Positions 1 through 64,000 of a stretch of 64,000 bases of DNA are shown piece by piece. The stretch is from assembly GCA_020053355.1 (NCBI GenBank), contig JAGVNI010000016.1, positions 31,694 through 95,693 of the forward strand. Direction: 5' to 3'. The position numbers and the translations under genes were made by a program. The notes beneath the pieces are model-generated. The model was not told where the DNA came from, did not search any database, and saw only the letters and a program-made list of their open reading frames with translations. How positions within the stretch are numbered: position 1 is the stretch's first letter; the number at the start of each line of letters is the position of its first letter. Source of the DNA: an archaeon (GTDB lineage Archaea; Micrarchaeota; Micrarchaeia; Anstonellales; Bilamarchaeaceae).

Positions 1-191
1 ATGCGGCACATCCTTTCCTTGCCGTCCTTGCAGGCGACCTTCATTCTTGATCCGCCCATCAGGCCGAGAACTATTCCCAGGGTCTCTCCTTCGCGGGGGA
101 ACCTGAGCCTTCTCCTTTCCTCATCCCTGCTTAAGGGCGGGGCGCCTCCGCCTGGTTTCTTCTTTGCGCCGCCACGGTATCCAAATGCCAA
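1..191 (-). CDS. eif1a: Translation initiation factor aIF-1A (N-terminal part; runs off the window edge)
   Basis: Not in the ORF track. Manual minus-strand translation from TTG at 191: (M)AFGYRGGAKKKPGGGAPPLSRDEERRRLRFPREGETLGIVLGLMGGSRMKVACKDGKERMCR, the typical eIF1A OB-fold start. AGGTGA RBS upstream. Confidence 0.9.
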   Translation of the reverse strand, partial: MAFGYRGGAKKKPGGGAPPLSRDEERRRLRFPREGETLGIVLGLMGGSRMKVACKDGKERMCR

Positions 192-242
192 ACCATATCA
201 CCTTAACACGATGTTTTAGGGCGCCTTTTCCTAAAAGGCGCA

Positions 243-659
243 TCATCTGACTGCTTTCCTTGCGCCGCACGCCTCGCATACGAGGTTGCGCACGCGGTGG
301 CCCAGATCCTCCAGGTGGGTATCCGGCCTGTTGCATTCCTTGCAAATGACATACTTGCCTACGAACTCCTCGAGCTTCCGATTCACCATGTCGCCGGTAA
401 GCTTCCTCTGGAGGACTAGCCGCTCGCCGACGACTTCGACCGGAACGGCCATCTCTTTCGAGAGGTGCTTCGACACTAAAACCGGGTCGCGCCGTATCTT
501 GTCGCAGACTGCCTTGAAGTTCTTGATTATCGTCTTGTTGCCCTCTGTGAAGAAATCGAAACGCGGCATCTCAAAGCGCTCGCCGGTGCCCGTGGTCCGC
601 TCGGGCAGCTTCTTGTATATGTCGTCAAGTAGGGATTCGTAATCTTTCTCAGAACTCAT
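243..659 (-). CDS. eif2b: Translation initiation factor aIF-2 beta subunit
   Basis: YESLLDDIY..LP...ERFEMP, GNKTIIKNF and a C-terminal zinc ribbon YVICKECNRPDT...CEACGA. Confidence 0.95.
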   Translation of the reverse strand: MSSEKDYESLLDDIYKKLPERTTGTGERFEMPRFDFFTEGNKTIIKNFKAVCDKIRRDPVLVSKHLSKEMAVPVEVVGERLVLQRKLTGDMVNRKLEEFVGKYVICKECNRPDTHLEDLGHRVRNLVCEACGARKAVR

Positions 660-719
660 ATATGAGATTAACAAGTAATGCTTTATAATCTCTCTCGTTG
701 GGCGCCCGGGTGCGATGAT

Positions 720-1970
720 TCAGGTGCCTTCCTCCCAGCTGTGGAGGTACTTCTCCTGCTCTTTTGTGAGCGTGTCCTTCCGCACGCCCATGGCTTCGAG
801 CTGCAGTTCCGCAATCCTGTCATCGATGGCATGGGGCAGGGTAATGACGCCGGGCTTCAGCTTCCCCCTGTTTTTCACCAGGTATTCGCATGCCAGGGAC
901 TGGCCTGCGAACGATGTCGCCATCACCTCGCTGGGGTGGCCTTCGGCCGCGGCCAGGTTGATGAGCCTGCCTTCGCCGCAGAGGAATACCTTCTTTCCGG
1001 CAACGTCATACTCGTCCAGGAACGGCCGAATCCTCCTCTTCTTGAATTCCTTGTTCATCGAAGCCACATCAACCTCGCAGTCGAAGTGCCCCGAGTTCGC
1101 GAGAATAGCCCCGTCCTTCATCTTTTTGATATGCTCAAGGCGTATCACGTCCTTGTCTCCTGTCACTGTCAGGAATATGTCCCCGATGATTGCAGCTTCG
1201 GCAATCGGCAGGACGCGGTATCCATCGAGCGTTGCAGTCAGCGCCCTAAAAGCGTCGACTTCAGTGACGACTACCTGGGCGCCCATGCCCTTTGCCCGGA
1301 GGGCGACCCCCTTGCCGCAGTCCCCGTAGCCGCATACGACAAAAACCTTGCCTGCAATCAGCGTGTTCGTCGCCCTGAGGATGCCGTCGATGGTCGACTG
1401 CCCCGTGCCGTAATAATTGTCAAGAAGGTGCTTGGTCTTGTTGTCGTTGACCGCGACCACCGGATATTTGAGCGCCGAATCCGCCTCCATCGCCCTGAGC
1501 CTTATGACCCCCGTGGTGGTCTCCTCGCACCCGCCAATCAGCCGGCCGAGCATGTCCTTGTGCTTTGTGTGCAGGGCGTTGACCAGGTCGCAGCCATCGT
1601 CTATCGTCAGGTCCGGCTTGTGCCTGATGACCTCCTCTATATACCTGTAATATTCCTCCTTCGTCTCGCCTTTTTTCGCATATACCGCGACGCCTTCGGC
1701 GGCAAGCGCGGCCGCGACGTCATCCTGCGTCGAAAGCGGGTTGCAGCCGGCTATGGCCACAACCGCCCCCCCTGCCCGGAGCGCGCGCACCAGCACCGCG
1801 GTCTCCTTGGTCACATGCAGGGCCATGCCGATGCTGTGCCCCTTAAACGGCAGCTCTTTCTCAAACCTCTTCCTCAGCATGAGCATTATCGGCATGTTGC
1901 GCTCCGCGTACTCGATATTGAGCTTTCCCTGCCCGGCAAGGGACATGTCCCGCACTTCATAATCAGCCAT
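720..1970 (-). CDS. ahcY: Adenosylhomocysteinase
   Basis: Signature motifs GCNPLSTQD, EETTTGV, DNYYGTGQS, GYGDCGKG, GRLINLAAAEGHP. Confidence 0.97.
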   Translation of the reverse strand: MADYEVRDMSLAGQGKLNIEYAERNMPIMLMLRKRFEKELPFKGHSIGMALHVTKETAVLVRALRAGGAVVAIAGCNPLSTQDDVAAALAAEGVAVYAKKGETKEEYYRYIEEVIRHKPDLTIDDGCDLVNALHTKHKDMLGRLIGGCEETTTGVIRLRAMEADSALKYPVVAVNDNKTKHLLDNYYGTGQSTIDGILRATNTLIAGKVFVVCGYGDCGKGVALRAKGMGAQVVVTEVDAFRALTATLDGYRVLPIAEAAIIGDIFLTVTGDKDVIRLEHIKKMKDGAILANSGHFDCEVDVASMNKEFKKRRIRPFLDEYDVAGKKVFLCGEGRLINLAAAEGHPSEVMATSFAGQSLACEYLVKNRGKLKPGVITLPHAIDDRIAELQLEAMGVRKDTLTKEQEKYLHSWEEGT

Positions 1971-2083
1971 GGGTTGGATTTCCCACCCAAGGATTTTAAA
2001 GATGAGTCGCGTAGCTGCTTACGACGCTGACCATCACACATATCCATTTAAATATATATCCGGATATAGATATATCGTTTATC

Positions 2084-2443
2084 ATGCTTATCCATCCACC
2101 CTCAGCAAAAACAAGGAAGGCCTTCGAGAAACTGGCCTTGCGCCATATGTTCTCGACTTTCCTCCTTTGGTTCATCTCGAAGCACAAGGTGCACGGATAT
2201 GAATTGATTAAAAGGTTTGAGAAGGAAGAGGGATTCAGGGTCACCACCGCCAGCCAGCTTTATCCGATGCTGAAGTCTCTCCTGAACCAGGGGCTCCTGG
2301 CGCAGGAGAAAGAGATGCAGGGCAAGCGGGCGAGGAAGATTTACCGGATAACCCCGAAGGGGAGGGCGCTTCTTTCGGAAGCGAAGAGGTGCATGCACCA
2401 GAACCCCCTGAAGCTGGAGTTTTTACGGGAGATGGTCTCATGA
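2084..2443 (+). CDS. PadR-family transcriptional regulator
   Basis: HGYELIK...SQLYPMLKSL...RARKIYRITPKG; ATGA overlap with the next gene. Confidence 0.9.
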   Translation: MLIHPPSAKTRKAFEKLALRHMFSTFLLWFISKHKVHGYELIKRFEKEEGFRVTTASQLYPMLKSLLNQGLLAQEKEMQGKRARKIYRITPKGRALLSEAKRCMHQNPLKLEFLREMVS

Positions 2444-3126
2444 GCGCCGGAAACGAAATCATACGGCTTGACAAAATCCGGAAAATCTACCCCATGGGCA
2501 AGGGCGTGACTGTCGAAGCCCTGCGCGGGGTGGACCTGGTCATCAAGAATGGGGAGTTTGTTTCCATCCTGGGCCCAAGCGGCTCGGGCAAATCCACGCT
2601 CCTCCACATGATAGGCATCCTGGACAGCCCGACATCCGGCACGCGGTACGTCGACGGAATCGAGACCAGCCGGATGAGCGAGGACGAGCAGGCGCGCATC
2701 CGGGGCCTGAAAATCGGATTCATCTTCCAGACGTTCAACCTGATACCGAGCCTGACCGCGCTTGAAAACGTGGAATTGCCGCTCATGCTCTGCCGGGGCA
2801 GCTGCCCCGGGCGCAGGGGGAAGGCGGCGGCGCTCCTTAAGCAGGTCGGCCTCGGCGAGAGGCTGAACCACCACCCGAACGAGCTTTCAGGGGGCCAGAG
2901 GCAGAGGGTGGCGATAGCGAGGGCGCTTGTGAACGAGCCTGAACTGATACTCGCCGACGAGCCCACCGGGAACCTGGATTCCAAGACCGGGCACGAGATA
3001 CTGACGCTCCTTAAAACCCTGCACGACCAGGGGAGGACGGTTGTGATTATCACGCACGACCAGTACATCACCAAGATGACTGACCGTGTAATCCGGATAA
3101 AAGACGGAATGATAGAGAAAGTGTGA
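2440..3126 (+). CDS. ABC transporter ATP-binding protein (LolD/MacB type)
   Basis: Walker A GPSGSGKST, LSGGQRQR, ADEPTGNLD. Confidence 0.95.
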   Translation: MSAGNEIIRLDKIRKIYPMGKGVTVEALRGVDLVIKNGEFVSILGPSGSGKSTLLHMIGILDSPTSGTRYVDGIETSRMSEDEQARIRGLKIGFIFQTFNLIPSLTALENVELPLMLCRGSCPGRRGKAAALLKQVGLGERLNHHPNELSGGQRQRVAIARALVNEPELILADEPTGNLDSKTGHEILTLLKTLHDQGRTVVIITHDQYITKMTDRVIRIKDGMIEKV

Positions 3127-3146
3127 AAACCAAAAGGTGTGAATAT

Positions 3147-4697
3147 ATGAACTCGAAGATGCTTTTTGCTGTGCTATTGGCGTTCGGCGTCGCATTCGCC
3201 GGGCTTTCTGTGGATAACTACGTGGTCTCGAAGACGCAATACGAGCCCAACGAGCCCGGGATTGCGACGGTTACCGTTTCAAACCCGACAGGCTCCGAGC
3301 GCATCTCATCGATTACGATGTCGATTGAGAACCCGCCCGAAATCGCGGTCACAAGCGCGCCGAAGATGTCGGACATCGACGCCGGCGGCTCGGCCATCGT
3401 TTCCATCCCCTTCCGGGTGAAGGCTGACGCGCGGCCGGGCATCTACCTATTGAACGTCGTGTTCAGCGGCTACAAGCAGTCCGGCGGGACCTCCACGACC
3501 TCGACCAACACAGTCTCGATACCGATTACCGTGTTGAATGCGCCAGACCTTTCATTCTCGGTTGATGATACGGCTTTATCAGGGATTAACTTTGTCCAGC
3601 TTACGATTAGCAACAATGGCGGGGATGCTAAGAAGGTCAAGATTAGTATTCCAACCTCGACCGGGTCAGTAATGTCAAGTACCTATGGTGGATCAACCTC
3701 GGTTTCAGGTTCGAATACATCCACGCAACAAATTTCCGCATCTCAAATCGCATTTTTTGGTATTGATTCAATATACGTCGGCAGTATCGATGGGGGAAAG
3801 AATGTAGCCTTAAATGTTACTCTAGATTCCCGTTCTGCAGACGATGGCGCTAATGACATGCCAATTTTTTACTTTTTTGATGATGAATTGGGTATGACTC
3901 ACTCCGCATATTCAAACCTGCGCATGAATGTTCGCAACGAGAAGCTGGACTTGAAATTCGACCAGACGAGTTCGCTCGTCACCAAGAGGGAGAGCAACCT
4001 GTCATTCACTGTCCGCAACGACGGTGCCGAGTCCCTCAAGGATGTGCGCCTCTCCTTCCCCAACGACACGCTTCGCCTGAAAGACTCGGGCGAGATGAAA
4101 TTCGGCGACATAGCGCCCGGCGAGTCCGCCACCGCTTCGGTGGTGGCTTTCGCCGAGCTTCCGCCGGGAGTGAACCCGGTGGGCGCGGAAATCAGCTGGA
4201 TTGAGAGGGATGTGCAGAAAACCGAGAGCAGGCAGTTGCCGATTACCATAACATCCGATGCGGACGTGGGCGTCTACCTCGAGGCCAAGCCCCTGCCGCT
4301 GACCCTCGGCTCAGAGCACACAATCTCTGTTCTGGTGTCGAATTTGGGCTCATACCGGATTGACAATGTGGACGTTTCCATAGCGTCCCCGGCCTTCCGC
4401 TCTATGGACATCTCCGAGAGGCAGTACATCGGAAGCCTGCAGAACGACGATTTCTCCACCGTGCAGTTCTTGGTTGCCGTGAATGCGACTTCGGAGGGTT
4501 CCGTGCCGGTCAAGATAACCGTCAACTACCGTGACCAGTCCGGCGAATGGAAGACCAAGGTCATCAACCAGGACGTTAGCGTCTACAACCCGCCTGTGGC
4601 CGATGGGAGCCCAATCCCGATAGTCGGGGGCATCGTCGTGCTCGCAATCGCGGTGTGGTTTTTCTTCCTGCGGAAGAAGAACCCGAACGGCGGCTGA
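3147..4697 (+). CDS. COG1361-like S-layer/Ig-repeat surface protein
   Basis: Signal peptide; repeated beta-rich modules (xNxG..., GDIAPGES, YIGSL..DD); C-terminal TM helix followed by RKK; sits between ABC ATPase and permeases. Confidence 0.8.
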   Translation: MNSKMLFAVLLAFGVAFAGLSVDNYVVSKTQYEPNEPGIATVTVSNPTGSERISSITMSIENPPEIAVTSAPKMSDIDAGGSAIVSIPFRVKADARPGIYLLNVVFSGYKQSGGTSTTSTNTVSIPITVLNAPDLSFSVDDTALSGINFVQLTISNNGGDAKKVKISIPTSTGSVMSSTYGGSTSVSGSNTSTQQISASQIAFFGIDSIYVGSIDGGKNVALNVTLDSRSADDGANDMPIFYFFDDELGMTHSAYSNLRMNVRNEKLDLKFDQTSSLVTKRESNLSFTVRNDGAESLKDVRLSFPNDTLRLKDSGEMKFGDIAPGESATASVVAFAELPPGVNPVGAEISWIERDVQKTESRQLPITITSDADVGVYLEAKPLPLTLGSEHTISVLVSNLGSYRIDNVDVSIASPAFRSMDISERQYIGSLQNDDFSTVQFLVAVNATSEGSVPVKITVNYRDQSGEWKTKVINQDVSVYNPPVADGSPIPIVGGIVVLAIAVWFFFLRKKNPNGG

Positions 4698-4778
4698 TAT
4701 GGATATGGGATGCCAAATTCAGCGGATATTTGGCGGGGGAGCGATTCCCCCCCCAAAATGCCGGTTCAGGGGTGCCGG

Positions 4779-5990
4779 ATGAACCTGGGAGAGATGGCTT
4801 ACTACAGCACGGATTACCTCCAGCACCATAAGCTCAGGACTTTCCTGACGATACTCGGGATAGTGGTAGGCATTTCCTCGGTCATCCTGCTGGTCGGCCT
4901 GGTGCAGGGCCTCAAGGTCGATATCCTCAAGCAGCTCGAGGATTTCGGGCCAAGGACCATCATAATATCGCCAGCCAGCGCGACCGGGAGCGCCGGCTCA
5001 GGGATGTCGTCCTTCGTCCCCACCAAGGGGAAGCTTTTCGAAAAGGATTATGAGCGCATCAAGCGCCTCCCCGACATCCAGAGCATCACTAAAATCATTT
5101 CCTCCCAGGCTACGCTCACATTCAAGAACGAGTCGATAAGCGGTTCGGTATACGGGATAGAGGCCGGGCTTTTCGACGATACCGTGCCTGTGGAGGTGGA
5201 TTCCGGGCGGTTCCTTGAAACCTCCGACCGGGGAATAGCCGGCCTCGGCCATGACATCGCGACTGGGTTCGAAACCGACGTGCAGACACAGTCTAGCATA
5301 TACATATCCGAAAAGAAATTCAAGGTCATCGGGGTCCTCAAGCCAACCGGCAATTCCTTTGCCCCGATGGACAGCGTCGTATTCATCCCCTTCGATGACG
5401 CCCGCAGCCTCTTCAACAACAGCCTGGTCGAAGGCGAGATATCCGCCATACGGCTCACCCTCAAGGAGGGGAGCGACGTGGATGCCGATGCGGAATGGAT
5501 AACGGACCAGCTGATGGCCTCGCACCGGGTCACGAACGATACGAAAGATTTCACCGTGATCACCCCGAAATTCATCAACGACCGCTTCACGACCGTGATG
5601 GACCTTCTCACGCTGTTCCTGAGCGCAATCGCCTCCATCTCGCTGATTGTGGGCGGCATCGGGATAATGAACACCATGTTCATGAGCGTCCTTGAGCGTC
5701 GCCGGGAAATCGGCACGATGAAGGCAATCGGCGCTACGACCGAGCAAATCCGCAACCTTTTCATCGTCGAATCGGGCATGCTCGGGTTCGCAGGGGGCGC
5801 AATCGGCCTGCTGACCGCCGTCGGAATCGGGTATGCCCTCATTTTCCTGTTCAACCTGACATTCGTATTCGACCCCCTCGTTATCGGGGGCTCAATCGCT
5901 TTCTCGATAACCCTGGGCCTGGTATCCGGCACCAAGCCGGCAATAGACGCGGCGAAGATTGACCCCATCGAAGCGCTGAGGTATGAGTAG
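4779..5990 (+). CDS. ABC transporter permease (MacB/FtsX family)
   Basis: KLRTFLTILGIVVG, GIMNTMFMSVLERRREIG, C-terminal DPIEALRYE. Confidence 0.93.
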   Translation: MNLGEMAYYSTDYLQHHKLRTFLTILGIVVGISSVILLVGLVQGLKVDILKQLEDFGPRTIIISPASATGSAGSGMSSFVPTKGKLFEKDYERIKRLPDIQSITKIISSQATLTFKNESISGSVYGIEAGLFDDTVPVEVDSGRFLETSDRGIAGLGHDIATGFETDVQTQSSIYISEKKFKVIGVLKPTGNSFAPMDSVVFIPFDDARSLFNNSLVEGEISAIRLTLKEGSDVDADAEWITDQLMASHRVTNDTKDFTVITPKFINDRFTTVMDLLTLFLSAIASISLIVGGIGIMNTMFMSVLERRREIGTMKAIGATTEQIRNLFIVESGMLGFAGGAIGLLTAVGIGYALIFLFNLTFVFDPLVIGGSIAFSITLGLVSGTKPAIDAAKIDPIEALRYE

Positions 5991-7217
5991 ATGAACCTCC
6001 TTGAAGCCGCACGGTATTCGTTCAACAACCTGGTCAGGCGCAGCCTGCGCAGCTGGCTGACCATACTCGGCATGGTCATCGGCGTGATGGCCATCGTGGT
6101 CATCCTGTCAATCAGCGAAGGGTTCAACCGGGAAATAAACACCCAGATGTCAGCCTTCGGCGCCGACATGATGTTCGTTTACCCGATTGCCGACCTGGAA
6201 TCCGCGTTCTCCGGCGGTAGCTCCGGGCTGCTCACGACCAGCGGAAAGCTGAGGCAGGCCGATGTGGACGATATCCAGAACATCCCGGGAGTGAAAGACG
6301 TGGCCCGGTCCTTATACGGCCGGGCGAGCATCTCATTCAAGGATAAGAACATCACGGGTTTCATCGTCGGGACCGACAAGGAGATGTTCGACATGTATCC
6401 CACCTACATTGAGGTGGAATCCGGCCGGGTGTTCAAGAACGGGGAGCGCAACGTCGCGTTCTTCGGGGCGGACGCCGCGAACAACCTTTTCGGGAAAGAC
6501 AAGGTCCAGGTCGGGAGCATCGTGCAGATGAACGGCAAGAATTTCCGCGTCGTAGGGGTCCAGAAGCGCATCGGGACTTCCCTATCCGCTTCGGACGATT
6601 CCCAGATATACGTCACATTCGACGACGCCCGGGACATGTTCAGGGGCCAGTACCTCGAAGACGAAGTCGGGTTCATCATGGTCCAGGTCGACTCGGGCTT
6701 CAAGCCTGACGAGATAAAAGACGCCATCGAGCGGAAAATCTCCGCGAACCACCGCCTAAGAGTCGCAGACAAGGACTTCTCAGTCATCACGTCCGACCAG
6801 ATATCCGAGATTGTCGGCACGATACTCCTCAGCATCCAGCTCGTTTTGGGGGCCGTCACCCTGATTGCGTCCGTGGTCGGGGCAATCGGCATCGCGAACA
6901 CGATGTTCATGAACGTCCTCGAGCGCATCCGGGAAATCGGAATTCTCAAGTCAGTCGGCGCGACAAAAAACGACATCCTGATGCTGTTCCTTATAGAAAG
7001 CGCGATTATCGGGTTCGCCGGGGGGTTAATCGGCCTCGTGCTGGGATACGCCCTCCTCCAGGTCCTCGTGGACCTATTCAGCGTCCCCGCATTCCTTCGC
7101 CTGCGCATAATAGCATTCGTATTCATCTTCTCCATAGGGACCGGAGTCCTTGCCGGAATTATCCCCTCCTGGAGGGCCGCCAAAATGGACCCTGTCGAAG
7201 CGCTGAGCTACGATTAA
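5991..7217 (+). CDS. ABC transporter permease (MacB/FtsX family), second subunit
   Basis: LRSWLTILG, GIANTMFMNVLERIREIG, DPVEALSYD. Confidence 0.93.
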   Translation: MNLLEAARYSFNNLVRRSLRSWLTILGMVIGVMAIVVILSISEGFNREINTQMSAFGADMMFVYPIADLESAFSGGSSGLLTTSGKLRQADVDDIQNIPGVKDVARSLYGRASISFKDKNITGFIVGTDKEMFDMYPTYIEVESGRVFKNGERNVAFFGADAANNLFGKDKVQVGSIVQMNGKNFRVVGVQKRIGTSLSASDDSQIYVTFDDARDMFRGQYLEDEVGFIMVQVDSGFKPDEIKDAIERKISANHRLRVADKDFSVITSDQISEIVGTILLSIQLVLGAVTLIASVVGAIGIANTMFMNVLERIREIGILKSVGATKNDILMLFLIESAIIGFAGGLIGLVLGYALLQVLVDLFSVPAFLRLRIIAFVFIFSIGTGVLAGIIPSWRAAKMDPVEALSYD

Positions 7218-7309
7218 TCCCGCGCACCATCCACTTTGCGCCATCGTTGCTGACCAAAACCCAGTTACCTATATATTCCTTGCTATTTCAAGTGAGAAAT
7301 CAGATTCCT

Positions 7310-9409
7310 ATGGAGCTTATTGTTGCAGAAAAACCAAGGGTAGCAGAAAAAATCGCCATGGCCCTCGGCGAGAAGGTGGAAAAGAAAGGCCACAACGGCG
7401 TGTCATATTACGAGACGACCCGGGACGGGAATGAAATCACCATCGCGCCAGCAGTCGGCCATGTCTATACGCTCGTGGAGCGCGAGCGAACGCGCACATA
7501 CCCGGTTTTCGACATCGAGTGGGTGCCGTCGTATACCGCTTCGAAGGGCGCGGCTTATACGAAGGGGTACGTGGAGCTGCTCCAGAAACTCGGGAAGAAG
7601 GCGGATGTCTTCGTCTCAGCGTGCGACTACGACATCGAAGGCAGCACGATAGCGTACAACGTCTTCCGTTTCGCCACAACAATCCGCGAAGGCAAGAGGA
7701 TGAAGTTCTCCGCCCTTACCAAGGAGGACCTGTCATCCGCCTACGATGAGCGGACCGATTTCGACTACAACAACGCATTCGCCGGGGAGACCCGCCATAT
7801 AATAGACTGGTTCTACGGCATCAACCTCAGCCGCGCCCTGATGGGCGCGCTGCACAAGGCCCATGGCTACCGCGTGCTTTCGATAGGCCGCGTCCAGGGG
7901 CCCGGCCTCATGCTGCTCTCTGATTTGGAAAAAGACATACGCGCATTCGTGCCCACCCCGTACTGGGAGCTGGGCGTCATGATAAAGGACGTGGAGTTCC
8001 TGCACAAGTCCGGCCGGTTCCTGGAGGAGGCCAAGGCGGAGCTGGCACTCGAGAGGACATCAGAGGATGGCGCTGTAAGCCTCGTGGACGTGAAGGAGCA
8101 GGAGGTCCCCGCGCAGCCGAATTTCGATTTGACCAGCCTGCAGGTCGAGGCCTTCCGCCTTTTCGGATATCCCCCTTCGCGCACCCTGGAAATCGCGCAG
8201 AACCTCTACGAAGCATCGCTGATAACATACCCGAGGACATCGTCCCAGCAGCTTCCCGCCTCAATCAAGCTCCCGCCCATCGTCTCGGCCCTGGGGGCCA
8301 ACCCGGACTACGCGCAGCTTGCGAAGAAAATCGCGGAGAACAGGTGGTACAAGCCGGTGCAGGGCAAGAAGGAGGACCCGGCCCACCCGGCAATCCACCC
8401 GACGGGGCAGAAAGGCGCGATAGGCGGGCCTGAAAAGAACATGTACGACCTGATTGTGCGCCGCTTCCTTGCGGCCTTCGCCCCGCCGGCAAAACGCCAG
8501 CGCAACAGGATCGAAGTGGACTGCGGCGGCGAAATATACGCTGCGTCCGGCAGCCGGCTGATAGAGAAGGGCTGGACGGAATTCTACGGAAAATACTACA
8601 CGCCGGAGGACGTGGAGCTCCCGCCCTTCAAAATGGGCGAGTCCGTTTCCGCCAAGTCCAAGAAGAAGACGAAGAAAGAGACCAAGCCGCCGAAAAGATA
8701 CACCCAGGCATCGATTGTCTCCGAATTGGAAAAGCGCCACCTGGGGACGAAAGCGACGCGCTCGGTGATTGTAGACACGCTCCTCAAAAGGGGCTACGCG
8801 TCCGGAGCCAAGTCCATCGAAGTAAGCGATTTCGGCATCAAGGTCACGGATGTGCTCAGAAAGTACGCCCCGGAGATTCTCGACGAGAACCTGACCCGGA
8901 AGATGGAAGACGAGATGGAGCTGATTGCCGACGGGAAACTGGACAAGGACTCCGTCATCAAGGAAAGCAGGGAAATCCTCACGCAAATCCTGGATAAATG
9001 GAAAGCGAACGAGGGGAAAATAGGCGCGGAGCTGGCCGACGCGTTGAAACTCACCCAGCAGCGCGAGAACCTCCTCGGCCCGTGCGACAAGTGCGGCGCG
9101 CAGCTGCGAATAATCCGGATGCGAGACGGCCGCCAGTTCATCGGCTGCTCCGGGTATCCGAACTGCCGGAACGCATATCCCCTTCCGCCGAAATCCGCCG
9201 TCTCTCCAGGCGCCAAGCCCTGTCCGGCCTGCGGCAAGCCCACTATCAATGTTAAAAAGGCTAGGACCAGATATAGCATGTGCATAGACCCGAATTGCCC
9301 GTCTAAAGCGAGCTGGAAGAAGCGCGGCGCCAAGGAAGAGGAACCGAAAGCCGAAAAAACCACCGAGGCGCCCAGCGCCAAAGGTGAAACCGATGAGAAA
9401 GATAGCTGA
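7310..9409 (+). CDS. topA: DNA topoisomerase IA (archaeal TopA)
   Basis: TOPRIM AEKP...DYDIEG, SIGRVQ, catalytic ITYPRT, LGTKATR, C-terminal Cys4 zinc ribbons. Confidence 0.95.
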   Translation: MELIVAEKPRVAEKIAMALGEKVEKKGHNGVSYYETTRDGNEITIAPAVGHVYTLVERERTRTYPVFDIEWVPSYTASKGAAYTKGYVELLQKLGKKADVFVSACDYDIEGSTIAYNVFRFATTIREGKRMKFSALTKEDLSSAYDERTDFDYNNAFAGETRHIIDWFYGINLSRALMGALHKAHGYRVLSIGRVQGPGLMLLSDLEKDIRAFVPTPYWELGVMIKDVEFLHKSGRFLEEAKAELALERTSEDGAVSLVDVKEQEVPAQPNFDLTSLQVEAFRLFGYPPSRTLEIAQNLYEASLITYPRTSSQQLPASIKLPPIVSALGANPDYAQLAKKIAENRWYKPVQGKKEDPAHPAIHPTGQKGAIGGPEKNMYDLIVRRFLAAFAPPAKRQRNRIEVDCGGEIYAASGSRLIEKGWTEFYGKYYTPEDVELPPFKMGESVSAKSKKKTKKETKPPKRYTQASIVSELEKRHLGTKATRSVIVDTLLKRGYASGAKSIEVSDFGIKVTDVLRKYAPEILDENLTRKMEDEMELIADGKLDKDSVIKESREILTQILDKWKANEGKIGAELADALKLTQQRENLLGPCDKCGAQLRIIRMRDGRQFIGCSGYPNCRNAYPLPPKSAVSPGAKPCPACGKPTINVKKARTRYSMCIDPNCPSKASWKKRGAKEEEPKAEKTTEAPSAKGETDEKDS

Positions 9410-10631
9410 TTATGAAGTCCGGGGTAAGAAAGTGCTGGTCCGTGCGGATTTCAACTGCCCGGTGAAAGACGGCAAGCTAATCGGGGATACGAGGATTCGG
9501 GCCCACGCATCGACTATCGGCGAACTCAGCGACCGGGGCGCGCGCGTCATCGTGCTGTCGCACCAGGGGCGCAGGGGCCGCGAGGACTTCATGAGCCTTG
9601 AAGAGCACAGCCGGCTGCTCCACCGCATCCTCAAGCGGGACGTAATCTACGTTGATGATGTCATCGGCGCCCGTGCGCGCCATGCGATAAGCGCCCTAAC
9701 GGACGGGCAGATACTCGTCCTCGACAACGTGCGCCACCTGAAATGCGAGACGGAGCATCCGGTTGGCGAGGGGGAGCTGATATTCCACATCGCGCCGCTG
9801 GCGGATTACTACGTGCTGGATGCATTGTCGGTGGCCCACAGGAAGCATTCCAGCGTTGTCGGGTTCGCAAAGCGCATCCCCTGCTTCGCAGGCGACATCC
9901 TCGCCGCGGAACTCGATGCCGTGGACAAGGTGAGGCACGGCACGGACGTCACATTCATATTCGGGGGTTCGAAAGTCGAGGATTCGTTCGCGGTCATGAA
10001 GAAATGGCTTGCCGACGGGCGGGCCAGGGAGGTCCTTGTCGGCGGTGCGCTCTCGGTCCTTTTCCTGCATGCAAGCGGCCGCCATGTCGGCGACTCGCTC
10101 GCATACCTCAAGGATTCGGGTCTGATGGCGAAAGTGCCGGAAGCCAAGGACCTGCTCGAGCGGTTCGACGGAAAAATCGTGCTCCCGGTGGATGTCGGCC
10201 TCTCTGTAGGGATGAAGCGGCAGGAAGCCGACGCCAAAGACATCAAGACCGGCCAGATATGGGATATCGGCGGCAAGACCATCGAACGCTACAAGGAGGC
10301 AATCAACAATTCCCATTACATCGTGATGAACGGCCCTGCCGGGGTGTACGAGCTTGAGGATTTCGCCCATGGCACGAAAGCGCTCCTGGAAACCGTTGCC
10401 AATTCCGACTCATTCTCGCTCCTTGGCGGCGGGCATACGGTATCGGCAATCGAGCGCTTCGGCATCGACAAGAAGAACTTCGGCTATGTGAGCCTTTCCG
10501 GAAAAGCGCTGATTGAATACATGTGCGGCGAAAGCCTCCCTGGCCTTGCAGCCCTTGAAGACAACGAGCTGCGCTTCCCGCTAAAGCATGACCGGCATGG
10601 GCGGGTCCGCGCCCAAGAAGCACCCTCATGA
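9393..10631 (+). CDS. pgk: Phosphoglycerate kinase
   Basis: VLVRADFNCP, SHQGR, GGSKVED, NGPAGVYE, GGGHT, SLSGKA. Confidence 0.95.
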   Translation: MRKIADYEVRGKKVLVRADFNCPVKDGKLIGDTRIRAHASTIGELSDRGARVIVLSHQGRRGREDFMSLEEHSRLLHRILKRDVIYVDDVIGARARHAISALTDGQILVLDNVRHLKCETEHPVGEGELIFHIAPLADYYVLDALSVAHRKHSSVVGFAKRIPCFAGDILAAELDAVDKVRHGTDVTFIFGGSKVEDSFAVMKKWLADGRAREVLVGGALSVLFLHASGRHVGDSLAYLKDSGLMAKVPEAKDLLERFDGKIVLPVDVGLSVGMKRQEADAKDIKTGQIWDIGGKTIERYKEAINNSHYIVMNGPAGVYELEDFAHGTKALLETVANSDSFSLLGGGHTVSAIERFGIDKKNFGYVSLSGKALIEYMCGESLPGLAALEDNELRFPLKHDRHGRVRAQEAPS

Positions 10632-10761
10632 AGGCGGGTAAGCCGCCCGCATCGATTGCCCCGCCACGCATCCGCCACACCGACACCGGCAGATTTTTAA
10701 ATATCCGAATGCGCAGTATTGACGGCAGCCGGCCGACCACGCGGTTGCAGAGGTGCAGACG

Positions 10762-11871
10762 ATGCCCCTTAACAATGACCTGCTCCACAAGATTCGGCGG
10801 AAGCATGGCGATGAGAAAATCATACTGTCACTGGAAGAAAAAGGTTTCTGCGTAGCCCAGCAGAAAGACGGAAGCACCCAGGAGATGGAGTCCAGGGATG
10901 TGCGGGATTTCCTCTCCCGCGCCGAGTCATGCTCCGTCGCCTGGGTCGACTATATCGTTGATGATTTTGCCGCCGAGAGCCCGGGAATCGCATCCGCGCT
11001 CGGTTTCAGCGACCAGCTCGTGTCCACGCTTCTCAAGAACAAGCGCTCCGGCTATGAAGACCTGGACACGGAGATGGGCGTCCTCATCCCCGCCATCATC
11101 GTGAACGGATTCGACGTCAAGGTCGAGTACCTCCTCCTGCTGCTCCGCGACGGGCTTGTCGCCACAATCCATACGACGGAAGTGAAGCGTTTCTTCAGGC
11201 TCAGGCGCTATGCGAAGATTTTCATGCGCAAGATAAAGCCTAACCTTCCCGGAAAAGACAAGGTGACGCACATCCTCGTCCGCATCATCGACGAGAACAA
11301 CGCAAGGAACTTCGATCATCTCCGGGAAATCGAGGAGAACTCCGACAAGCTGAGCGCCAAGCTTTCCGATGTCAAAACGCCCCGGGAAGAGATTGGGAAG
11401 GACATACACCTGATGAAGCACGCGCTTATCATGTACCTGAACGCCCTTTGGGAGACGGTCGACGTCCTGAACACGCTGCGCTACGGGGACCCGGAAATAC
11501 TGACCGACGACCCGAAGCTCCTCCTGCGCCTGAGCGGCCTGGTGGTGGAAGTCAACAACCAAATCGGCCTTGCCGAGCACATGAGCGAAGTGCTGGCGAG
11601 CGGCTTGGAAGTCATGCAGAGCATATACAACAACCAGCTGCAGATACTGAACAACAAGCTCGCGCTCCTGGTCGCCTATCTCACCGTGCTCGGAACAGCA
11701 TTCCTCGTTCCGAACACAATCGCGACAGCACTTGGCAGTTCGGCGTTCGCATTGACGCCGGCAGACCAGCCATGGTACCTTGCGCTCCTTGCCGGCTCGA
11801 CCGTGCTCGCGACCGTGGGGTCGTACCTGTGGGTATTGAAGATGGGCCTGCTTCCAAAGAAGGCCGACTGA
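10762..11871 (+). CDS. CorA-family divalent cation transporter
   Basis: WVDY, IATIH-like core, long helical region, two C-terminal TM helices; canonical GMN motif not evident. Confidence 0.8.
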   Translation: MPLNNDLLHKIRRKHGDEKIILSLEEKGFCVAQQKDGSTQEMESRDVRDFLSRAESCSVAWVDYIVDDFAAESPGIASALGFSDQLVSTLLKNKRSGYEDLDTEMGVLIPAIIVNGFDVKVEYLLLLLRDGLVATIHTTEVKRFFRLRRYAKIFMRKIKPNLPGKDKVTHILVRIIDENNARNFDHLREIEENSDKLSAKLSDVKTPREEIGKDIHLMKHALIMYLNALWETVDVLNTLRYGDPEILTDDPKLLLRLSGLVVEVNNQIGLAEHMSEVLASGLEVMQSIYNNQLQILNNKLALLVAYLTVLGTAFLVPNTIATALGSSAFALTPADQPWYLALLAGSTVLATVGSYLWVLKMGLLPKKAD

Positions 11872-11880
11872 TTTTTGGGG

Positions 11881-12288
11881 TTATTTCCCGTAGAGGTCCC
11901 TTATCCTCCCGAGTATCATGCCCTCAATCCCGTATTTCACGTCCTTGCCCGGGACTATCAGTAGCGCAGGCCAGCCAATGCCCTCTGCGAATGCGACGCG
12001 CGCCCTCCGATGGCCGTCCAGGAGAATCAGCTTCTTTTTCTTGACCAGGACGATTAGCGGGGTGGAATACCCTTCCCCGATTGCCGAATTTATCCTGCGC
12101 ATCTTCTCCAATGCCGTCGCTTCGGTCTCCTCGCCGCAATAAGTGTAGTACATTTCCCCCACTTCGCGGCGGGTCAGCGTCTTTTCCTGCTTCGCGAACT
12201 TGACGCCGGGATAGAGCTGCTGGTAATACCCGACCAGTTTCGCGAATATCCTTTTCTCCTCTTCCGGAGGGACGAGACCGAGAACCAA
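11881..12288 (-). CDS. Stand-alone ParB/sulfiredoxin-like N-terminal domain protein
   Basis: PLIVL...LLDGHRR motif; TTG start with GGTGA RBS. Confidence 0.75.
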   Translation of the reverse strand: MVLGLVPPEEEKRIFAKLVGYYQQLYPGVKFAKQEKTLTRREVGEMYYTYCGEETEATALEKMRRINSAIGEGYSTPLIVLVKKKKLILLDGHRRARVAFAEGIGWPALLIVPGKDVKYGIEGMILGRIRDLYGK

Positions 12289-12352
12289 ACCATCACCCGA
12301 AAACGCTTAAGGGCTGCAATGTTTTAATCCCTTCCAGATACTCATTTACCCG

Positions 12353-13624
12353 ATGTCGCTTCTCATAAAGGATGCCACCATAGTCACGCAGGATGCCGCA
12401 CGGCGAATCGTCCGGGGCAGCATTCTCATAGACGGCGGCGCAATCATGCAGGTCGGCGAGGTCCGGGGGGGCGCAGATGCCGTGATTGAGGCCCATGGCA
12501 AAATCGCGATGCCCGGCCTGGTGAACATGCACACTCACGTCGGGATGACCGTCCTCCGGGGTTACGGGGAAGGCCTTCCGCTGCAACGATGGCTTGATGA
12601 AAAAATATGGCCTGCCGAGGCGCGGCAGACGGCGGAGGATGCGGCAGCCGGCGCGCGCCTGGCGTTCTGCGAGATGATCCGGGGCGGCACGACAACGTTT
12701 GCCGAGATGTGCATCCACCCTGTTGACGGCGTTTTCAAGGCCGCAGCAGACGCCGGGATGCGGGGGCGCATCGGGCGCGGCCTCATGGATTTCAACCATC
12801 CGGAATGGATTCCTAAAATCATGAAGGAGGTCGAGGCATCGCTCCAGCTTGGCGGCGGGGGCCTCCTGCCGTTTGTCGGCGCGCACGCCCCGTACACCTG
12901 CTCCGAAGAGCTGCTCATGAAAGCAAAGGAGCTCGCAAGGCGCAATGACCTCCCGTTCCAGATGCATGTCGCGGAGACCAGGAAGGAGGTCTTCGATGTG
13001 CTTAAGGCGCGCGGCAAATACCCATTTGAGTATCTTGACTCCATCGGCCTCATGGACCGCTCATCGATATTCGCGCACGGCAACTGGCTGACCAAAAGGG
13101 AGATGGGGATTGCAGGCCGCGCAGGAATCACCGTTGCCGCATGCCCCATCAGCGGCCTGAAGCTGGCGGTCGGGGGCATATCCCAGCTGGCCGAACTCGA
13201 CGCGCTCGGAGCGAACGTCACGCTCGGGACCGACGGGGCCGCAAGCAACAATTCCCTCGACATGTTCCAGACCATGAAGATGGCGGCCCTCCTCCAAAGC
13301 CACCATTACTGGAAGGCGGACGCGCTCCCTGCTCAGAAGGCGCTGGACTTCTCCACCATTAACGGCGCAAAGGCCCTGGGTTTCAACACCGGCTCGATTG
13401 AGCCGGGGAAGGGAGCGGATATCATCATCCTCGAGCGGGGGCCGAACCTGCGCCCTGAGCATGATTTGATTGCGAACCTTGTGTACAGCGCGGGCCCCCA
13501 GAACGTCTCGGACGCGGTCATCGGGGGGAAAATCGTCATGCAGGGCCGGCGCATCCTGACCATCGACGAGGCCGCAGCGATGAAAGAGGCAGAAGACGCC
13601 GCAAAAAGCATCGCCGGAAGTTAA
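12353..13624 (+). CDS. Amidohydrolase, MTA/SAH/5'-deoxyadenosine deaminase-like
   Basis: PGLVNMHTH, HAPYTCS, MHVAET, LGTDGAASNN. Confidence 0.88.
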   Translation: MSLLIKDATIVTQDAARRIVRGSILIDGGAIMQVGEVRGGADAVIEAHGKIAMPGLVNMHTHVGMTVLRGYGEGLPLQRWLDEKIWPAEARQTAEDAAAGARLAFCEMIRGGTTTFAEMCIHPVDGVFKAAADAGMRGRIGRGLMDFNHPEWIPKIMKEVEASLQLGGGGLLPFVGAHAPYTCSEELLMKAKELARRNDLPFQMHVAETRKEVFDVLKARGKYPFEYLDSIGLMDRSSIFAHGNWLTKREMGIAGRAGITVAACPISGLKLAVGGISQLAELDALGANVTLGTDGAASNNSLDMFQTMKMAALLQSHHYWKADALPAQKALDFSTINGAKALGFNTGSIEPGKGADIIILERGPNLRPEHDLIANLVYSAGPQNVSDAVIGGKIVMQGRRILTIDEAAAMKEAEDAAKSIAGS

Positions 13625-13722
13625 TCCTGCCCATTCCTAACCTCCCGCCATAACAGCGCACCCCGGAGCCGGCTTCCGTTTAACGTCTGTGCTCCGACGT
13701 GCCATCTCCGTGGGGCAGACCG

Positions 13723-13734
13723 TAAAATATATAA
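13723..13734 (+). promoter_or_regulatory. Candidate TATA box upstream of tfb
   Basis: taaaatatataa in the intergenic region ~70 nt upstream of the tfb ATG. Confidence 0.45.
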
Positions 13735-13800
13735 ATGCCCATGTTCATAAAAATTCTGCAAATTCTTAAAAACCTATGCTTGATTTGTGGAGGCTTTTTA

Positions 13801-14715
13801 ATGGGAGCAACAGCGACAAAATGTCCAGAATGCAAGAGCAAGCGCGTCGTGCGCGATTATGAGAGGGGGGAGCTTCTATGCTCGAGCTGCGGCCTAATCA
13901 TCGCGGAGAACATCCACGATATGGGCCCGGAGTGGCGCGCTTTCGACGCGGAGCAGAAGGAGAAGAAGGCCCGCGGCGGCGCTCCGATAAAATACATGAG
14001 GCCTAATAAGGGCCTTGTCACCGAGATAGACCAGTATAACCGGGATATCCGCGGGGGCAAGATAAGCCCGAAGAAGCAGGCCCAGCTGTACCGCATGAGG
14101 AAGTGGCACAAGAGGGTTTCCATCGCAACGTCCATGGAGAGGAACCTCGTCATCGCCCTTGCCGAATTGGACCGCGTGGCATCGTCCCTCGGGCTTCCGG
14201 AAAACATCAAGGAGAGCGCAGCGCTGCTTTACCGCAGGGCTGTCAAGGAAGAGCTCATCCGCGGAAGGCTGATTGAGAGCGTGGTCGCGGCCGTGATATA
14301 CGCAATCTGCAGGCTCCAAGGCATCCCGAGGACCCTGGATGAGATTTCGCGCGCATCAGGGATAGAGAAGAAGGAAATCGGGCGCGCATACCGCTTCCTG
14401 AAGACCGAACTGAAGGTCGACGTCCCGCTGACAGACCCGGCGCAGTACGTGCCGAAGTTCGCAACCGCCCTCAAACTGGGCGGCGAAGTGCAGGAGGAGG
14501 CCGTGAAGCTCATCCGCAAGGCGCTCCGAAAGGGCCTGATTTCAGGCCGGGGCCCGACCGGCGTCGCCGCAGCCGCGCTTTATATCGCGAGTGCCATGCA
14601 CGGCGAGAAGAAGACGCAGAAGGAGGTCGCGGATGTAGCCGGCGTGACGGAAGTCACGATAAGGAACCGCTACCGCGAGCTGAAAAAGGAGCTGGGCCTT
14701 AAAGTCAACCTTTAA
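13801..14715 (+). CDS. tfb: Transcription initiation factor IIB (TFB)
   Basis: CPEC...GELLCSSCG zinc ribbon, GPEWRAF B-reader, two cyclin repeats, VTEVTIRNRY. Confidence 0.98.
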   Translation: MGATATKCPECKSKRVVRDYERGELLCSSCGLIIAENIHDMGPEWRAFDAEQKEKKARGGAPIKYMRPNKGLVTEIDQYNRDIRGGKISPKKQAQLYRMRKWHKRVSIATSMERNLVIALAELDRVASSLGLPENIKESAALLYRRAVKEELIRGRLIESVVAAVIYAICRLQGIPRTLDEISRASGIEKKEIGRAYRFLKTELKVDVPLTDPAQYVPKFATALKLGGEVQEEAVKLIRKALRKGLISGRGPTGVAAAALYIASAMHGEKKTQKEVADVAGVTEVTIRNRYRELKKELGLKVNL

Positions 14716-14751
14716 TATCCCTTTTTATTCTTTTTTAACCACTTTTTTATC

Positions 14752-15207
14752 ATGTCTCTAATACAATCCAAAAAGGACCGGTATTCTGCCGGAATTGATT
14801 TTTTCCAAGAACTCCAATTAATCGCCAATAGCTATCCCATGGGGGTTCCTGCCAGGGTGCTTGCATCCTGCTTCAAATCAGCAGAATTGCGGATGGAGGA
14901 CGCCGACGGCCCTTCGCATCCCGGTTCCGCCTACGAGCGGAAAAAACTGATATGCGCATTCACTGCGGACTCGCAAATCCCGCCCGATACCGTCTCCGAA
15001 GCCGCATTGCTTGCCTGGGGAAGGCAATGCTGCCTCAAGCTTGGCCTCAAGGGATTCGTTACCCCCAAGCCGCTCGCAGAAAGCATCCGTCCCGATGATG
15101 CCGGCCAGATGTTCGTTTCGCAAATTAAGCGTGCCATGCAAGCTGGCGATGCCCATCCTGAAGGCGGAATCGAAATCAACTCGCCAGGCAGCGAGGCCCG
15201 GAACTGA
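14752..15207 (+). CDS. Hypothetical protein
   Basis: 151-aa ORF following a T-rich tract; no recognised motif. Confidence 0.45.
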   Translation: MSLIQSKKDRYSAGIDFFQELQLIANSYPMGVPARVLASCFKSAELRMEDADGPSHPGSAYERKKLICAFTADSQIPPDTVSEAALLAWGRQCCLKLGLKGFVTPKPLAESIRPDDAGQMFVSQIKRAMQAGDAHPEGGIEINSPGSEARN

Positions 15208-15218
15208 GCCTGAATTTT

Positions 15219-15282
15219 TGATCAGATGTGATGTTTTCCTCATCGGACTTGCGTCCTCGGCCTGTCAAACTATCATCATTTC
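15219..15282 (-). ncRNA. C/D-box guide sRNA (minus strand)
   Basis: ATGATGA (C, 15279-15273) - guide tagtttgacagg - CCGA (D') - ggac GCAA gtcc hairpin - GATGA (C') - guide ggaaaacatcacat - CTGA (D, 15225-15222). Confidence 0.85.
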
Positions 15283-15303
15283 AGCCTGAATTAGGCGGGG
15301 AGG

Positions 15304-15313
15304 AGATTAAAAG
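15304..15313. promoter_or_regulatory. Candidate shared bidirectional TATA element for the two sRNAs
   Basis: attaaaa (15306-15312) lies ~25 nt from both C boxes and reads ttttaat on the minus strand. Confidence 0.5.
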
Positions 15314-15332
15314 GATTGGCGCAGATTGCCAT

Positions 15333-15397
15333 CCAATGATGAGAATGCAATACCTTTGAGCCCGCAAGGGCGATGAAATAGATCTTGAGTCCTGATT
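15333..15397 (+). ncRNA. C/D-box guide sRNA (plus strand)
   Basis: ATGATGA (C, 15336-15342) - guide gaatgcaatacct - TTGA (D') - gccc GCAA gggc hairpin - GATGA (C') - guide aatagatcttgagtc - CTGA (D, 15392-15395). Confidence 0.87.
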
Positions 15398-15461
15398 TAT
15401 ATGGCTCAGCGGAACCGCGAGCAGGCACTGCCTGCGGCCGGGTTCTGAAAAAGAAATCCCC

Positions 15462-15555
15462 GCCCTCCGGTATTGGACGGCTCTGCTATAATCCGCGTCT
15501 CCAAGATGCGGGTTGCGGGTGGGGGGAATTAGGCAGGCCTTATCCGCCGGAGGGC
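15462..15555. other. Long GC-rich hairpin element of unknown function
   Basis: Closing stem gccctccgg/ccggagggc with apical stem atccgcgtct...gatgcgggt. Confidence 0.5.
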
Positions 15556-15557
15556 AT

Positions 15558-15581
15558 TAAATAAAAAGAAAAAAAAGAAAA
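15558..15581 (-). terminator. Oligo-T terminator of the DUF5667 gene
   Basis: A-rich run on the plus strand (oligo-T on minus) immediately after the stop at 15588. Confidence 0.6.
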
Positions 15582-15587
15582 GACGGC

Positions 15588-16493
15588 TCAATCCTCTGTC
15601 TCGTTCTCCTCTGTTTCGTTTTCGCCGTCGTTCTCTTCTTCATCCTGTCCCTGGCCGCCTTTGCCATTTCCTTTTCCGGTGACGTTCGTTCCGGCATCTT
15701 CAGGTTTGCCGGTCTCCTTGGTCTTGTTCACCTGACCCTGGCCGTGGCCGGTTGCGGTTTCGTTGTCAGTTTCGCTCCCGTCCCCATCGTCGGTCTCATT
15801 TTCAGTTTCATTTCCGGCCATTGTCTGGTTCCCTTTCTGCTCCTTCTCCTGCTGCTTGGTCTCTATCTTCTCGACGTGCCTTTCGTAGTTGCTTATCGAG
15901 TTGTTCAGGGCGCGGAGCAGGCCGTCCTTCGCTGCTTCCGGGGCTTTCTCATAAACCCTCTGCAGCACGATTATGCTGTTGCGGGTGTCGTTCTGCACCT
16001 GCTCGACCTCAGTCTCGTTCGCGCTGCCGTCCGCTACCGCGGATTCGAGGTCTGTTTGGGCATCTTCGAGCTCATCGGTCTGTTCGTCGGCGAGCTTTTC
16101 CACTTCGGTAAGGGTGGAGTTGGCCCCAGCCTCATCCCCTTCAGCTGCAAGCCTCTGCGCCTTTCCTGAGAGGACGTGGGCTTCCATCGCCCTCATCAGC
16201 CCGTATTTGGCGTGCTTCTTCGCGCTCTCGCTCTTGTCGAACGTGAAGAATTTGTCCATATTCTCGAAGAACCTCTTGAACCCGTAATTCCAGTCGCCGG
16301 GCAATGCGCCGACTTCGCTTTCATTCACCGCGACATCGGTCCCATCCGTTGAATCGTCTAGGCTGGCGGCCGATGCGTTCCCGCCAGCTTCCACCGCAGC
16401 TGTCCCGTTCCCGTCGGCTTCCGCAGATTCTAGCGCGAAAGCGGGCATTGACAGAAGCCCGATGGCAAGCAACAATATTGCAAATTTGTTCAT
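15588..16493 (-). CDS. Secreted DUF5667-domain protein with acidic low-complexity tail
   Basis: Signal peptide; LPGDWNYGFKRFFE resembles the DUF5667 LP..xYxxKRxxE motif; many NET/NES sequons. Confidence 0.7.
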   Translation of the reverse strand: MNKFAILLLAIGLLSMPAFALESAEADGNGTAAVEAGGNASAASLDDSTDGTDVAVNESEVGALPGDWNYGFKRFFENMDKFFTFDKSESAKKHAKYGLMRAMEAHVLSGKAQRLAAEGDEAGANSTLTEVEKLADEQTDELEDAQTDLESAVADGSANETEVEQVQNDTRNSIIVLQRVYEKAPEAAKDGLLRALNNSISNYERHVEKIETKQQEKEQKGNQTMAGNETENETDDGDGSETDNETATGHGQGQVNKTKETGKPEDAGTNVTGKGNGKGGQGQDEEENDGENETEENETED

Positions 16494-16597
16494 ATTTCAT
16501 TCCTCCAACCCCGGCAAGAAGCCGGAGGCCGAACCAATAAAAACATGAACGGCATTTATATGATTCTCGGAATATCCGCGAACGGATGTGAACGGAT

Positions 16598-17464
16598 ATG
16601 AACAAAGCGCTGATAACCGCCCTTTTGATGCTGACTGCCAGCTTCGCCACATACACGTATACTGTTGATGTGGACCGCTCGGGCGCAGCCTCGGTAACGC
16701 TTTCACTCGAAGGCGGCGACACGGTGAATGTCAGCCTGCCCATCGATGCAACGAATTTCAGGGTTGTCGGCGGCTCATATAAGACGGCCGATGGCGGCGT
16801 TGTCGTATCCGCCGGCTCCAGCGGCCTGGCCACCTTCTCGTATTCCACGTCCCAATTCACTACAAAGACGGATTCCGGCTGGAAGCTCTCGTTTTCCCCA
16901 CCTGAAGGCGCATACGTTCGCATCTACGCCCCGCCTTACTCAGCCATCGGGAACTCATTCCCCCAGCCGGATAGCGTGTCATCCGACGGCTTCCGCCTCA
17001 TAATAGAGAATTCCCCCGCGAAGCAGGTGACTGTCTATTACAGCCTCGAAGAGCCGCCCCAGGCCGGGGAGCAGTCCGACCTGGCCCTTCCTGCAATCGC
17101 GCTCCTTGCGGCACTTGCGCTGGCAGGCGCCTACCTTCTTCGCAGGAAACCGCAGGCCGCAGCCCCGCAGCCCCAAGCTTCGAAGGCAGCTGTCCCACCT
17201 GCGGAACATGCCCCCAGCCTCGAGATGACCCCCGGGAAGCGGGGGATGATGGAGACGTTCAACGAAAACGACCTTTCCATAATAAATTTCCTTCTTGGCT
17301 GCGGAGGGAAATCCAGGCGGAACGAACTGGAGCGTAAGACCGGCATCTCAAAATCGAGCCTGGCAATGGCTATTAACCGCCTCGAAAAGAGGAAGATGCT
17401 GGAAATCGACCGCACCTCGACAACGCATTTCGTAAGGCTGTCCGATTATTTCCTGAGGCTCTGA
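16598..17464 (+). CDS. Membrane-anchored winged-HTH protein (COG2512-like)
   Basis: Signal peptide, beta-rich external domain, TM helix, C-terminal ENDLSIINFL...RNELERKTGISKSSL...RLEKR. Confidence 0.8.
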   Translation: MNKALITALLMLTASFATYTYTVDVDRSGAASVTLSLEGGDTVNVSLPIDATNFRVVGGSYKTADGGVVVSAGSSGLATFSYSTSQFTTKTDSGWKLSFSPPEGAYVRIYAPPYSAIGNSFPQPDSVSSDGFRLIIENSPAKQVTVYYSLEEPPQAGEQSDLALPAIALLAALALAGAYLLRRKPQAAAPQPQASKAAVPPAEHAPSLEMTPGKRGMMETFNENDLSIINFLLGCGGKSRRNELERKTGISKSSLAMAINRLEKRKMLEIDRTSTTHFVRLSDYFLRL

Positions 17465-17551
17465 GCGCGCGGACCATTTATCCCTGCAATCAGGTATCCG
17501 CACACCCCCCGCGAGGAAACCTTATTATATCCAAAAAACCGCGCTCCGCCC

Positions 17552-18067
17552 ATGAACCGGGGGATGATTTTCGGGATTGGCATGGTCGCCGGCGCGATGC
17601 TTTTTTTCATCCTCCAGCCCCTGCTGATGGCCCCGCAAATCACGACGGTCTTCTCTCCCGATGACGGCGCCAAGGTCATCGGCCTAATCGACAATGCCAA
17701 AGAGACCATCGACATCGAAATCTACGTCTTCACATCGCGCGATGTCGTCGAAGCGCTCGAGAGGGCCAAATCGCGGGGTGTGCAAACCCGCATCATCATA
17801 GAGCGGAACGTCATCAGCGACGATAACGACGCCATATTCCGCGAACTCGCATCCAAGGGTTTCAACATCCGCTACGCGAGTTGCGCATACAAGCTGACGC
17901 ATGCCAAATTCATCATCGTTGACGGCGAGGCGGTCCTGGTCGGCTCCCACAACCTGAGCAACTCGGCCCTTTACAAGAACCGCGAGGCGTCGGTGATAAT
18001 CCGTGATTCGGCGGCGGTCCATGACTTCATGGATGCATTCGCAACTGACTGGGCGCTCGCATCATGA
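17552..18067 (+). CDS. Membrane-anchored PLD-family (Nuc-like) nuclease/phospholipase
   Basis: N-terminal TM helix, VFSP, single HxK(x4)D motif HAKFIIVD..GSHN...NRE. Confidence 0.85.
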   Translation: MNRGMIFGIGMVAGAMLFFILQPLLMAPQITTVFSPDDGAKVIGLIDNAKETIDIEIYVFTSRDVVEALERAKSRGVQTRIIIERNVISDDNDAIFRELASKGFNIRYASCAYKLTHAKFIIVDGEAVLVGSHNLSNSALYKNREASVIIRDSAAVHDFMDAFATDWALAS

Positions 18068-18089
18068 TTCGGGCGAACAGGAGGCGTTT

Positions 18090-19103
18090 TCAGCTCCTCT
18101 GGGCCACGTACCTCCCATAAAGCCTCGAAAAAACCCTATATTTCCCGCGTGCGAGCCTTACAATCTGCCCGCTCTCGAGCAGCCTTTTCATCAGGGTGGA
18201 GGCCGGCCCTGGCGGTTTTCCGGCCTTTTTTGCGATATCCGAGACATGCAGCCCGCCATCCTCCTTCGCAAGGACATGCAGCAGGGCCCTTTCCCCTGGG
18301 GGCGTTTCCTGGTACATCCGGCCGAACCACTCCCGCGAAAGCGTGCCCATTATCTGCGGAAGATATGCGAGATAATGCCCCTTGTTTATCACCTTTTCGT
18401 TGTCCCTGAGCCTTTCATATATGTTATAACAGACAGTCTTCACCAGCCGGGGATTCCCGCCGCAATCCTCCAGGATGGACTGCAGGCACTCCTCACCCAT
18501 CTTCGGCGGGCCTTTCTTGAGGGCCTTCTCCACCAGTTCCCGGGCGTCATGGGCGTCGAACGGCCTCAATTCCATGGACTGCAGCAGGCCGGATTCGACC
18601 TCGAATGATCTCGTCGTGCTGGCTACGAACGACAGGTTGCGTTTCCCCCAGCCCGCCTTCGCCGTCTTGAGGATGGTCCCAAGCGCTTCATCCGCCTTCC
18701 TGATGTTGTCAAAATCATCGATGAATACGATGGCGCCGAACTGGTTCGCGGCAATCCCCTCGACATCCCTTATCAGGGTTCCGATTCCTTTTCCCGCGCC
18801 AGGATTGCGCAATCCTGGCCTTTGCGGCAGCTCCTGGCGCGCCTTGTCCACGACAGAATCCAGGCTTTCGTTCCTCTCCGCCCGGACAAACGGGGCAAGA
18901 AGCCCCGCCTTCTCGGCTTCCTGCCGAAAATCCTCGAGCATGGCGGTTTTTCCGCATCCCGGGCCGCCCCGAACGAGCAATACTGCGCCCTGCTTCGATG
19001 CCGTGCCATTGGCAAAAAAGGAAAAAACCTTCTCTTCCTCCCTTCTCCCGCAAATCCCTTCCGGGTCAGTGCTCCATGGCGCAAACGGGTTCGGCCCCTT
19101 CAT
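18090..19103 (-). CDS. AAA+/archaeal ATPase with C-terminal winged helix
   Basis: PNPF...GRREEE, Walker A GGPGCGKT, Walker B FIDDFD, GGNPR, C-terminal wHTH. Confidence 0.85.
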   Translation of the reverse strand: MKGPNPFAPWSTDPEGICGRREEEKVFSFFANGTASKQGAVLLVRGGPGCGKTAMLEDFRQEAEKAGLLAPFVRAERNESLDSVVDKARQELPQRPGLRNPGAGKGIGTLIRDVEGIAANQFGAIVFIDDFDNIRKADEALGTILKTAKAGWGKRNLSFVASTTRSFEVESGLLQSMELRPFDAHDARELVEKALKKGPPKMGEECLQSILEDCGGNPRLVKTVCYNIYERLRDNEKVINKGHYLAYLPQIMGTLSREWFGRMYQETPPGERALLHVLAKEDGGLHVSDIAKKAGKPPGPASTLMKRLLESGQIVRLARGKYRVFSRLYGRYVAQRS

Positions 19104-19240
19104 TTAAACCACCATCAACATATTATTATAACAACAAACTACAATTCTTGTAGTTTTCGTATTTTTCATACATCCTATGAACATAAACATTTATAAAGCG
19201 GGAAAAGCGCGATAATGACAGTTGTGATTAGGTGTTCGGT

Positions 19241-22200
19241 ATGACATCATTGAAATACGTTCTTGGCGTTCTGGTGCTCGCACTGCTGGCAGGCATGGTC
19301 TTCGCTGACGAGCTTTTCCCTCAGGAAAGCCTGAAGGAGAGCCAGGTCATCATCACCCCTGCAAATACTGAGGGCTCAATCCTCAACCTGACAGTCCTTG
19401 TCTTCGAGCCGGCCACAAGCACCGGCGGCACGGACATACGCACTGTCATGGAGCAGATAGTCCAGGAGTGCGCAAGCGCAGCCAACCGCATGACGTGCAT
19501 AGAGCAGAAGTCCCTCGAGAGGACCGCCGCGTCCAGGGACTATACGATGAACCTGACGTCCCTTCCGAACGCCCATTTCGTGGTGGAATACTTCAACCCG
19601 CAGGGCAATGCATACCGCGGCCAGTGGACCGTCATCGAATCCTGCAATGATATCGTCACCGACCGGGTTGGTGTGGCATACCGCCCAGACCCGACAACCG
19701 GGGCGATGATTGCTTCCAACTATAATTACGTGCAGTGCGACATCGGCCCTTCAGTCGGGCAGATGAGCAGGGCCTACATACGGGCGACATTCGTTCCGCT
19801 TCCGGACCAGCAGGTGAGCCAGAGCTCGGCCGAATATGAATACTCGAACGCCCATGTCACCCCGGCAACCCAGTTCGCGCAGGACCTCCAGAACTTCATA
19901 AGCGGAGTCGCTGACGCAGGAGGCCAGGGCGTGGGCGCAGGCGGCGCACTGCCTTGCGTGGGCCTTTTCATGATAATGGGGCTCCTTCTGGCATCGCTTT
20001 ACTTCTCGGGCAAGTCCCCGATAACCCTACTGGATATCACCACGCCGAGGCTTCCGACTCCCAAAGGCGTGACCGCAAGCGGCCAGATACTCGCGCCGTT
20101 CGGTTACACGGAAATGAAGAAGTCTGCTACTGACAAGATGAGGACCGCGGCAGCGGCCGTGGCGGCAAGCCGGGACATGCTCTCCGGCAGGATGGCCGGC
20201 AATTCAGAGCACGACAATCTTCAGCGGGATATCCGCGCCCAGCGCGGCACCGCGGCGGACCGTGCGGTCGGCAGCGGAGCCGCCAGTGTGGCCCAGGGCC
20301 AGGCAATCGCCAGTTCGCTTGTCACCGCGGGCATGTCGCTCGGCATGCGCGGAAGCGAGCTTGCATCGCTCGCGCGGACGCTCCCGTACCACTACGGCGA
20401 CGCGGAGCACAAGCTTGTCGCCCAGATACTCGCAGGCCTTGAAGCCGCAGGCGGAAGGCAGGCCCTCATGGCCATGACCATCCGCGATTACTTCTACGGC
20501 CAGGCGACTTTCAAGCAGTTGGAAGTGCTGACAGCCCACCCCGAATACGGGAAGAGGAGCGCTGCGCACTACCGCCTCACCAACACGCTCGGCAAGTTCT
20601 ATGGCGCGAACCGCTATGCAATCCTCAGCGGTGTCGTCATGGCAGGCACAGACTCCATGGTCAGGTCCGGCCGCATTCTCGGCAGGATGACCAAGGCAAT
20701 CGCAACCGAGACGCCTCATCTGGCCAGAACCACGGCCAGGACCACGATGGAGATGGTCGGAGGCAAGCACATCGTCGAAGAGCTCGAGGCGCGGGGCAGG
20801 ACCTCGCCGACAGCGGCTTGGGCCGCAGGCCAGCTCCAGAAGCACCCGTCCGAAGTGGTCGTGGGCAACATGTTCCCGGTGAACGACCGGATGTCTCACC
20901 TCTACAAGACGCTCCGCACCGAAGCCCTCAACGATGAAATGAGGTACGTGGTGTGCCAGATCTACAAGAAGATGGGCATCAACTTCCGGATGACCGAGGA
21001 AGAGCTCGCAATGCTTGGGCACAAGGATGTCGACATCCTGAAAGTGTCAGGCTTTTCGACCCTCAATGCGCAGCAGCGCGAGTCGCTCCTTGCGGCAGAG
21101 GCCGAGATAAAACGCACCCTCTCGAACAGTACGCTCAGCGTTCAGGATAGGCTCAGCGCCCTTATGAGGGTCGCCGAAACCCACGGTGCGGTGATAGACC
21201 ACCAGATGGTCAACTTCACGAGGCGCCTTGAGACGATAGAAGCCTCGGCGAACCCGGACCACGTGAAGATGATACTCCTCCAGCAGGTGCTGGAAGAGCA
21301 GAACCGCGTCAAGCAGGCGGTGTCCTCAGGAGGCATGGCGAAGGAGAACGCCTATGTCTGCCACGTCGGCGGAGACACGCTGCGGGGCAACCAGATATGG
21401 GAAACCATGGTTGGCCGCACGATGGTCTACGACGGGGCGAACGGCCACCTGAACGGCGGAATCGCCGAGGAGCTGCTCGGAGCCAGGCTCAAGATAGCGA
21501 ACCGCCTTGCAGGCCTCGACCCCGGGGCAGCCGGGACCATGGAGCTCCTTCCGGAGCACATGAGGAACGCAACCGAGCTCAAGAAGGTCTCCGAGAGGAA
21601 CAGGCAGGACCTGATTTCCCTCTTCACTTCCGAAGGTAAGCAGGAGTTCGCACAGTATGCCGGCAAGAGGAAGCTGTCCACGAACATCGAGAGCGCTTCC
21701 ATATCCCAGCTCGTCGACTTCATGTACGGCGGCAACCTGCCGCGCAGCGGCGATGTGGACAAGAAGACAGGCAGGATGACCTGGTGGAACGCCGATGTCG
21801 AATTGGGCCTCGGAAAGAACCTGACCAAGGTCGACCTGAAGGGGCGCTACACGACGAATGTAGATGTCCGTGAAATCGCTTCGATAGGCGCATGGCTCGA
21901 AGCGCGCATGACGAGAGGCAACATCACATACGCCGACGCGACAGTGGAGGCCCAGGTGAAGCGGCTGCCCGGCTACGCCAGCATGACCGGCGAGCAGGAG
22001 GCCCAGGCGATGAAGAAAATCGCTGTCACCAAGGCGCTTGTCGAGGACCTCGAAGTGAGGTTCAACTCGCAGTTCGGCCACAACGCATACGGCACGACAA
22101 GGGAGTCCATGAAGTTCTACGGCAGCATAATGGGCGGCTTCCTGGAAAAAGCCCTCGAAGACAAGAAACTGCCGAACAACCACGGGGACCTGATGTTCGT

Positions 22201-24010
22201 CCGCGGCATGGACATGTCCAGCCCGAAGGACCTCTCGCACTTCAAGGACCTCCTTGTGAAATACGACAAGGAATACAAGGCCGTAATCAGCAAGCCGATG
22301 ACCTACGACGCAATCGCAGGGTCGAACAAGGCAATCGTGCTCCTCCAGGAAGGCGGATACGCCTACTACAAGAAGGGCATGATACTGAGCGACCTGGACC
22401 GTGTCATGGCAGGCCAGACGGCTCTGCGCGACAACAAGGGCCAGCTCAGGCCGTTCATACCTGAAGATGTCGCCGTCACCTTCGGCTCGAGGGACGACCT
22501 CTCATCCCAGTACCACAAGGCTCGCATGTCCAACGACCCGAACGAGTGGAAACCGTTCATGGAGTCCGTGGTGAAATGGGCAAAGGAGGGCGGCCACTAC
22601 AACTATGACAAGGAGAAGGTGCTCGGCGCAGTCCTCATGGAATATGGCGGAAAGACCCACGACTACGACAGCTTCTGGAAGCACAGCGCCGTGACTGTGG
22701 AGGCGAAACGCAACGTCACCATGGTAGCCCCGTCCGTGTTCCGCATGTTCGGCGTCGAGGCGCCGGAATTGATGAAGGCAGCCTCTCCGTTCCGCAACCT
22801 CGGCCTTGCCAGCATGGACATGGTGTCCAAAGTCGGCATAAAATCAGCCGGAGCGGTCCTGGACACATCATACGGGATAGCGGCAGTCGGCGGTGCCTAC
22901 AGCATCCACTCGAACGAGCTGACCCGGAGGATACTCTCGGGCCAGGACGCGGACAAGCTTACAGCCAAGGAAGCCGCGGCCTACCGCGACTATGCAGTCA
23001 CGCACGGCGCCTTCATCCAGGCGCGCCAGTGGACTGTGGACAGGTCGCCGTTCGGCTACTCCACGTCGCACAGCACGCAGGGTGCTGATGCCGCGCTGTT
23101 CTCGCACGGCCCTGGGCTTACCTTCAAGAAGAAGGACTACATCGGCGCGTACATGGACAAGTCCACGATGATGAACTTCAACGCCCTCTACGGCTTCCCG
23201 ATGGACGCTTCGCGGAAAGTCATGAGCTGGTTCGCGACGCCGATTAGCGCGGCCCAGAAGGAGATGTCCGGGCGTGCAGGCCGGTGGGACACCACGGGCG
23301 ACTCGTTCAGGACGCTCTACCACACCGAGCCCCGCGTGAGGTCTGCCATGCAGGCCCTCCTCAACCCGTTCTCGCTCAGCAGCGGGAAGCTTGCGGAGAA
23401 GCTTAGCGGCTTCACCGGCAAGTCGCGCCACTCGCAGGTGGCGGGCGAAGAGGTCATGCTCGGCCTGTCAGCCGATACCATGGATACGATGCAGACCCGC
23501 AAGGGTGTTGCCGTCGTAGGCAGGTACGGTGACGCCAACCCGCGCGAGAAGTTCTACGATGTCCGCAACGTCCAGCACCTCGACGCCCCGATGGCGAGCG
23601 AGCTGCAGAAAGACTCGGCGTTCAAGTACCAGCAGGACATCAACGACGCGGCCAACAACCTCACTGTCCGGCGCACCGTTTCGGCAGAGTCACTGGCCAT
23701 AAAGAGGCTGCAGGAGATGATGAACTTCAGCAGCTTCCAGACGCCGCAGGGCAGGTTCATGACGCCTGTCCACTTCGCATTAATCGGGCTTGGCATACCT
23801 AACATGATATCCAAGCACGTGGCAGCAGCGAAGCACGGGCAGCAAACCAGCATCGGCGGCGACATGAGGCGCAGCGTGAAGGGCATGTCTGAAGGCATGT
23901 CCCGGCTGATGAAGCCCGGCAACATGGTCTGGGAAGTCCGCTGCGCCCACTGCGGCGCGAGGGGGAACCGCCACCAGAAATGCGGCTCCTGCGGCAAGAC
24001 CATGATTTGA
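19241..24010 (+). CDS. Giant hypothetical membrane protein (~1,589 aa) with C-terminal Cys cluster
   Basis: Long ORF with strong G/C third-position bias; signal peptide; TM helix near aa 240-256 followed by SPITLLDITTPRLP; ends CAHCG..HQKCGSCG; oligo-T tract after the stop. Confidence 0.9.
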   Translation: MTSLKYVLGVLVLALLAGMVFADELFPQESLKESQVIITPANTEGSILNLTVLVFEPATSTGGTDIRTVMEQIVQECASAANRMTCIEQKSLERTAASRDYTMNLTSLPNAHFVVEYFNPQGNAYRGQWTVIESCNDIVTDRVGVAYRPDPTTGAMIASNYNYVQCDIGPSVGQMSRAYIRATFVPLPDQQVSQSSAEYEYSNAHVTPATQFAQDLQNFISGVADAGGQGVGAGGALPCVGLFMIMGLLLASLYFSGKSPITLLDITTPRLPTPKGVTASGQILAPFGYTEMKKSATDKMRTAAAAVAASRDMLSGRMAGNSEHDNLQRDIRAQRGTAADRAVGSGAASVAQGQAIASSLVTAGMSLGMRGSELASLARTLPYHYGDAEHKLVAQILAGLEAAGGRQALMAMTIRDYFYGQATFKQLEVLTAHPEYGKRSAAHYRLTNTLGKFYGANRYAILSGVVMAGTDSMVRSGRILGRMTKAIATETPHLARTTARTTMEMVGGKHIVEELEARGRTSPTAAWAAGQLQKHPSEVVVGNMFPVNDRMSHLYKTLRTEALNDEMRYVVCQIYKKMGINFRMTEEELAMLGHKDVDILKVSGFSTLNAQQRESLLAAEAEIKRTLSNSTLSVQDRLSALMRVAETHGAVIDHQMVNFTRRLETIEASANPDHVKMILLQQVLEEQNRVKQAVSSGGMAKENAYVCHVGGDTLRGNQIWETMVGRTMVYDGANGHLNGGIAEELLGARLKIANRLAGLDPGAAGTMELLPEHMRNATELKKVSERNRQDLISLFTSEGKQEFAQYAGKRKLSTNIESASISQLVDFMYGGNLPRSGDVDKKTGRMTWWNADVELGLGKNLTKVDLKGRYTTNVDVREIASIGAWLEARMTRGNITYADATVEAQVKRLPGYASMTGEQEAQAMKKIAVTKALVEDLEVRFNSQFGHNAYGTTRESMKFYGSIMGGFLEKALEDKKLPNNHGDLMFVRGMDMSSPKDLSHFKDLLVKYDKEYKAVISKPMTYDAIAGSNKAIVLLQEGGYAYYKKGMILSDLDRVMAGQTALRDNKGQLRPFIPEDVAVTFGSRDDLSSQYHKARMSNDPNEWKPFMESVVKWAKEGGHYNYDKEKVLGAVLMEYGGKTHDYDSFWKHSAVTVEAKRNVTMVAPSVFRMFGVEAPELMKAASPFRNLGLASMDMVSKVGIKSAGAVLDTSYGIAAVGGAYSIHSNELTRRILSGQDADKLTAKEAAAYRDYAVTHGAFIQARQWTVDRSPFGYSTSHSTQGADAALFSHGPGLTFKKKDYIGAYMDKSTMMNFNALYGFPMDASRKVMSWFATPISAAQKEMSGRAGRWDTTGDSFRTLYHTEPRVRSAMQALLNPFSLSSGKLAEKLSGFTGKSRHSQVAGEEVMLGLSADTMDTMQTRKGVAVVGRYGDANPREKFYDVRNVQHLDAPMASELQKDSAFKYQQDINDAANNLTVRRTVSAESLAIKRLQEMMNFSSFQTPQGRFMTPVHFALIGLGIPNMISKHVAAAKHGQQTSIGGDMRRSVKGMSEGMSRLMKPGNMVWEVRCAHCGARGNRHQKCGSCGKTMI

Positions 24011-24051
24011 TTTTTTTTTATTTTCTTCAATTTTTCTTTCCTCTTTCCTTT
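24011..24051 (+). terminator. Oligo-T terminator
   Basis: tttttttttattttcttcaatttttctttc directly after the stop codon. Confidence 0.7.
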
Positions 24052-24255
24052 CATCAACCGCGCCATCAGCGGAGCGTGGCGGAGCAAGGCCCCCAGAGTC
24101 CCCCGTCGTCTATAAACAACTTTACGTTGCATGTCGTGGAAAACCTACGACTTTGAGCGTAAGCCCCTGCATTAAATTTAAAAACGTGCCGATGCTTTCC
24201 ATTAACGATGAGACTCCTCAATCATAGGACTACCTCAATTAGGCGGGAGGAACGA

Positions 24256-25362
24256 ATGTCGGGGGAGATAGCGCGAGCGAAGCCGATGGTATCGCAGCGC
24301 CCCGAGCTTCTGCCCGGCTATACGCCTCATTTGTCATACAAGTCTCCGCTCCGGTGCTATGCATACAATAAAAGCGGGAAGCGCGGCTTGCGTGCGGACC
24401 AGGTCACCTGCGGGATGAACCGGAACACCCTGACCCAGAAAGCCCCGCACATTTCGTTTTCGTCGCCATTGGAGCATGCCGCCAACCCTATCCTCAGCGG
24501 CGAGATACGGAACCTGGCATTGAGGTGCTCGCGCTCCCATCATAGCCACCCCTCCCCAACCAATCCGATGCACGCAGGATATGGCCAGGGGTATAACTCG
24601 CATCCGCATGCGCATGGGTACTGGATGGCCGCACAAAACCCGCATGGCGCGCATTTCCGCGCGATGGCCGATGTTTCGGCAAGCGCTTTCACCCGGCATG
24701 GTGTTTTCTCAGAGGACTGGACGCTTCCAAGGGATGCCCAACCCGCGCCTGCAGGCCAGATATCGTCGGCCTCCCCGGCGCATCCGCCACCCAAGCATAT
24801 TCCGGGCGGGAACCCGGATTGCCCGGGTTTAGCGGCTACTAACAATGGCGCATCAGCCAACCAATCCATATCCGAGCTTCCTAGCATCACCCCTCTATAT
24901 GCCGGGGCCGGGGACTCAAGCCTGCAAATCCAATCCCAAGCATCTGAATCTGCGCCAAATGCGCCTGCAGGCGGCAACCCAGGTCCCAACACCTCCTGCG
25001 CGGCCGATACCGCCGCCAGCACGCCAATCCGTTCATCCACAGCCAATCATATGGCGGGTGTCCGGACACCACACCATTTCATCCCTTCCATCCAAGGCGC
25101 AGTCCAAGGCATGGTCCAAGGCACTGCGAATCTGGCGGGACTGTTTGCGGGCCTTCTGCCTGCATCCGGCCAAACCCGTGCAAACCTGCAGGTGTCGCAT
25201 ACAACATCCACCCAATCGGTGGGCGCATATTCCGCAGAAACTCCAAAGGATGGGCAGAACCAATCGCCAAATGCGGCCAAATCCGCCGGGTGCAGTTCCA
25301 CTCGGGCAAGAAAAGCGGCGCAGCTGATTGTGGCAAGGGCAGAAAACCCGCCCCCCGAATAA
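24256..25362 (+). CDS. Hypothetical low-complexity (P/S/A/H-rich) protein
   Basis: ORF fills the gap; GGAGG upstream of ATG 24256; atypical codon use and probably disordered. Confidence 0.45.
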   Translation: MSGEIARAKPMVSQRPELLPGYTPHLSYKSPLRCYAYNKSGKRGLRADQVTCGMNRNTLTQKAPHISFSSPLEHAANPILSGEIRNLALRCSRSHHSHPSPTNPMHAGYGQGYNSHPHAHGYWMAAQNPHGAHFRAMADVSASAFTRHGVFSEDWTLPRDAQPAPAGQISSASPAHPPPKHIPGGNPDCPGLAATNNGASANQSISELPSITPLYAGAGDSSLQIQSQASESAPNAPAGGNPGPNTSCAADTAASTPIRSSTANHMAGVRTPHHFIPSIQGAVQGMVQGTANLAGLFAGLLPASGQTRANLQVSHTTSTQSVGAYSAETPKDGQNQSPNAAKSAGCSSTRARKAAQLIVARAENPPPE

Positions 25363-25408
25363 AGGACAATGTTTAAATTCCCGAACGCGCCAATAATAAT
25401 CGGTGTCC

Positions 25409-27961
25409 ATGAGACCAGCAGTCTTCATACCGGCGCTTCTGGCATTGCTTTGCCTCTCATTTGTCATCTCCGGATGCCTTGCGAAACTAAACGGCGGCTC
25501 CTCGGCATTCGAGCACGAATACCGCGACAACCTCAGCCGGGTGGCGATATACAACTCCTCCATGGCCGAGTTCTGCAGGCCTGGAAGCTGCTGGTGCATG
25601 GTCTGCAAGAACGGCACCAACATATTCGGGCCCCTCAACAACCTGATTGGCGGCTACTGCTACTATGACAAGAACTGCACGCCCGCGATGATGGCGAGCT
25701 ACAACAACCGCACGGCCAACCCGGACCTGACCGTCCGGCAGTTCATGATAGGGCAGGGGCCAACATTCGGCGATTTCGGCGCAGCCAACACGCAATGCTC
25801 GGACCGCCTGAGCATGTCTGTGCAATGGCTTGTCGGCTCGAACGTATCCCCGTACATACGGCCTGATGCGGTCCGCACCATGTGCTTCCTGAGCAAGGAC
25901 ATAATCCCGGTCTACATCCTCTACAGCAACGGCTCCAACATCAACATCACCCGTTCGCGCGATATCGGCACGATTCTCGGCACCGAAGGCGACGACGTCT
26001 TCATGGGCCGATTGTCCGACGGCCCTGTCGGCCCCGTCGTAGTAGTCACCGAGATGGATTTTGATCGGAGCAAGGCCGCGGAAGTAGCCAACCAGGTCCG
26101 CGCCATCGACCAGGGGTGCGGGAACGACCGGGCCAACAACAAGATATTCTGCTTCATCGCTGTCGCCCCGAAAATCAACGATTTCGAAGCCCTCGACACC
26201 GTCATGAGGGAGCTTGGCGCAGATGCCGACAAGGTCGACCTGGTCGCATACGGCATCAACGGGAAATACCTCCACTCATGCGAAGGCGCGCGGGCGAGGC
26301 AGCAGGCGCTGAATTTCTCATCATACGCCCTATACAACTGGAGCAAGCCGACAATCATCCCATACGTCCTTTTCGACCCCGGGACTAACGACACGGACAA
26401 CTCGTGCACGTGGGGCGAGAACGACGTCGTCTCAGCCTACGGGGCGTTCTTCCCCTTCGGCGTCACGACATTGCAAAAGCGCGGCGTCGTGGGCATAGCG
26501 CCATACTCATACAACACGTCCGGCGGCATAGGCGTCACGAACCCCCTGAACTGCTCGGACTGCGGCGTGGCGAGGACGGCATCCCGCCTGCGCGCCTGGT
26601 ACGCGGGCTGCCAGGCTTATACCAACGTCACAAGGCCCTCAGGCAACGTCCCCTCAGGCTCGACGCAGATTCTCTTCGGCAACGAATCAGGCACTTCGTG
26701 CAACTCCAACACGAATTTCGATTTCATGCGCGGCTTCAGTTTCGCCGGCCGCGACATAATGCAGCAGCAGACCACGCAGCTCCGGGATGCGGCGCCGCTC
26801 CTTTTCACGTGCGACGCCTGCCTGCTCGCGAACTCGAGCCGTCCTATCAGCGACATATTCGCGAGCCTCCGCCCGTCGACCGGAGCGGCCCCGGACCGTT
26901 ACTGCACGAGCTATCCTGAAATCAACCAATGGGCTAGCGCCCGCAACCTGGACCCGATGCTGGTCCGGGCTTTCGTGCTTACTGAAAGCGATTTCAACCC
27001 CTGCTCTGCCGCAAGGGTATGCAGGCAGGGCTATGACGACGGCCGGTGCTTCGAGCCTGGTCCCGGAAAGGACGAGTGCTATGACATGTCATACGATGAG
27101 ATGTACGACCCGGCGGGGAACTGCACATTCGACATCGCCCCGAATTCGGGCAGCGCACAGCCAGACTGGCGCTACTGTGCGGTCGGCATCATGCAGAGCC
27201 TCGAGCCGCCATACACGTTCTGGCCGGCATCAGTGAATCCTGATGGCGCAAACGGCCCGTATTTCGACGTCTTCGACCGCTCCGGTTTCCGCACCCTTGA
27301 CCTGAACGGCGTCAAGGCGTGCAATCCCCGCTTCAACCCGTTCGTGGCAGCCGATTCAATATGCATCGGGACTGCCAAGCTGGAATCCGCCCTCCGTGCC
27401 GCACGGGGCTGGATAAACTCGCACCGCGGCCAGCTGAACTGGGGCTCGGGCGACATTGACAAGGACAGCCTTTTCGCGGCATATGTCGCCGGCAACATGT
27501 ATTCCGGCTTCTGGGGCAGCAAGTCAAGGTCGGCGGACCACCCGAGGTGCTCCAGCGGCGTCTCAAATGGCGACTGCTGGGCTTACGGCTTCTCGCTCAG
27601 CTGGGCCGTGAATGACACATACTGCGCATCAGACGCGGGCCAGGACGACCCGCACTGCGAGGGCGGCCACCCGAAGAAGAACCCTCCGTACGAGTGCTAC
27701 GGCTACTCGGACTTCATCCAGTACGTGCAGGAGTGCGAGGTGCCATTCCTTCCGCGCAGGGTTGACCCTGGCAAGGGCAAGGTGGAGGCATTCCTGTGGC
27801 TTAGCAACGGATGCCCGAACAACTTCTGCCCTGATGGCAAGAAGCTTTTCCAGCTCATGGAACGCTCACTGCCTGGAAGCGGCACCCCTTACATACCGGA
27901 CAATCCGACCTGCTCGACGACCTCGTCATCCGGCGGCGGCCTGAGCCTTGGCGGGGGGTAG
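25409..27961 (+). CDS. Cys-rich predicted lipoprotein with lytic transglycosylase (SLT)-like domain, copy 1
   Basis: Lipobox-like VISGC; SLT motifs LDPMLVRAFVLTESDFNP, GIMQ, SICIGTAKL, FAAYVAG. Confidence 0.75.
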   Translation: MRPAVFIPALLALLCLSFVISGCLAKLNGGSSAFEHEYRDNLSRVAIYNSSMAEFCRPGSCWCMVCKNGTNIFGPLNNLIGGYCYYDKNCTPAMMASYNNRTANPDLTVRQFMIGQGPTFGDFGAANTQCSDRLSMSVQWLVGSNVSPYIRPDAVRTMCFLSKDIIPVYILYSNGSNINITRSRDIGTILGTEGDDVFMGRLSDGPVGPVVVVTEMDFDRSKAAEVANQVRAIDQGCGNDRANNKIFCFIAVAPKINDFEALDTVMRELGADADKVDLVAYGINGKYLHSCEGARARQQALNFSSYALYNWSKPTIIPYVLFDPGTNDTDNSCTWGENDVVSAYGAFFPFGVTTLQKRGVVGIAPYSYNTSGGIGVTNPLNCSDCGVARTASRLRAWYAGCQAYTNVTRPSGNVPSGSTQILFGNESGTSCNSNTNFDFMRGFSFAGRDIMQQQTTQLRDAAPLLFTCDACLLANSSRPISDIFASLRPSTGAAPDRYCTSYPEINQWASARNLDPMLVRAFVLTESDFNPCSAARVCRQGYDDGRCFEPGPGKDECYDMSYDEMYDPAGNCTFDIAPNSGSAQPDWRYCAVGIMQSLEPPYTFWPASVNPDGANGPYFDVFDRSGFRTLDLNGVKACNPRFNPFVAADSICIGTAKLESALRAARGWINSHRGQLNWGSGDIDKDSLFAAYVAGNMYSGFWGSKSRSADHPRCSSGVSNGDCWAYGFSLSWAVNDTYCASDAGQDDPHCEGGHPKKNPPYECYGYSDFIQYVQECEVPFLPRRVDPGKGKVEAFLWLSNGCPNNFCPDGKKLFQLMERSLPGSGTPYIPDNPTCSTTSSSGGGLSLGGG

Positions 27962-27971
27962 GCTCATCCAA

Positions 27972-30584
27972 ATGCCTTCGGAAGCGGAAAGTTTGTTGAA
28001 TAATAAATCCGTATCCCTCCCACTATTTCTCCTGGCATTGATATGCTTCGCTTTCGCCCTCTTCGGGTGCCTGTCGAAAACCGACATGGGTCCTTCGTTG
28101 TTCGAGCAGGAATACCGGGACAACCTGAACCGGGTGGCGATATACAACTCATCGATGAGTGGGTTATGCAGGCCTGGAAGCTGCTGGTGCATGGTCTGCA
28201 AGAACGGCACCAACATATTCGGTCCCCTCACCAACCTGATCGGCGGCTATTGCTACTATGACAAGAACTGCACGCCGGAGCAGATGGCAAGATATGCCAA
28301 CTACAACAACTCCGGCGACCCAAGCCTTTCAGTCCGGGCATTCATGATTGGCCAAGGGCCCACTTTCGGCGATTTCGGCGCTGCCAATACCCAGTGCTCG
28401 GACCGCCTGAGCATGTCCGTGCAGTGGTTGGTTGGGACGAACGAATCGCCATACCTGCGTCCCGACGCAGTCCGTTCCATGTGCTTCCTCAGCAAGGACA
28501 TAATCCCGGTCTACATCCTCTACAGCAACGGCACCAACATCAACATCACGCGCTCGCGGGAAATCGGCACGATTCTCGGCACTGAAGGCGATGACGTCTT
28601 CATGGGAAGGCTGTCCGACGGCCCGGTCGGGCCGGTCGTAGTAGTCACCGAGATGGATTTCGATAAAAGCAAGGCTGCGGAAATTGCCAACCAGGTCCGC
28701 GCAATCGACCAGGGGTGCAGGAATGATAGGGCTAACAATAAGATATTCTGCTTCATCGCAGTCGCCCCGAAGATAAACGATTTCGAGGCGCTTGACGCAG
28801 TCATGCGGGAATTAAGCGCGGACCGCGACAAGGTCGACCTTGTCGCATACGGCATCAACGGCAAATACCTCCACTCATGCGACGGGGCGAGGGCGAGGCA
28901 GCAGGCCCTGAATTTCTCCTCATACGCCCTATACAACTGGAGCAAGCCGACAATCATCCCATACGTCCTTTTCGACCCAGGGACCAACGACACGGACAAT
29001 TCGTGCACGTGGGGCGAGAACGACGTCGTCTCAGCCTACGGGGCGTTCTTCCCCTTCGGAGTCACGACATTGCAGAAGCGCGGCGTAGTGGGCATCGCGC
29101 CGTATTCTTTCAACACCTCGGGCGGCATAGGAGTCACCAACCCACTTAACTGCTCAGATTGCGGCGTGGCGAGGACTCAATCGCGCCTGCGCGCATGGTA
29201 CGGCGGCTGCCAGGCGTACACGAACGTGACCCGGCCTTCGGGCAGCAATCCGTCCGGATCCACGCTGATACTTTTCGGAAACGAATCCGGGACCACCTGC
29301 AACGTCAATACAAATTTTGATTACATGCGGGGCTTCAGTTTCGCCGGCCAGGATATCATGCAGCAGCAAGCCAATGGGCTTCGGGAGGCCGCGCCGCTCC
29401 TTTTCACATGCGACGCCTGCCTGCTCGCGAACGCAAGCCGCCCTGTCAGCGATATGTTCCCGAGCCTCCACCCCTCAACCGGCGTGCCGCCTGACCGCTA
29501 CTGCACGAGCTATCCTGAAATCAACCAGTGGGCGAGCGCCCGCAACCTCGACCCGATGCTGGTGCGGGCATTCGTGCTTACTGAAAGCGATTTCAACCCC
29601 TGCTCAGCCGCAAGGGTGTGCCGGCAGGGCTATGACGATGGCCGCTGCTTCGAACCTGGGCCCGGAAAGGACGAATGCTATGACAATGCATATGATGAGA
29701 TGTACGACCTCCCGACCGGCAACTGCACATTCGACATCGCCCCCAATTCAGGCAGCACCCAGCCGGATTGGCGCTACTGCGCCCTGGGGCTGATGCAGAC
29801 TCGTGAACCCCCATTCACTTTCTGGCCTTCAACCATGCGTTCGGACGGAATGAACGGCCCTTACTTCGACGTATTCGACCGTTCGGGCTTCCACACCCTG
29901 AATCTTAACGCTGCCAAAGGATGCAATCCCAATTTCAGTCCGTTTGCGCCTGCGGATTCGATATGCCTGGGCACGCTGACAATGGAAAACGATTTGAGGG
30001 CGGCCAGAGGCTGGATAAACTCGCACCGGGGCCAATTGAACTGGCCAGCCAGTGATATCGACAAGGATGCCCTTGCCATCGCATATGTCGCAGGCAACAT
30101 GTACGCAGGATTCTGGAACATGCCGGGAAGCGCGCGCGTCCCGTATGAAGGCCAGGAGCACCCGAGATGCTCGAGCGGCGTCTCAAACGGCGACTGCTGG
30201 GCTTATGGGTTCTCCCTTAGCTGGGCGGTGAACGAGACTTACTGCGCATCATCGGCGGGCCAGAGCGACCCCCACTGCGAGGGCGGCCACCCGAAAAAGA
30301 ATCCGCCATTCGAATGCTATGGCTATACTGATTTCATCCAGTATGTGCAGGACTGCGAAGTGCCCTTCCTGCCCCGCAAGGCAGACCCCGGAAAGGCCAA
30401 GGTCGAAGCCTTCATATATCTCAGCAACGGCTGCGCGAACAACTTCTGCCCTGATGGCAAGAAGCTTTTCCAGCTCATGGAACGCTCACTGCCTGGAAGC
30501 GGCACCCCTTACATACCCGACCTTCCGACATGCTCGACGACCTCGACAACGGGCGGCGGCGGCCTGAGCCTTGGCGGTGGATAG
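27972..30584 (+). CDS. Cys-rich predicted lipoprotein with SLT-like domain, copy 2 (tandem paralog)
   Basis: ALFGC; LDPMLVRAFVLTESDFNP, ALGLMQ, IAYVAG; collinear with copy 1. Confidence 0.75.
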   Translation: MPSEAESLLNNKSVSLPLFLLALICFAFALFGCLSKTDMGPSLFEQEYRDNLNRVAIYNSSMSGLCRPGSCWCMVCKNGTNIFGPLTNLIGGYCYYDKNCTPEQMARYANYNNSGDPSLSVRAFMIGQGPTFGDFGAANTQCSDRLSMSVQWLVGTNESPYLRPDAVRSMCFLSKDIIPVYILYSNGTNINITRSREIGTILGTEGDDVFMGRLSDGPVGPVVVVTEMDFDKSKAAEIANQVRAIDQGCRNDRANNKIFCFIAVAPKINDFEALDAVMRELSADRDKVDLVAYGINGKYLHSCDGARARQQALNFSSYALYNWSKPTIIPYVLFDPGTNDTDNSCTWGENDVVSAYGAFFPFGVTTLQKRGVVGIAPYSFNTSGGIGVTNPLNCSDCGVARTQSRLRAWYGGCQAYTNVTRPSGSNPSGSTLILFGNESGTTCNVNTNFDYMRGFSFAGQDIMQQQANGLREAAPLLFTCDACLLANASRPVSDMFPSLHPSTGVPPDRYCTSYPEINQWASARNLDPMLVRAFVLTESDFNPCSAARVCRQGYDDGRCFEPGPGKDECYDNAYDEMYDLPTGNCTFDIAPNSGSTQPDWRYCALGLMQTREPPFTFWPSTMRSDGMNGPYFDVFDRSGFHTLNLNAAKGCNPNFSPFAPADSICLGTLTMENDLRAARGWINSHRGQLNWPASDIDKDALAIAYVAGNMYAGFWNMPGSARVPYEGQEHPRCSSGVSNGDCWAYGFSLSWAVNETYCASSAGQSDPHCEGGHPKKNPPFECYGYTDFIQYVQDCEVPFLPRKADPGKAKVEAFIYLSNGCANNFCPDGKKLFQLMERSLPGSGTPYIPDLPTCSTTSTTGGGGLSLGGG

Positions 30585-30744
30585 CGGGTTTAGGGTTCCG
30601 GGTTTCCAGTTTCCTGCATCTAATGCGAGTTAATGGGGAAAAACGCGGGATTGCGAATCCGCCATTGTGTTACCTATGTCCGCGTCCAATTTGAACATTT
30701 GATATGGCTAAGGATGGCCTGAGAATTGGAAAGCATAAGAAAAA

Positions 30745-31842
30745 CTAAGACAGCCATTCCTTGCCCTTGATTTTCTTGTTGATGTACTCGCCGACGAACG
30801 TGAGCCGTTGTCCCTGCAGGGCATCCTGCTCTATCTTCTTCCTCGTTTTCAGGACCATCTTCAGTTCGCGCACCCAGTCCGCGTAGCGGTTTATCCAGGG
30901 GTACCCGAGCATTTCTTCCGCGCGCTTCACATCCACGTCCTTGGCCTTGATGGTGAGCTTGTCGAGGAAGTCGAATTCCTTGATGTCGCTCATCGTCACG
31001 CCGAGGAACTTGGATTCGGGGACCGCGAAATCCTTGCCCAGATACGCCAGGTTCATGCTGCCGGTCTTGATTGTCCAGTAGATGTACCATCCCCAGGCAT
31101 CGCAGTCCATCAGGCAGTAAATCGGGAGCTTCTTGTCGGCAAGTTTCCGGAGCAGCCTCCGTGTTCCCCTAGTGGACTGGCCTTTCGGGGTGACAAGGAG
31201 GCAGTTCTCCTTCTTCCAGAACTTGTCCTCGTTCAGCCTCTGCCAGAGCGCGTCCTTCTCCACGACCAGCACATAATCGGCATCCAGCTCCTTGATTTCC
31301 ATGCCATTGTCCACGTCGGAAGGGATGCTCCAGCCGCTTCGGCCCTGCTTGGATAGGTCGATTAGCGTATCATCGCCCCCGAACTTGTCCATGATAGTCA
31401 TCGGCCCGGCCACGAACCCTTTCCGGTCTGTCGTGAGGTTGAGGTCTTCCCGCTTAATCTTGAGGGCCACTTCCAGGTCCTCTATAAGTGCGTTTGACTC
31501 GGATTGCTCCGTGAACAGGTCCTCGTCGATGTCTTCCCCGAGGGTGAATTTCAGCTGGTAGAAAAGGCCCCTAATCGACGTGTGCAGGTTTTCCTTGAGG
31601 AACTGCCTGCTTTTCGCGGCTATTGCGACGGTCTGCATGAACGTGCGCGCCTGAGCCACGCTCAGGAACTTCCTGGTTTCCTTCTTCTCCCCGGTCCTGA
31701 GGCACCCCATCCCCTCGTCGAAAATGGTGTTGCTTTTTGTGCGCAGGACGGTCTCGAACGTGGGCCCTTCCCCTCTCTGGACCTCGTTCACCATCTGTTT
31801 CCCCATCGCCTGAAGCTTTGAATTGGCAGCGTCGCTCATCAC
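30745..31842 (-). CDS. top6A: DNA topoisomerase VI subunit A
   Basis: SIRGLFY, FTEQSES..LIEDLE, VVEKDA, KGQ, DCDAWG, KIEQDAL. Confidence 0.96.
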   Translation of the reverse strand: MMSDAANSKLQAMGKQMVNEVQRGEGPTFETVLRTKSNTIFDEGMGCLRTGEKKETRKFLSVAQARTFMQTVAIAAKSRQFLKENLHTSIRGLFYQLKFTLGEDIDEDLFTEQSESNALIEDLEVALKIKREDLNLTTDRKGFVAGPMTIMDKFGGDDTLIDLSKQGRSGWSIPSDVDNGMEIKELDADYVLVVEKDALWQRLNEDKFWKKENCLLVTPKGQSTRGTRRLLRKLADKKLPIYCLMDCDAWGWYIYWTIKTGSMNLAYLGKDFAVPESKFLGVTMSDIKEFDFLDKLTIKAKDVDVKRAEEMLGYPWINRYADWVRELKMVLKTRKKIEQDALQGQRLTFVGEYINKKIKGKEWLS

Positions 31843-33470
31843 TCTTCACCCTCTTCCTCAGGCTTCCCGTTGCCTGGCACCGCGCCCGGTTCGGGGTCCT
31901 TTTCCTCGGTCTCCTCGACCTCCATGTCCTCGCGCGCGTATTTCTCCTCGATTATTTTTGTGAGCGCCTTCTCGATTTCCGCCTTCTTTTCTCCGGTCAA
32001 CGATGCGAGGTCGCCAGAAAGCTGCTGGATGTACCTGCTCACGACCTTCTTCTTGGTGGCAATCTCATGCGCCTTCCTCTTGCCGGAAAGATATTTCTGG
32101 ACACCGCGTGAGGCCTCCATTATCGCGAACTTGATTTCGTCCATGACATCCTCTTCAAGGGACACGGCCTGCTTGCCCGCGCTGGTGTAGGGGACATGGA
32201 CGCTGACGAGGTTCACGAGGACCGCTATCGGCTCCTCCTCGAAATTCTTGACATCGTACCTCTTCCAGTCCATCGTCTTTATCGTTTCCGTGATTGCGCA
32301 GCCGCCCGAATCGAAAAGCAGGGGGACGCGGTTGGCAAACCTCATCACCTCCCCCTTCTTGCCCGCCCCGGCAACGCCGCCGCCATAGGCGATGCCCACT
32401 TCGACCATGAACGGGATGCCCCCGCGGTAAACCTTCGGGCTCCGTTCTGTGACGACCAGCACTTCCGGGTTGAAAATGTTCCGGAAAGACACTTCGACCT
32501 GCTCCTTGCCTATCGGCACGAGGGAATCCATGGCCGGGGCAATCCATTTCACTTGCGAGAAAGCCTTGACCAATGATTCGGCCTCCTCCCATGTGAGGTC
32601 CTGCGGGCTCTTGTTCAGGTCTACTGTAGGAAGGAGGGCGCGCAATTCCTCGACTTTGCCGGCGCTCACCCTTGAAAACGTTTCCTGGAGGAACGACGAG
32701 AGCCTGCGGCTCTCCCGGTTATGCCTGGCGAATTCCAGAAGGTCGTGCGTCCCGATTCCCAATGGGTGGGGCTTGATTTCCATGGGCTTGGCCGGGTTGA
32801 CGGCAACGGAGCGCGGGAACGAAGTGCTCTTGTTGTCCGGCTCGATTAGCGTTATCGCGCAGTGCGGGTTCGCGAGCGCAGTGCGCCGGAGATACTCGTA
32901 TACGCCGTAATTGCTCCGCTCATAGCGCACATCCTTGAATTCGGAAATGAATGTGAGGCCAACCTCCCCCTCGACGGCATCCACTTCTTCGATGATATCC
33001 ACAATGGGCTTGTTCTGCTTGAAATCTATGCTTATGCTGGCCGTGACCTTCTTCCCTTTGTAAACGGATACGGCCTTTGTGGGCTGGCCGGTCGTGAGGT
33101 AGGAGAACATGGTGCACGCAGCCGCCCCGATTCCCTGCTGGCCCCTCTGCTGGAGGTAGCGGTGGAACTTCGTTCCTGCCAGCATCTGGCCGAGCGCTTT
33201 TCCAAGGTGCGTCTTCGGGATGCCCGGGCCGTTGTCCTTGATTGTGAGCCTGTAATGCTCCTTCTCGCGGTCCAATTCCTCCACCTGGACGAAAATCTCA
33301 GGGAGTATGCCCGCCTCCTCGCAGGCATCCAGCGAGTTCGTGACTATCTCGTGCACGATTATGGTCATTGAGCGGACCTTTCCCGAAAATCCGAGCATCT
33401 GCCGGTTCTTCTTGAAGAACTCAGCGACCGAATGCTCCTTGAACTGCTTGAAAATGTCGTCTTCTGGCAT
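31839..33470 (-). CDS. top6B: DNA topoisomerase VI subunit B
   Basis: SVAEFFKKN, HEIVTNSLDACE, DNGPGI, RGQQGIG, RFANRVPLLF. Confidence 0.97.
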   Translation of the reverse strand: MPEDDIFKQFKEHSVAEFFKKNRQMLGFSGKVRSMTIIVHEIVTNSLDACEEAGILPEIFVQVEELDREKEHYRLTIKDNGPGIPKTHLGKALGQMLAGTKFHRYLQQRGQQGIGAAACTMFSYLTTGQPTKAVSVYKGKKVTASISIDFKQNKPIVDIIEEVDAVEGEVGLTFISEFKDVRYERSNYGVYEYLRRTALANPHCAITLIEPDNKSTSFPRSVAVNPAKPMEIKPHPLGIGTHDLLEFARHNRESRRLSSFLQETFSRVSAGKVEELRALLPTVDLNKSPQDLTWEEAESLVKAFSQVKWIAPAMDSLVPIGKEQVEVSFRNIFNPEVLVVTERSPKVYRGGIPFMVEVGIAYGGGVAGAGKKGEVMRFANRVPLLFDSGGCAITETIKTMDWKRYDVKNFEEEPIAVLVNLVSVHVPYTSAGKQAVSLEEDVMDEIKFAIMEASRGVQKYLSGKRKAHEIATKKKVVSRYIQQLSGDLASLTGEKKAEIEKALTKIIEEKYAREDMEVEETEEKDPEPGAVPGNGKPEEEGEE

Positions 33471-33561
33471 ACGAATCACTCGGCATGGGTTTCTGGCTGT
33501 GTATCGTGCCACAGCTATTAATATCTTGCCTTGACCACTGCTTGAGAGCCTGCGCAATCCC

Positions 33562-34092
33562 CTAGCTTTTCAGCCTCGACTCCATTATTTCCCGCTTGGC
33601 CTTCGCGAGGTAGCCGAGGACGCTCGTGTGGCGCGCCCCGTCTATAAGCATGCCTATCGCTTCCTTCGCGTATTCCATCGCGTCAATCCTCGCGATTATG
33701 GCAATCGTGTTCCCGTAAATGCTGACGTATGAATCCGTCGCCTCCTCAATGGAGTATTTTATCTTGCCGTTTTCCCCTATCACCCTTCCCTTGAGGCGGG
33801 TAATCGCGTTCTCCGAGCTGATTAACTCCTTAAGCGGGATGATGTACAACCCGTAATCGTTGTCAAGGAGCCTGAGCGCGGTTTCGGCCGAGAACCCCCG
33901 CCCGATTGCCTTGACGATTTCATGCACGAAATATGCTTCCGCCGGGTCGCCGACAATCTCAACCTCGCCATCCGGGTCGATTATAAGTTCGACCTTGCAC
34001 CTGCTCTCTATTTTCTTCTTTGTAGCATCATCCTTGCCCAGAAGCACCCTTACGCGCTCGGCTGGAATCCTGACAAAATCCGTCATATTCAT
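33562..34092 (-). CDS. KH-domain rRNA-processing protein (Dim2/Pno1-like)
   Basis: RIPAERV, KAIGRGF, RLKGRVIGENG, YGNTIAII, GARH. Confidence 0.92.
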   Translation of the reverse strand: MNMTDFVRIPAERVRVLLGKDDATKKKIESRCKVELIIDPDGEVEIVGDPAEAYFVHEIVKAIGRGFSAETALRLLDNDYGLYIIPLKELISSENAITRLKGRVIGENGKIKYSIEEATDSYVSIYGNTIAIIARIDAMEYAKEAIGMLIDGARHTSVLGYLAKAKREIMESRLKS

Positions 34093-34118
34093 ACCCCGAT
34101 AATAATCACAAACCGCGG

Positions 34119-34928
34119 TTATCTCTTCCCAATGTCCAGAATCTTCTGGAGGAGCTTCCGAACGCCCTCGTCAGATTCTGATGCGAGCCTTTTCTCGGCC
34201 CCCGCCCTGACCTCGCCATCCGCTGCCATCCCAACCAGGACCTCGGCTGCGGCAAGCCGCGCCTGGGCATCCCAGTGCGACAGCAGTATTATCAGCGATT
34301 TCCGGACTTCCTCATCATCCCTTATGAGCGATATCGCTTTAATAGCGTTCAGCTGGTTCTGGCCGATATCCCCCCTTGCGATAATCATGAGCTCCTTCTT
34401 CATAGCCTTTGCCAGTTCCTCGCTCTCTATCTCTGCCAGGTACTCCAGGGCCACCGCGCCTGTGCTCCTTCCGCGCACCATCGTGATGAGGCTTTCGGAC
34501 AGCGCCTTTCCGTAATTCTCCTGTGCAAGGAGCTTTTTCATCGCATGCGACACTTCAGAACGGATGCCAAGCTTCCGCTCGCAGGCTTTTTCGAGGAACT
34601 CGGCGAGCGCGTCGTTCCAGCCTCCATCCATAATCATCATGAGCGAGTATAGTGCGATGAACTTCGGCGCAAGCCCGTACCTTTCGCCCTGCTGGCTCGA
34701 AAGCACGGCTATAGCCACGCGAATCAGCGAGAACCGGTCATTGTCAAGCGTGGCCAAATCAAGGCCCGGCTTGCGTGTTGCGGCATACGCGCCCAAGACC
34801 CGCCAGAACACGTCGCGTATGTTGGTGTCCGGGGAAAGGCCGAACTTCCCGAGCCCGAGTTTCTTCTTCTCCGGAGGCGGCGCTCCGCCGCTGTCATCCC
34901 CCCCGAAGGCTTCCTTTGCCATATCCAT
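34119..34928 (-). CDS. HEAT-repeat-like hypothetical protein
   Basis: Helical repeats such as SHWDAQARLAAAEVL and SESDEGVRK. Confidence 0.65.
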   Translation of the reverse strand: MDMAKEAFGGDDSGGAPPPEKKKLGLGKFGLSPDTNIRDVFWRVLGAYAATRKPGLDLATLDNDRFSLIRVAIAVLSSQQGERYGLAPKFIALYSLMMIMDGGWNDALAEFLEKACERKLGIRSEVSHAMKKLLAQENYGKALSESLITMVRGRSTGAVALEYLAEIESEELAKAMKKELMIIARGDIGQNQLNAIKAISLIRDDEEVRKSLIILLSHWDAQARLAAAEVLVGMAADGEVRAGAEKRLASESDEGVRKLLQKILDIGKR

Positions 34929-35021
34929 ACCTTCTGCCGACGCCCCTTTGCAAAGCTAAGGTCATCGGCATAATGCATGTGTAAACATGCCTTAAAAGCA
35001 CTTCCGCCCATCGCTTCATGC

Positions 35022-36047
35022 ATGGACGCTCAGCCTTACGACGTTGTCATAGTCGGCGCGGGGCCTGGGGGTCTCTCATGCGCGGCTCATCTGGCGGGTT
35101 CCGGGTTGCGTGTTCTGGTTTTGGAAAAGAACGACCGGCTCGGGAAGAAAATCTGCTCCGGCGAAATATCCTCCAAGGTCAAGACCCCTAAGGGTTTCGA
35201 CCGCGGCCATCCGTGGACTGAAATCCACGTCGGCACCGATGATACGAAAACCGTGGTGAAGCTTCCGCGGCCCTACCTCCATACGGTCGGCCGCCCGGAA
35301 ATCGAGAACCATCTCAAATCCCAAAGCGACGCGACGGTGAATTTCTCCGAGCCTGTCACAAAAATCACCCCGGCTTACGTGGAAACGCCACAAGGCCGCT
35401 ACTCCTACCGCCACCTTGTGGGGGCCGACGGCTCTTTCTCCGCAGTCCGGGCGCACCTTGGCCTTCCGTCAAAAAACATATCTGGCTGGGCATTCCATTG
35501 CATCCTCGATAAGCCATGCACGGAATTCCAGATGTACTGGCTCCCGAAGACCCTGCCCGGCTCTTACGGCTACATGATGTCCAAAAACCGGGACAAGACC
35601 ATGGCCGGCATGGCCTGGCGGGGCGAGTTCGACCATGCCCTTGCGGCAAAGGCGAAAGAATGGGTTGGAAAAACCTTCGGCATCGACCCAACGAATCTCA
35701 AAACAGAGGCGATGCGGGGGAACGCCGATTATCGCGGCTGGGAGTTCGGCAACATCTACCTCGTAGGCGATGCGGGCGGCTTCCTGAACCCGCTGACGAC
35801 AGAAGGCATCGCATTTGCCATCCGGAGCGGCGAAGGCGTGGCAAAGCACATCATCGGGAAACCCGAAGGCCGGAAAATCATGAAACGCATGGCGGACGCG
35901 CATATCTGGCAGGTGCGGCTGTTCCACCTCTTCACGAACCCCCGCCTTCCTTTCTGCTGGGCGCTGGATTGGGTGCTGAAGAATCCGAACGGCAGGGTCA
36001 GGCGGAAACTGTTCGACTGGGTGTTCTGGAACCTGATTGACGGCTGA
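35022..36047 (+). CDS. FAD-dependent oxidoreductase, geranylgeranyl-reductase family
   Basis: DVVIVGAGPGG, LVGADG, LVGDAGGFLNPLTTEGI. Confidence 0.88.
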   Translation: MDAQPYDVVIVGAGPGGLSCAAHLAGSGLRVLVLEKNDRLGKKICSGEISSKVKTPKGFDRGHPWTEIHVGTDDTKTVVKLPRPYLHTVGRPEIENHLKSQSDATVNFSEPVTKITPAYVETPQGRYSYRHLVGADGSFSAVRAHLGLPSKNISGWAFHCILDKPCTEFQMYWLPKTLPGSYGYMMSKNRDKTMAGMAWRGEFDHALAAKAKEWVGKTFGIDPTNLKTEAMRGNADYRGWEFGNIYLVGDAGGFLNPLTTEGIAFAIRSGEGVAKHIIGKPEGRKIMKRMADAHIWQVRLFHLFTNPRLPFCWALDWVLKNPNGRVRRKLFDWVFWNLIDG

Positions 36048-36061
36048 TTAGTTCCGCGTCC

Positions 36062-36322
36062 CTATTTCCTGATTTTTTGGATTGGCGGTTCCCTCTCGCC
36101 GTGTCCTTTAGCCCTGGGGGCTATATGCCCGGGCTTTCTCGGGGTGAATCTGGTCGACAGTCCGGCTAGGTACAGCCCAATCATCTTCCGTATCTCCCGC
36201 GCAGCATCCTCTTCCCGGTCCACCTGGGTGGTGCATCCGGGGAGCTTGGGCACGGAGACGATTAATTTTCCCTCAGACTTTTCAATAGTGACCTTGAAAC
36301 CTTCCACTTCGATTTCTTTCAT
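36062..36322 (-). CDS. HicB-family antitoxin-like protein
   Basis: VTIEKSEGKLIVSVPKLPGCTTQVD.EEDAAREIRKMIGLYL. Confidence 0.8.
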   Translation of the reverse strand: MKEIEVEGFKVTIEKSEGKLIVSVPKLPGCTTQVDREEDAAREIRKMIGLYLAGLSTRFTPRKPGHIAPRAKGHGEREPPIQKIRK

Positions 36323-36339
36323 GTTAAACCACCCCTCAA

Positions 36340-37311
36340 CTAGAGCCCCAGCTCCCTCCGTTTCCCCTCGAATTCTTCCGGGTCGATGCCCGATTCCTTT
36401 ATTTTCTTCTTGAGCGTCGGCGCGCTCAGTTCCATCTGGCCCCTGTGCGCTTTCTGGATGCACATCGTGTTCCCGCCCCCATCCCGCATCAATGTGCCGT
36501 GCGTGGTTTCGCGCAATTCTTGAAAGCCCAGGGCTTTGACGACTTTCTTGAAATCATCCGGGTCCATGGGCCTGCTCTGGTACGACCTCTCTTTTTCGAT
36601 TTTTTCCGGCGCCTGCTTCGGCAATGGAATCCCGAGCTGGCGCGTTATGTCCTCGTACGTATCGATTAGGATGCCCGGCGTTTCGTCGTAGTCCGCCCAG
36701 ACTGGCAGCGGCCGCTCATTCGACTTGGCCCACCCGTCCAGGACCGCCTTTTTGTTCTCCATCGCTTCGAGTTCGGAAATGAAATCATCTTCCTTGGGGA
36801 TGAGAACCGTTTCTGGGTACCTGGCGAAGACCTTCTTCACAACTTCCTTCCCGAGCGTTGATGCGAGCACGAGCTCCACCCTGTCCCCGACCAACTTCTC
36901 CCCGAAAAGCTCCTCAGCCTTGATTACCGTGCTCTCGTCCTCTATTCCTATGGAAAGGAGGAGTTCCCTGGTCTTCTTGCTTACCAGGAGGCCGCCCTCA
37001 ATGAGATTCAGGGGGGCCTTCCTCTTCCGCTCCGTCTTCCTCCGCTGCTCTTCCCTCTGGATTATCGCATGGTGCAATGATGAGAGCCGGAGTATCATGT
37101 CCTCGGCTTTCTTGAGCGCCTCCGCGCTTGCTCCCGCCCTGGCTTTCTCAGCTTGGTATATCTTGAAAAGAAAATGGAGGTTGCTTGAAGCGGTGATTGT
37201 AGCCTCGTAACCCATTTCCGCCGCAAGCTCGGCTATCTCGTGCTGAAGTCCAGGCTCCAGCATGCCGACCTTGATTTTTTTCAATATCGGCGCATAATCC
37301 CCCGGTTCCAT
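36340..37311 (-). CDS. Hypothetical protein with C-terminal HicA-like domain
   Basis: C-terminus PMDPDDFKKVVKALGFQELRETTHG...HRGQMELSAPTLKKKIKESGIDPEEF; directly upstream of the HicB-like gene. Confidence 0.7.
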   Translation of the reverse strand: MEPGDYAPILKKIKVGMLEPGLQHEIAELAAEMGYEATITASSNLHFLFKIYQAEKARAGASAEALKKAEDMILRLSSLHHAIIQREEQRRKTERKRKAPLNLIEGGLLVSKKTRELLLSIGIEDESTVIKAEELFGEKLVGDRVELVLASTLGKEVVKKVFARYPETVLIPKEDDFISELEAMENKKAVLDGWAKSNERPLPVWADYDETPGILIDTYEDITRQLGIPLPKQAPEKIEKERSYQSRPMDPDDFKKVVKALGFQELRETTHGTLMRDGGGNTMCIQKAHRGQMELSAPTLKKKIKESGIDPEEFEGKRRELGL

Positions 37312-37336
37312 GGAATATACTTGCCCGCCACATGTT

Positions 37337-37735
37337 TTAATCATTCATTTTCATGCGCTCTATCTTCATGCATCTGTCCATGACGACATTCAAGCCGGCC
37401 TTCTGCGCTTTTTTGGCCGCCTCCCCGTTCACCACGCCAAGCTGCATCCAGATTGTTTTCGCCCCGATTGCTATCGCGTCGTCCACGACCTGCGGCACGT
37501 CCTCGTTTTTTCGGAAGATGTCCACGACATCCACATGGACGTCTTTGGGGATGGCGGCAAGGCTCGGATACGCCGTGATTCCGCGCCATTTGCTGATATT
37601 CGGATTCACCGGGATTATGGTGTAGCCGTGCCCCATGAGGTAGCTTGCGACATCGTAGCTTGGGCGCTCCGGCTTGTCCGAAAGCCCGACGACCGCTATC
37701 GTCTTTGCGCTCCGCAGAATCGTTTTGATGTCCAT
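37337..37735 (-). CDS. CoA-binding protein (YccU-like)
   Basis: TIAVVGLSDKPERPSY, IPVNP, VDIFR, WMQLG, VVMDRC. Confidence 0.93.
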   Translation of the reverse strand: MDIKTILRSAKTIAVVGLSDKPERPSYDVASYLMGHGYTIIPVNPNISKWRGITAYPSLAAIPKDVHVDVVDIFRKNEDVPQVVDDAIAIGAKTIWMQLGVVNGEAAKKAQKAGLNVVMDRCMKIERMKMND

Positions 37736-37850
37736 GGGTGGTGAATGCAGCGAACACTTATAACCGTCTTGCCCCCCCAGGATTCCGCGGAAATCCGCTC
37801 CCTTGCGAAAAGCTCTTTTATCCGCCCGCAGCCCTCAATGCGGTGGTCGC

Positions 37851-37973
37851 ATGATTGGAATGAACTATGAAGAGTTGGCGCTCCTGGATGAGATAATGGC
37901 ATTTAGGATGAGGGCGATACAAGGACGGAGGCGCAGCCGCAGGGCACTCCGGCGGCTGTCCCGTATTGTATGA
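37851..37973 (+). CDS. Putative small Arg-rich protein (40 aa)
   Basis: Manual ORF MIGMNYEELALLDEIMAFRMRAIQGRRRSRRALRRLSRIV with GGTGG upstream and T-tracts downstream. Confidence 0.4.
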   Translation: MIGMNYEELALLDEIMAFRMRAIQGRRRSRRALRRLSRIV

Positions 37974-38030
37974 TTGCTGGCAGGATGGCGGTTTTATTTG
38001 CGGCCTTTGCCGCCCCTCATTTTTTCTTTT

Positions 38031-38606
38031 TCAATTATTGAATCCGTTGAGGCCTGTGAGCAGGTATTGGATGCCCCAGGCCATCGTGATTATGCCCATC
38101 ATGGTGGACATGATTTGAAGCCCCCCGCGCCCGACGATTTTTGTCAGGAACTTGGATAAGACCAGCACGCCCAGGGTGATTATCAGCACCATCCCGCCGG
38201 CGATTGCAGTAGTGGCTATTCCAGCATCCCCGGTGAGTATTATCGCAGTCGTGATTGTCGCGGGGCCGCAAATCATCGGCGTTCCAATCACCACCGCCAC
38301 CTCGCTGACCTCCTCCTTCTCTTTTGGGAAAGAAATACCGAGGCCCATCTGGATGCCGAGCAGGATGAGTATTATCCCGCCTGCAGCCCGGAACGCCTCG
38401 ATGTCCACGCCGAGCATCGTCAGGATGGATTGGCCTCCGATTGCGAAAATGAAGAAGACTGCCGCCGCCACAAGGACCGCCTTTTGCGCAATCCGGAGCT
38501 TCTCCTTATCATCCATCTTGGACGTGAGCGACAAGAACGCGCCAAGGCTGGCAAGGGGGTCGATTATGCCCAAGAGTAGGACGAACGCTTCCAGGAGGCC
38601 TGCCAT
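38031..38606 (-). CDS. MarC-family membrane protein
   Basis: IIDPLAS, AFRAAGGIIL, PMICGPATIT; ~6 TM helices. Confidence 0.92.
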   Translation of the reverse strand: MAGLLEAFVLLLGIIDPLASLGAFLSLTSKMDDKEKLRIAQKAVLVAAAVFFIFAIGGQSILTMLGVDIEAFRAAGGIILILLGIQMGLGISFPKEKEEVSEVAVVIGTPMICGPATITTAIILTGDAGIATTAIAGGMVLIITLGVLVLSKFLTKIVGRGGLQIMSTMMGIITMAWGIQYLLTGLNGFNN

Positions 38607-38695
38607 GCGGGTTGTTTCCCCCAAGCAACGTTAAAATGCCTTTTGGCCGCAAAAGAACCCGGACTGGCCGCTCGGCTCTTCGCCACCCGCTCTGC

Positions 38696-38824
38696 TCACT
38701 GCTCGGACTTGATCTTGTAGAATTTGATGACGCAGTCTATGCAGAGGTCGGCAAATCCCCTAGCACTTCCCATGTAGACCTTTCTTGTGTCGCTTTGCCC
38801 GCGACAGAGGAAGCAAACCCCCAT
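38696..38824 (-). CDS. Small zinc-finger protein (42 aa)
   Basis: Manual ORF MGVCFLCRGQSDTRKVYMGSARGFADLCIDCVIKFYKIKSEQ with two CxxC motifs. Confidence 0.65.
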   Translation of the reverse strand: MGVCFLCRGQSDTRKVYMGSARGFADLCIDCVIKFYKIKSEQ

Positions 38825-38887
38825 TATCCGGTTTTCAAGGGCAAATCTTTTAGCCCTGCCGGATTGGGGGATTCTGGAGGGCTGGCC

Positions 38888-39046
38888 TCAGTCATCCTCG
38901 GAGAGCTTCTTCCTCAAATCATTAAGCTCATCGTGGAGGGACCTGTTCTTCTTCAGGGGGTCCATCTTCGCCTTCTTCTCCAAATCATCGATTCTCGCCT
39001 TAATGTTCGCCTTCTTCCTTGATAAGTCCTTTTTGCTCATTCCCAT
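38888..39046 (-). CDS. Small basic coiled-coil protein (52 aa)
   Basis: Manual ORF MGMSKKDLSRKKANIKARIDDLEKKAKMDPLKKNRSLHDELNDLRKKLSEDD; host-like codon use. Confidence 0.75.
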   Translation of the reverse strand: MGMSKKDLSRKKANIKARIDDLEKKAKMDPLKKNRSLHDELNDLRKKLSEDD

Positions 39047-39141
39047 AATCAAGACCGATACTCCATTCTCCGGCGGGTTTATTATTGGTGAGCATGCTGC
39101 TCACCCAGATATATTAATAAAATATAACATCAAATAAGTTA

Positions 39142-40011
39142 TTGATGAAGCCAGTCCATCTCATACTATCCAAACACGCCGATTCGCGCTTGCACGGAAG
39201 GGTCCGCGGCGAGGCGTTCGCGTCCAGTTCTTTTTCCCGGGTCGTCTCTGGGAATCCGTCCGGACGGTTCGGCCTCATACTTGAGGATAATTTCATCGGG
39301 AATGACCTCATCATGCAAGGCGATTCCATCCGCACGGACAGCGTCCTGCGGACTTCGCTTGCAAGCCAGACCCGGAGATACCGGGATTACCTGCTCTCTC
39401 TGGCCCGCCAAGTCGAGCGTGGGGTGGATGATGCGCGGGGCATCATGTCGCCGCTTGCCGTCACGGAAAAGATTATTGATGAAAACAGGAATACGCCGGG
39501 AAGGGTGCTCCTTAGGTTTTCAGCCACCTGCGAAGAAGCCCAGCTCCTCACCATCGAATCATTTTTCTGGAAGAACCGGGGCTATATGGCGGCGTTTTTT
39601 GAGGGTGACGAATCAGCGGGAATACATCACCTCGCGGACAGCATCCGCCTTATGGCCCGTGCAGTGGTCGCCCGGGATATCCTTTTAGTCGGGCAGGTTT
39701 CAGCCCTTTCAGAATCCGTGGACGCGGTCATCGTCCTCCAGGGTTCCAATCACAGGAACCTTGCCTCGGCTCTTTGGCCTGGGCTCAGCCTTCAGGTGCA
39801 TGCCCAGCCGGACGACCCGCTCCCTTTCTATGACGAAGCGCTGGTCCGGCTTCTTGGGCCTCGTCCGCCCGATGATTCTGCGCTCGCCGAATCGATGCGG
39901 AAGGAAATCGCATTCCACAGGCTTTTCCTGCCCCTCGTGCAGTCGTGTTCTGGAGCGTTTGTCGAGGATATGATACGGGAATGCCGCGATGCGGTGGAGC
40001 CGATGCGCTAA
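39142..40011 (+). CDS. Hypothetical protein
   Basis: 289-aa ORF after an AT-rich divergent promoter region; no recognised motif. Confidence 0.6.
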   Translation: MMKPVHLILSKHADSRLHGRVRGEAFASSSFSRVVSGNPSGRFGLILEDNFIGNDLIMQGDSIRTDSVLRTSLASQTRRYRDYLLSLARQVERGVDDARGIMSPLAVTEKIIDENRNTPGRVLLRFSATCEEAQLLTIESFFWKNRGYMAAFFEGDESAGIHHLADSIRLMARAVVARDILLVGQVSALSESVDAVIVLQGSNHRNLASALWPGLSLQVHAQPDDPLPFYDEALVRLLGPRPPDDSALAESMRKEIAFHRLFLPLVQSCSGAFVEDMIRECRDAVEPMR

Positions 40012-40068
40012 GCCGTGCAGGCGCAGGATTCCGGCATGGCCCACCAAGGATTCCACCGGCGCTTTTCT

Positions 40069-40572
40069 TCAACCCTGCCGGGGGCGTCTTCTGCTGATTA
40101 CGAATGTGACGGCGAGGAGGCCGGGCGCCATTATGGACGCCACCGGGCAGGTGCCTGCATTTTCCACCCACGCATACCCCTCCGGGCATTGCCAAGGCCC
40201 ATCTTCACCATCCGTTTTCCCCTCCCACCCCGCGGGCACAGTCGCGTTCGTGAACATGCACTGTTTCGTCTGACGGTTGATTGCCATCTCCCCGCAATCC
40301 CCCATCGCCCCGCTGTGGCCTTCACTGCAGCAGCGGGCATTCTTGCCCGGCGTGCAGTTCCGCGCTGCGGTGACCTCGGCATACCCTTCCGGGCATTGCC
40401 CGGTGCCGAACCCGAGGCTCACCCAGCCTTCCGGGATTTCGCAGCGCGTGCACTCATCCCCAGCATTGAACATCGAGCATTCCATCGTCGCGTTGTTGAC
40501 GATTATTTCCGGAGGCGCCGGGGCGGCGAGGCAGGAAGCTGCAAGAAAAAGGAAGATTAGCGCAATTTTCAT
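40069..40572 (-). CDS. Small Cys-rich surface protein
   Basis: Signal peptide, multiple Cys with repeated (C/I/V)PxG(W/Y) units, hydrophobic then basic C-terminus. Confidence 0.75.
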   Translation of the reverse strand: MKIALIFLFLAASCLAAPAPPEIIVNNATMECSMFNAGDECTRCEIPEGWVSLGFGTGQCPEGYAEVTAARNCTPGKNARCCSEGHSGAMGDCGEMAINRQTKQCMFTNATVPAGWEGKTDGEDGPWQCPEGYAWVENAGTCPVASIMAPGLLAVTFVISRRRPRQG

Positions 40573-40695
40573 GGGATTCCTTCTCCACCCAACGTTTTAA
40601 CGTTTGCGTTGGCCCGGCGGATTTGGGGGAAAATATATAAAGCAGGAAACCCCTTCCTTTATCGGCGGATTCGTCTGTCTTGGCGCTGATAAGTA

Positions 40696-40998
40696 ATGGA
40701 TTCAAAGACCCGCTTGTTATACTGGCTCCTCAATGCATCGCGGGGCGGTCCCACCCGCGTGCGCATCCTCAGGGCAATCTATGAAAAACCGGTGAATATG
40801 CGGCAGCTTTCGATAACCCTTGCGCTGGATTATAAGACGGTCCAGGGCCATGTGGAGCTTCTTGTGGAAAACGGGATACTCGAGACCCCGAAGAAGAAAT
40901 ACGGCTCGGTCTATTTTCTCAGCCCCGAGTGGGACGGGAACGAATACCTAAACGAACTGTTCATGGGTGATACGAATGGAAAAAAGAAAGGAAAATAA
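40696..40998 (+). CDS. ArsR-like winged-HTH regulator
   Basis: LYWLL.ASRGGPTRVRIL, P.N..QLS..L.LDYKTVQGH, YGSVYFLS. Confidence 0.88.
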   Translation: MDSKTRLLYWLLNASRGGPTRVRILRAIYEKPVNMRQLSITLALDYKTVQGHVELLVENGILETPKKKYGSVYFLSPEWDGNEYLNELFMGDTNGKKKGK

Positions 40999-41419
40999 CC
41001 TCACACTGAAGGCGTTTTGCGGTGCGGTGCTGGCCATACTGATATCGGTCGGCTTCCTGCTTGCTGCCAATGCGGCCATGCCGTTCCGGCAGTTCGAGCC
41101 AAGGGACATCCCGCCGCGCGAAGCGCTGCCGGATGTGTTCCAGAACGTTTTCCTCCTGCACACCGTCCTGTCACTCGCGATGCTCATCCTCTCGTTCTAC
41201 CTGTTCTTCATATACCTCAAGGACTACCTGCAGCTGAAAAGCGGGTTCACGTTCGGACTCCTGCTCGCCATCTTCTCATTCATGCTTTTTGCGGTGACCG
41301 CCAACCCCTTCCTGCATGTCTTTTTCGGGGTTTACGGCCGGGACGGCATCTTCCAGAGCGTGCCCTACCTGTTCGCGACCATCTCGCTCGGCATACTTGT
41401 CTGGGTGAGTTCGAAATAG
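40976..41419 (+). CDS. Multi-TM membrane protein
   Basis: Four hydrophobic segments; LKSGFTFGLL; overlaps the regulator stop. Confidence 0.75.
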   Translation: MEKRKENNLTLKAFCGAVLAILISVGFLLAANAAMPFRQFEPRDIPPREALPDVFQNVFLLHTVLSLAMLILSFYLFFIYLKDYLQLKSGFTFGLLLAIFSFMLFAVTANPFLHVFFGVYGRDGIFQSVPYLFATISLGILVWVSSK

Positions 41420-41492
41420 GCCCCCATTCCGGCGTAATTTGGGGGATATTTCGGGAAATCCTTTTATAAAGCGCCAGACCCGTTAGCGGCTG

Positions 41493-42092
41493 GTGATTGA
41501 CTTGGATAGTGCAAAAGCGGTCTTTGGAACACTTTTGGTTCTCATGCTCGCGGGCGTGGGATTCGCCCACGGCATCGCATTCTGCCCTGGCGCCAACCTC
41601 ACAGATTCTGTCCGCGAACAGTTCGAAGATGCCCGGGCGGACAACGACAACGCCGCCATGAAAACGCTTCGGGAACAATACTGCCCAGCGCCGGATTTCC
41701 CCCCTGTTGGGTTCGGGCCGGGCTCTCCGGATGCACGGCATGGCGGTTTCTGCCCGGGTGCGAACCTGACTGAAGACGTCAAGGCGCAGTTCGAGGGGGC
41801 ACGGGCCGACAATGACACCGCCACTTTGAAATCGCTCAGGGAGGAATACTGCCCTGCACCGGACAAGCCGGACGCATCGATAATACGGGGCGCCAAAGCC
41901 CATGCGAATTCCATGATAAACAGAATAATGGAGTCGATGGACTCCGGGGATTACGCCGGCGCCAAGGATTTGCTTGAAAACCTTCGCACGCTAATCCGCG
42001 CAATCCCGCCCCGCACCGGTCCGCAAGGATTCGGAGGGCCGATGGCGCCTCCGCCTGGCGGTTTCGCGGCCAATGCGTCGGTGGAATCCTGA
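41493..42092 (+). CDS. Secreted protein with two Cys-bracketed helical repeats
   Basis: Signal peptide; FCPGANLT...QFE.ARADND.A..K.LRE.YCPAPD occurs twice. Confidence 0.7.
   Translation: MIDLDSAKAVFGTLLVLMLAGVGFAHGIAFCPGANLTDSVREQFEDARADNDNAAMKTLREQYCPAPDFPPVGFGPGSPDARHGGFCPGANLTEDVKAQFEGARADNDTATLKSLREEYCPAPDKPDASIIRGAKAHANSMINRIMESMDSGDYAGAKDLLENLRTLIRAIPPRTGPQGFGGPMAPPPGGFAANASVES
41580..41864 (+). repeat. Intragenic direct repeat (168-nt period)
   Basis: ttctgccctggcgccaacct at 41580 versus ttctgcccgggtgcgaacct at 41748. Confidence 0.85.
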
Positions 42093-42293
42093 TGGGTGCC
42101 CACCCGTATCTGTCGCTTGCGCCGGATGCGCAATCCCAGATACCGCTAACCGGGGGCAGGCTTCGGCCCGAACCAATCGGGGCAAGTCTCATGAGGCTGC
42201 CCCCGGTCATCCTCCTCGTCGCGGCCGTGTCGGGGTTTGCGCTTGCCGGCATCCTGGCATCGTGGATTTTTTAGAAGAAAAAAGGTTTGACAT

Positions 42294-43019
<726 letters not shown>

Positions 43020-43023
43020 TGGA

Positions 43024-44625
43024 ATGAAAACCTGGAACCTACTGTTGATGGCATTATTGTTAAGCGTGACGCTGGCATACAGCGCGGACTCCACCTCCCC
43101 GGCGCTGCAGGTGACCGGTTACAACGTGGTCCCGGAAACCGTATATCCCGGGACGAACGGCCAGCTGGAACTCACAATCGAGAATACCGGCACCGAGACC
43201 GCCAAGGGTTCGGCCGTGTACTACACCTACGGGACCGACCAGCAATGGAGCGTCTACCTCGGCGATATCGGGCAGAACTCCCAGGCAATCACCACGATTC
43301 CGTTCGTGGTTCCGGATAAGGTGAGCAGCGGCATACTCGTGCTGAATGTGGACCTGTACTATCTTGACGAAGACGAAACCGGGTCCAAGCATACGATGGC
43401 ATCCATTCCCATATCTATCGGCCAGCATGAGGTCCTGGAAGTGCGGACGCTTTCCTTAAGCAGCAGTACCATCGGCAAGGGGGAGAAGCTGACCGTTGCG
43501 CTTGAGCTGGAAAACACTGGTGGCGTCATGAAGAATGTCATAATCTCTGCGGCGGACAATTCCTCGTTCAGCCTGGCTGGGACAACCCAGAAGCGGGTCG
43601 GCGATATCGAAGCGAACGCAAGCAAGAATGTCTCCATAGACATCCTCTCCTCATCGAGCGCCGCAGAAGGGAAATACTCGATACCGCTCGTCCTGACCTA
43701 CCAGGACGCTTTGCAGAACACGATAACCCAGACCGTCTACGTCGGTCCTGTGACGGTGTCAGATTCGTCCTCGCAAATGCGCATCCTGTGCACCCCCATC
43801 TCCAATAGCGAGATCGGGTCCACCCTTGTCTACAACCTGACCTTCGAAAACCTGGGGAGCAGCGTTCAATCGGTAGTCATCGTAGTTGAGGGCACGGATG
43901 TATTCACCCCGATAGGGATAAACACGTTCTACGTCGATGATATCCTCCCCGGCGAAAGCAGGACAGAATTGATAACGCTCGGCATAGATGCCGGTTCTTC
44001 ATCCGGTTATTATGTCCTGCCCATCACGATGCAGACGAACGGCGATGAGCAGGAATACGATATCGGCATCGTCGTCCAGGCCACCCCGGAGATTCTCATG
44101 ACCTCCGAAATAGAGAGCACCACAGACGGGACGCAGGTGAGCGTCAAAATCTCGAACACGGGAAATACCGCGGTCCGTTCCCTCTATATCCGGGCGGACT
44201 CGAACGATTATTACCGGGTCAGTGGTTCGGGCGAGAAGTTCATCGGCACCCTCAGCGTCGACGACTACGCGAGCTACTCGGTGACCGTCAACCAGATTGG
44301 GCAGGCCCCGGCGGGCGCGGCCGCAGGAATCCCGCTGACCGTCGTCTTCAAGGATAATGACAATGTCGAGCATACCGTGAAGAAGACCATCGTGATAAGC
44401 GGGGCAACGGATGCCGCCGCATACGGAAACGCTTCATTCTCCTCATCATCCCAGAACCGCACTTTCAGCGGCCGCCCTGGCGGCGTGATGGGCGGCGGTT
44501 CAACCGAGAACATCCCTGTATATGCAGGCATCGGCCTTGTGATTCTTGGCGGGCTGTATCTTGGATACCGGAAATTTAGAGGAAAGAAAAAAGTCCCGGA
44601 GGGCTCGGATGAAACTCGCAGATAG
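43024..44625 (+). CDS. COG1361-like S-layer/Ig-repeat surface protein
   Basis: Signal peptide; ENTG/YLGDI/DDILPGE modules; FIGTLSVDDY; C-terminal TM followed by basic tail. Confidence 0.8.
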   Translation: MKTWNLLLMALLLSVTLAYSADSTSPALQVTGYNVVPETVYPGTNGQLELTIENTGTETAKGSAVYYTYGTDQQWSVYLGDIGQNSQAITTIPFVVPDKVSSGILVLNVDLYYLDEDETGSKHTMASIPISIGQHEVLEVRTLSLSSSTIGKGEKLTVALELENTGGVMKNVIISAADNSSFSLAGTTQKRVGDIEANASKNVSIDILSSSSAAEGKYSIPLVLTYQDALQNTITQTVYVGPVTVSDSSSQMRILCTPISNSEIGSTLVYNLTFENLGSSVQSVVIVVEGTDVFTPIGINTFYVDDILPGESRTELITLGIDAGSSSGYYVLPITMQTNGDEQEYDIGIVVQATPEILMTSEIESTTDGTQVSVKISNTGNTAVRSLYIRADSNDYYRVSGSGEKFIGTLSVDDYASYSVTVNQIGQAPAGAAAGIPLTVVFKDNDNVEHTVKKTIVISGATDAAAYGNASFSSSSQNRTFSGRPGGVMGGGSTENIPVYAGIGLVILGGLYLGYRKFRGKKKVPEGSDETRR

Positions 44626-45871
44626 TGCCGAAATCGCCCTAACGAACATAATGCACCAGAAGCTGCGCAGCTGGCTAACCATCCTGGGCATAGTGGTGGG
44701 CGTAGCGTCCATCATTACCCTCATCTCCATAAGCATGGGGATGCAGGAGAACGTCACCAAGCAGACCAGCGTGCTCGGGGCCAACCAGATAACCATCACA
44801 GCAGGGTCGCAGCGGGCCAGCCGGATGATGGGCATGGGGCTTGCCGGAGGTGGAGGGGGGCCACCGCCTGGCGCGGTATTCGAGGAGGATGATTCGGAAA
44901 CCGCAGCTGTTACATTCAAGGAAGCGGACGAATTGCGTTCGCTTTCAGGTGTTTCCGTCATCGATGCCAGGCTTTCGGAGCGCAAAGACATCGTGTATAA
45001 GACCAAGAACACGACCCTTAGCGTCATCGGCACCGACCCCGACGCGTTCCCGGAAACGCTGAGCGTGGAGCTTGAGAACGGCCGCCTTCTTGGCGTCAGC
45101 GACAAATACTCCGCAGTCATCGGCTACAACGTCGCCCACGCAGTATTCGACGGCGAAGACGACGATGAAGTGGACCTTCTCAACAACCAGATAGAGATTG
45201 ATGGCGTCGCCTTCAAGGTCGTCGGAATCCTGAACGAATCGGGCGGCATGGCGGGGAGCGACAACAACATCTACGTGCCAATCGAGACGGCCCAGGACCT
45301 CTTTGACGAGGATGAGGATGTCAGCGAGCTTATTGTGGTAGTGAAAGACGGCTATAACGTCGATACAATCGCTTCCGACCTTGAAACGGAACTCAAGTCG
45401 CTCCACGACCTTTCCGATGACGAGGATGCGGACTTCTCAGTCGTGACCGCGACATCGATGCAATCTGCGGTCTCGTCTATTACAGACACGCTGACTCTTT
45501 TCCTAGGCGGAATCGCCTCGATATCGCTTATTGTCGGCGGCATCGGCGTGCTCAATACGATGTTCATGAGCGTGCTAGAGCAGACGAAGACGATTGGCGT
45601 CTTCAAGGCGCTGGGGGCCAAGGACAGCGACATCATCCGCCTCTTCCTGATAGAAGCCGCGACGCTCGGGTTCATAGGCGGCCTGGCGGGCGTCGGCTTG
45701 AGCTTCTTCGGGTCGATTGTCCTCTCGATGTTCAGCCTTCCCTCGGCAATCACGGTGGAACTGGTGGCCATGGGACTGTTCTTCTCGGTCATTGTAGGCA
45801 TCGTAGCCGGGATAGTGCCCGCGCGGAACGCCGCGCAGATATCCCCGATAGAGGCCCTGAGGTACGAATGA
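44609..45871 (+). CDS. ABC transporter permease (MacB/FtsX family)
   Basis: KLRSWLTILGIVVG, GVLNTMFMSVLEQ, SPIEALRYE. Confidence 0.93.
   Translation: MKLADSAEIALTNIMHQKLRSWLTILGIVVGVASIITLISISMGMQENVTKQTSVLGANQITITAGSQRASRMMGMGLAGGGGGPPPGAVFEEDDSETAAVTFKEADELRSLSGVSVIDARLSERKDIVYKTKNTTLSVIGTDPDAFPETLSVELENGRLLGVSDKYSAVIGYNVAHAVFDGEDDDEVDLLNNQIEIDGVAFKVVGILNESGGMAGSDNNIYVPIETAQDLFDEDEDVSELIVVVKDGYNVDTIASDLETELKSLHDLSDDEDADFSVVTATSMQSAVSSITDTLTLFLGGIASISLIVGGIGVLNTMFMSVLEQTKTIGVFKALGAKDSDIIRLFLIEAATLGFIGGLAGVGLSFFGSIVLSMFSLPSAITVELVAMGLFFSVIVGIVAGIVPARNAAQISPIEALRYE
45701..45871 (+). repeat. Left copy of the diverged ~170-bp direct repeat (permease 3' end)
   Basis: Collinear with 51666-51836; differences almost all synonymous. 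Confidence 0.9.
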
Positions 45872-45951
45872 ATGGCAGGGACCTGTTCGAAGGGCTGCGC
45901 CCCCCATCTAAACTAGGGGGCTGGCCACCCGGCTGAACCTGCGCCCGGATG

Positions 45952-46764
45952 TCACAATTGCGTTGCCCAGCCGCCATCCACTACGATAGCCTGGCCGGTG
46001 ATGTAGCCGGCGCCATCCCCTGCAAGGAACACCGCCGCGTCGGCGATATCCTGTGGGAGCCCGGCGCGCTTTATGGGCATTCCCTTAATGAACGCGCTGA
46101 AGGCGGCCCTGTTCCTGATGAACGCCTCGGTCATCCTGGACTTTGTCACGCCCGGGCATATGGCGTTCACGGTTATCCCGTGCTTCCCCAGGTCCACCGC
46201 GGCGGACTGGGTCAGGCCCAAAACCCCGGCCTTTGACGCGCAATAGGCGGCTCGCCCTCCGAATCCGCGCAGGCCGGCGACCGAACTTATGTTGATGATG
46301 CGGCCCCAGTTCCGCTCCTTCATCTTCAGGGCCGCATACTTCGTCCCGAAAAAAACGCCGTCCAGGTTCACGGCAAGCACCGTGCGCCAGAGCTCCGTTC
46401 CGGTTGCGAGCACCGAGCTCATCTCGTCGATTCCGGCATTGTTCACCATGATGTCCACTGAGCCGTAACGCGCCTCCGCCTTATCCAGCAGGGATTTCAC
46501 CTGCCCCTCGTCGCTGACGTCGCAGGGGATGGATGCGGCTTCGCCTCCTGCCTGTATTATCCCTTCCGCGACCTTGAGGCACGCATCCGCGTCAGTAGAC
46601 GAGACCACGACCTTGGCTCCGGTGCCGGCCAGGGCCGAAGCTATCGCAGCGCCGATGCCCCTGCTCGAACCAGTTACTACGGCCACCCTTCCTTCCGGCC
46701 CGCGCCTTTGCGCCGCGTTGGCCGTTTTCCTTCCGAGATTGAAGATGTCCAGCATATTCTTCAC
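45952..46764 (-). CDS. SDR-family oxidoreductase (FabG-like)
   Basis: TGSSRGIG, NNAG, YCASK, VDGG. Confidence 0.93.
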   Translation of the reverse strand: MKNMLDIFNLGRKTANAAQRRGPEGRVAVVTGSSRGIGAAIASALAGTGAKVVVSSTDADACLKVAEGIIQAGGEAASIPCDVSDEGQVKSLLDKAEARYGSVDIMVNNAGIDEMSSVLATGTELWRTVLAVNLDGVFFGTKYAALKMKERNWGRIINISSVAGLRGFGGRAAYCASKAGVLGLTQSAAVDLGKHGITVNAICPGVTKSRMTEAFIRNRAAFSAFIKGMPIKRAGLPQDIADAAVFLAGDGAGYITGQAIVVDGGWATQL

Positions 46765-46787
46765 CCGCGATTGCCCCTGGATAATTA

Positions 46788-47699
46788 TTATTGAGATTTC
46801 TTGGCCTTCTTCATTTCATACGCGTATCCGTCATGCGTTGCCAGGATGGCCACCCTGCACAGCAGCTCATAGGCAATGGCGTCATAAATCGGGATTTTCC
46901 TGTCTTTTACGTACTTGTCCCCGATTCCCTTTCTGATGACCAGGCTCCGGATGAGGTTCAGGCGGCTGAACGGGGAGTTCCTGCCCTGCTTCAGGCCGTA
47001 TATCCTGGCAATCGTCGCGCTTCCCCTGCCGGAAAGCCAGCACTTATGGTAGATCGAGCGGACATCGGTCGGGTCCCTGTGGCGGACCGTTCCGCCTTCG
47101 AGGTACCTCAGGTCGTACCTCTTCCGAATTATCTTCTGCGACAGGTGGATGTCCTCAACACCCACGATTTCCTCGTTGAAGATGCCCACATCGAGAAGCG
47201 CGGAGCGCAGGTAAAGCACGTTCATGGTGGGGATATGCACGGTCCTTCCCTCCCGCCCCATGTTGTCCCATACCCTGCGGCTGTTCCAGAAGCGGCTGAT
47301 GACGTTTTCGGGATTCTGGGACAGGATGGGACCGCCGACGCCCGCGCATCTGCCGTCGTCCCGGAAGCCGGCGAGCAGCGTCCGGAGCCAGCCTGGCTCT
47401 GCGATGCAGTCATCGTCCGTGAAAGCGATGAACCGCGCGTCCGAGCTCCGAACCCCCAGATTCCTCGCGGCGCTTGCGCCGGGTTTCCCCTGCTCCAGGA
47501 ACCTCAGGACTCCCGCATCGGCCTTGGCTATTAGGAATTCCTTTGTGCCGTCAGCGGAGCCGTTGTCCACGACAATGATCTCGAACTTCGTTTTCGGCAG
47601 GTCCTGCCTTTCGAGCGCCCCGATGCATTTCTTCAGGTCTTCGAGCCGGTTGAGCGTCGGTATGACGATACTGACCTCCATGCGATGGATAATGCCCAT
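46788..47699 (-). CDS. Glycosyltransferase family 2
   Basis: SIVIPTLNR, VVDNGSADGT, ARNLG, FTDDDC, VED. Confidence 0.93.
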   Translation of the reverse strand: MGIIHRMEVSIVIPTLNRLEDLKKCIGALERQDLPKTKFEIIVVDNGSADGTKEFLIAKADAGVLRFLEQGKPGASAARNLGVRSSDARFIAFTDDDCIAEPGWLRTLLAGFRDDGRCAGVGGPILSQNPENVISRFWNSRRVWDNMGREGRTVHIPTMNVLYLRSALLDVGIFNEEIVGVEDIHLSQKIIRKRYDLRYLEGGTVRHRDPTDVRSIYHKCWLSGRGSATIARIYGLKQGRNSPFSRLNLIRSLVIRKGIGDKYVKDRKIPIYDAIAYELLCRVAILATHDGYAYEMKKAKKSQ

Positions 47700-47794
47700 T
47701 TGGATTTAAATCCTCAGGCATCCGTCCGGCTCTCCCCGCCCCATCCGCCCCACCCCACCATTTCCTATTAATCCTTTGCCACCAACATACTCCC

Positions 47795-48061
47795 ATGGCC
47801 TATTCGAAAAACCCGAACCTCATCGACAAGAAGATCGAGGCTGGCCTGCTGCTTTTCGACACAGATTCGAGCCGGATGATGGAGCTGAACTCCACCGCAG
47901 CTCTTCTCTGGCAGGAATCCCCGGCCAACTTCGGCAAGGAAGACCTGAAAAAAATAATCGAAGCCCGTTGCACCGGTGCAAAGAACGTGGAGCAGGATGT
48001 CGCGGATTTCATCGGGGCCGCGCTGAAGCTGAAGCTGGTGAGCGATGATGGAAAAAATTAA
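47795..48061 (+). CDS. PqqD-family / RiPP recognition element (RRE) protein
   Basis: 88 aa; LLLFD....MMELNSTAALLWQ...VEQDVADFI..ALKLKLV pattern. Confidence 0.88.
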   Translation: MAYSKNPNLIDKKIEAGLLLFDTDSSRMMELNSTAALLWQESPANFGKEDLKKIIEARCTGAKNVEQDVADFIGAALKLKLVSDDGKN

Positions 48062-48137
48062 GTACGTGAAGCCGGAAATCAAGGAAATCTGGGACGAGGA
48101 CGTCGGCCCGCTCGGCGTTTACCTGCTTGAAATGTGA
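48048..48137 (+). CDS. Putative RiPP precursor peptide (29 aa)
   Basis: Manual ORF MEKIKYVKPEIKEIWDEDVGPLGVYLLEM; YxxPxI leader motif; GGTGA RBS; overlaps the RRE stop and ends just before the next ATG (48139). Confidence 0.75.
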   Translation: MEKIKYVKPEIKEIWDEDVGPLGVYLLEM

Positions 48138-48138
48138 A

Positions 48139-49131
48139 ATGCTCGAATTGATGCCAATGGCGGGGAACGAAGTTGCTGGGCGCGGTCAATTATCCGCAGA
48201 AATCGCCTCGCTGATGAAAACCAATCCTGACCCGGAATTCGTCAGGGCCAACCTCAGCGAGACCTCCAAGAGACGGTTCGCCGCCCTGGTGCAGGAGAGG
48301 CGCATCGCCCAAACGCTCAGGGTTCTCGGCTTCCTGAACCGCCGCGGAGTGGATTTCGCGGTCCTCAAGGGCGTCACCCTGGCACGTTTCGACCGCGCGC
48401 GAGATTTTGCCGACCTGGACATACTCGTCGACCGCAAGGACGTGGAAGCGGTCGGAGGCATGCTGGAGAAGGAATTCGGCTATTTTTATTCCAGGCCCCA
48501 GGAGCTGGAATCCCTAGCCCGGGGGGACGATGGCTGCCATGACGTCTCCCTCCACCACAGCCATATGCTCCCAATAGAACTCCACTTCAGGCTGTTCAAC
48601 TACACACCGGAGGGGGCTTTGCACCCGCTTTCGGGCAAGGTCATCCTCGAAATGGACGGGGTCCGCGTGCCGGCGCTCCGCAAGGAGCTGCAGCTGCTTG
48701 AGGTGCTCCTCCACAACGCCCTCCATCATATGTTCATCTGCGACCGGGAAAAATGGGCCAGGGACATAAACATCTTGGTGGACAACTACGACATCGACTG
48801 GGAAGGATTCGCGGACATTGCCCGCAGCATCAACCACTCCGAAGTGGCATACCTCACCGCCCGCCTGCTGCGCTCCTTCAGGAAGACGAAAGCCCGAATT
48901 CCGGGCAGCGCCATGCGGATGCTCGCTCCCCGCTCATTGGCATGCTACCTGAAAAAGCCGGTTTTCGCATGGGCGCTCTATTTCTGCAGGGACCGGCTTC
49001 TTCCGCCCCCGGACATACTTGAGGCCCGGTTCCATGTGCCACGGTCTTCGCCGCTCTTCGCCTTCTGCTATCTTGCGAACTGGCTCCGGCTGCCATTCAC
49101 CGCCGTATCGTTGGTCCTCAGGCGCCGATGA
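48139..49131 (+). CDS. Nucleotidyltransferase family protein (NTP_transf_5-like)
   Basis: VLKGVTL, RDFADLDILV, IELHFRL, LLHNALH, IDW. Confidence 0.88.
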   Translation: MLELMPMAGNEVAGRGQLSAEIASLMKTNPDPEFVRANLSETSKRRFAALVQERRIAQTLRVLGFLNRRGVDFAVLKGVTLARFDRARDFADLDILVDRKDVEAVGGMLEKEFGYFYSRPQELESLARGDDGCHDVSLHHSHMLPIELHFRLFNYTPEGALHPLSGKVILEMDGVRVPALRKELQLLEVLLHNALHHMFICDREKWARDINILVDNYDIDWEGFADIARSINHSEVAYLTARLLRSFRKTKARIPGSAMRMLAPRSLACYLKKPVFAWALYFCRDRLLPPPDILEARFHVPRSSPLFAFCYLANWLRLPFTAVSLVLRRR

Positions 49132-50053
49132 TTCCGTCAATGAAGCGCAGCAGGGCGCCCCTGACCTCGCCCTCGTCGCTTCCCTGGAAGAATTCGAAGC
49201 ATCTCGCGTTCTCAAGGATGGATGCGTATCTCTTGAATATGGCCGCAGAGCCGTCAGCGGCATCCCGCTCAAGGCCGGACCACAGGAACGGTATCTCCTT
49301 CTTGTAAATCCTGATGAGGCCTAAGAGAGCCTTGTTGTACTCGAGAGGCCGAATTTCGCTCGCGCTGCTGTTCCATATCCGGAGGAATATCACGCAGTCC
49401 GCTTTCCCATAGACCGATTTGTGCTCGGCATGCCTGCCGATATCGAAGAGGCCCGGGTCCACTCCGAAGCGCCTGGCGAAATCCTCGTCGACTCCCGTCT
49501 TAAGCGTGAACGGGAATATGCGCGTCCCGTCCGAGAGGACGGAGTCGTCGCTTATCGCGGTGGCGCCGCTCTGGATTAGCCTCATCAGCGATGAAGACTT
49601 GCCGCACTTGCTGTCCCCGCAGAACACTATCGTCCTGCCCTTGTAGCTCGCGGCCGACGCGTGGATGAACGCGAGGCCCTTGCCCTCGGCGGATTTTATC
49701 ACAAGCCATTTCAGCAGCCATCTCATCAGTTCGTGCAGCCCGGTGCAGTCGGAGCGGTAATCCACGGACAGCTCTTTCTCCCCAACAGCCATCCGGATGA
49801 GGAACCTGCCGTCCTTGTCCGCAATGTATAATCGCCCCTCATGGAGATAGACGCATGCATTGTTGAGAACATTGGTCCTGACTGCCTTTTCCGGGATGTT
49901 CCACCCATCACTCCTGCTGAACCTGGCAAGGCAGTCGTGCGGACCCGCTCCGGCCCGGTAATATTTCAATTCGTCATCCATCTTCCTGAAGAAATCGTCG
50001 CCGCTGTGCTCGATCTTCAGGGCAACGCTTGCGAGATTATAGTGCGATTCCAT
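49118..50053 (-). CDS. HPr-kinase-like P-loop kinase
   Basis: IHASAA, Walker A GDSKCGKSS, ISDD. Confidence 0.82.
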   Translation of the reverse strand: MESHYNLASVALKIEHSGDDFFRKMDDELKYYRAGAGPHDCLARFSRSDGWNIPEKAVRTNVLNNACVYLHEGRLYIADKDGRFLIRMAVGEKELSVDYRSDCTGLHELMRWLLKWLVIKSAEGKGLAFIHASAASYKGRTIVFCGDSKCGKSSSLMRLIQSGATAISDDSVLSDGTRIFPFTLKTGVDEDFARRFGVDPGLFDIGRHAEHKSVYGKADCVIFLRIWNSSASEIRPLEYNKALLGLIRIYKKEIPFLWSGLERDAADGSAAIFKRYASILENARCFEFFQGSDEGEVRGALLRFIDGIIGA

Positions 50054-50054
50054 A

Positions 50055-50483
50055 TCATTGCGCCTTCGTGTATGGGTAGTAACGTGAAGCCATCGTCAGC
50101 AGGAGGAAATATTTCTTCTTCCTGATATCGATGAGCCTTGAGTAGATTATGAATTGGGGCAGAAACAGGGCGAGGAGGAGCTCTGCCGCCGGCTTCCGCG
50201 GGACCATTCTCCCCTTGCCTACAATGACGCCGAGCAGCTTGTCTTTCCGGAACGGGAATCCTATCACCGGGCAGTTGTCCCCCCTCGTGAAGTAATACCC
50301 TGCGCATTTGTACATCAGCCTGTGGGCTATCCTGATGCCGTAGCGGTTCTCGAAAAGCACAACATCCCCGATTTCCGGTTCCGCCCCGCTATCGAGATAG
50401 AGCCGCTCCTTCGGGTCGATGGAGGGGTGCATGTCGTTCCCCCGGATAACTTTAAGCGCCTGCAAATTCCCCGAAGACATCAT
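50055..50483 (-). CDS. S24/S26 peptidase-like protein
   Basis: IRGNDMHPSI, GDVVLF, IAHRL, FTRGDN, LLGVIV. Confidence 0.78.
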   Translation of the reverse strand: MMSSGNLQALKVIRGNDMHPSIDPKERLYLDSGAEPEIGDVVLFENRYGIRIAHRLMYKCAGYYFTRGDNCPVIGFPFRKDKLLGVIVGKGRMVPRKPAAELLLALFLPQFIIYSRLIDIRKKKYFLLLTMASRYYPYTKAQ

Positions 50484-51591
50484 TCACCGCCCTGCGATAG
50501 TCGTCCGCGCCGTATCTTTTAATCGCTTCCACCGCGCCGTCAGCCTTCCTGCGCCTGAACCCCTCGTCCGTAAGCATGCGGACCAGGCCCTCGGCATAGT
50601 CTTCCGGGTCCTTGCAGCGCGCGCAATACCCGAACGAATCAATCTCCCCCCTCTCGAACCCGGCGTACTCGTTCGTCACGACCGGCAGGGCGTGGCCCAG
50701 ACATTCGCATAGCGCTATGGGGCATTCGTCGAAGCAGAATGGCATGAACGCGCAGTCCGCCATCCTCATGTATCCATAAAGCCGCTCCTTGGGCAGGAAG
50801 CCTGCGACGATGATATTCGCCTTCCCCCTCGCTTCGTCCAGAAGGCTCCGCATATAGTCCTGCTCGTAATTGTTCATCCTGCCGCAGATGACCAGGACCG
50901 CCTCGGGCATGGACTTCTTCAGGATTTTCATGGCCTCGATGGCGTACCCCGTCCCCTTCATCACGCGCAGCTCGGCCGGCATCAGGACAATCCTCATCCT
51001 CCTGCCCCCGGATTCCGCCCGCTTGGTTCCCGCATCATCGCGCAGGTCCGGTATCGGCCTTCGAAGGTACGTCACCTTGCCTGGTTCCACGCCGTGCTCC
51101 TCGATGATGTGCTGCCGGATCTTCACCGAATGCGTGATTATCATTTCCGCCTTCTCGAAATTCTCCCCCTCGCGCTCGCCGACGAAAGCGTAGTAGTCGA
51201 GCAGTTTCTGGAAATGGGGCGTTTGCGGATACTCGCCATCTACAAGCTCGCGGACCTTCCTGTACGGCACTGACGATGTGTGGTATATGTGCCTCTGCTT
51301 CAGGAAAAGGCCCATGCTGTTGAATGCCAGTATGGCATCCGGCCGCGCATCCCCGACCTTCCCGGCGAAGTCTTTCGACACTGCAATCGTGCTGCGGTAG
51401 CGGTCCATCAGGCCGTCTCCGCCATCCCCCATCGCTTCGCTTCCGCCTTCGAGCCGGACATCCCCGCCGCTCGGCGCGTATACGATGCGCTCATGGCCCT
51501 CCAGGGCGTTGTATACCTGCCTGAATACAGTCGGGAAGCCGTTGGGCGTCAACGTATCGAGGTTGTCCGGCACGCCGATGGCTATCTTCAC
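50452..51591 (-). CDS. Glycosyltransferase family 4
   Basis: GT-B C-terminal ADCAFMPFCFDECPIALCECLGHALPVV; KG motif. Confidence 0.85.
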   Translation of the reverse strand: MKIAIGVPDNLDTLTPNGFPTVFRQVYNALEGHERIVYAPSGGDVRLEGGSEAMGDGGDGLMDRYRSTIAVSKDFAGKVGDARPDAILAFNSMGLFLKQRHIYHTSSVPYRKVRELVDGEYPQTPHFQKLLDYYAFVGEREGENFEKAEMIITHSVKIRQHIIEEHGVEPGKVTYLRRPIPDLRDDAGTKRAESGGRRMRIVLMPAELRVMKGTGYAIEAMKILKKSMPEAVLVICGRMNNYEQDYMRSLLDEARGKANIIVAGFLPKERLYGYMRMADCAFMPFCFDECPIALCECLGHALPVVTNEYAGFERGEIDSFGYCARCKDPEDYAEGLVRMLTDEGFRRRKADGAVEAIKRYGADDYRRAVNDVFGEFAGA

Positions 51592-51665
51592 GGGGATGAT
51601 AGGTGTTGAACGTCTTTAATGCGTTTGGGGGATGCCGGGCACATGGCGAGTCACATCCTTCCCTC

Positions 51666-51836
51666 AGCTTCTTCGCCTCGATAGTGCTCTCGATGTTCAG
51701 CCTGCCCTCCGCAATCACGCCGGAACTCGTGGCCATGGGGCTGTTCTTTTCCGTCATCGTCGGAATCGTGGCCGGCATCGTCCCCGCCCGGAACGCCGCC
51801 CAAATCTCTCCAATCGAGGCATTAAGGTACGAGTGA
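51666..51836 (+). pseudogene. Orphan 3' fragment of ABC permease (right repeat copy)
   Basis: Encodes SFFASIVLSMFSLPSAITPELVAMGLFFSVIVGIVAGIVPARNAAQISPIEALRYE with no 5' part. Confidence 0.88.
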
Positions 51837-51884
51837 GCCCCTGCGGCAATGAGCGATTATAAATCCGCCCGCATGATACCTATC

Positions 51885-52271
51885 ATGAAGGAATACCTCC
51901 CCATCCTGCTGCTGGCATCCACGCTCCTCCTATCGGGCTGCATACAAGGCACCCCATCCCAGGAAGACGTCATGGAGAAACTGCGCCCGGAACTCATCAC
52001 ATACTGCGAGGGGCTCGAGAGCAAGGCGCAGCTGAATGAGGGCTACTGCCCCACCTGCTACAATTACATCAATTCCTCAATTCCGCATTTCGACCAGTCA
52101 CTAAGCAACCTGTCCATAAGCCGCGACGGCGATACCACGGCCGTGAACGTCACAATCCGGCTTATCTATGACTGGAGGAACGATAAGCCAAGCTCCAACC
52201 GCCTGGGGTTCACCCTTGGCGAGGATGGTTCGGTGATTGGCAGGAACATCCCTGAAAAAAGATGCGTCTGA
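51885..52271 (+). CDS. Putative lipoprotein
   Basis: MKEYLPILLLASTLLLSGC lipobox; CxxC motif. Confidence 0.7.
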   Translation: MKEYLPILLLASTLLLSGCIQGTPSQEDVMEKLRPELITYCEGLESKAQLNEGYCPTCYNYINSSIPHFDQSLSNLSISRDGDTTAVNVTIRLIYDWRNDKPSSNRLGFTLGEDGSVIGRNIPEKRCV

Positions 52272-52348
52272 CCATTATTTGTCAATCCTAATCCGCAGTC
52301 TGCCTGAAAGGGCACTGGCCGGTCAGGAATATTGTGCGCTCTTCCCGG

Positions 52349-53254
52349 CTATATCCTCCCTTCCGCTTTGAGCCTTTTTCTTTCTTCCTCTGGGATCCCG
52401 TACTCCGCAATGTCGACCGAATCCAGAATGTTGCCCCGTTTGTATCTCCACAGCGGTGCGGTGTCCAGGCGGTAGAAAAACTTCCAGCCCGAGTATGTCG
52501 GGGCATAATCTATCCTCGTGCAGCCCCGGCTTTTCGCGAGCTTGATGCCCTCGACCAATGCGACCTTGATTGTGTCGCCGTACCGTTCATCCACCCCCCA
52601 GATGCAGACGGACATTGTACTTCCGAAGAAAAAGTATTGCGTGGTAAGCACGGGGTTGCCGTCCTTGATGACAGACCAATATTCGGTCCGCGGGTCCTTA
52701 TCCAGGATGTCGTAACAGCCCCGGTCTCCCTGGGCGAAGTCCGACTTCTCGCCGAACATCACCTTGCTGAATGCGGCGATGCCTTCCAGGGAGCCCTCTT
52801 TCCGGAACTCGTGCTCCCCGAATCCCTTGTAATCGTTCCTGAAATTCTTCCGGTGCTTCTTCGAGAACCGCGCAAGGTAATCGTCTATGCCCTCAATGCC
52901 TGTCAGGTCCAGGAAGAACTGCGGGCAGAGGCCCTCCAGGCATCCGTCGAACCGCTCGACCAGGAAATCGAAATATACATCTTTCGGTATCTCATCGGTT
53001 TTTTTCATGAACTCCGGGTCGAAGGTGAGGTAGTTCCTCTCCACGCTGTCCCCGCCGATAATCTCGTAGAACCCCCGGTCCGCATCAAGCATCAGCGGGA
53101 AGAAGTTCTTGCCGTCGTAGAGGATGAGGGTCTTATAACCGTATTGTTTGCAGAGTGCCACCCGTATGTCCCAGTCGTCGGTCCACACCACCTTCTCGGG
53201 GACGAGCGCGTCCCAGATAGGTTTGGCCTCTTCCAGCGTCAGCTCTTTCATCAT
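52349..53254 (-). CDS. GNAT/FemAB-like acyltransferase
   Basis: IDDYLARFSKKHRKNFR; IKLAKSRGCTRIDY....WKF. Confidence 0.75.
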   Translation of the reverse strand: MMKELTLEEAKPIWDALVPEKVVWTDDWDIRVALCKQYGYKTLILYDGKNFFPLMLDADRGFYEIIGGDSVERNYLTFDPEFMKKTDEIPKDVYFDFLVERFDGCLEGLCPQFFLDLTGIEGIDDYLARFSKKHRKNFRNDYKGFGEHEFRKEGSLEGIAAFSKVMFGEKSDFAQGDRGCYDILDKDPRTEYWSVIKDGNPVLTTQYFFFGSTMSVCIWGVDERYGDTIKVALVEGIKLAKSRGCTRIDYAPTYSGWKFFYRLDTAPLWRYKRGNILDSVDIAEYGIPEEERKRLKAEGRI

Positions 53255-53389
53255 AACATTATCCTTCAGGATACGAGTGCCTATGGATTATTGGTTCAGA
53301 CGTGTTTATAATTAGAAAAACGCCCCGGGGACATGGCCGACCTTATCGGTCGTCCGTCCCCGGTGCTCCGCTCAACTGCGGTTTCGCTA

Positions 53390-53542
53390 CGCCCCGGGGA
53401 AGACTCGAACTTCCGGCCTGTTGATTTCAGAAGCTTTCGACCTTGGTTTACCTCAGGGCTTTTCCCGAGGGTTTTGCCCTAAGAAGGACCTAAGTCAAAA
53501 GGCTCTAACAGTCAACCGCTCTACCGGCTGAGCTACCGAGGC
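53390..53542 (-). tRNA. tRNA-Asn(GTT) with an 80-nt intron at 37/38 (intron 53505-53426)
   Basis: GCCTCGGTAGCTCAGCCGGTAGAGCGGTTGACTGTTA[intron]ATCAACAGGCCGGAAGTTCGAGTCTTCCCCGGGGCG; CCA not encoded. Confidence 0.95.
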
Positions 53543-53584
53543 AATAATAATACGATGTTGATTGGCCAATCTTGTTTAAAAACG

Positions 53585-54598
53585 CTACTGCTTTCCCGCC
53601 GCTTGGCCTATCGCTTCCCTTGCGGCAGCAAACACGGCATCCGCTATCTCGCGGTATGTGGCGTGTATCATCGCGCCCGCCTTGTCAATGTGGCCGCCGC
53701 CCCTCATGTTCTCGGGCATGCCGCATATTTCGCTTGTCATCCTTGCGATGTCGTTGGCATGGACGCCCCCGGAATGGGCGTCCTTGAACCTCACCCGGAA
53801 CGAGACCCTGTGCCAGCCGCCACCCTGCTCGCTGAGGACCGCGACAATGGTCGCCTTCATGTCCCGTATCTCGTTTGCTAGGATGGCCGGGTTTTCGAGC
53901 CTGCTTGCCGCGACGGCAATCACCATGTCGCGGTAGAGCGCGCTTTCGACATGCGTCATCTCTTCGAGGATTGCCGCGACCATCGCCGGCGGGAGGTCCG
54001 GGTATGCCAGGGCGTCCACCTCCTTCTTGTTCGCGCCTGCAATCCGGAGGAGCGACTCGAATATGCTCAGCGTCCCCACGTCCGCGTCGTTCAGCCTTTC
54101 GCTGTCGCTCGCCACGCCCACCGCAAGCGCCAGCGCAATCTGCTTGTCGATGGCTCTCTTCTCGATAAGGGATGCTGCAATCTCGCTTGCGGAGATGGCC
54201 GACTGATTGTCTATCATGAATAGCGGCTTCAGCACCGTCTTGCCGACCCTGTGGTGGTCTATCACCATCAGGAGCTGGTTCTTGCGGCTGCTCATGCCGT
54301 TTAGCAGGGCCGGAGTATTGGTGTCCACCACGATTATCGGGCGCGAGTCTGTTTCGGGAATCTCGCTCCACCTCTTCGTCTTTATCCCGAGCCGCTCGAC
54401 AAGCGGGTCTGTAAGGTGGATGTGCGGCCCGGTGATTATGTCCGCCTGGGCATTCCTCCTGAAAAGAACCCTCTGGACGGCGAATGCGGTCCCCAGGCCG
54501 TCGCAATCAGGGACGTCGTGCGTCGTTATGAGCGCCCCGTGCTCGGACGCGATTTTCATGGCGTTGGCGAACCTGCTGCGGCTCGCAGGGCCCGCCAT
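53585..54598 (-). CDS. DHH-family phosphoesterase (NrnA-like)
   Basis: THDVPDCDG, VDT, IDHH, GGGHIDKAG. Confidence 0.92.
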   Translation of the reverse strand: MAGPASRSRFANAMKIASEHGALITTHDVPDCDGLGTAFAVQRVLFRRNAQADIITGPHIHLTDPLVERLGIKTKRWSEIPETDSRPIIVVDTNTPALLNGMSSRKNQLLMVIDHHRVGKTVLKPLFMIDNQSAISASEIAASLIEKRAIDKQIALALAVGVASDSERLNDADVGTLSIFESLLRIAGANKKEVDALAYPDLPPAMVAAILEEMTHVESALYRDMVIAVAASRLENPAILANEIRDMKATIVAVLSEQGGGWHRVSFRVRFKDAHSGGVHANDIARMTSEICGMPENMRGGGHIDKAGAMIHATYREIADAVFAAAREAIGQAAGKQ

Positions 54599-54745
54599 AT
54601 TGCCCAGATACCTGTCGCTCCGCGCATGCATGCGTTATATACGCCTCTTTAGGTTTTTAATAGTTGCCGAAACAGTAATTTTGCGTATAATACGCCCAAG
54701 GTCCAGCCTGGCAATCGCGCTTACGTCCAATTAGACCGCACTGGG

Positions 54746-54880
54746 TTAGGCCTCTCCGCACTGGCTCCAGCCGCACATTATGCACTCCGTGCAGCCTTCC
54801 TGGTGCTTCAATTTGGTGCCGCAGACTGGGCAAATCCCTTCCCGGATGAGCTCCTTGGCCCGATTTTCGTCAACGTTCAT
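54746..54880 (-). CDS. Small zinc-ribbon protein resembling the class II RNR C-terminal domain (44 aa)
   Basis: Manual ORF MNVDENRAKELIREGICPVCGTKLKHQEGCTECIMCGWSQCGEA. Confidence 0.8.
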   Translation of the reverse strand: MNVDENRAKELIREGICPVCGTKLKHQEGCTECIMCGWSQCGEA

Positions 54881-54908
54881 GAGCTTGATGCGCCTGCAAA
54901 TCCGCCAG

Positions 54909-55307
54909 TCATTTGCCGCCGAATATGGCCTTCAATCCTTTGACTAGGCCTTCGGATTTCGCCTTGAGGCCTGAAAGGACCCCGCTGAAGCCGTCAAGGC
55001 CGCCCAGGCGGAGAAGTATCCTCTCGGTCTCCTTGATGACCTCCTTGTCTGAGAGGTTGGAATTCCGATGAAGCGTTCCCATTATGTCCGTGATGCCCCT
55101 TCTTGTGGCCGGGAAATTGCCTTCCTTCAGTTTTCCCTGCATCCTGCCGATGAACTCCCTGGCCTCGGGGGTCTTTAGAAAATCATCAGATGAGGTGGAC
55201 CTGCCCTGCGTTCCCGTCTGCGTCTGCTCAGGCTCTTTCTCCTCCTCTCCCGGCGGCTTCATCGCCATGGGTCTGAACTGGCCCAGAATCATGGATGTAG
55301 AACTCAT
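54909..55307 (-). CDS. Hypothetical protein
   Basis: 132-aa ORF with a TATA-like element (ttataaa) upstream. Confidence 0.6.
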   Translation of the reverse strand: MSSTSMILGQFRPMAMKPPGEEEKEPEQTQTGTQGRSTSSDDFLKTPEAREFIGRMQGKLKEGNFPATRRGITDIMGTLHRNSNLSDKEVIKETERILLRLGGLDGFSGVLSGLKAKSEGLVKGLKAIFGGK

Positions 55308-55340
55308 GGCAAATTTATAAATTTACCCTAGGCCACACTC

Positions 55341-55871
55341 TCAGAGGCCAAGGTCCCCGAGTATCCTGCTGGTCTTGAATTTCGAATCGTCGATTTTCTT
55401 TTCCAGCCTGACGATTTCAACCCCTTTGGGTGCGGGCCCTGGCTTCTGGTCATAGCCGTAGACAATGACGTTTGGCCCGACCAGCTCCAGCATGCGCTCG
55501 GGTTTTTCGAACCCTTCTATCGCAAGGTCCACCGGTTTCAGGCACTCGACCATGATTTTCCGATATTCAACGTCGTGAATCGGTTCCCTCCCCTTTTTCC
55601 GGATATGCTCGTTCCGGGCGATTGCCACGATTAGGACATCGCCGTGCTTCTTGGCCTCGCTAAGCGTCACGATATGCCCTATGTGGAGGACGTCGAACAC
55701 CCCGCCTGTCAGGACGACCTTAATGCGCTTCCTCTCATCGTCTTTGAGGAAGAACCGCCCATCCCTCTCGATTAGCATCCTCTTCTCGTGCTCCTGCAGG
55801 TAATGGAAAATGTCCTCCGGTATGCCCCCGTATTGGAGCTGCATGACGAACAGCTTGGATATCTCTTTCAT
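55341..55871 (-). CDS. ribL: Cytidylyltransferase-family protein, probable archaeal FAD synthase
   Basis: GGVFDVLHIGH, LKPVD, YGYDQ, KTSRI; N-terminal extension. Confidence 0.65.
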   Translation of the reverse strand: MKEISKLFVMQLQYGGIPEDIFHYLQEHEKRMLIERDGRFFLKDDERKRIKVVLTGGVFDVLHIGHIVTLSEAKKHGDVLIVAIARNEHIRKKGREPIHDVEYRKIMVECLKPVDLAIEGFEKPERMLELVGPNVIVYGYDQKPGPAPKGVEIVRLEKKIDDSKFKTSRILGDLGL

Positions 55872-55895
55872 GCCATCAACCTTTTTCCCTGTTTT

Positions 55896-57350
55896 TCAAT
55901 CGGAATCTATCTGCGCCTTCTGGAGCTTTCCCGAGTAATCAACATACACGGTTTTCGTGTTCGAGAACTCGTCGAGGCCGAGTATCCCTGCCTCGCGCGT
56001 ATGGCCGGTGCCTTTCACCCCGCCGAACGGGAGGTGGACCTCAGCCCCAATCGTGCTGGAATTGACATACGTTATCCCGGCTTCAATCCTTTCTATCGCC
56101 TTGAAGGCGTTGTTCACATCGCCCGTGTAGATTGACGAACTGAGGCCGTATTCGACCGAGTTCGCGATGTCTATCGCGTCATCGAGCCTGTCGAATTCGA
56201 GGACTGACAGGACCGGGCCGAATATCTCTTCCCTCGCGATGCGCATGTCCGGAGTTACGCCGTCGAATATCGTGGGCTTGAAGAAGAACCCCTTTCCGGC
56301 AGGCTTGTTCCCCCCGCAAAGGAGTTTCGCGCCCTCGGCTATCCCGATTCCGACGTACTTGTTAACCTTCTCCTGCGCGGCCTTGTTGATTAGCGGGCCG
56401 ACGTCGCTCGTCTTCTCTATTCCCGGCCCGAGCCGCAGCATCCTTGCCTTCGTGACAAGCGCGGAAAGCAGCTTTTGCTTGATTTTCCTATGCGCAATCA
56501 CCCTGCTGGTCGCAGTGCAGCGCTGGCCGGTCGTCCCGAACGCACCCCAGAGAATGCCTTCCACAGCAAGGTCGAGTTTCGCGTCGTCCATGACGATAAT
56601 CGGATTCTTTCCGCCAAGTTCCAGGCCGACCTTTTTCAGGCCGGCATTCTTGGTAATCCACTCTCCTGTAGCTTTCGAGCCTGTGAATGAAAGCCCTTCG
56701 ATTCCGGGGTGCTTCACAATCGCCTCGCCAACTGATGATGCAGGGCCTGTGACGAAATTGACGACTCCTGGAGGCACCCCGGCCCTAATCAGCACTTTCA
56801 GGATTTCATAGGCGCATAATGGCGTGTCTGAACTCGGCTTGAACACCACCGTGTTCCCGCAAATCAGCGCAGGCGCGAGTTTCCAGGCTGGTATCGCGGT
56901 CGGGAAGTTCCACGGGGTTATCAGCCCGACGACGCCGACCGGCCGCCGAATCGTCATGCAGAACTTATCCCGGAGTTCGCTGGTCGTCGTGTTCCCATAA
57001 AGCCTGCGCCCCTCGGCAGCGAAATACTCGAACGTGTCAATCGCTTCCTGCACGTCTCCCAGCGCTTCCGGCAGCACCTTTCCCATCTCGGTGGAGACAA
57101 GTCGCCCGAGCCTTTCCTTCTCGCTCTTTAGGATTTCGGCGGCTTTCTGCAGGATAATCCCCCTTTTCGGGGGCGGGAGCCTGGACCATTTTGGCAGGGC
57201 GTCCCTTGCCGCGCCGACCGCCATATCGACATGCCCCGCATCGCCCGATGGGAAATATGCTATCGGTTTTTCTGTTGCCGGGTTCAGGGTCTCGAAGCCG
57301 GTTTCAGCACCTGCCCATTCCCCCCCGATATACATCTTATAGGCGGCCAT
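55896..57350 (-). CDS. Aldehyde dehydrogenase
   Basis: [35 protein letters not shown]. Confidence 0.96.
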
Positions 57351-57400
57351 ACGTTGGCTTCTTCCCCCAAAAATATAAACCTGCCCTGCGTATCTGCCCC

Positions 57401-57898
57401 ATGATTCTTCCAAAACAGCATCTTGAGGAAGCGAAGATATTCGAGGGGCTCCACAGCAGCCAGTACCAGCCGTGCGGGATAGACATAACCCTGAAGGAGG
57501 TCTATAAGTTCAAATCCCCCGGCATGATAGATTTCGACAATCGGGAGCGGAAAATCAGCGACGTGGAGCCGATTCCGTTCGATGGCGGGGAAGCCTCCGA
57601 CCGCGTTTCGCTGCCCCCTGGGGCATACAAGGTCATATTCAACGAATACGTCCGCATACCGAAGAACGTCGCAGGCCTCTGCCTCCCGCGCTCATCCCTC
57701 CTGCGGTGTGGCGTGACGCTCGAGTGCGCGGTTTGGGACCCCGGTTACGAAGGGAGGAGCGAGGCGCTTCTAATCGTCCGGAACGAGCATGGCGTCAATC
57801 TTAAGAAGAACGCGAAAATAGGCCAGATGATATTCATCCGCCTTGCCGAAGATGCTAAAACGCTTTATTCCGGACAATACAACGGGGAAAACAAGTAA
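57401..57898 (+). CDS. dut: Archaeal trimeric dUTPase (dCTP deaminase/dUTPase family)
   Basis: QPCGIDITL, PRSSLLRCG, WDPGYEGRSE, IGQMIF, YSGQY. Confidence 0.85.
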   Translation: MILPKQHLEEAKIFEGLHSSQYQPCGIDITLKEVYKFKSPGMIDFDNRERKISDVEPIPFDGGEASDRVSLPPGAYKVIFNEYVRIPKNVAGLCLPRSSLLRCGVTLECAVWDPGYEGRSEALLIVRNEHGVNLKKNAKIGQMIFIRLAEDAKTLYSGQYNGENK

Positions 57899-57908
57899 GT
57901 GGCCGGAG

Positions 57909-59216
57909 TCATTTTTTCAGGAACTTGTCTATGGCATCTTCAAGGCTTCCGGACCTTTCCTTGATGGCGAAGTCCACGTGCAGGATTGGAATCTTGACTT
58001 TCAGGAGCCCGGCGATGTCTATCGGCGTCCCTGCTATAATGACCTCCGCGCCGCTCCGGTCAATGGTTTCGGCCAGGTCCCTTAGCTGCTTCTCATAATA
58101 CCCCATCGAAGGGAGGACGCTGCCGATATGCTCGAATTTCGCGTATACCTCCTTGATGCTTCCGACGGCAAACGGTCTCGGGTCGATGACATCCGCCCCC
58201 ATCCTCGCGGCATACTCGAAGCCGGCCCCGAACTTCATCCCGCCATGCGTGACCGTCGGGCCGTCCTCTATCACAATCGCCTTCTTTCCGAAAATCTCCA
58301 TCTTCTTTGACGGGATTAGGTCCATGTCCGTCTCGATGACCGTGGCCTTGGGGTTGGCCTTCTCGATATTCTTCTGAATCCTTTTAACGTCCATCGGGTT
58401 CTCGCTGACCTTGTTAATCACGATGACCTGCGCGGCGCGGAAGTTGGTCTCTCCCGGATAATACCACATCTCGTGGCCCGGGCGAAGCGAATCAGCTATG
58501 ACAATAAGCAAATCCGGCTTGATGAACGACATGTCGTTGTTGCCGCCGTCCCAGATGATGATGTCCGCTTCCTTCTCAGCCTGCCGCAGTATCTCGCCGT
58601 AATCGATGCCTGCATAAACGATGTTCCCGTCCCGGATATGCGGCTGGTACTCTTCCCTCTCCTCGATTGTGCATTCCTGCGCATCCAGGTCCGCCATCGT
58701 GGCGAACCTCTGCACCTTTTGCTTGGTCAAATCCCCGTAAGGCATCGGGTGCCGGATTACCACGAACTTTTTTCCCATCTTTTTGAGGATTTTCGTCAAT
58801 GTCCTCGATAGCGCGCTTTTTCCGGCGCCGGTCCGGACCGCGGTCACTGCCACCACTTTCTTCGAGCTTTTCAGCATCGTTTCCCTCGGGCCAAGGAGCA
58901 CGAAGCTCGCCCCCTTCGCCTGGGCGCGGGAAGCCAGGTGCATCACGTACTCATGCGCCACGTCCGAATACGAGAAATACACCTCGTCGATGAAGTGCTT
59001 GTCGATGAGCGTTTCCATGTCCTTTTCCTCGAAAATCGGAATCCCCTTGGGGTACAGTTTTCCGGCCAGTTCGGCCGGATATCTCCGGTTCGCTATGTTC
59101 GGAATCTGCGTCGCAGTGAAACCAACGACATTGTAATCCGGATTGTCGCGGAAGAACATGTTGAAATTATGGAAATCCCTGCCGGCAGCGCCAAGAATGA
59201 GCACAGTTCTCTTCAT
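57909..59216 (-). CDS. arcE: COG2403 'GTPase'/cDPG-synthetase-like protein, probable arginine synthetase
   Basis: GAAGRDFHNFN, FTATQIP, RTGAGKS, RHPMPYG, TIEEREEY, WDGGNND, EDGPTVTHG; adjacent to carbamate kinase. Confidence 0.75.
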   Translation of the reverse strand: MKRTVLILGAAGRDFHNFNMFFRDNPDYNVVGFTATQIPNIANRRYPAELAGKLYPKGIPIFEEKDMETLIDKHFIDEVYFSYSDVAHEYVMHLASRAQAKGASFVLLGPRETMLKSSKKVVAVTAVRTGAGKSALSRTLTKILKKMGKKFVVIRHPMPYGDLTKQKVQRFATMADLDAQECTIEEREEYQPHIRDGNIVYAGIDYGEILRQAEKEADIIIWDGGNNDMSFIKPDLLIVIADSLRPGHEMWYYPGETNFRAAQVIVINKVSENPMDVKRIQKNIEKANPKATVIETDMDLIPSKKMEIFGKKAIVIEDGPTVTHGGMKFGAGFEYAARMGADVIDPRPFAVGSIKEVYAKFEHIGSVLPSMGYYEKQLRDLAETIDRSGAEVIIAGTPIDIAGLLKVKIPILHVDFAIKERSGSLEDAIDKFLKK

Positions 59217-59269
59217 GGCTAGTAGTATATCATATGAATTTTTTATTCTATCCTGCCATTTCCCAGCTT

Positions 59270-60166
59270 ATGCGCATCGTGATAGCTCTTGGCGGAAACG
59301 CCCTGCTCCCGAAAGGGGCAAAAGGCACGGCCGAAGGCCAGCTCGTGGCTGCGAAATCCGCAATCTCGCGGCTGGAATCACTTCTCAAGAAGGACCAGGT
59401 CGTGCTCACACATGGGAACGGCCCCCAGGTGGGCAACCTCCTCATCCAGCAGCAGGCGACTTCCGAGGTGGCCCCGATGCCGCTTGATGTTCTCGATGCC
59501 ATGACGCAGGGGCAGATAGGGTACTTCATCGCCAGCGCAGTATCGATGACAGGCCTGCATTCGGCCACTCTCATCACCCGCGTGGTTGTGGACCCGGAAG
59601 ATGCGGCATTCAAGAATCCCTCAAAACCCATCGGCCCGTTCTATGCCGAGCCGCCCATTGCCCAAAACCCGCAACCCGGAACCCGCTATTCCATGGACGC
59701 AGGCCGGGGCTACCGCCTGTTTGTCGCATCCCCGGAGCCGCTGAAAATACGCGAGCATGACGCCATCAGCGTCCTGCTGGATAACGGATTCGTGGTCATC
59801 GCGGTGGGCGGGGGCGGAATCCCGATATCCGCTCACGGCGGCGGCCTTGAAGCCGTGATTGACAAGGACAGGGCGACATCCCTTCTTGCCAGCGAGATAA
59901 ACGCCGACCTGCTCGTATTTGTCACCTCTGTCGATGCAGCGTACCTTGATTTTGGCAAGACAAGCCAGAAAGCGCTCCGCGCACTCTCCGCAAAAGACGC
60001 TGCGGGCCATGTGGCTGCCGGCCATTTCGCCGAAGGCAGCATGAAGCCGAAAGTCGAGGCTGCGCTCAGGTTCCTGCAAGGCGGCGGGAAGAGGGTCGTC
60101 ATCTGCGCCATCGAGGAAATCGAAGCCGCGCTTTCGGGCCAGGCGGGCACGACCATATCCCCATGA
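59270..60166 (+). CDS. arcC: Carbamate kinase
   Basis: IALGGNAL, THGNGPQVG, PSKPIGPFY, GGGGIP, EAVIDKD, GSMKPKV. Confidence 0.95.
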   Translation: MRIVIALGGNALLPKGAKGTAEGQLVAAKSAISRLESLLKKDQVVLTHGNGPQVGNLLIQQQATSEVAPMPLDVLDAMTQGQIGYFIASAVSMTGLHSATLITRVVVDPEDAAFKNPSKPIGPFYAEPPIAQNPQPGTRYSMDAGRGYRLFVASPEPLKIREHDAISVLLDNGFVVIAVGGGGIPISAHGGGLEAVIDKDRATSLLASEINADLLVFVTSVDAAYLDFGKTSQKALRALSAKDAAGHVAAGHFAEGSMKPKVEAALRFLQGGGKRVVICAIEEIEAALSGQAGTTISP

Positions 60167-60245
60167 CGCGCGATGACCGAAACCGCGCCTGCAGCATCTG
60201 CGATTTAACCGATGATTATTAATCCCCCAGGGTGAGTTCCCCACC

Positions 60246-60968
60246 ATGGCACAAAATAACCCGCACCTCGCGCCCATGGCTCTCGGGCTCTTCATCATTT
60301 TGCTCCTGGCTGGCTGCACGCAGGAAGGCGGAAGCCAAATCAAGCCTCCGCGCAACCTGACTCCGCAAGACCTTGCGCCTTTTACCCAGGCCGGGTGCCA
60401 GAACGGGTCCGACGGCTTCCTCGATTGCGCAAACGCATCCTTCCGGTCGGATTTCAATTGCTACTCCACCGCGCTTCAAATCATGGGTGACGGGCTTTCC
60501 CTCGAACCATCGATGGTGCTGGCATGGTGTCCGGTCGAAGTCTACAGGAACAACCTGAGCGAGGCCGGGATGAAGGGTTATTTCTACTGCAACGGCGGCA
60601 TGCTGCGCACATGCACGAGCTACGTGGCATGGGACGGCTCGAAATTCGTCCAGATGAAAAACACCGGGGCTCTCGCATCATTTGCAGCTCCCATCTCAAG
60701 CGAAGGGGAAGCCTTGGCGTTCGTGATACTCTCCAAAGACGTGATGGGCGCGGTCGAGCGCGACTCGCAGACCACCCTCGTCGCCAAAGCGCAGAAAAAC
60801 GAAACCGGTTACACCGTCACCGCATACCACTACAACCCATTCGGATGCTACGACAAAGTCGATTACGAGGAAGTGACCTTTTTTGTCTCAACCGAAGGCA
60901 AAATCGAAGAGCTTGGGCGAAAGGTCGCATACACGCGGTACCTTGATTTCTCCATCTGCGTTGACTGA
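60246..60968 (+). CDS. Putative Cys-rich lipoprotein
   Basis: LLLAGC lipobox; multiple Cys residues. Confidence 0.7.
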   Translation: MAQNNPHLAPMALGLFIILLLAGCTQEGGSQIKPPRNLTPQDLAPFTQAGCQNGSDGFLDCANASFRSDFNCYSTALQIMGDGLSLEPSMVLAWCPVEVYRNNLSEAGMKGYFYCNGGMLRTCTSYVAWDGSKFVQMKNTGALASFAAPISSEGEALAFVILSKDVMGAVERDSQTTLVAKAQKNETGYTVTAYHYNPFGCYDKVDYEEVTFFVSTEGKIEELGRKVAYTRYLDFSICVD

Positions 60969-60983
60969 CAATTACGAATTCGA

Positions 60984-61415
60984 TTATACATCGATGATGA
61001 CGACCGCCTTCCAGGCGCCGTCTCTTTCCTCCACCTTGAACTTGTGCCAGCTGACCGCTTTGACATCCACAAGGAGATGGTGCTTTTTCGGGTCGATGCG
61101 CTCGCCCTTCATCACCGCATTCAGCTCCAGGCCCGCCCCTGATTTTGTGAATTTGAGGTCGTATTCCCTGAAAAGCAGCAGTTCGGCATCTTTGAGGAAA
61201 ATCAGCTCTGAGAGGAAATCATGGAGCAGTTTCTCCATGTCCGGGGCATTCAGGACAATCTCCTTTTTCTCTTTTGTTCCGAGTTCCCGCACATCCTGCA
61301 ACTGGGTGCAAGTCATGGCGTTTGCCGAGCTTATGAACATCTCCTCAGGAGTCTTCCCTGTCGCTTCGAACGCAATATCCGCCATTGTCAGGCCTTCAAG
61401 GAACTGGTAAGGCAT
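60984..61415 (-). CDS. Archease
   Basis: YQFLE...ADIAFEATG, VDVKAVSWH, terminal IIDV. Confidence 0.95.
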   Translation of the reverse strand: MPYQFLEGLTMADIAFEATGKTPEEMFISSANAMTCTQLQDVRELGTKEKKEIVLNAPDMEKLLHDFLSELIFLKDAELLLFREYDLKFTKSGAGLELNAVMKGERIDPKKHHLLVDVKAVSWHKFKVEERDGAWKAVVIIDV

Positions 61416-61496
61416 CGAATCACATTTTTTTATCTGCCCTTTCTTATTTACCCTTTTTCGTCGTCCGCAATTAAATCCCGATGTGCCGGGTTCCGT

Positions 61497-62393
61497 TCAG
61501 GGCGCGGAAGCGTATTCGAGCGACCTGACTATGCTTTCTTTGAGCTCCTCCGCGCCTTCCCCTATGAATACCATCTCCGTCTTGTCGCACGCATGCTCTT
61601 CCAGTTCGAACCTCCCCGCGACATAATTCACGAGGAATCCACCCCCGCTCGTCCTGACGAACCCCTTCGCCCGGTAAATCCCGGCCGGAATGGTTTCAAG
61701 CACGCGGATTAAGGAAGCGCGGTCCAGCGCTTTTTCTGACACGAAAACGAAATGCCCAACCCCAACCCGGTGCGTTTTGTGCGGGGTTGCCGGGGCATCG
61801 CGCATGATGCCGAAAAGCGCGGCAGTATCAATCCCGCAGCGCTCGGCCTCGATTACCGCGGCGCGGCCATTCAATCTCTCCACCGCCGTCCTCACAGCCC
61901 CCAGCGCCTCCTTGCCTGCGAGGTCGGCTTTATTGATGATAATCAAGTCTGCAAGCTCAATCTGCTCCCGGCCCGTATGCCCGAGGCTCGGGAATCTCGC
62001 CATCGAGTCCGCATCAACGACCGTCACGATGGAGTCCAGCCGTATCCCGGCGATATTCTCCCTTATGTCATATGCGAGCGCGGCGGGCTCTGCGACTCCG
62101 GTCGTCTCGACGACAATCCATTCCGGCTTCACGGATTCCAGCAGCTCAGCCACGGCGAATCCGAATTCGCCGGAAAGGGAGCAGCACACGCAGCCGCCTG
62201 CAAGCTCTGAAATCGCGATGTTCTTCCCTTGCACGACCTTGCTGTCGATGCTGATTTCGCCGAATTCGTTCATGATTATGGCGAGTTTCATGCCGCTGTC
62301 CTGGGCTATTTTCCGGAGCAGGGTGGTCTTTCCCGCTCCGAGGTAACCGGTGATGATTGTGACCGGGACGCGCAAGCAATCATCCCTTGACAT
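61497..62393 (-). CDS. COG0523/CobW-family metallochaperone GTPase
   Basis: GYLGAGKTT, NEFG, GCVCC, ETTG, NKAD, RAKG. Confidence 0.93.
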   Translation of the reverse strand: MSRDDCLRVPVTIITGYLGAGKTTLLRKIAQDSGMKLAIIMNEFGEISIDSKVVQGKNIAISELAGGCVCCSLSGEFGFAVAELLESVKPEWIVVETTGVAEPAALAYDIRENIAGIRLDSIVTVVDADSMARFPSLGHTGREQIELADLIIINKADLAGKEALGAVRTAVERLNGRAAVIEAERCGIDTAALFGIMRDAPATPHKTHRVGVGHFVFVSEKALDRASLIRVLETIPAGIYRAKGFVRTSGGGFLVNYVAGRFELEEHACDKTEMVFIGEGAEELKESIVRSLEYASAP

Positions 62394-63852
62394 TCCCGAT
62401 GGGAACCAGCTTCACGACCTTTTTCGATATCCCGGCCTGGTGGGTGGCCTCGATGACATCATCGATGTTCTTGTACGCTGCGCCGGCTTCTTCGGCAAGC
62501 CCGGCAAAGGAGCCGGTCTTGACGTATATGCCCCTGCCTTCCATCTCCTTCTGGAGCGTATCGCCACGGTACAGCTGCTTCGCCCTGGTCCTCGACATCG
62601 TCCTTCCCGAGCCGTGCGCGGTCGTGAACCACGTTTCGGCCCCGCTCGCCACCCCGGCAAGCAGGTAGCTGCCGGTTTCCATGCTCCCGCCTATGATGAC
62701 CGGCTGGCCATCGTCGCGGAACCGGGCCGTTAGCTCCTCCCTCCCCGGGCCGTATGCCGCAGTAGCGCCCTTCCTGTGCACAATCAATTCTTTGACCCCG
62801 CCGTCCACCCTGTGCTTCTCAATCGACGCGCGGTTGTGCGATACGTCGTAGACCTGCCTCATGCCGAGCTTCTCGGCATCCTGGCCGAAAACCTCGCTGA
62901 AGACCTCCCGCACGCGGTGGACGATGGTCTGCCGGTTCGCGAAGCTCATGTTCATGGCGCATTTCATGGCTTTGAAGTAACTCTGCCCTTCGGGGGATGT
63001 GAACGGCGCGCAAGCCAGCTCCCTATCAAGTATCTTTATCTTGTACTTGCTTTCCATGACTGAGAGGAACTGGTTCAAATAATCCGTCGCCACCTGGTGG
63101 CCGAAGCCCCTCGAGCCGCAATGGAACATGACGACTATCTGGTCAGGGAATATGCCCCATTTCCTTGCCAGGGCTTCGTCGAAAATGTTCTCCGGCCGCA
63201 CATGCTGTATCTCAAGGTAATGGTTGCCGCTTCCAAGGGTGCCTATCTGGCCCTTGCCCCTTTCGACGGCCTTGTCGCTGACGGCCTTCCCATCCGCCCC
63301 GTCATCCCGCCCGCGGAGTTCTGTCGCCTCAAGGTCATCAGCCCATCCGTATCCGTGCTCCACGCACCATGGGGCGCCCTCATCGATGACCTTGCGGAAG
63401 CCCTGCGCATCCAGTTTCACGAACCCCTTGCTTCCCACCCCTGAAGGGACGCTCTCGAAAAGCTTGTTGACAATCCGTTTCAGGTGGGGCTGGACGTCTT
63501 TTAGGGTCAAATCAGTCCGCAATAGGCGCATGCCGCAGTTGATGTCGAACCCGATGCCGCCAGGCGATATGACCCCGCCATCCTCGATGTCCATGGCCGC
63601 CACCCCGCCGATGGGGAACCCGTATCCGCTGTGTCCATCCGGCATGCAATATGCGTATTTCACGATGCCAGGCAGCGTGGCCACGTTCGTGACCTGGTCA
63701 TAGACCATCCCATCCATCGCATTGATGAGGCTCTCGCTGGCGAATATCCTGGCAGGCACGCGCATCCCCGCCTTGAAATCCGTCCCGATTTCCCATACGT
63801 AATCATTTATCTTCCTGAAACTGGGCTTTTTGAGTTCCCTGTTGAAATCCAT
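62380..63852 (-). CDS. rtcB: RNA-splicing ligase RtcB
   Basis: MPDGHSGYGFPIG, DINCG, GSGNHYLE, HCGSRG, HRKGA, HGSGR, EEA..AYK. Confidence 0.97.
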   Translation of the reverse strand: MDFNRELKKPSFRKINDYVWEIGTDFKAGMRVPARIFASESLINAMDGMVYDQVTNVATLPGIVKYAYCMPDGHSGYGFPIGGVAAMDIEDGGVISPGGIGFDINCGMRLLRTDLTLKDVQPHLKRIVNKLFESVPSGVGSKGFVKLDAQGFRKVIDEGAPWCVEHGYGWADDLEATELRGRDDGADGKAVSDKAVERGKGQIGTLGSGNHYLEIQHVRPENIFDEALARKWGIFPDQIVVMFHCGSRGFGHQVATDYLNQFLSVMESKYKIKILDRELACAPFTSPEGQSYFKAMKCAMNMSFANRQTIVHRVREVFSEVFGQDAEKLGMRQVYDVSHNRASIEKHRVDGGVKELIVHRKGATAAYGPGREELTARFRDDGQPVIIGGSMETGSYLLAGVASGAETWFTTAHGSGRTMSRTRAKQLYRGDTLQKEMEGRGIYVKTGSFAGLAEEAGAAYKNIDDVIEATHQAGISKKVVKLVPIGNVKG

Positions 63853-63935
63853 CGCGGCTCACCCGTTTTTACGAATAAAACAAGCATAGTGGATTGGATA
63901 GATACATAAATTAAGCTTAGCGGGCAATACAAGTC

Positions 63936-64000
63936 ATGCGATTCTACTCAGATGACCTCAGGAAGGAGGCCCGCACAATCACCGCAGGCGGGAAGGGGGC
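63936..64000 (+). CDS. Partial ORF running off the window edge
   Basis: MRFYSDDLRKEARTITAGGKG after an AT-rich divergent promoter. Confidence 0.45.
   Translation, partial: MRFYSDDLRKEARTITAGGKG

Follow-up and report, generated by a model that had tools for sequence, protein, structure and literature searches.

A Tandem Pair of Two-Domain Lipobox Proteins with a Diverged GH23/SLT-like Domain Next to an Orphan Membrane Protein in Micrarchaeota

Introduction

The lytic transglycosylases of family 1 are characterized by the signature motifs ES, GLMQ, and AYxAG. Among the lytic transglycosylases working with trans-envelope machines are EtgA (type III secretion) and VirB1 (type IV). Goose-type lysozyme and the chitinase of Ralstonia sp. 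A-471, on the other side, act by hydrolysis, giving no 1,6-anhydro products, and use extra Asp residues. As far as the Micrarchaeota living outside acid mine drainage are concerned, we know of neither their hosts nor their means of cell contact.

In the relevant sections of three papers, secreted SLT-type proteins of DPANN archaea are read as binding or degrading bacterial walls (PMC8204110, PMC5864196, and PMC9723730); one of these sections notes a “lytic murein transglycosylase” in three Micrarchaeota genomes (Chen et al. 2018, PMC5864196). That DPANN archaea have SLT domains is, as a general theme, already in the literature; hence, the value of the locus described here lies mainly in its detail and testability.

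Results

The window analyzed in this work is a stretch of 64,000 nucleotides, whose relevant features are listed in Table 1. The finding of a TFB gene (positions 13735-14715) and of Topo VI A/B (30745-33557) supports a Micrarchaeota host, and the homologues of the 850/870-residue lipoproteins are labelled Micrarchaeota by their sources. These data bear out the archaeal origin proposed in the sequence-only reading.

Table 1. Coordinates of the features in the window.
Feature	Position	Strand	Details
Orphan 1592-aa single-pass membrane protein gene	19232..24010	+	ORF, hydrophobicity and Cys map
1.4-kb spacer	24011..25408		between the 1592-aa-protein gene and copy 1
Copy 1, two-domain lipobox glycoprotein	25409..27961 (including stop)	+	850 aa from ATG 25409
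Copy 1, signal peptide with lipobox ISGC	25409..25477	+	Cys codon 25475-25477
Copy 1, N-terminal domain, Cys-rich hairpin and (beta/alpha)8 barrel	25580..26722	+	aa 60-440 (GTG numbering)
Copy 1, GH23/SLT-like lysozyme-fold domain	26894..27547	+	aa 498-715; AlphaFold model, VIA, hhalign
Copy 1, C-terminal Cys-rich helical module	27548..27907	+	aa 716-835; model, conserved Cys columns
Copy 2, two-domain lipobox glycoprotein	27972..30584	+	870 aa from ATG 27972

The ORF of copy 1 (25403..27961, + strand) encodes 852 residues when started at GTG, and that of copy 2 (27948..30584, + strand) encodes 878 residues from the TTG at 27948, which overlaps the copy 1 stop. According to BLASTP, the two proteins share 705/835 identities (84%), with 9 gaps; each of them harbors 38 Cys residues (4.5% in copy 1 and 4.4% in copy 2) and 18-19 N-glycosylation sequons (N-x-S/T). 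The term “giant”, which had been applied to them, is an overstatement for 850-870 residues. All the SLT motifs previously quoted were retrieved, in the same order, from both copies, as were all the N-terminal barrel strings from copy 1. In the GTG numbering of copy 1, LDPMLVRAFVLTESDFNP starts at 516, GIMQ at 595, SICIGT at 652, and AYVAG at 693, while the N-terminal strings PVVVVTEMDFD, VDLVAYG, KPTIIPY, and GVVGIAPY start at 211, 278, 315, and 361, respectively; copy 2 has TES with the Glu at 546 (catalytic position, codon 29583-29585), GLMQ at 614, SICLGT at 671, and AYVAG at 712.

All the public homologues of this family are named “hypothetical”, and its profile matched only 303 clusters among 1.84 billion representatives, which indicates that it stops short of the large bacterial SLT family. 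No RNA run was listed as containing the locus; in three DNA sequencing runs (small shares of 0.22, 0.07, and 0.06), it was matched only by 150-370 nt fragments from relatives, none of which spans the junction between copy 1 and copy 2.

Each copy starts with a hydrophobic leader, ending with ISGC in copy 1 and with LFGC in copy 2 (Cys codon 28068-28070); the FG of the latter deviates from the strict -3/-2 rule. Of the 57 aligned sequences, at least 90% retain the lipobox residues G24 and C25. A search of the genome for the bacterial Lgt (PF01790) and LspA (PF01252) gave no match, as expected for archaea. The pertinent parts of a paper on archaeal lipoproteins, which depend on AliA (arCOG02177) and AliB (PMC12462473), give the lipobox motif as [LVI][ASTVI][GAS]C and describe lipoproteins as prevalent in DPANN, with AliA present; the surface tethering already proposed for the two proteins is consistent with both the lipobox sequence and this reported prevalence.

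The AlphaFold models were based on the 57-sequence alignment, and the conservation counts refer to the rows aligned to the family profile. The C-terminal domain was modelled with a pLDDT of 91.0 and a pTM of 0.87. In the VIA comparison, all ten PDB representatives with a Z of at least 8 are GH23-type enzymes, i.e., MltF 5aa1 (Z 11.2, rmsd 3.5, 166 aligned), 5o2n (10.8), MltC 4c5f (10.2, 21% identity), Slt70 1qsa (9.9), a g-type lysozyme (9.5), MltE 4hjy (9.3), Cj0843c (9.2), Slt (9.0), a GH23 chitinase (8.5), and MltD (8.3), the top Z of about 11 being only moderately higher than the stated background of 7-8. Foldseek gave no match at E<=0.001 for this model; its ranks 1-17 are lytic transglycosylases throughout (E 0.03-0.16).

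At the sequence level, the Pfam SLT profile (PF01464, gathering threshold 21.3 bits) remained below its cut-off, with 13.4 bits (E 0.06) and 12.5 bits (E 0.11) in the two copies. The two matches lie in corresponding stretches of the proteins (profile positions 3-33 of 117), and 40/57 family members also match weakly (best E 2e-4). As judged from this shared SLT stretch and from the family-wide conservation, the quoted set of motifs exceeds chance. No NCBIfam match was obtained for the two proteins, and the family profile did not retrieve any SLT chain from the PDB sequences, the only match (E 0.047) being irrelevant. When the same profile was compared by hhalign with E. coli EmtA/MltE, E528 fell on E64 (E 0.0027, probability 11%, 33 columns), and E64Q is an inactive MltE mutant according to PDB titles; with E. 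coli Slt70, no meaningful alignment was obtained.

The catalytic-position Glu528 of copy 1 (codon 26984-26986) and the adjacent S529 represent the C-terminal end of helix 518-529 in the DSSP map of the model. Among the aligned relatives, E528 is conserved in 169/181, S529 in 163/181, G595 in 173/174, Q598 in 170/179, and Y694 in 134/176; considering only the full-length members, the Glu is present in 145/153 rows. The ES, GIMQ, SICIGT, and AYVAG motifs of copy 1 are separated by two inserts (aa 541-588 and 599-648), and the Cys-rich helical module packs onto the lysozyme-like core in the model, a variable S/T/G tail lying 3′ of it. The lysozyme-like GH23/SLT fold previously proposed was thus recovered in the model, with the ES Glu aligned with MltE Glu64. 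These data suggest that the C-terminal half has what looks like a real, though strongly diverged, GH23/SLT lysozyme-like fold with Cys-rich inserts. Since GH23 includes hydrolytic lysozymes and a chitinase, the fold does not fix the bond cleaved, and the modelled domain would be compatible with either a hydrolytic or a lytic-transglycosylase type of chemistry.

The model of the N-terminal domain (pLDDT 88.9) consists of eight strand-helix units. Foldseek retrieved 286 matches at E<=1e-3, with GH26, GH53, and GH5 on top (best GH26 7xs3, prob 1.00, E 1.4e-6), and the top 50 VIA matches are, without exception, TIM-barrel glycosidases or transglycosidases (best GH26 2bv9, Z 17.5, rmsd 3.5, 242 aligned). 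The ESM Atlas provided leads only (unnamed clusters 0.91, GH26 0.89), and Pfam, NCBIfam, and the PDB sequences gave no match for the barrel. Residue E217 of copy 1 (codon 26051-26053), conserved in 155/163 rows, comes after strand 212-215 (strand 4), and strand 317-319 (strand 7) is followed by P320-Y321, with Y321 in 163/164 rows; both positions were read from the DSSP strand map alone. Y368 is kept in 161/164 rows, and the carboxylates closest to Y321 are less conserved (D325 in 106/159 and E339 in 104/160). The strand-7 nucleophile carboxylate is therefore likely absent from the modelled barrel, which may be non-catalytic or use a different mechanism. As a consequence, of the glycoside-hydrolase TIM barrel suggested from the sequence, the glycoside-hydrolase-type barrel stands in the model and the label “hydrolase” is not established, because, by the DSSP placement, an invariant Tyr, and no carboxylate, follows strand 7.

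In the family tree (quick IQ-TREE), copies 1 and 2 are sisters (SH-aLRT 96), and their comparison gave a dS of 0.745 and a dN/dS of 0.126. On these sequence data, the tandem duplication is old and both copies are under purifying selection. The dN value is 0.138 in the SLT region vs. 0.054 in the barrel; the fact that the copies differ most in the lysozyme-like domain suggests two related specificities. The genome also harbors a third, domain-only paralogue with Gln replacing Glu at the catalytic position; this paralogue, the tandem duplication, and the 1.4-kb spacer are specific to this genome.

The replacement, shared by 4/22 domain-only forms (the third paralogue and three other relatives), is a classic substrate-trapping change and implies that binding-only versions exist in the family. 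Together with the likely absence of the canonical second carboxylate from the barrel, it would suit a non-catalytic adhesin, in which both domains are lectin-like glycan binders holding the cell to a partner surface. We consider this very improbable, in that the full-length rows retain the catalytic Glu, plus Ser529 and Gln598, and both copies are under purifying selection, which fits retained catalysis.

A prophage or mobile origin of the two copies was rejected because they occupy a place that is syntenic in divergent genomes, flanked by the gene for the membrane protein and by Topo VI, and because their GC3 is like that of the neighbours. Regarding the spacer, it contains a 384-aa ORF (24208-25362) that is probably non-coding, to judge from its sequence; the GC content by codon position is flat (0.59/0.58/0.62), while the GC3 of the neighbouring genes is 0.73-0.81. 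A promoter-like TTTAAA box is located at 25372, about 30 nt 5′ of the copy 1 ATG. The spacer sequence occurs once in the genome, and nothing beyond a 33-nt match was found in 25 congeners. A decayed gene copy was rejected, as blastx, tblastx, and blastn gave no similarity, and so was an RNA or a repeat, given that no Rfam family and no repeats were detected.

In the 1592-aa protein encoded upstream, a signal peptide (aa 1-24) precedes an ectodomain with four Cys (aa 25-236), after which come a TM helix at about aa 238-259 and a cytoplasmic part of about 1330 residues with a C4 zinc ribbon at its end. Beyond weak zinc-ribbon/L32-like matches, no Pfam, NCBIfam, or PDB sequence match (phmmer) was found; a 13-sequence profile retrieved from the PDB only marginal L32-like zinc-ribbon matches (E >=0.8), and there was neither a consistent Pfam match nor a usable ESM Atlas match. 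In 56/67 genomes, the putative glycanase gene is directly 3′ of the gene for this protein and on the same strand, and the two genes are likewise adjoining and co-directional in the 20-kb loci fetched. Both families are present in 125 of the same 301 genomes, with one common phyletic pattern: glycanase and membrane protein occur, respectively, in 62/64 and 64/64 genomes of group f1, in 0/75 and 0/75 of f10, and in 1/54 and 0/54 of f11. Two further groups, f2 and f6, harbor the glycanase in 21/23 and 13/14 genomes. The joint fold of copy 1 (aa 50-832) with the ectodomain (aa 25-236) had a score of 0.08 and a mark of 0.32, and is neutral on binding.

The search for wall-polymer and recycling genes was carried out on a genome that is 90% complete. 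In it, the sole Mur_ligase_M match was FolC (TIGR01499, 337 bits) and no PBP transpeptidase was found; on this basis, a murein or pseudomurein of the organism's own was rejected. In the same genome, none of the AnmK, Amidase_2, GH3/NagZ, and NagB-type genes was found, so that feeding on muropeptides is not supported. A nutritional exo-enzyme, by which the cell would scavenge amino sugars from the debris of peptidoglycan or chitin in sediment, could account for a single secreted protein with two glycan-active domains, and “peptidoglycan degradation” genes of DPANN are interpreted in this way in the section of the paper dealing with them (PMC9723730). Besides the failure to find recycling genes in the 90%-complete genome, however, the lipobox points to a tethered rather than a released protein, and so strict a link to a giant membrane protein would be unexpected for a simple digestive enzyme; we regard this explanation as improbable.

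A different possibility is that the target is represented by archaeal glycans and not by murein, that is, the S-layer or N-glycans of the cell itself, a polysaccharide of its own envelope, or the N-glycans or glycocalyx of a host archaeon. The protein would then be a housekeeping envelope-remodelling or host-contact enzyme, whose lysozyme-like domain would cut bonds of the GlcNAc-beta-1,4-GlcNAc type. The gene belongs to the vertically inherited core of the lineage (see the frequencies in f1, f2, and f6) and is fixed on the chromosome beside Topo VI; its co-inheritance with the gene for a membrane protein with a huge cytoplasmic domain is what one would expect of a cell-autonomous machine. The lack of matches to muropeptide-recycling genes in the 90%-complete genome agrees with this scenario. 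Moreover, a GH23 chitinase resembles the model (Z 8.5), MltE binds chitopentaose according to a PDB title, and the modelled barrel has a Glu on strand 4 and an invariant Tyr after both strand 7 and strand 8, an arrangement that recalls the substrate-assisted N-acetylhexosaminidases. Nevertheless, the top structural matches are murein lytic transglycosylases and not chitinases, the conserved ES/GLMQ/AYxAG set is the family-1 lytic-transglycosylase signature, and the searches gave no sign of an endogenous polysaccharide wall. In our opinion, this scenario is possible but rather unlikely.

Discussion

Taken as a whole, the data are best explained, with moderate confidence, by a duplicated surface glycanase with two domains, a probable bacterial-type wall target, and a membrane-protein partner. 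Each gene would code for a Sec-exported surface glycoprotein, stabilized by many disulfides and tethered to the archaeal membrane, probably through the lipidated Cys of the lipobox. The protein would carry two glycan-active modules, a clan GH-A-type barrel followed by a diverged family-1 lytic-transglycosylase/GH23 domain; in the latter, according to the model, Glu528 (Glu546 in copy 2) ends a helix, and downstream of it come a beta-hairpin and the two substrate-groove motifs, GLMQ and AYxAG, in the same order as in MltE, MltC, and Slt70 but with Cys-rich inserts in between. Such a protein might act extracellularly, cleaving a glycan of beta-1,4-linked N-acetylhexosamines; since the 90%-complete genome shows no sign of murein or pseudomurein synthesis, this glycan would most likely belong to another cell, either a neighbour or a host, and be its peptidoglycan or a wall polymer of a similar type. 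The glycanase and the upstream 1592-aa protein may act as one lineage-specific envelope module, in which both products of the ancient tandem duplication would have been kept, possibly for two related specificities.

The Thermoplasmatales are not known to make peptidoglycan. They are the only Micrarchaeota hosts named in the abstract of one paper (PMC5864196), and this is a point against a peptidoglycan target.

A more far-reaching idea, which we put forward as doubtful, is that the 1592-aa protein and the barrel/lytic-transglycosylase lipoprotein constitute a Micrarchaeota-specific, wall-breaching contact device. If this were true, a large, non-acidophilic branch of the Micrarchaeota would live on bacteria, either as predators or as cross-domain episymbionts. 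Local opening of the murein would fall to the lipoprotein, recognition of the partner to the fast-evolving ectodomain of the membrane protein, and coupling of the contact to the archaeal cell to the 1300-aa cytoplasmic part of the same protein; the tandem duplicate would widen the range of walls opened. In any case, the lipoprotein offers a clonable handle on which cells Micrarchaeota touch, and how. Judging from the model, its murein-type cutting domain looks catalytically intact; standard annotation misses the protein, and its gene is tied to that of an orphan giant membrane protein. From the viewpoint of enzyme classification, GH23 would gain a very divergent, insert-rich branch, and the catalytic set predicted for the barrel is off the clan GH-A pattern.

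Comparison with Known Systems

The family-1 lytic transglycosylases (MltE/EmtA, MltC, Slt70, MltF, and MltD) share with the modelled C-terminal domain the lysozyme-like fold (Z 11.2-8.3), the catalytic Glu that ends a helix and precedes a Ser, and the canonical order of G-L/I-M-Q and A-Y-x-A-G; like the Mlt lipoproteins, the Micrarchaeota ones are predicted to be lipid-tethered and extracytoplasmic. They differ in the archaeal host, the sub-threshold Pfam score, the fusion with a TIM barrel, the two Cys-rich inserts that split the core (about 48 and 50 residues), and the extra 120-aa Cys-rich helical module; furthermore, S73 of MltE (+9 from the Glu) corresponds to an Ala. The fold is also common, in the model, to goose-type lysozyme and the Ralstonia sp. 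A-471 chitinase (Z 9.5 and 8.5).

As for clan GH-A (GH26 lichenase/xylanase, GH5 mannanases, and GH53 galactanases), the eight-stranded barrel of the model is common to both, and the conserved Glu right after strand 4 would occupy, by DSSP placement, the acid/base site. However, N-E-P is replaced by T-E, the position of the strand-7 nucleophile Glu would be taken by the invariant Tyr (again by DSSP placement), and a Cys-rich N-terminal hairpin is added.

In enzymes of the EtgA/VirB1 type, a wall-cutting domain is likewise genetically locked to a membrane apparatus (VIA against EtgA, Z 6.8 and 5.1); here, unlike there, the partner is a single orphan 1592-aa protein and no known secretion system, and the pairing is a genetic one. 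Finally, the published DPANN SLT proteins, according to the relevant passages, came to light through standard annotation, can be as long as 3,000 aa, and were placed in other phyla, whereas the Micrarchaeota lipoproteins have no Pfam annotation, are all “hypothetical”, and combine a fixed barrel + SLT architecture of about 850 aa with a fixed partner gene.

Two Tandem Genes in an Archaeal Setting

The interval singled out by the sequence-only reading is occupied by two long ORFs on the same strand (copy 1 and copy 2; see the table), whose products share 84% identity (705/835, 9 gaps). Both start with a hydrophobic leader with a lipobox-like ending, ISGC in copy 1 and LFGC in copy 2, and each contains 38 Cys residues (4.5% and 4.4%); N-x-S/T sequons number 18 or 19 per copy. 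All eight motif strings quoted in that reading were found in copy 1 in the order given, the four motifs typical of SLT (the Pfam lytic-transglycosylase domain) occur in copy 2 as well, and the start it had assigned to copy 1 falls on the likely initiator ATG. The ORFs, their identity, these motifs and the archaeal neighbours (genes for TFB, Topo VI A and B, and a KH/Pno1-like protein) confirm that a tandem gene pair with SLT motifs is present in an archaeon. The genome is 1.59 Mb long and 90% complete, and those homologues that bear a name are attributed by their sources to Micrarchaeota, 'Candidatus Bilamarchaeum' or 'Candidatus ainarchaeum'.

Elsewhere in the window, a co-directional cluster with an ABC ATPase gene may serve to export some component of the cell surface, and a 288-aa protein has a weak LPXTG-anchor-like match together with a MarR-type winged helix, an odd pairing for an archaeon.

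Positions of the features in the window, in a second locus of the same genome and in the copy 1 product (residues numbered from the GTG)
Feature	Position	Strand	Remarks
ABC ATPase, CARDB/NPCBM-associated surface protein, two MacB/FtsX-type permease genes	2389-7217		co-directional
TFB	13735-14715
DUF5667/DUF5304 protein beside 288-aa protein	15588-17464	- (DUF5667/DUF5304)
PLD-like (PLDc_2) gene; divergent AAA/ATPase_2 + winged-helix gene	17552-19103		upstream of the module
1592-aa membrane protein	19232-24010		directly upstream of copy 1 region; signal peptide, 4-Cys ectodomain of ~210 aa, one TM helix, ~1330 cytoplasmic residues, terminal C4 zinc ribbon (CxxC...CxxC)
Spacer	24011-25408		1.4 kb, between membrane-protein gene and copy 1; ~50-170 nt in relatives
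ORF in spacer	24208-25362		384 aa
Copy 1 ORF	25403..27961	+	852 aa from GTG; likely start ATG 25409 (850 aa)
Copy 2 ORF	27948..30584	+	878 aa from TTG; likely start ATG 27972 (870 aa)
Topo VI A and B	30745-33557	-
Third paralogue	L003:1018-2439 (contig C7:11342-12274 region)		473 aa; lipobox, Ser/Thr/Ala/Pro-rich linker, lysozyme-like domain alone
Helix (model)	aa 518-529		ends at Glu528
Lysozyme hairpin strands (model)	aa 536-540 and 589-594		surround a 48-residue Cys-rich insert
GIMQ (model)	aa 595		after the hairpin
Second insert (model)	aa 599-648		before the SICIGT helix
SICIGT helix (model)	aa 649-673
AYVAG helix (model)	aa 685-701
Cys-rich helical module (model)	aa 716-835		closes the domain

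Family Identity and the Lysozyme-like Half

At the sequence level, the Pfam SLT profile matched the ES region of both copies below its threshold (13.4 and 12.5 bits against a cut-off of 21.3), and the NCBIfam search of the two products gave no match. A word-indexed search retrieved 63 relatives, every one of them 'hypothetical' or without a name and none carrying a precomputed Pfam domain. Searched exhaustively with the family profile, 1.84 billion representatives yielded 303 clusters at E<=1e-3, which argues that this glycanase family, as we call it, is small and self-contained and is not linked by sequence to the very large SLT family of bacteria. Scanned singly, 40 out of 57 members gave a weak SLT match (best E 2e-4). 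When the family profile was compared with E. coli EmtA/MltE by hhalign, 33 columns aligned (E 0.0027, probability 11%) and Glu528 fell on Glu64 of MltE, the position that is changed in PDB entries titled 'MltE inactive mutant E64Q'; no alignment was obtained with Slt70.

The two halves of the protein were folded apart on a 57-sequence alignment. The model of the C-terminal half (aa 440-852) has a pLDDT of 91.0 and a pTM of 0.87. Foldseek against the PDB retrieved nothing at E<=0.001 for it; its ranks 1-17 are all lytic transglycosylases, with MltE at the top (E 0.03). VIA, a structure-comparison search independent of Foldseek, compared the model with 48,161 representatives and gave ten chains with Z of at least 8, all of them GH23: MltF (Z 11.2, rmsd 3.5, 166 aligned), 5o2n (10.8), MltC (10.2, 21% identity), Slt70 (9.9), g-type lysozyme (9.5), MltE (9.3), Cj0843c (9.2), Slt (9.0), a Ralstonia GH23 chitinase (8.5) and MltD (8.3). 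Since a best Z of 7-8 is common even for models without a true match, the GH23-fold signal of the predicted structure is clear but not overwhelming, and the strength of the assignment lies in the uniformity of the VIA list and its agreement with the motif alignment. The lysozyme-like fold proposed for this part is thus what the model adopts.

For conservation, 196 proteins were aligned to the family profile, giving 229 domain rows. In the lysozyme-like domain, Glu528 is kept in 169/181 rows, Ser529 in 163/181, Gly595 in 173/174, Gln598 in 170/179 and Tyr694 in 134/176 (Phe in 26).

The TIM-barrel Half

The N-terminal model (aa 26-480; pLDDT 88.9, pTM 0.89) matched 286 PDB chains in Foldseek at E<=0.001, with GH26, GH53 and GH5 enzymes at the top (best E 1.4e-6, probability 1.00). 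The best 50 of the VIA matches listed are all TIM-barrel glycosidases or transglycosidases; first among them is a GH26 lichenase (Z 17.5, rmsd 3.5, 242 aligned). The barrel suggested by the sequence-only reading is therefore borne out as a predicted GH-type barrel; because TIM barrels match each other broadly (697 chains with Z of at least 8), these matches indicate a fold class rather than a family. The two-domain glycan-degrading enzyme which that reading proposed is supported in part: the predicted structures bear out both folds, and the enzymatic function is putative.

The most conserved barrel positions are Tyr321 (163/164), Tyr368 (161/164), Glu217 (155/163) and Asp279 (149/162). In the model, Glu217 directly follows strand 4, the acid/base position of clan GH-A enzymes, whereas after strand 7, where those enzymes carry the nucleophile, the barrel has Pro320-Tyr321; the carboxylates nearest the end of that strand are less conserved (Asp325 106/159, Glu339 104/160). 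From this arrangement we infer that the barrel may use another mechanism or serve mainly in glycan binding. Substrate-assisted catalysis on a 2-acetamido sugar is known in GH18, GH20 and GH85, and by analogy it is a candidate for the barrel.

Distribution and the Paired Membrane Protein

The glycanase family is present in 125 of the 301 genomes sampled across the phylum: 62/64 in the window's own family, 21/23 in f2, 13/14 in f6, 4/4 in f15 and 5/5 in f18; two other large families sampled gave 0/75 (f10) and 1/54 (f11). In more distant lineages among the 301, only the barrel part matches, in proteins of other lengths. Such barrel-only matches (profile positions ~200-400) lie inside much larger ORFs of 1744-2791 aa in more distant families (e.g., genomes G051, G168, G273, G093 and G231), so that, judging from these alignments, other giant surface proteins of the phylum make use of the barrel as a module as well.

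The 1592-aa protein encoded upstream of copy 1 retrieved nothing but marginal zinc-ribbon matches from Pfam, NCBIfam, PDB sequences and the ESM Atlas. Its ectodomain (aa 25-236) is fast-evolving, with 21-71% identity within and near the genus, and farther out no alignment is possible; the TM and juxtamembrane stretch (~aa 238-310, SPxSLLDITTPRLP-like consensus) is conserved across the order, with 87 out of 111 genomes matched. In 12 of fourteen 20-kb loci, the glycanase gene is immediately preceded on its own strand by an ORF of 1555-1867 aa; of the other two loci, one ends at a contig edge and one has a shorter upstream ORF. Where a place is listed for both genes (67 genomes), they lie on one contig and strand in 56, with 2.3-6.2 kb from start to start, and in the other 11 on different contigs of fragmented assemblies. 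The membrane-protein profile was likewise found in 125/301 of the same genomes, with nearly the same pattern by family (own family 64/64, f2 22/23, f10 0/75, f11 0/54, f13 0/7, f14 0/15; exceptions f6 7/14 and f12 4/7), a shared distribution to be read as a pattern and not as a statistic, relatives not being independent. This conservation points to a fixed genetic partnership between the glycanase and the giant membrane protein.

The PLD-like gene, the AAA/winged-helix gene and Topo VI are syntenic in many loci, and the first two keep their place in divergent genomes (loci L016, L017, L018, L024 and L025).

Features Peculiar to This Genome

Only this genome, among the 301, showed two full-length copies. 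They are sisters (SH-aLRT 96), beside their closest orthologues, in a maximum-likelihood tree built from 24 sequences by a quick search, and their divergence (dS 0.745, dN 0.094, dN/dS 0.126), greatest in the lysozyme-like region (dN 0.138 vs 0.054 in the barrel), indicates an old duplication with both copies under constraint. The third paralogue, which lies on another contig and adjoins a transposase-like ORF (OrfB_IS605/TnpB-like) and an ScpB gene, reads TQS, with Gln substituted for the catalytic Glu, and has lost several Cys; domain-only forms of this kind make up a sub-family in which Glu stands in 18 rows and Gln in 4 (4/22).

The spacer upstream of copy 1 is unique in the genome; it matches no Rfam family, contains no repeats and resembles nothing in 25 congeners apart from a match of 33 nt. 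The 384-aa ORF within it is probably non-coding, since its GC content is flat by codon position.

Likely Function and Comparison with Known Systems

According to prediction and conservation, the glycanase is an exported, probably membrane-tethered, disulfide-rich and glycosylated protein, with a predicted GH-type barrel and a GH23-type domain in which selection acts on the catalytic Glu and the groove motifs. It would act outside the cell, cleaving a beta-1,4-linked polymer of N-acetylhexosamine. Murein or pseudomurein synthesis was not found in the 90%-complete genome, where FolC was the sole Mur-ligase-like gene and no search hit a PBP; thus, another cell's peptidoglycan would be the obvious substrate of a family-1 lytic-transglycosylase-like domain. 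Nor were AnmK, Amidase_2, GH3 or NagB-type genes found in it, which fits local opening of a wall, or attachment, better than feeding. A cell-autonomous envelope function would explain the data equally well, the gene being core, vertically inherited and linked with a protein whose cytoplasmic domain is huge; furthermore, GH23 also takes in chitinases and hydrolytic lysozymes, and the only hosts named for Micrarchaeota in the abstract of PMC5864196 are Thermoplasmatales. For these reasons we consider an exported two-domain glycan-active protein only slightly favored as the overall explanation, and within it bacterial murein as the target has somewhat less than an even chance.

SLT/GH23 domains in DPANN archaea have already been published. 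Chen et al. 2018 (PMC5864196) note that three Micrarchaeota genomes encode a lytic murein transglycosylase, Castelle et al. 2021 (PMC8204110) describe large extracellular proteins with an SLT domain in Pacearchaeota and Woesearchaeota, and Vigneron et al. 2022 (PMC9723730) discuss GH23 genes of Woesearchaeota as indicators of predation. According to PMC12462473, both lipobox proteins and the AliA family occur commonly in DPANN. Searches of the literature on transglycosylases or peptidoglycan in Micrarchaeota and on lytic transglycosylases in DPANN brought up no account of a barrel joined to a split SLT domain, nor of the pairing of such a protein with the 1592-aa protein; the genes may be listed in supplementary tables. 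To these known systems the glycanase adds a cryptic, insert-rich predicted GH23 domain that is joined to a GH-A-like barrel of atypical kind, is genetically tied to a giant orphan membrane protein and is duplicated in this genome.

Follow-up and report, generated by a model that had tools for sequence, protein, structure and literature searches.

A conserved peptide-centred gene cassette without a macrolactam cyclase in a micrarchaeon, probably related to linear polyphosphorylated peptide clusters

Within the window (the whole 64,000-nucleotide stretch of DNA that was analysed), seven genes at positions 46788-51591, encoding GT2, a PqqD/RRE protein, a 29-aa peptide, an NTP_transf_5 protein, an HprK/PEPCK-like kinase, an S24/S26-fold protein and GT4, probably form a conserved biosynthetic cassette centred on the peptide. 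It appears to be a divergent relative of the linear polyphosphorylated peptide (LPP) clusters and of the paeninodin-type tailoring machinery, from which the macrolactam cyclase is absent; we give this reading a probability of roughly 0.6. Since the same gene set, small ORF included, recurs in a different order in other genomes, the association is more than a chance one. Every gene named in the first-pass annotation was recovered at its position by translation, Pfam/NCBIfam searches, profiles and AF2 models (Table 1). The geometry had also been described correctly: the start of the peptide gene overlaps the stop codon of the RRE gene, its end lies directly against the nucleotidyltransferase start, the plus- and minus-strand units converge at 49118-49131, and GT2 and the RRE gene diverge from a 95-bp gap. 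As had been stated, the cassette contains no cyclase, B2 protease, radical SAM or YcaO gene. A second in-frame ATG, at 48045, is an alternative start of the peptide. For the nucleotidyltransferase, ATG 48139 is a likely start besides TTG 48127, and its residues are numbered from this ATG.

Table 1. Coordinates of the cassette genes and of the neighbouring SDR gene in the window
Feature	Position	Strand	Evidence
SDR oxidoreductase, neighbour outside the conserved cassette	45952..46764	-	adh_short_C2, 226 bits
GT2 glycosyltransferase, 303 aa	46788..47699	-	Pfam Glycos_transf_2, 87 bits
PqqD-type RRE, discrete, 88 aa	47795..48061	+	Pfam PqqD, 26.8 bits (cut-off 23.4)
Peptide (precursor or scaffold), 29 aa, MEKIKYVKPEIKEIWDEDVGPLGVYLLEM	48048..48137	+	Translation
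NTP_transf_5 (PF14907) nucleotidyltransferase-fold protein, 334 aa from TTG 48127	48127..49131	+	Pfam, 84 bits
Predicted HprK/PEPCK-fold P-loop kinase, 311 aa	49118..50053	-	Alignment profile, AF2 model and Foldseek
Predicted S24/S26 (archaeal/ER-type signal-peptidase-like) protein, 142 aa	50055..50483	-	Profile, AF2 model and Foldseek
GT4 glycosyltransferase, 379 aa	50452..51591	-	Pfam Glycos_transf_1, 74 bits

All seven genes were present at each of the five loci long enough to hold them (the window, L015, L016, L020 and L022), and their order differs among these loci. A scan of species genomes that started from the kinase gave five loci, and the peptide was found in 4/4 informative ones, L019 being uninformative because it ends within the nucleotidyltransferase gene. 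Conservation of a short YxxP ORF after the RRE had been proposed as a check, and wherever a locus extends far enough, the peptide does follow the RRE. In a second subfamily (L029-L031), the RRE, kinase, S26-like protein, peptide, GT4 and NTP_transf_5 are retained, with 25-36% identity for the enzymes and 67-68% for the peptide. GT2 (34-55% identity in L015, L016, L020, L022 and the short contigs L023, L024 and L026) is a core gene of subfamily 1, and GT4 (45-64% at subfamily-1 loci and 25-28% at subfamily-2 loci) a core gene of both. The SDR gene, previously counted as a cluster member, is not one: no homologue lies beside the cassette in L015, L016, L020, L022 or L029-L031, and the only SDR found, in L017, is 32% identical. 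No exporter is conserved alongside the cassette across the loci compared. Occurrence is very patchy, the hosts being Micrarchaeota, one CPR bacterium and unassigned metagenome contigs.

The small ORF is protein-coding, under constraint and the best-conserved part of the cassette. The peptide is 69-93% identical across nine other loci, where the enzymes are 30-60% identical, and the comparison of all pairs of the ten peptide genes gave 453 synonymous vs. 257 nonsynonymous codon differences. The gene is single copy in the genome, and 21 additional cluster representatives were found among 1.84 billion proteins. YxxP and LLE are common to all 32 distinct family members, separated by 22 residues in 31 of them and by 23 in one, and LLE is followed by 1-2 residues in every member. 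Both E17 (allowing for a one-residue insertion in P0094) and E28 are invariant in 32/32. No Ser or Thr is conserved among the 32 members, the conserved downstream Tyr is replaced by Phe in five, and the member P0111 lacks hydroxyl residues altogether after its Trp. The invariant Glu near the C-terminus is our main suspect for the modified residue.

The first-pass annotation had proposed profile searches of 47795-48061 as a check of the RRE; the product of this gene scores above the Pfam PqqD cut-off, and a 12-sequence profile gave LppB (9x8z_B, E 5.3e-6) as best PDB match, followed by TfuB1, TbiB1 and PbaB1. LppB is therefore its closest solved relative by profile, and lasso B1 proteins match as well. 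In the reported crystal structure of LppB, N33, D70 and F74 hold the Tyr and Pro of the leader YxxP (PMC13381572). By alignment, these residues are kept here as N32, D68 and F72, and the RRE is proposed to bind the YxxP of the peptide.

The kinase has no match in our local copy of Pfam, and among NCBIfam models only weak P-loop matches were obtained (residues 125-174, to HprK_rel_B, HprK and HprK_rel_A). Its alignment profile matched HprK/P (1jb1, E 3e-4) over the H..G.GDSxxGKS..DD motif, in which the P-loop and DD are invariant or nearly so, and its homologues carry PF07475 and PF27840 as precomputed annotations. The AF2 model (pLDDT 90.4) gave PEPCK first (TMq 0.5-0.57) and HprK/P next in Foldseek, and on this basis an HprK/PEPCK fold is predicted. 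With respect to the HprK-related kinase A and B families (NCBIfam TIGR04352 and TIGR04355) it scores 15-20 bits, as compared to a cut-off of 200. Both of these families are uncharacterised; pairs of a kinase gene with an NTP_transf_5 gene also occur in polysaccharide loci of proteobacteria. The nucleotidyltransferase is the only PF14907 protein encoded in the genome; G78, D92, D94, H149 and D209 are invariant in both subfamilies and a proteobacterial homologue, and its DxD motif is invariant.

The S26-like protein, as a single sequence, gave no Pfam match at E<=0.01. An 8-sequence profile matched SEC11A (7p2p_A, E 1.5e-4) in an alignment that places Asp opposite the Ser of SGSMEP and IAHR opposite IVHR. 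The AF2 model (pLDDT 91.2) matched LexA, SpsB, lambda cI, SEC11 and SipA in Foldseek, which points to an S24/S26 fold, and hydropathy predicts a single hydrophobic C-terminal segment (residues 102-120). At the triad positions, Asp17 replaces the nucleophile Ser, and His54 and Asp69 are retained and invariant in the clade; GxDMxP occurs in 33/38 strong family matches and GxSMxP in 19/21 weak ones. Given this clade-wide Asp, the protein may not be a protease. The signal-peptidase-like pilus assembly protein SipA of Streptococcus pyogenes (PDB 4n31) likewise combines an S26 fold with an Asp in place of the nucleophile. Its NDMSP motif can be aligned with GxDMxP, although as a sequence match this is weak (E 0.22) and its biological context differs. 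Unlike the cassette clade, SipA has, we presume, lost the general base as well.

The first-pass annotation named no characterised archaeal example of the architecture; a precedent now exists in the LPP clusters (lppA-K-B-S-D-N) reported in Bacillota (Popov et al., Nat Commun 2026; PMC13381572). Novelty is consequently limited to the archaeal/CPR setting and to variant features. According to that report, the same four enzyme types make linear phosphorylated, leader-cleaved peptides without a cyclase. The cassette shares with the LPP clusters, as described there, a discrete RRE, a YxxP leader motif, the lack of a macrolactam cyclase, associated glycosyltransferases and an extremely patchy distribution. 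The HprK-like kinase, NTP-transferase and archaeal-type signal-peptidase-like protein are also shared at the level of enzyme type. With respect to the LPP descriptions, the peptide differs in length (29 aa vs. 35-200 aa), in being conserved to its last residue where LPP C-termini vary, and in having neither the LPP leader consensus beyond YxxP nor a Ser acceptor. The peptidase nucleophile is Asp instead of Ser (in LppS the Ser is reported essential, S29A being inactive), the MsbA-like exporter is absent, the core includes GT4 together with either GT2 or another GT4, and the hosts lie outside Bacillota, to which LPPs are described as restricted. Paeninodin/pseudomycoidin-type lasso peptides, phosphorylated and phosphoglycosylated, have an RRE (B1), HprK-like kinase and nucleotidyltransferase as their tailoring set, the last of which reportedly attaches hexose to the phosphate (PMC8498205). 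The cassette shares these three components and lacks the cyclase and B2 protease.

The pathway without a cyclase proposed in the first-pass annotation is only partly retained. That it is RRE-guided, related to the paeninodin/pseudomycoidin type and acts on the YxxP peptide is favoured by the conservation of the peptide after the RRE, by the kept YxxP-holding residues and by the LPP precedent; a simple transfer of the known chemistry is not supported. Paeninodin/pseudomycoidin-type kinases are reported to act on a C-terminal Ser that this peptide lacks, LppK is described as not accepting Thr or Tyr instead of Ser, and LppN is reported inactive even within its own system (PMC13381572). With no conserved Ser/Thr and a Tyr that may be Phe, phosphorylation of Ser followed by addition of sugar to the phosphate is unsupported here. 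For the cassette, we infer a route in which the discrete RRE would bind YxxP and, as the fixed YxxP-to-LLE spacing would allow, offer the invariant C-terminal module, [Y/F]-L-L-E-x, to the other enzymes of the cassette. Among these, the kinase of HprK/PEPCK fold and NTP_transf_5 would install a phosphate- or nucleotide-activated group, GT4 and GT2 would add sugars, and the S24/S26-fold protein, with Asp, His and Asp at the Ser-His-Asp triad positions, would bind or trim the peptide. The product could be either a linear peptide, short and decorated, or a glycan anchored on the peptide, and for it a physiological or surface role is likelier than a variable antibiotic one, given the conserved sequence.

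The conservation of the whole 25-residue module, leader and beyond, where LPP C-termini are described as variable, also fits an unlikely but serious alternative, in which the peptide is a scaffold or carrier handle and not a leader plus core. The kinase or nucleotidyltransferase would activate E28 or the C-terminal carboxylate, giving an acyl phosphate or an acyl adenylate. On this group, either a glycan or a small molecule containing sugar would be anchored and built, for release by the S26-like protein, or a newly freed N-terminus would attack it. In the latter case, the nine residues from G20 to E28 would close into a ring of lasso size that needs no cyclase of the Asn-synthetase type. A carrier for sugar assembly, an alternative already raised in the first-pass annotation, is if anything favoured by how strongly the whole peptide is conserved; the two invariant Glu residues, the 1-2 residues beyond the second, the lack of a conserved hydroxyl acceptor, the presence of both glycosyltransferases among the core genes and a kinase model that appears PEPCK-like along its full length agree with it. 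However, this reading is drawn purely from conservation, G20 is replaced in 4/32 members (by Ser in two, Ala in one and Glu in one; in a fifth, of uncertain register, by Asp), and we know of no acyl-phosphate-forming member of the kinase's fold. The characterised RiPP kinases of HprK type are described as phosphorylating Ser hydroxyls.

It is improbable that the locus is an ordinary surface-glycan or exopolysaccharide cluster whose enzymes act on sugars or lipids, with PqqD and the small ORF as accessory or regulatory elements and the ORF not a substrate. The CPR cassette does lie among many glycosyltransferase-like paralogues, LPP and related clusters are reported to sit in capsule loci (PMC13381572), and in a polysaccharide locus of Leisingera (plasmid NZ_CP081048.1) an HprK-like P-loop kinase gene lies next to a PF14907 gene, with no peptide, PqqD-type RRE or S26-like gene detected at that locus. 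In contrast, the genes that flank the Micrarchaeota loci vary from one locus to the next and have no relation to glycan synthesis, no other element is as conserved as the peptide, which is linked to the cassette without exception, its YxxP-to-LLE spacing is fixed, and the leader-binding residues are kept in the RRE.

A conventional lasso peptide, with cyclase and B2 protease encoded elsewhere, is hard to credit in spite of the lasso-type RRE, the YxxP leader and the nine residues from G20 to E28: Transglut_core3 (B2 protease) gave no match in this genome, which is 90% complete, or in three other cassette genomes, a leader with penultimate Thr is absent, and the 1-2 residues after the Glu leave no tail to thread. 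The two full-length Asn_synthase proteins appear by score to be AsnB-type (asparagine synthase B, 845 vs. a cut-off of 499; asn_synth_AEB, 331 vs. 267), as compared to 140 and 116 against the lasso cyclase model (cut-off 525), and a third match is a fragment-like ORF of 253 aa. YcaO also gave no match in this 90% complete genome. Equally far-fetched is the idea that the G-V/I-Y of the peptide gives rise to a redox cofactor like mycofactocin, for although MftF is the best NCBIfam match of GT2 and subfamily-2 loci L030 and L031 carry rSAM-SPASM and GFO/IDH/MocA oxidoreductase genes, the MftF score (135.5 bits) is far below its cut-off of 280 and about equal to that of EpsD (127.7, cut-off 370), GVY is not C-terminal and its Tyr can be Phe, rSAM genes are absent from L029 and from all subfamily-1 loci, and tblastn found no homologue of the L031 rSAM in the window's genome. 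The one SPASM protein of this genome is encoded on a separate contig (C7).

Seven closely packed genes, at 46788-51591 of the window, make up the cassette (see the table below). The host genome G000, in which the window spans C5:31694-95693, comprises 1.59 Mb in 20 contigs and is 90% complete. The first-pass annotation had described here an RRE, a small ORF, a nucleotidyltransferase, a kinase, an S26-like protein and glycosyltransferases, and this gene set was borne out by Pfam and NCBIfam searches, profiles and AF2 models. It had also counted the neighboring SDR gene as a cluster member, which does not hold, as this gene is not conserved beside the cassette elsewhere. In fact, the SDR gene, the upstream MacB-type ABC genes and the downstream ORFs show no conserved link to the cassette in other loci and, for this reason, we take only the seven genes as the conserved unit.

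Features of the cassette, its surroundings and related loci (strand is given for cassette genes)
Feature	Location	Strand	Remarks
GT2	window, within 46788-51591	-	confirmed by Pfam and NCBIfam searches
PqqD-type RRE	window, within 46788-51591	+	PqqD 26.8 bits (cut-off 23.4)
29-aa ORF	window, within 46788-51591	+	start overlaps RRE stop
NTP_transf_5 (PF14907)	window, within 46788-51591	+	84 bits; begins at peptide stop
HprK-like kinase	window, within 46788-51591	-	convergent with the + unit
S26-like protein	window, within 46788-51591	-	profile and AF2 model
GT4	window, within 46788-51591	-	confirmed by Pfam and NCBIfam searches
SDR	window, directly outside the cassette, upstream		family confirmed by Pfam and NCBIfam searches
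MacB-type ABC ATPase, 533-aa protein, FtsX-type permease	window, 42294-45871		directly upstream of the SDR gene
rSAM-SPASM and GFO/IDH/MocA oxidoreductase	subfamily-2 locus L031, 4982-6043 and 6268-7287		Radical_SAM 54.7 bits, SPASM 32.4 bits
SPASM-domain match	G000:C7:68662-68808		within a 408-aa open frame
Four ORFs of 338-700 aa	CPR locus L022, 3860-7999 and 12922-15941		flank the cassette
HprK_rel_A-like kinase adjoining a PF14907 gene	L047, Leisingera aquaemixtae plasmid NZ_CP081048.1, 8212-10603		polysaccharide locus

No transporter lies inside the cassette in any locus. The MacB-type ABC genes were considered as the missing exporter and rejected, since they are conserved beside the cassette in no other locus. 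The 533-aa protein encoded among them is rich in Ser and Thr, begins with a signal-like segment and ends in an anchor.

When the codon differences of 10 peptide genes were summed over all pairs, 453 were synonymous and 257 nonsynonymous. A CTGGTGA Shine-Dalgarno-like motif is found 7-8 nt 5' of the ATG in 9 of 10 loci of subfamily 1, to which the window belongs, and the gene is present in single copy in G000. Judged from sequence, the 29-aa ORF is a genuine gene under strong constraint. The sequencing runs listed as containing this DNA are all DNA runs, mostly with small shares, and none is an RNA run.

The nucleotidyltransferase was searched in 151 genomes of the same order and found in four, G000 included. 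Two same-genus genomes contained all seven genes (RRE, peptide, GT2, nucleotidyltransferase, kinase, S26-like protein and GT4) in a different order, the peptides being 86-90% and the enzymes 40-64% identical to those of the window; the contig of the fourth genome is too short to judge its cassette content. A scan of one genome per species with the kinase profile gave five loci, three labelled Micrarchaeota or Micrarchaeia, one from an archaeon and one from a CPR bacterium (Candidatus Staskawiczbacteria), and the peptide was present in all four that extend far enough. The CPR peptide is 69% identical to that of the window (kinase 38%, RRE 38%, nucleotidyltransferase 30%). Nine further loci came from a scan of metagenome contigs with the peptide profile: five are short contigs with the peptide directly after the RRE and four belong to a second subfamily. 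The first-pass annotation had proposed to check whether a short YxxP ORF is kept after the RRE in homologous clusters, and the peptide indeed occurs in every informative locus. Among Micrarchaeota, and in the one CPR bacterium that also hosts the cassette, the distribution is very sparse: of 401 genomes sampled from the phylum, three, all of one genus, had the full-length kinase, as did 1 of 401 in the class of the CPR bacterium. The kinase profile also gave six weak matches in Micrarchaeota, and the regions of the top five (L041-L045, namely G384:C29, G370:C11, G201:C20, G278:C5 and G165:C3) contain genes for remote HprK-like P-loop proteins (317-387 aa); they were not counted as cassette members, because no RRE, S26-like protein or peptide was matched nearby (HMM, E<=0.1).

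The gene set of subfamily 2 (L029-L031) consists of RRE, kinase, a second GT4, S26-like protein, peptide, GT4 and NTP_transf_5. Two of its three long contigs (L030 and L031) carry additional rSAM-SPASM and GFO/IDH/MocA oxidoreductase genes, which L029 does not have. The cassette of the window lacks an rSAM gene, and an rSAM acting in trans was rejected, as that of L031 gave no tblastn match in G000 at E<=0.01. The only SPASM-domain match in G000 lies on another contig, in a frame that by tblastn is unrelated to the rSAM of subfamily 2.

A profile of the peptide, searched against 1.84 billion representative proteins, retrieved 21 clusters at E<=1e-3, all of 29-53 aa, and these together with the loci gave 32 distinct sequences. 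All 32 contain YxxP and end with LLE followed by only one or two residues. In 31 of them the leader Tyr and the LLE Glu are exactly 22 residues apart, the remaining member having a one-residue insertion, and variation sits mainly in a Lys-rich N-terminal extension. The LLE Glu (Glu28 in the window) and the Glu two residues past the Trp are both invariant, allowing for one insertion. No Ser or Thr is conserved in the family, one member being devoid of hydroxyl residues after the Trp. The aromatic residue that precedes LLE, 19 residues after the leader Tyr (Tyr25 in the window), is Tyr in 27 members and Phe in five; therefore, Tyr25 was rejected as a universal phospho-acceptor. Against PDB chains the peptide profile gave only chance matches (E >=0.49), and the leader chain of LppA was not among them.

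We consider it somewhat probable (about 0.6) that the cassette encodes a cyclase-less pathway in which the RRE guides the decoration of the peptide, of the kind that produces linear polyphosphorylated peptides (LPPs). These were defined in Bacillota (Popov et al., Nat Commun 2026; PMC13381572), to which they are stated to be restricted. According to the text of that paper, LPP clusters, which are often located in capsule loci, carry a discrete RRE (LppB) and an HprK-like kinase (LppK) that polyphosphorylates Ser3 of the core and does not accept the S3T and S3Y variants; they also include an NTP transferase (LppN), which showed no activity, an archaeal-type signal-peptidase-like protein (LppS) that requires each of S29, H68 and D93, and, in the core set, an MsbA-like exporter (PMC13381572). 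The precursors, of 35-200 aa, have the leader consensus YxxPxVLxHQxIxFETxxS and variable C-termini (PMC13381572). In the literature on this architecture in archaea and DPANN (PMC12144867 included), nothing was found beyond the Bacillota paper, although homologues from outside Bacillota may be included in its Supplementary Data 1-2 and Fig. S1 (PMC13381572).

The profile of the RRE, compared with the PDB, matched LppB best (9x8z_B, E 5.3e-6), with the lasso B1 proteins TfuB1, TbiB1 and PbaB1 ranking behind it. The invariant N32 and the nearly invariant D68 and F72 align with N33, D70 and F74 of LppB, which are described as fixing the hydroxyl of the leader Tyr together with the kink and the ring at the leader Pro (PMC13381572). 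Thus a discrete RRE with LppB-type leader-contact residues is shared with LPP clusters, as is the N-terminal YxxP of the precursor, and the RRE can be classed as a [Y/W]xxP-binding RRE of the LPP type, the binding itself being predicted. The prediction of a three-chain complex of S26-like protein, RRE and peptide scored 0.73, as compared to 0.01 and 0.00 for the partner-replaced controls and to 0.59 when the S26-like protein was replaced; it counts neither for nor against an association.

The kinase and the S26-like protein were tested further because neither, as a single sequence, has a Pfam match at E<=0.01. A kinase profile built from 20 sequences matched HprK/P (1jb1, E 3e-4) on the H..G.GDSxxGKS..DD motif, and its AF2 model (pLDDT 90.4) matched ATP-dependent PEPCK (TMq 0.5-0.57) and then HprK/P. 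Most kinase homologues carry the precomputed Pfam accession PF27840. The HprK-like kinase is a further feature in common with LPP clusters, likened to LppK at the level of the family; the PF14907 protein may be set beside LppN, for which the paper text names no Pfam family (PMC13381572). Since the P-loop and DD motifs of the kinase are invariant or nearly so, and the DxD motif of the nucleotidyltransferase is invariant, both enzymes are probably active. A kinase and nucleotidyltransferase pair can also travel without a detectable RRE, as on the Leisingera plasmid, where a 70-aa ORF before the kinase gave no PqqD or other family match.

The S26-like profile (eight sequences) matched human SEC11A (E 1.5e-4), and the AF2 model (pLDDT 91.2) matched LexA, SpsB, lambda cI, UmuD', SEC11 and SipA (E 5e-3 to 0.1). 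Type I signal peptidases (S26) use the Ser of GxSMxP as nucleophile and Lys or His as base. Here the His is kept and the Ser is replaced by Asp, which places the protein outside this definition. All eight cassette proteins carry the replacement, as do 33 of the top 38 relatives in the database (the motif is not seen in the remaining five); 19 of 21 weak database matches keep the canonical Ser. His54, within IAHR, and Asp69 are invariant. In comparison with LppS, the SpI-like fold is kept together with the His and the Asp of the triad, but an Asp takes the place of the nucleophile Ser. An intermediate relative of the clade (P0069) has Cys at this position (GECMEP), which hints at a position that is still chemically active. 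One Asp-variant protein bears the source label Candidatus Methanomethylicus.

Other features also separate the cassette from LPP clusters. The extended leader consensus past YxxP and the Ser acceptor are absent. Tyr25 lies 19 residues past the leader Tyr, as compared to 18 for Ser3 of LppA. The peptide is conserved along its full length, whereas LPP C-termini vary; no exporter belongs to the cassette; glycosyltransferases are core genes; and the hosts are not Bacillota. In an LPP-like decoration pathway, the fixed spacer would deliver the [Y/F]LLE-x terminus to the active site of each partner: kinase, nucleotidyltransferase, glycosyltransferases and S26-fold protein.

Given the lack of a conserved hydroxyl acceptor and the conservation of the peptide from end to end, we give some weight to a different reading, which we nevertheless regard as unlikely, in which the 29-aa peptide is a universally conserved scaffold and not a leader-plus-core RiPP precursor, and the carboxylate of Glu28 is activated. 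The RRE would clamp YxxP and keep the invariant Glu of LLE-x, at the end of the peptide, at a distance of exactly 22 residues, and the HprK/PEPCK-fold kinase, the PF14907 enzyme or both would activate its carboxylate. The outcome might be a glycan or small molecule anchored on the peptide, which GT4 and GT2 build and the Asp-His S26-fold enzyme frees, or a head-to-side-chain lactam formed without a cyclase. If this were true, the chemistry would with either outcome be new to each of the three enzyme families, and the cassette would represent a rare dedicated secondary pathway common to DPANN archaea and CPR bacteria.

A lasso peptide fits the cassette less well. The first-pass annotation had stated that RRE, HprK-like kinase and NTP_transf_5 genes accompany lasso clusters of the paeninodin and pseudomycoidin type, which the text of a review confirms (PMC8498205), and had considered that a lasso cyclase or B2 protease encoded elsewhere in the genome might process the peptide. 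Neither was found in G000 (90% complete). The B2 protease family PF13471 had no match there, nor in any of three other cassette genomes (G418, G419 and G420). Two full-length Asn-synthase homologues of G000 scored 140 and 116 bits against the lasso cyclase model (cut-off 525) and exceed the AsnB and asn_synth_AEB cut-offs, being of AsnB type; an Asn-synthetase-like macrolactam cyclase was not found in this 90%-complete genome. Moreover, the peptide has no tail to thread. YcaO is also absent from G000, at the same completeness. Mycofactocin, which requires the radical SAM protein MftC, MftB, a precursor with C-terminal Val-Tyr and the glycosyltransferase MftF, is an unlikely product, as the cassette contains no rSAM gene, the GT2 scored 135.5 bits with the MftF model (cut-off 280) and the Val-Tyr of the peptide is not C-terminal.

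LPP-type systems were characterized only in 2026. The present variant breaks two rules of the characterized system, having neither a Ser acceptor nor a Ser nucleophile, and solving it would reveal further abilities of HprK-like kinases, PF14907 enzymes and S26-fold proteins. It is unusually tractable, with seven small genes, a 29-residue peptide within the range of synthesis and a conserved target module that spans just five residues and is set at a constant distance from the motif bound by the RRE. The Micrarchaeota and CPR hosts are genome-reduced and probably episymbiotic lineages. The presence of the cassette in such lineages is notable and, together with a peptide nearly unchanged between the archaeal and bacterial domains, points to a horizontally transferred function that merits its place in a genome of 1-1.6 Mb and may act at the cell surface.

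In the CPR genome, the four ORFs that flank the cassette share the same first ~50 residues, a fifth flanking ORF differs only at its start, and more glycosyltransferase-like genes lie nearby; the flanking ORFs look like a family locally amplified around the cassette.
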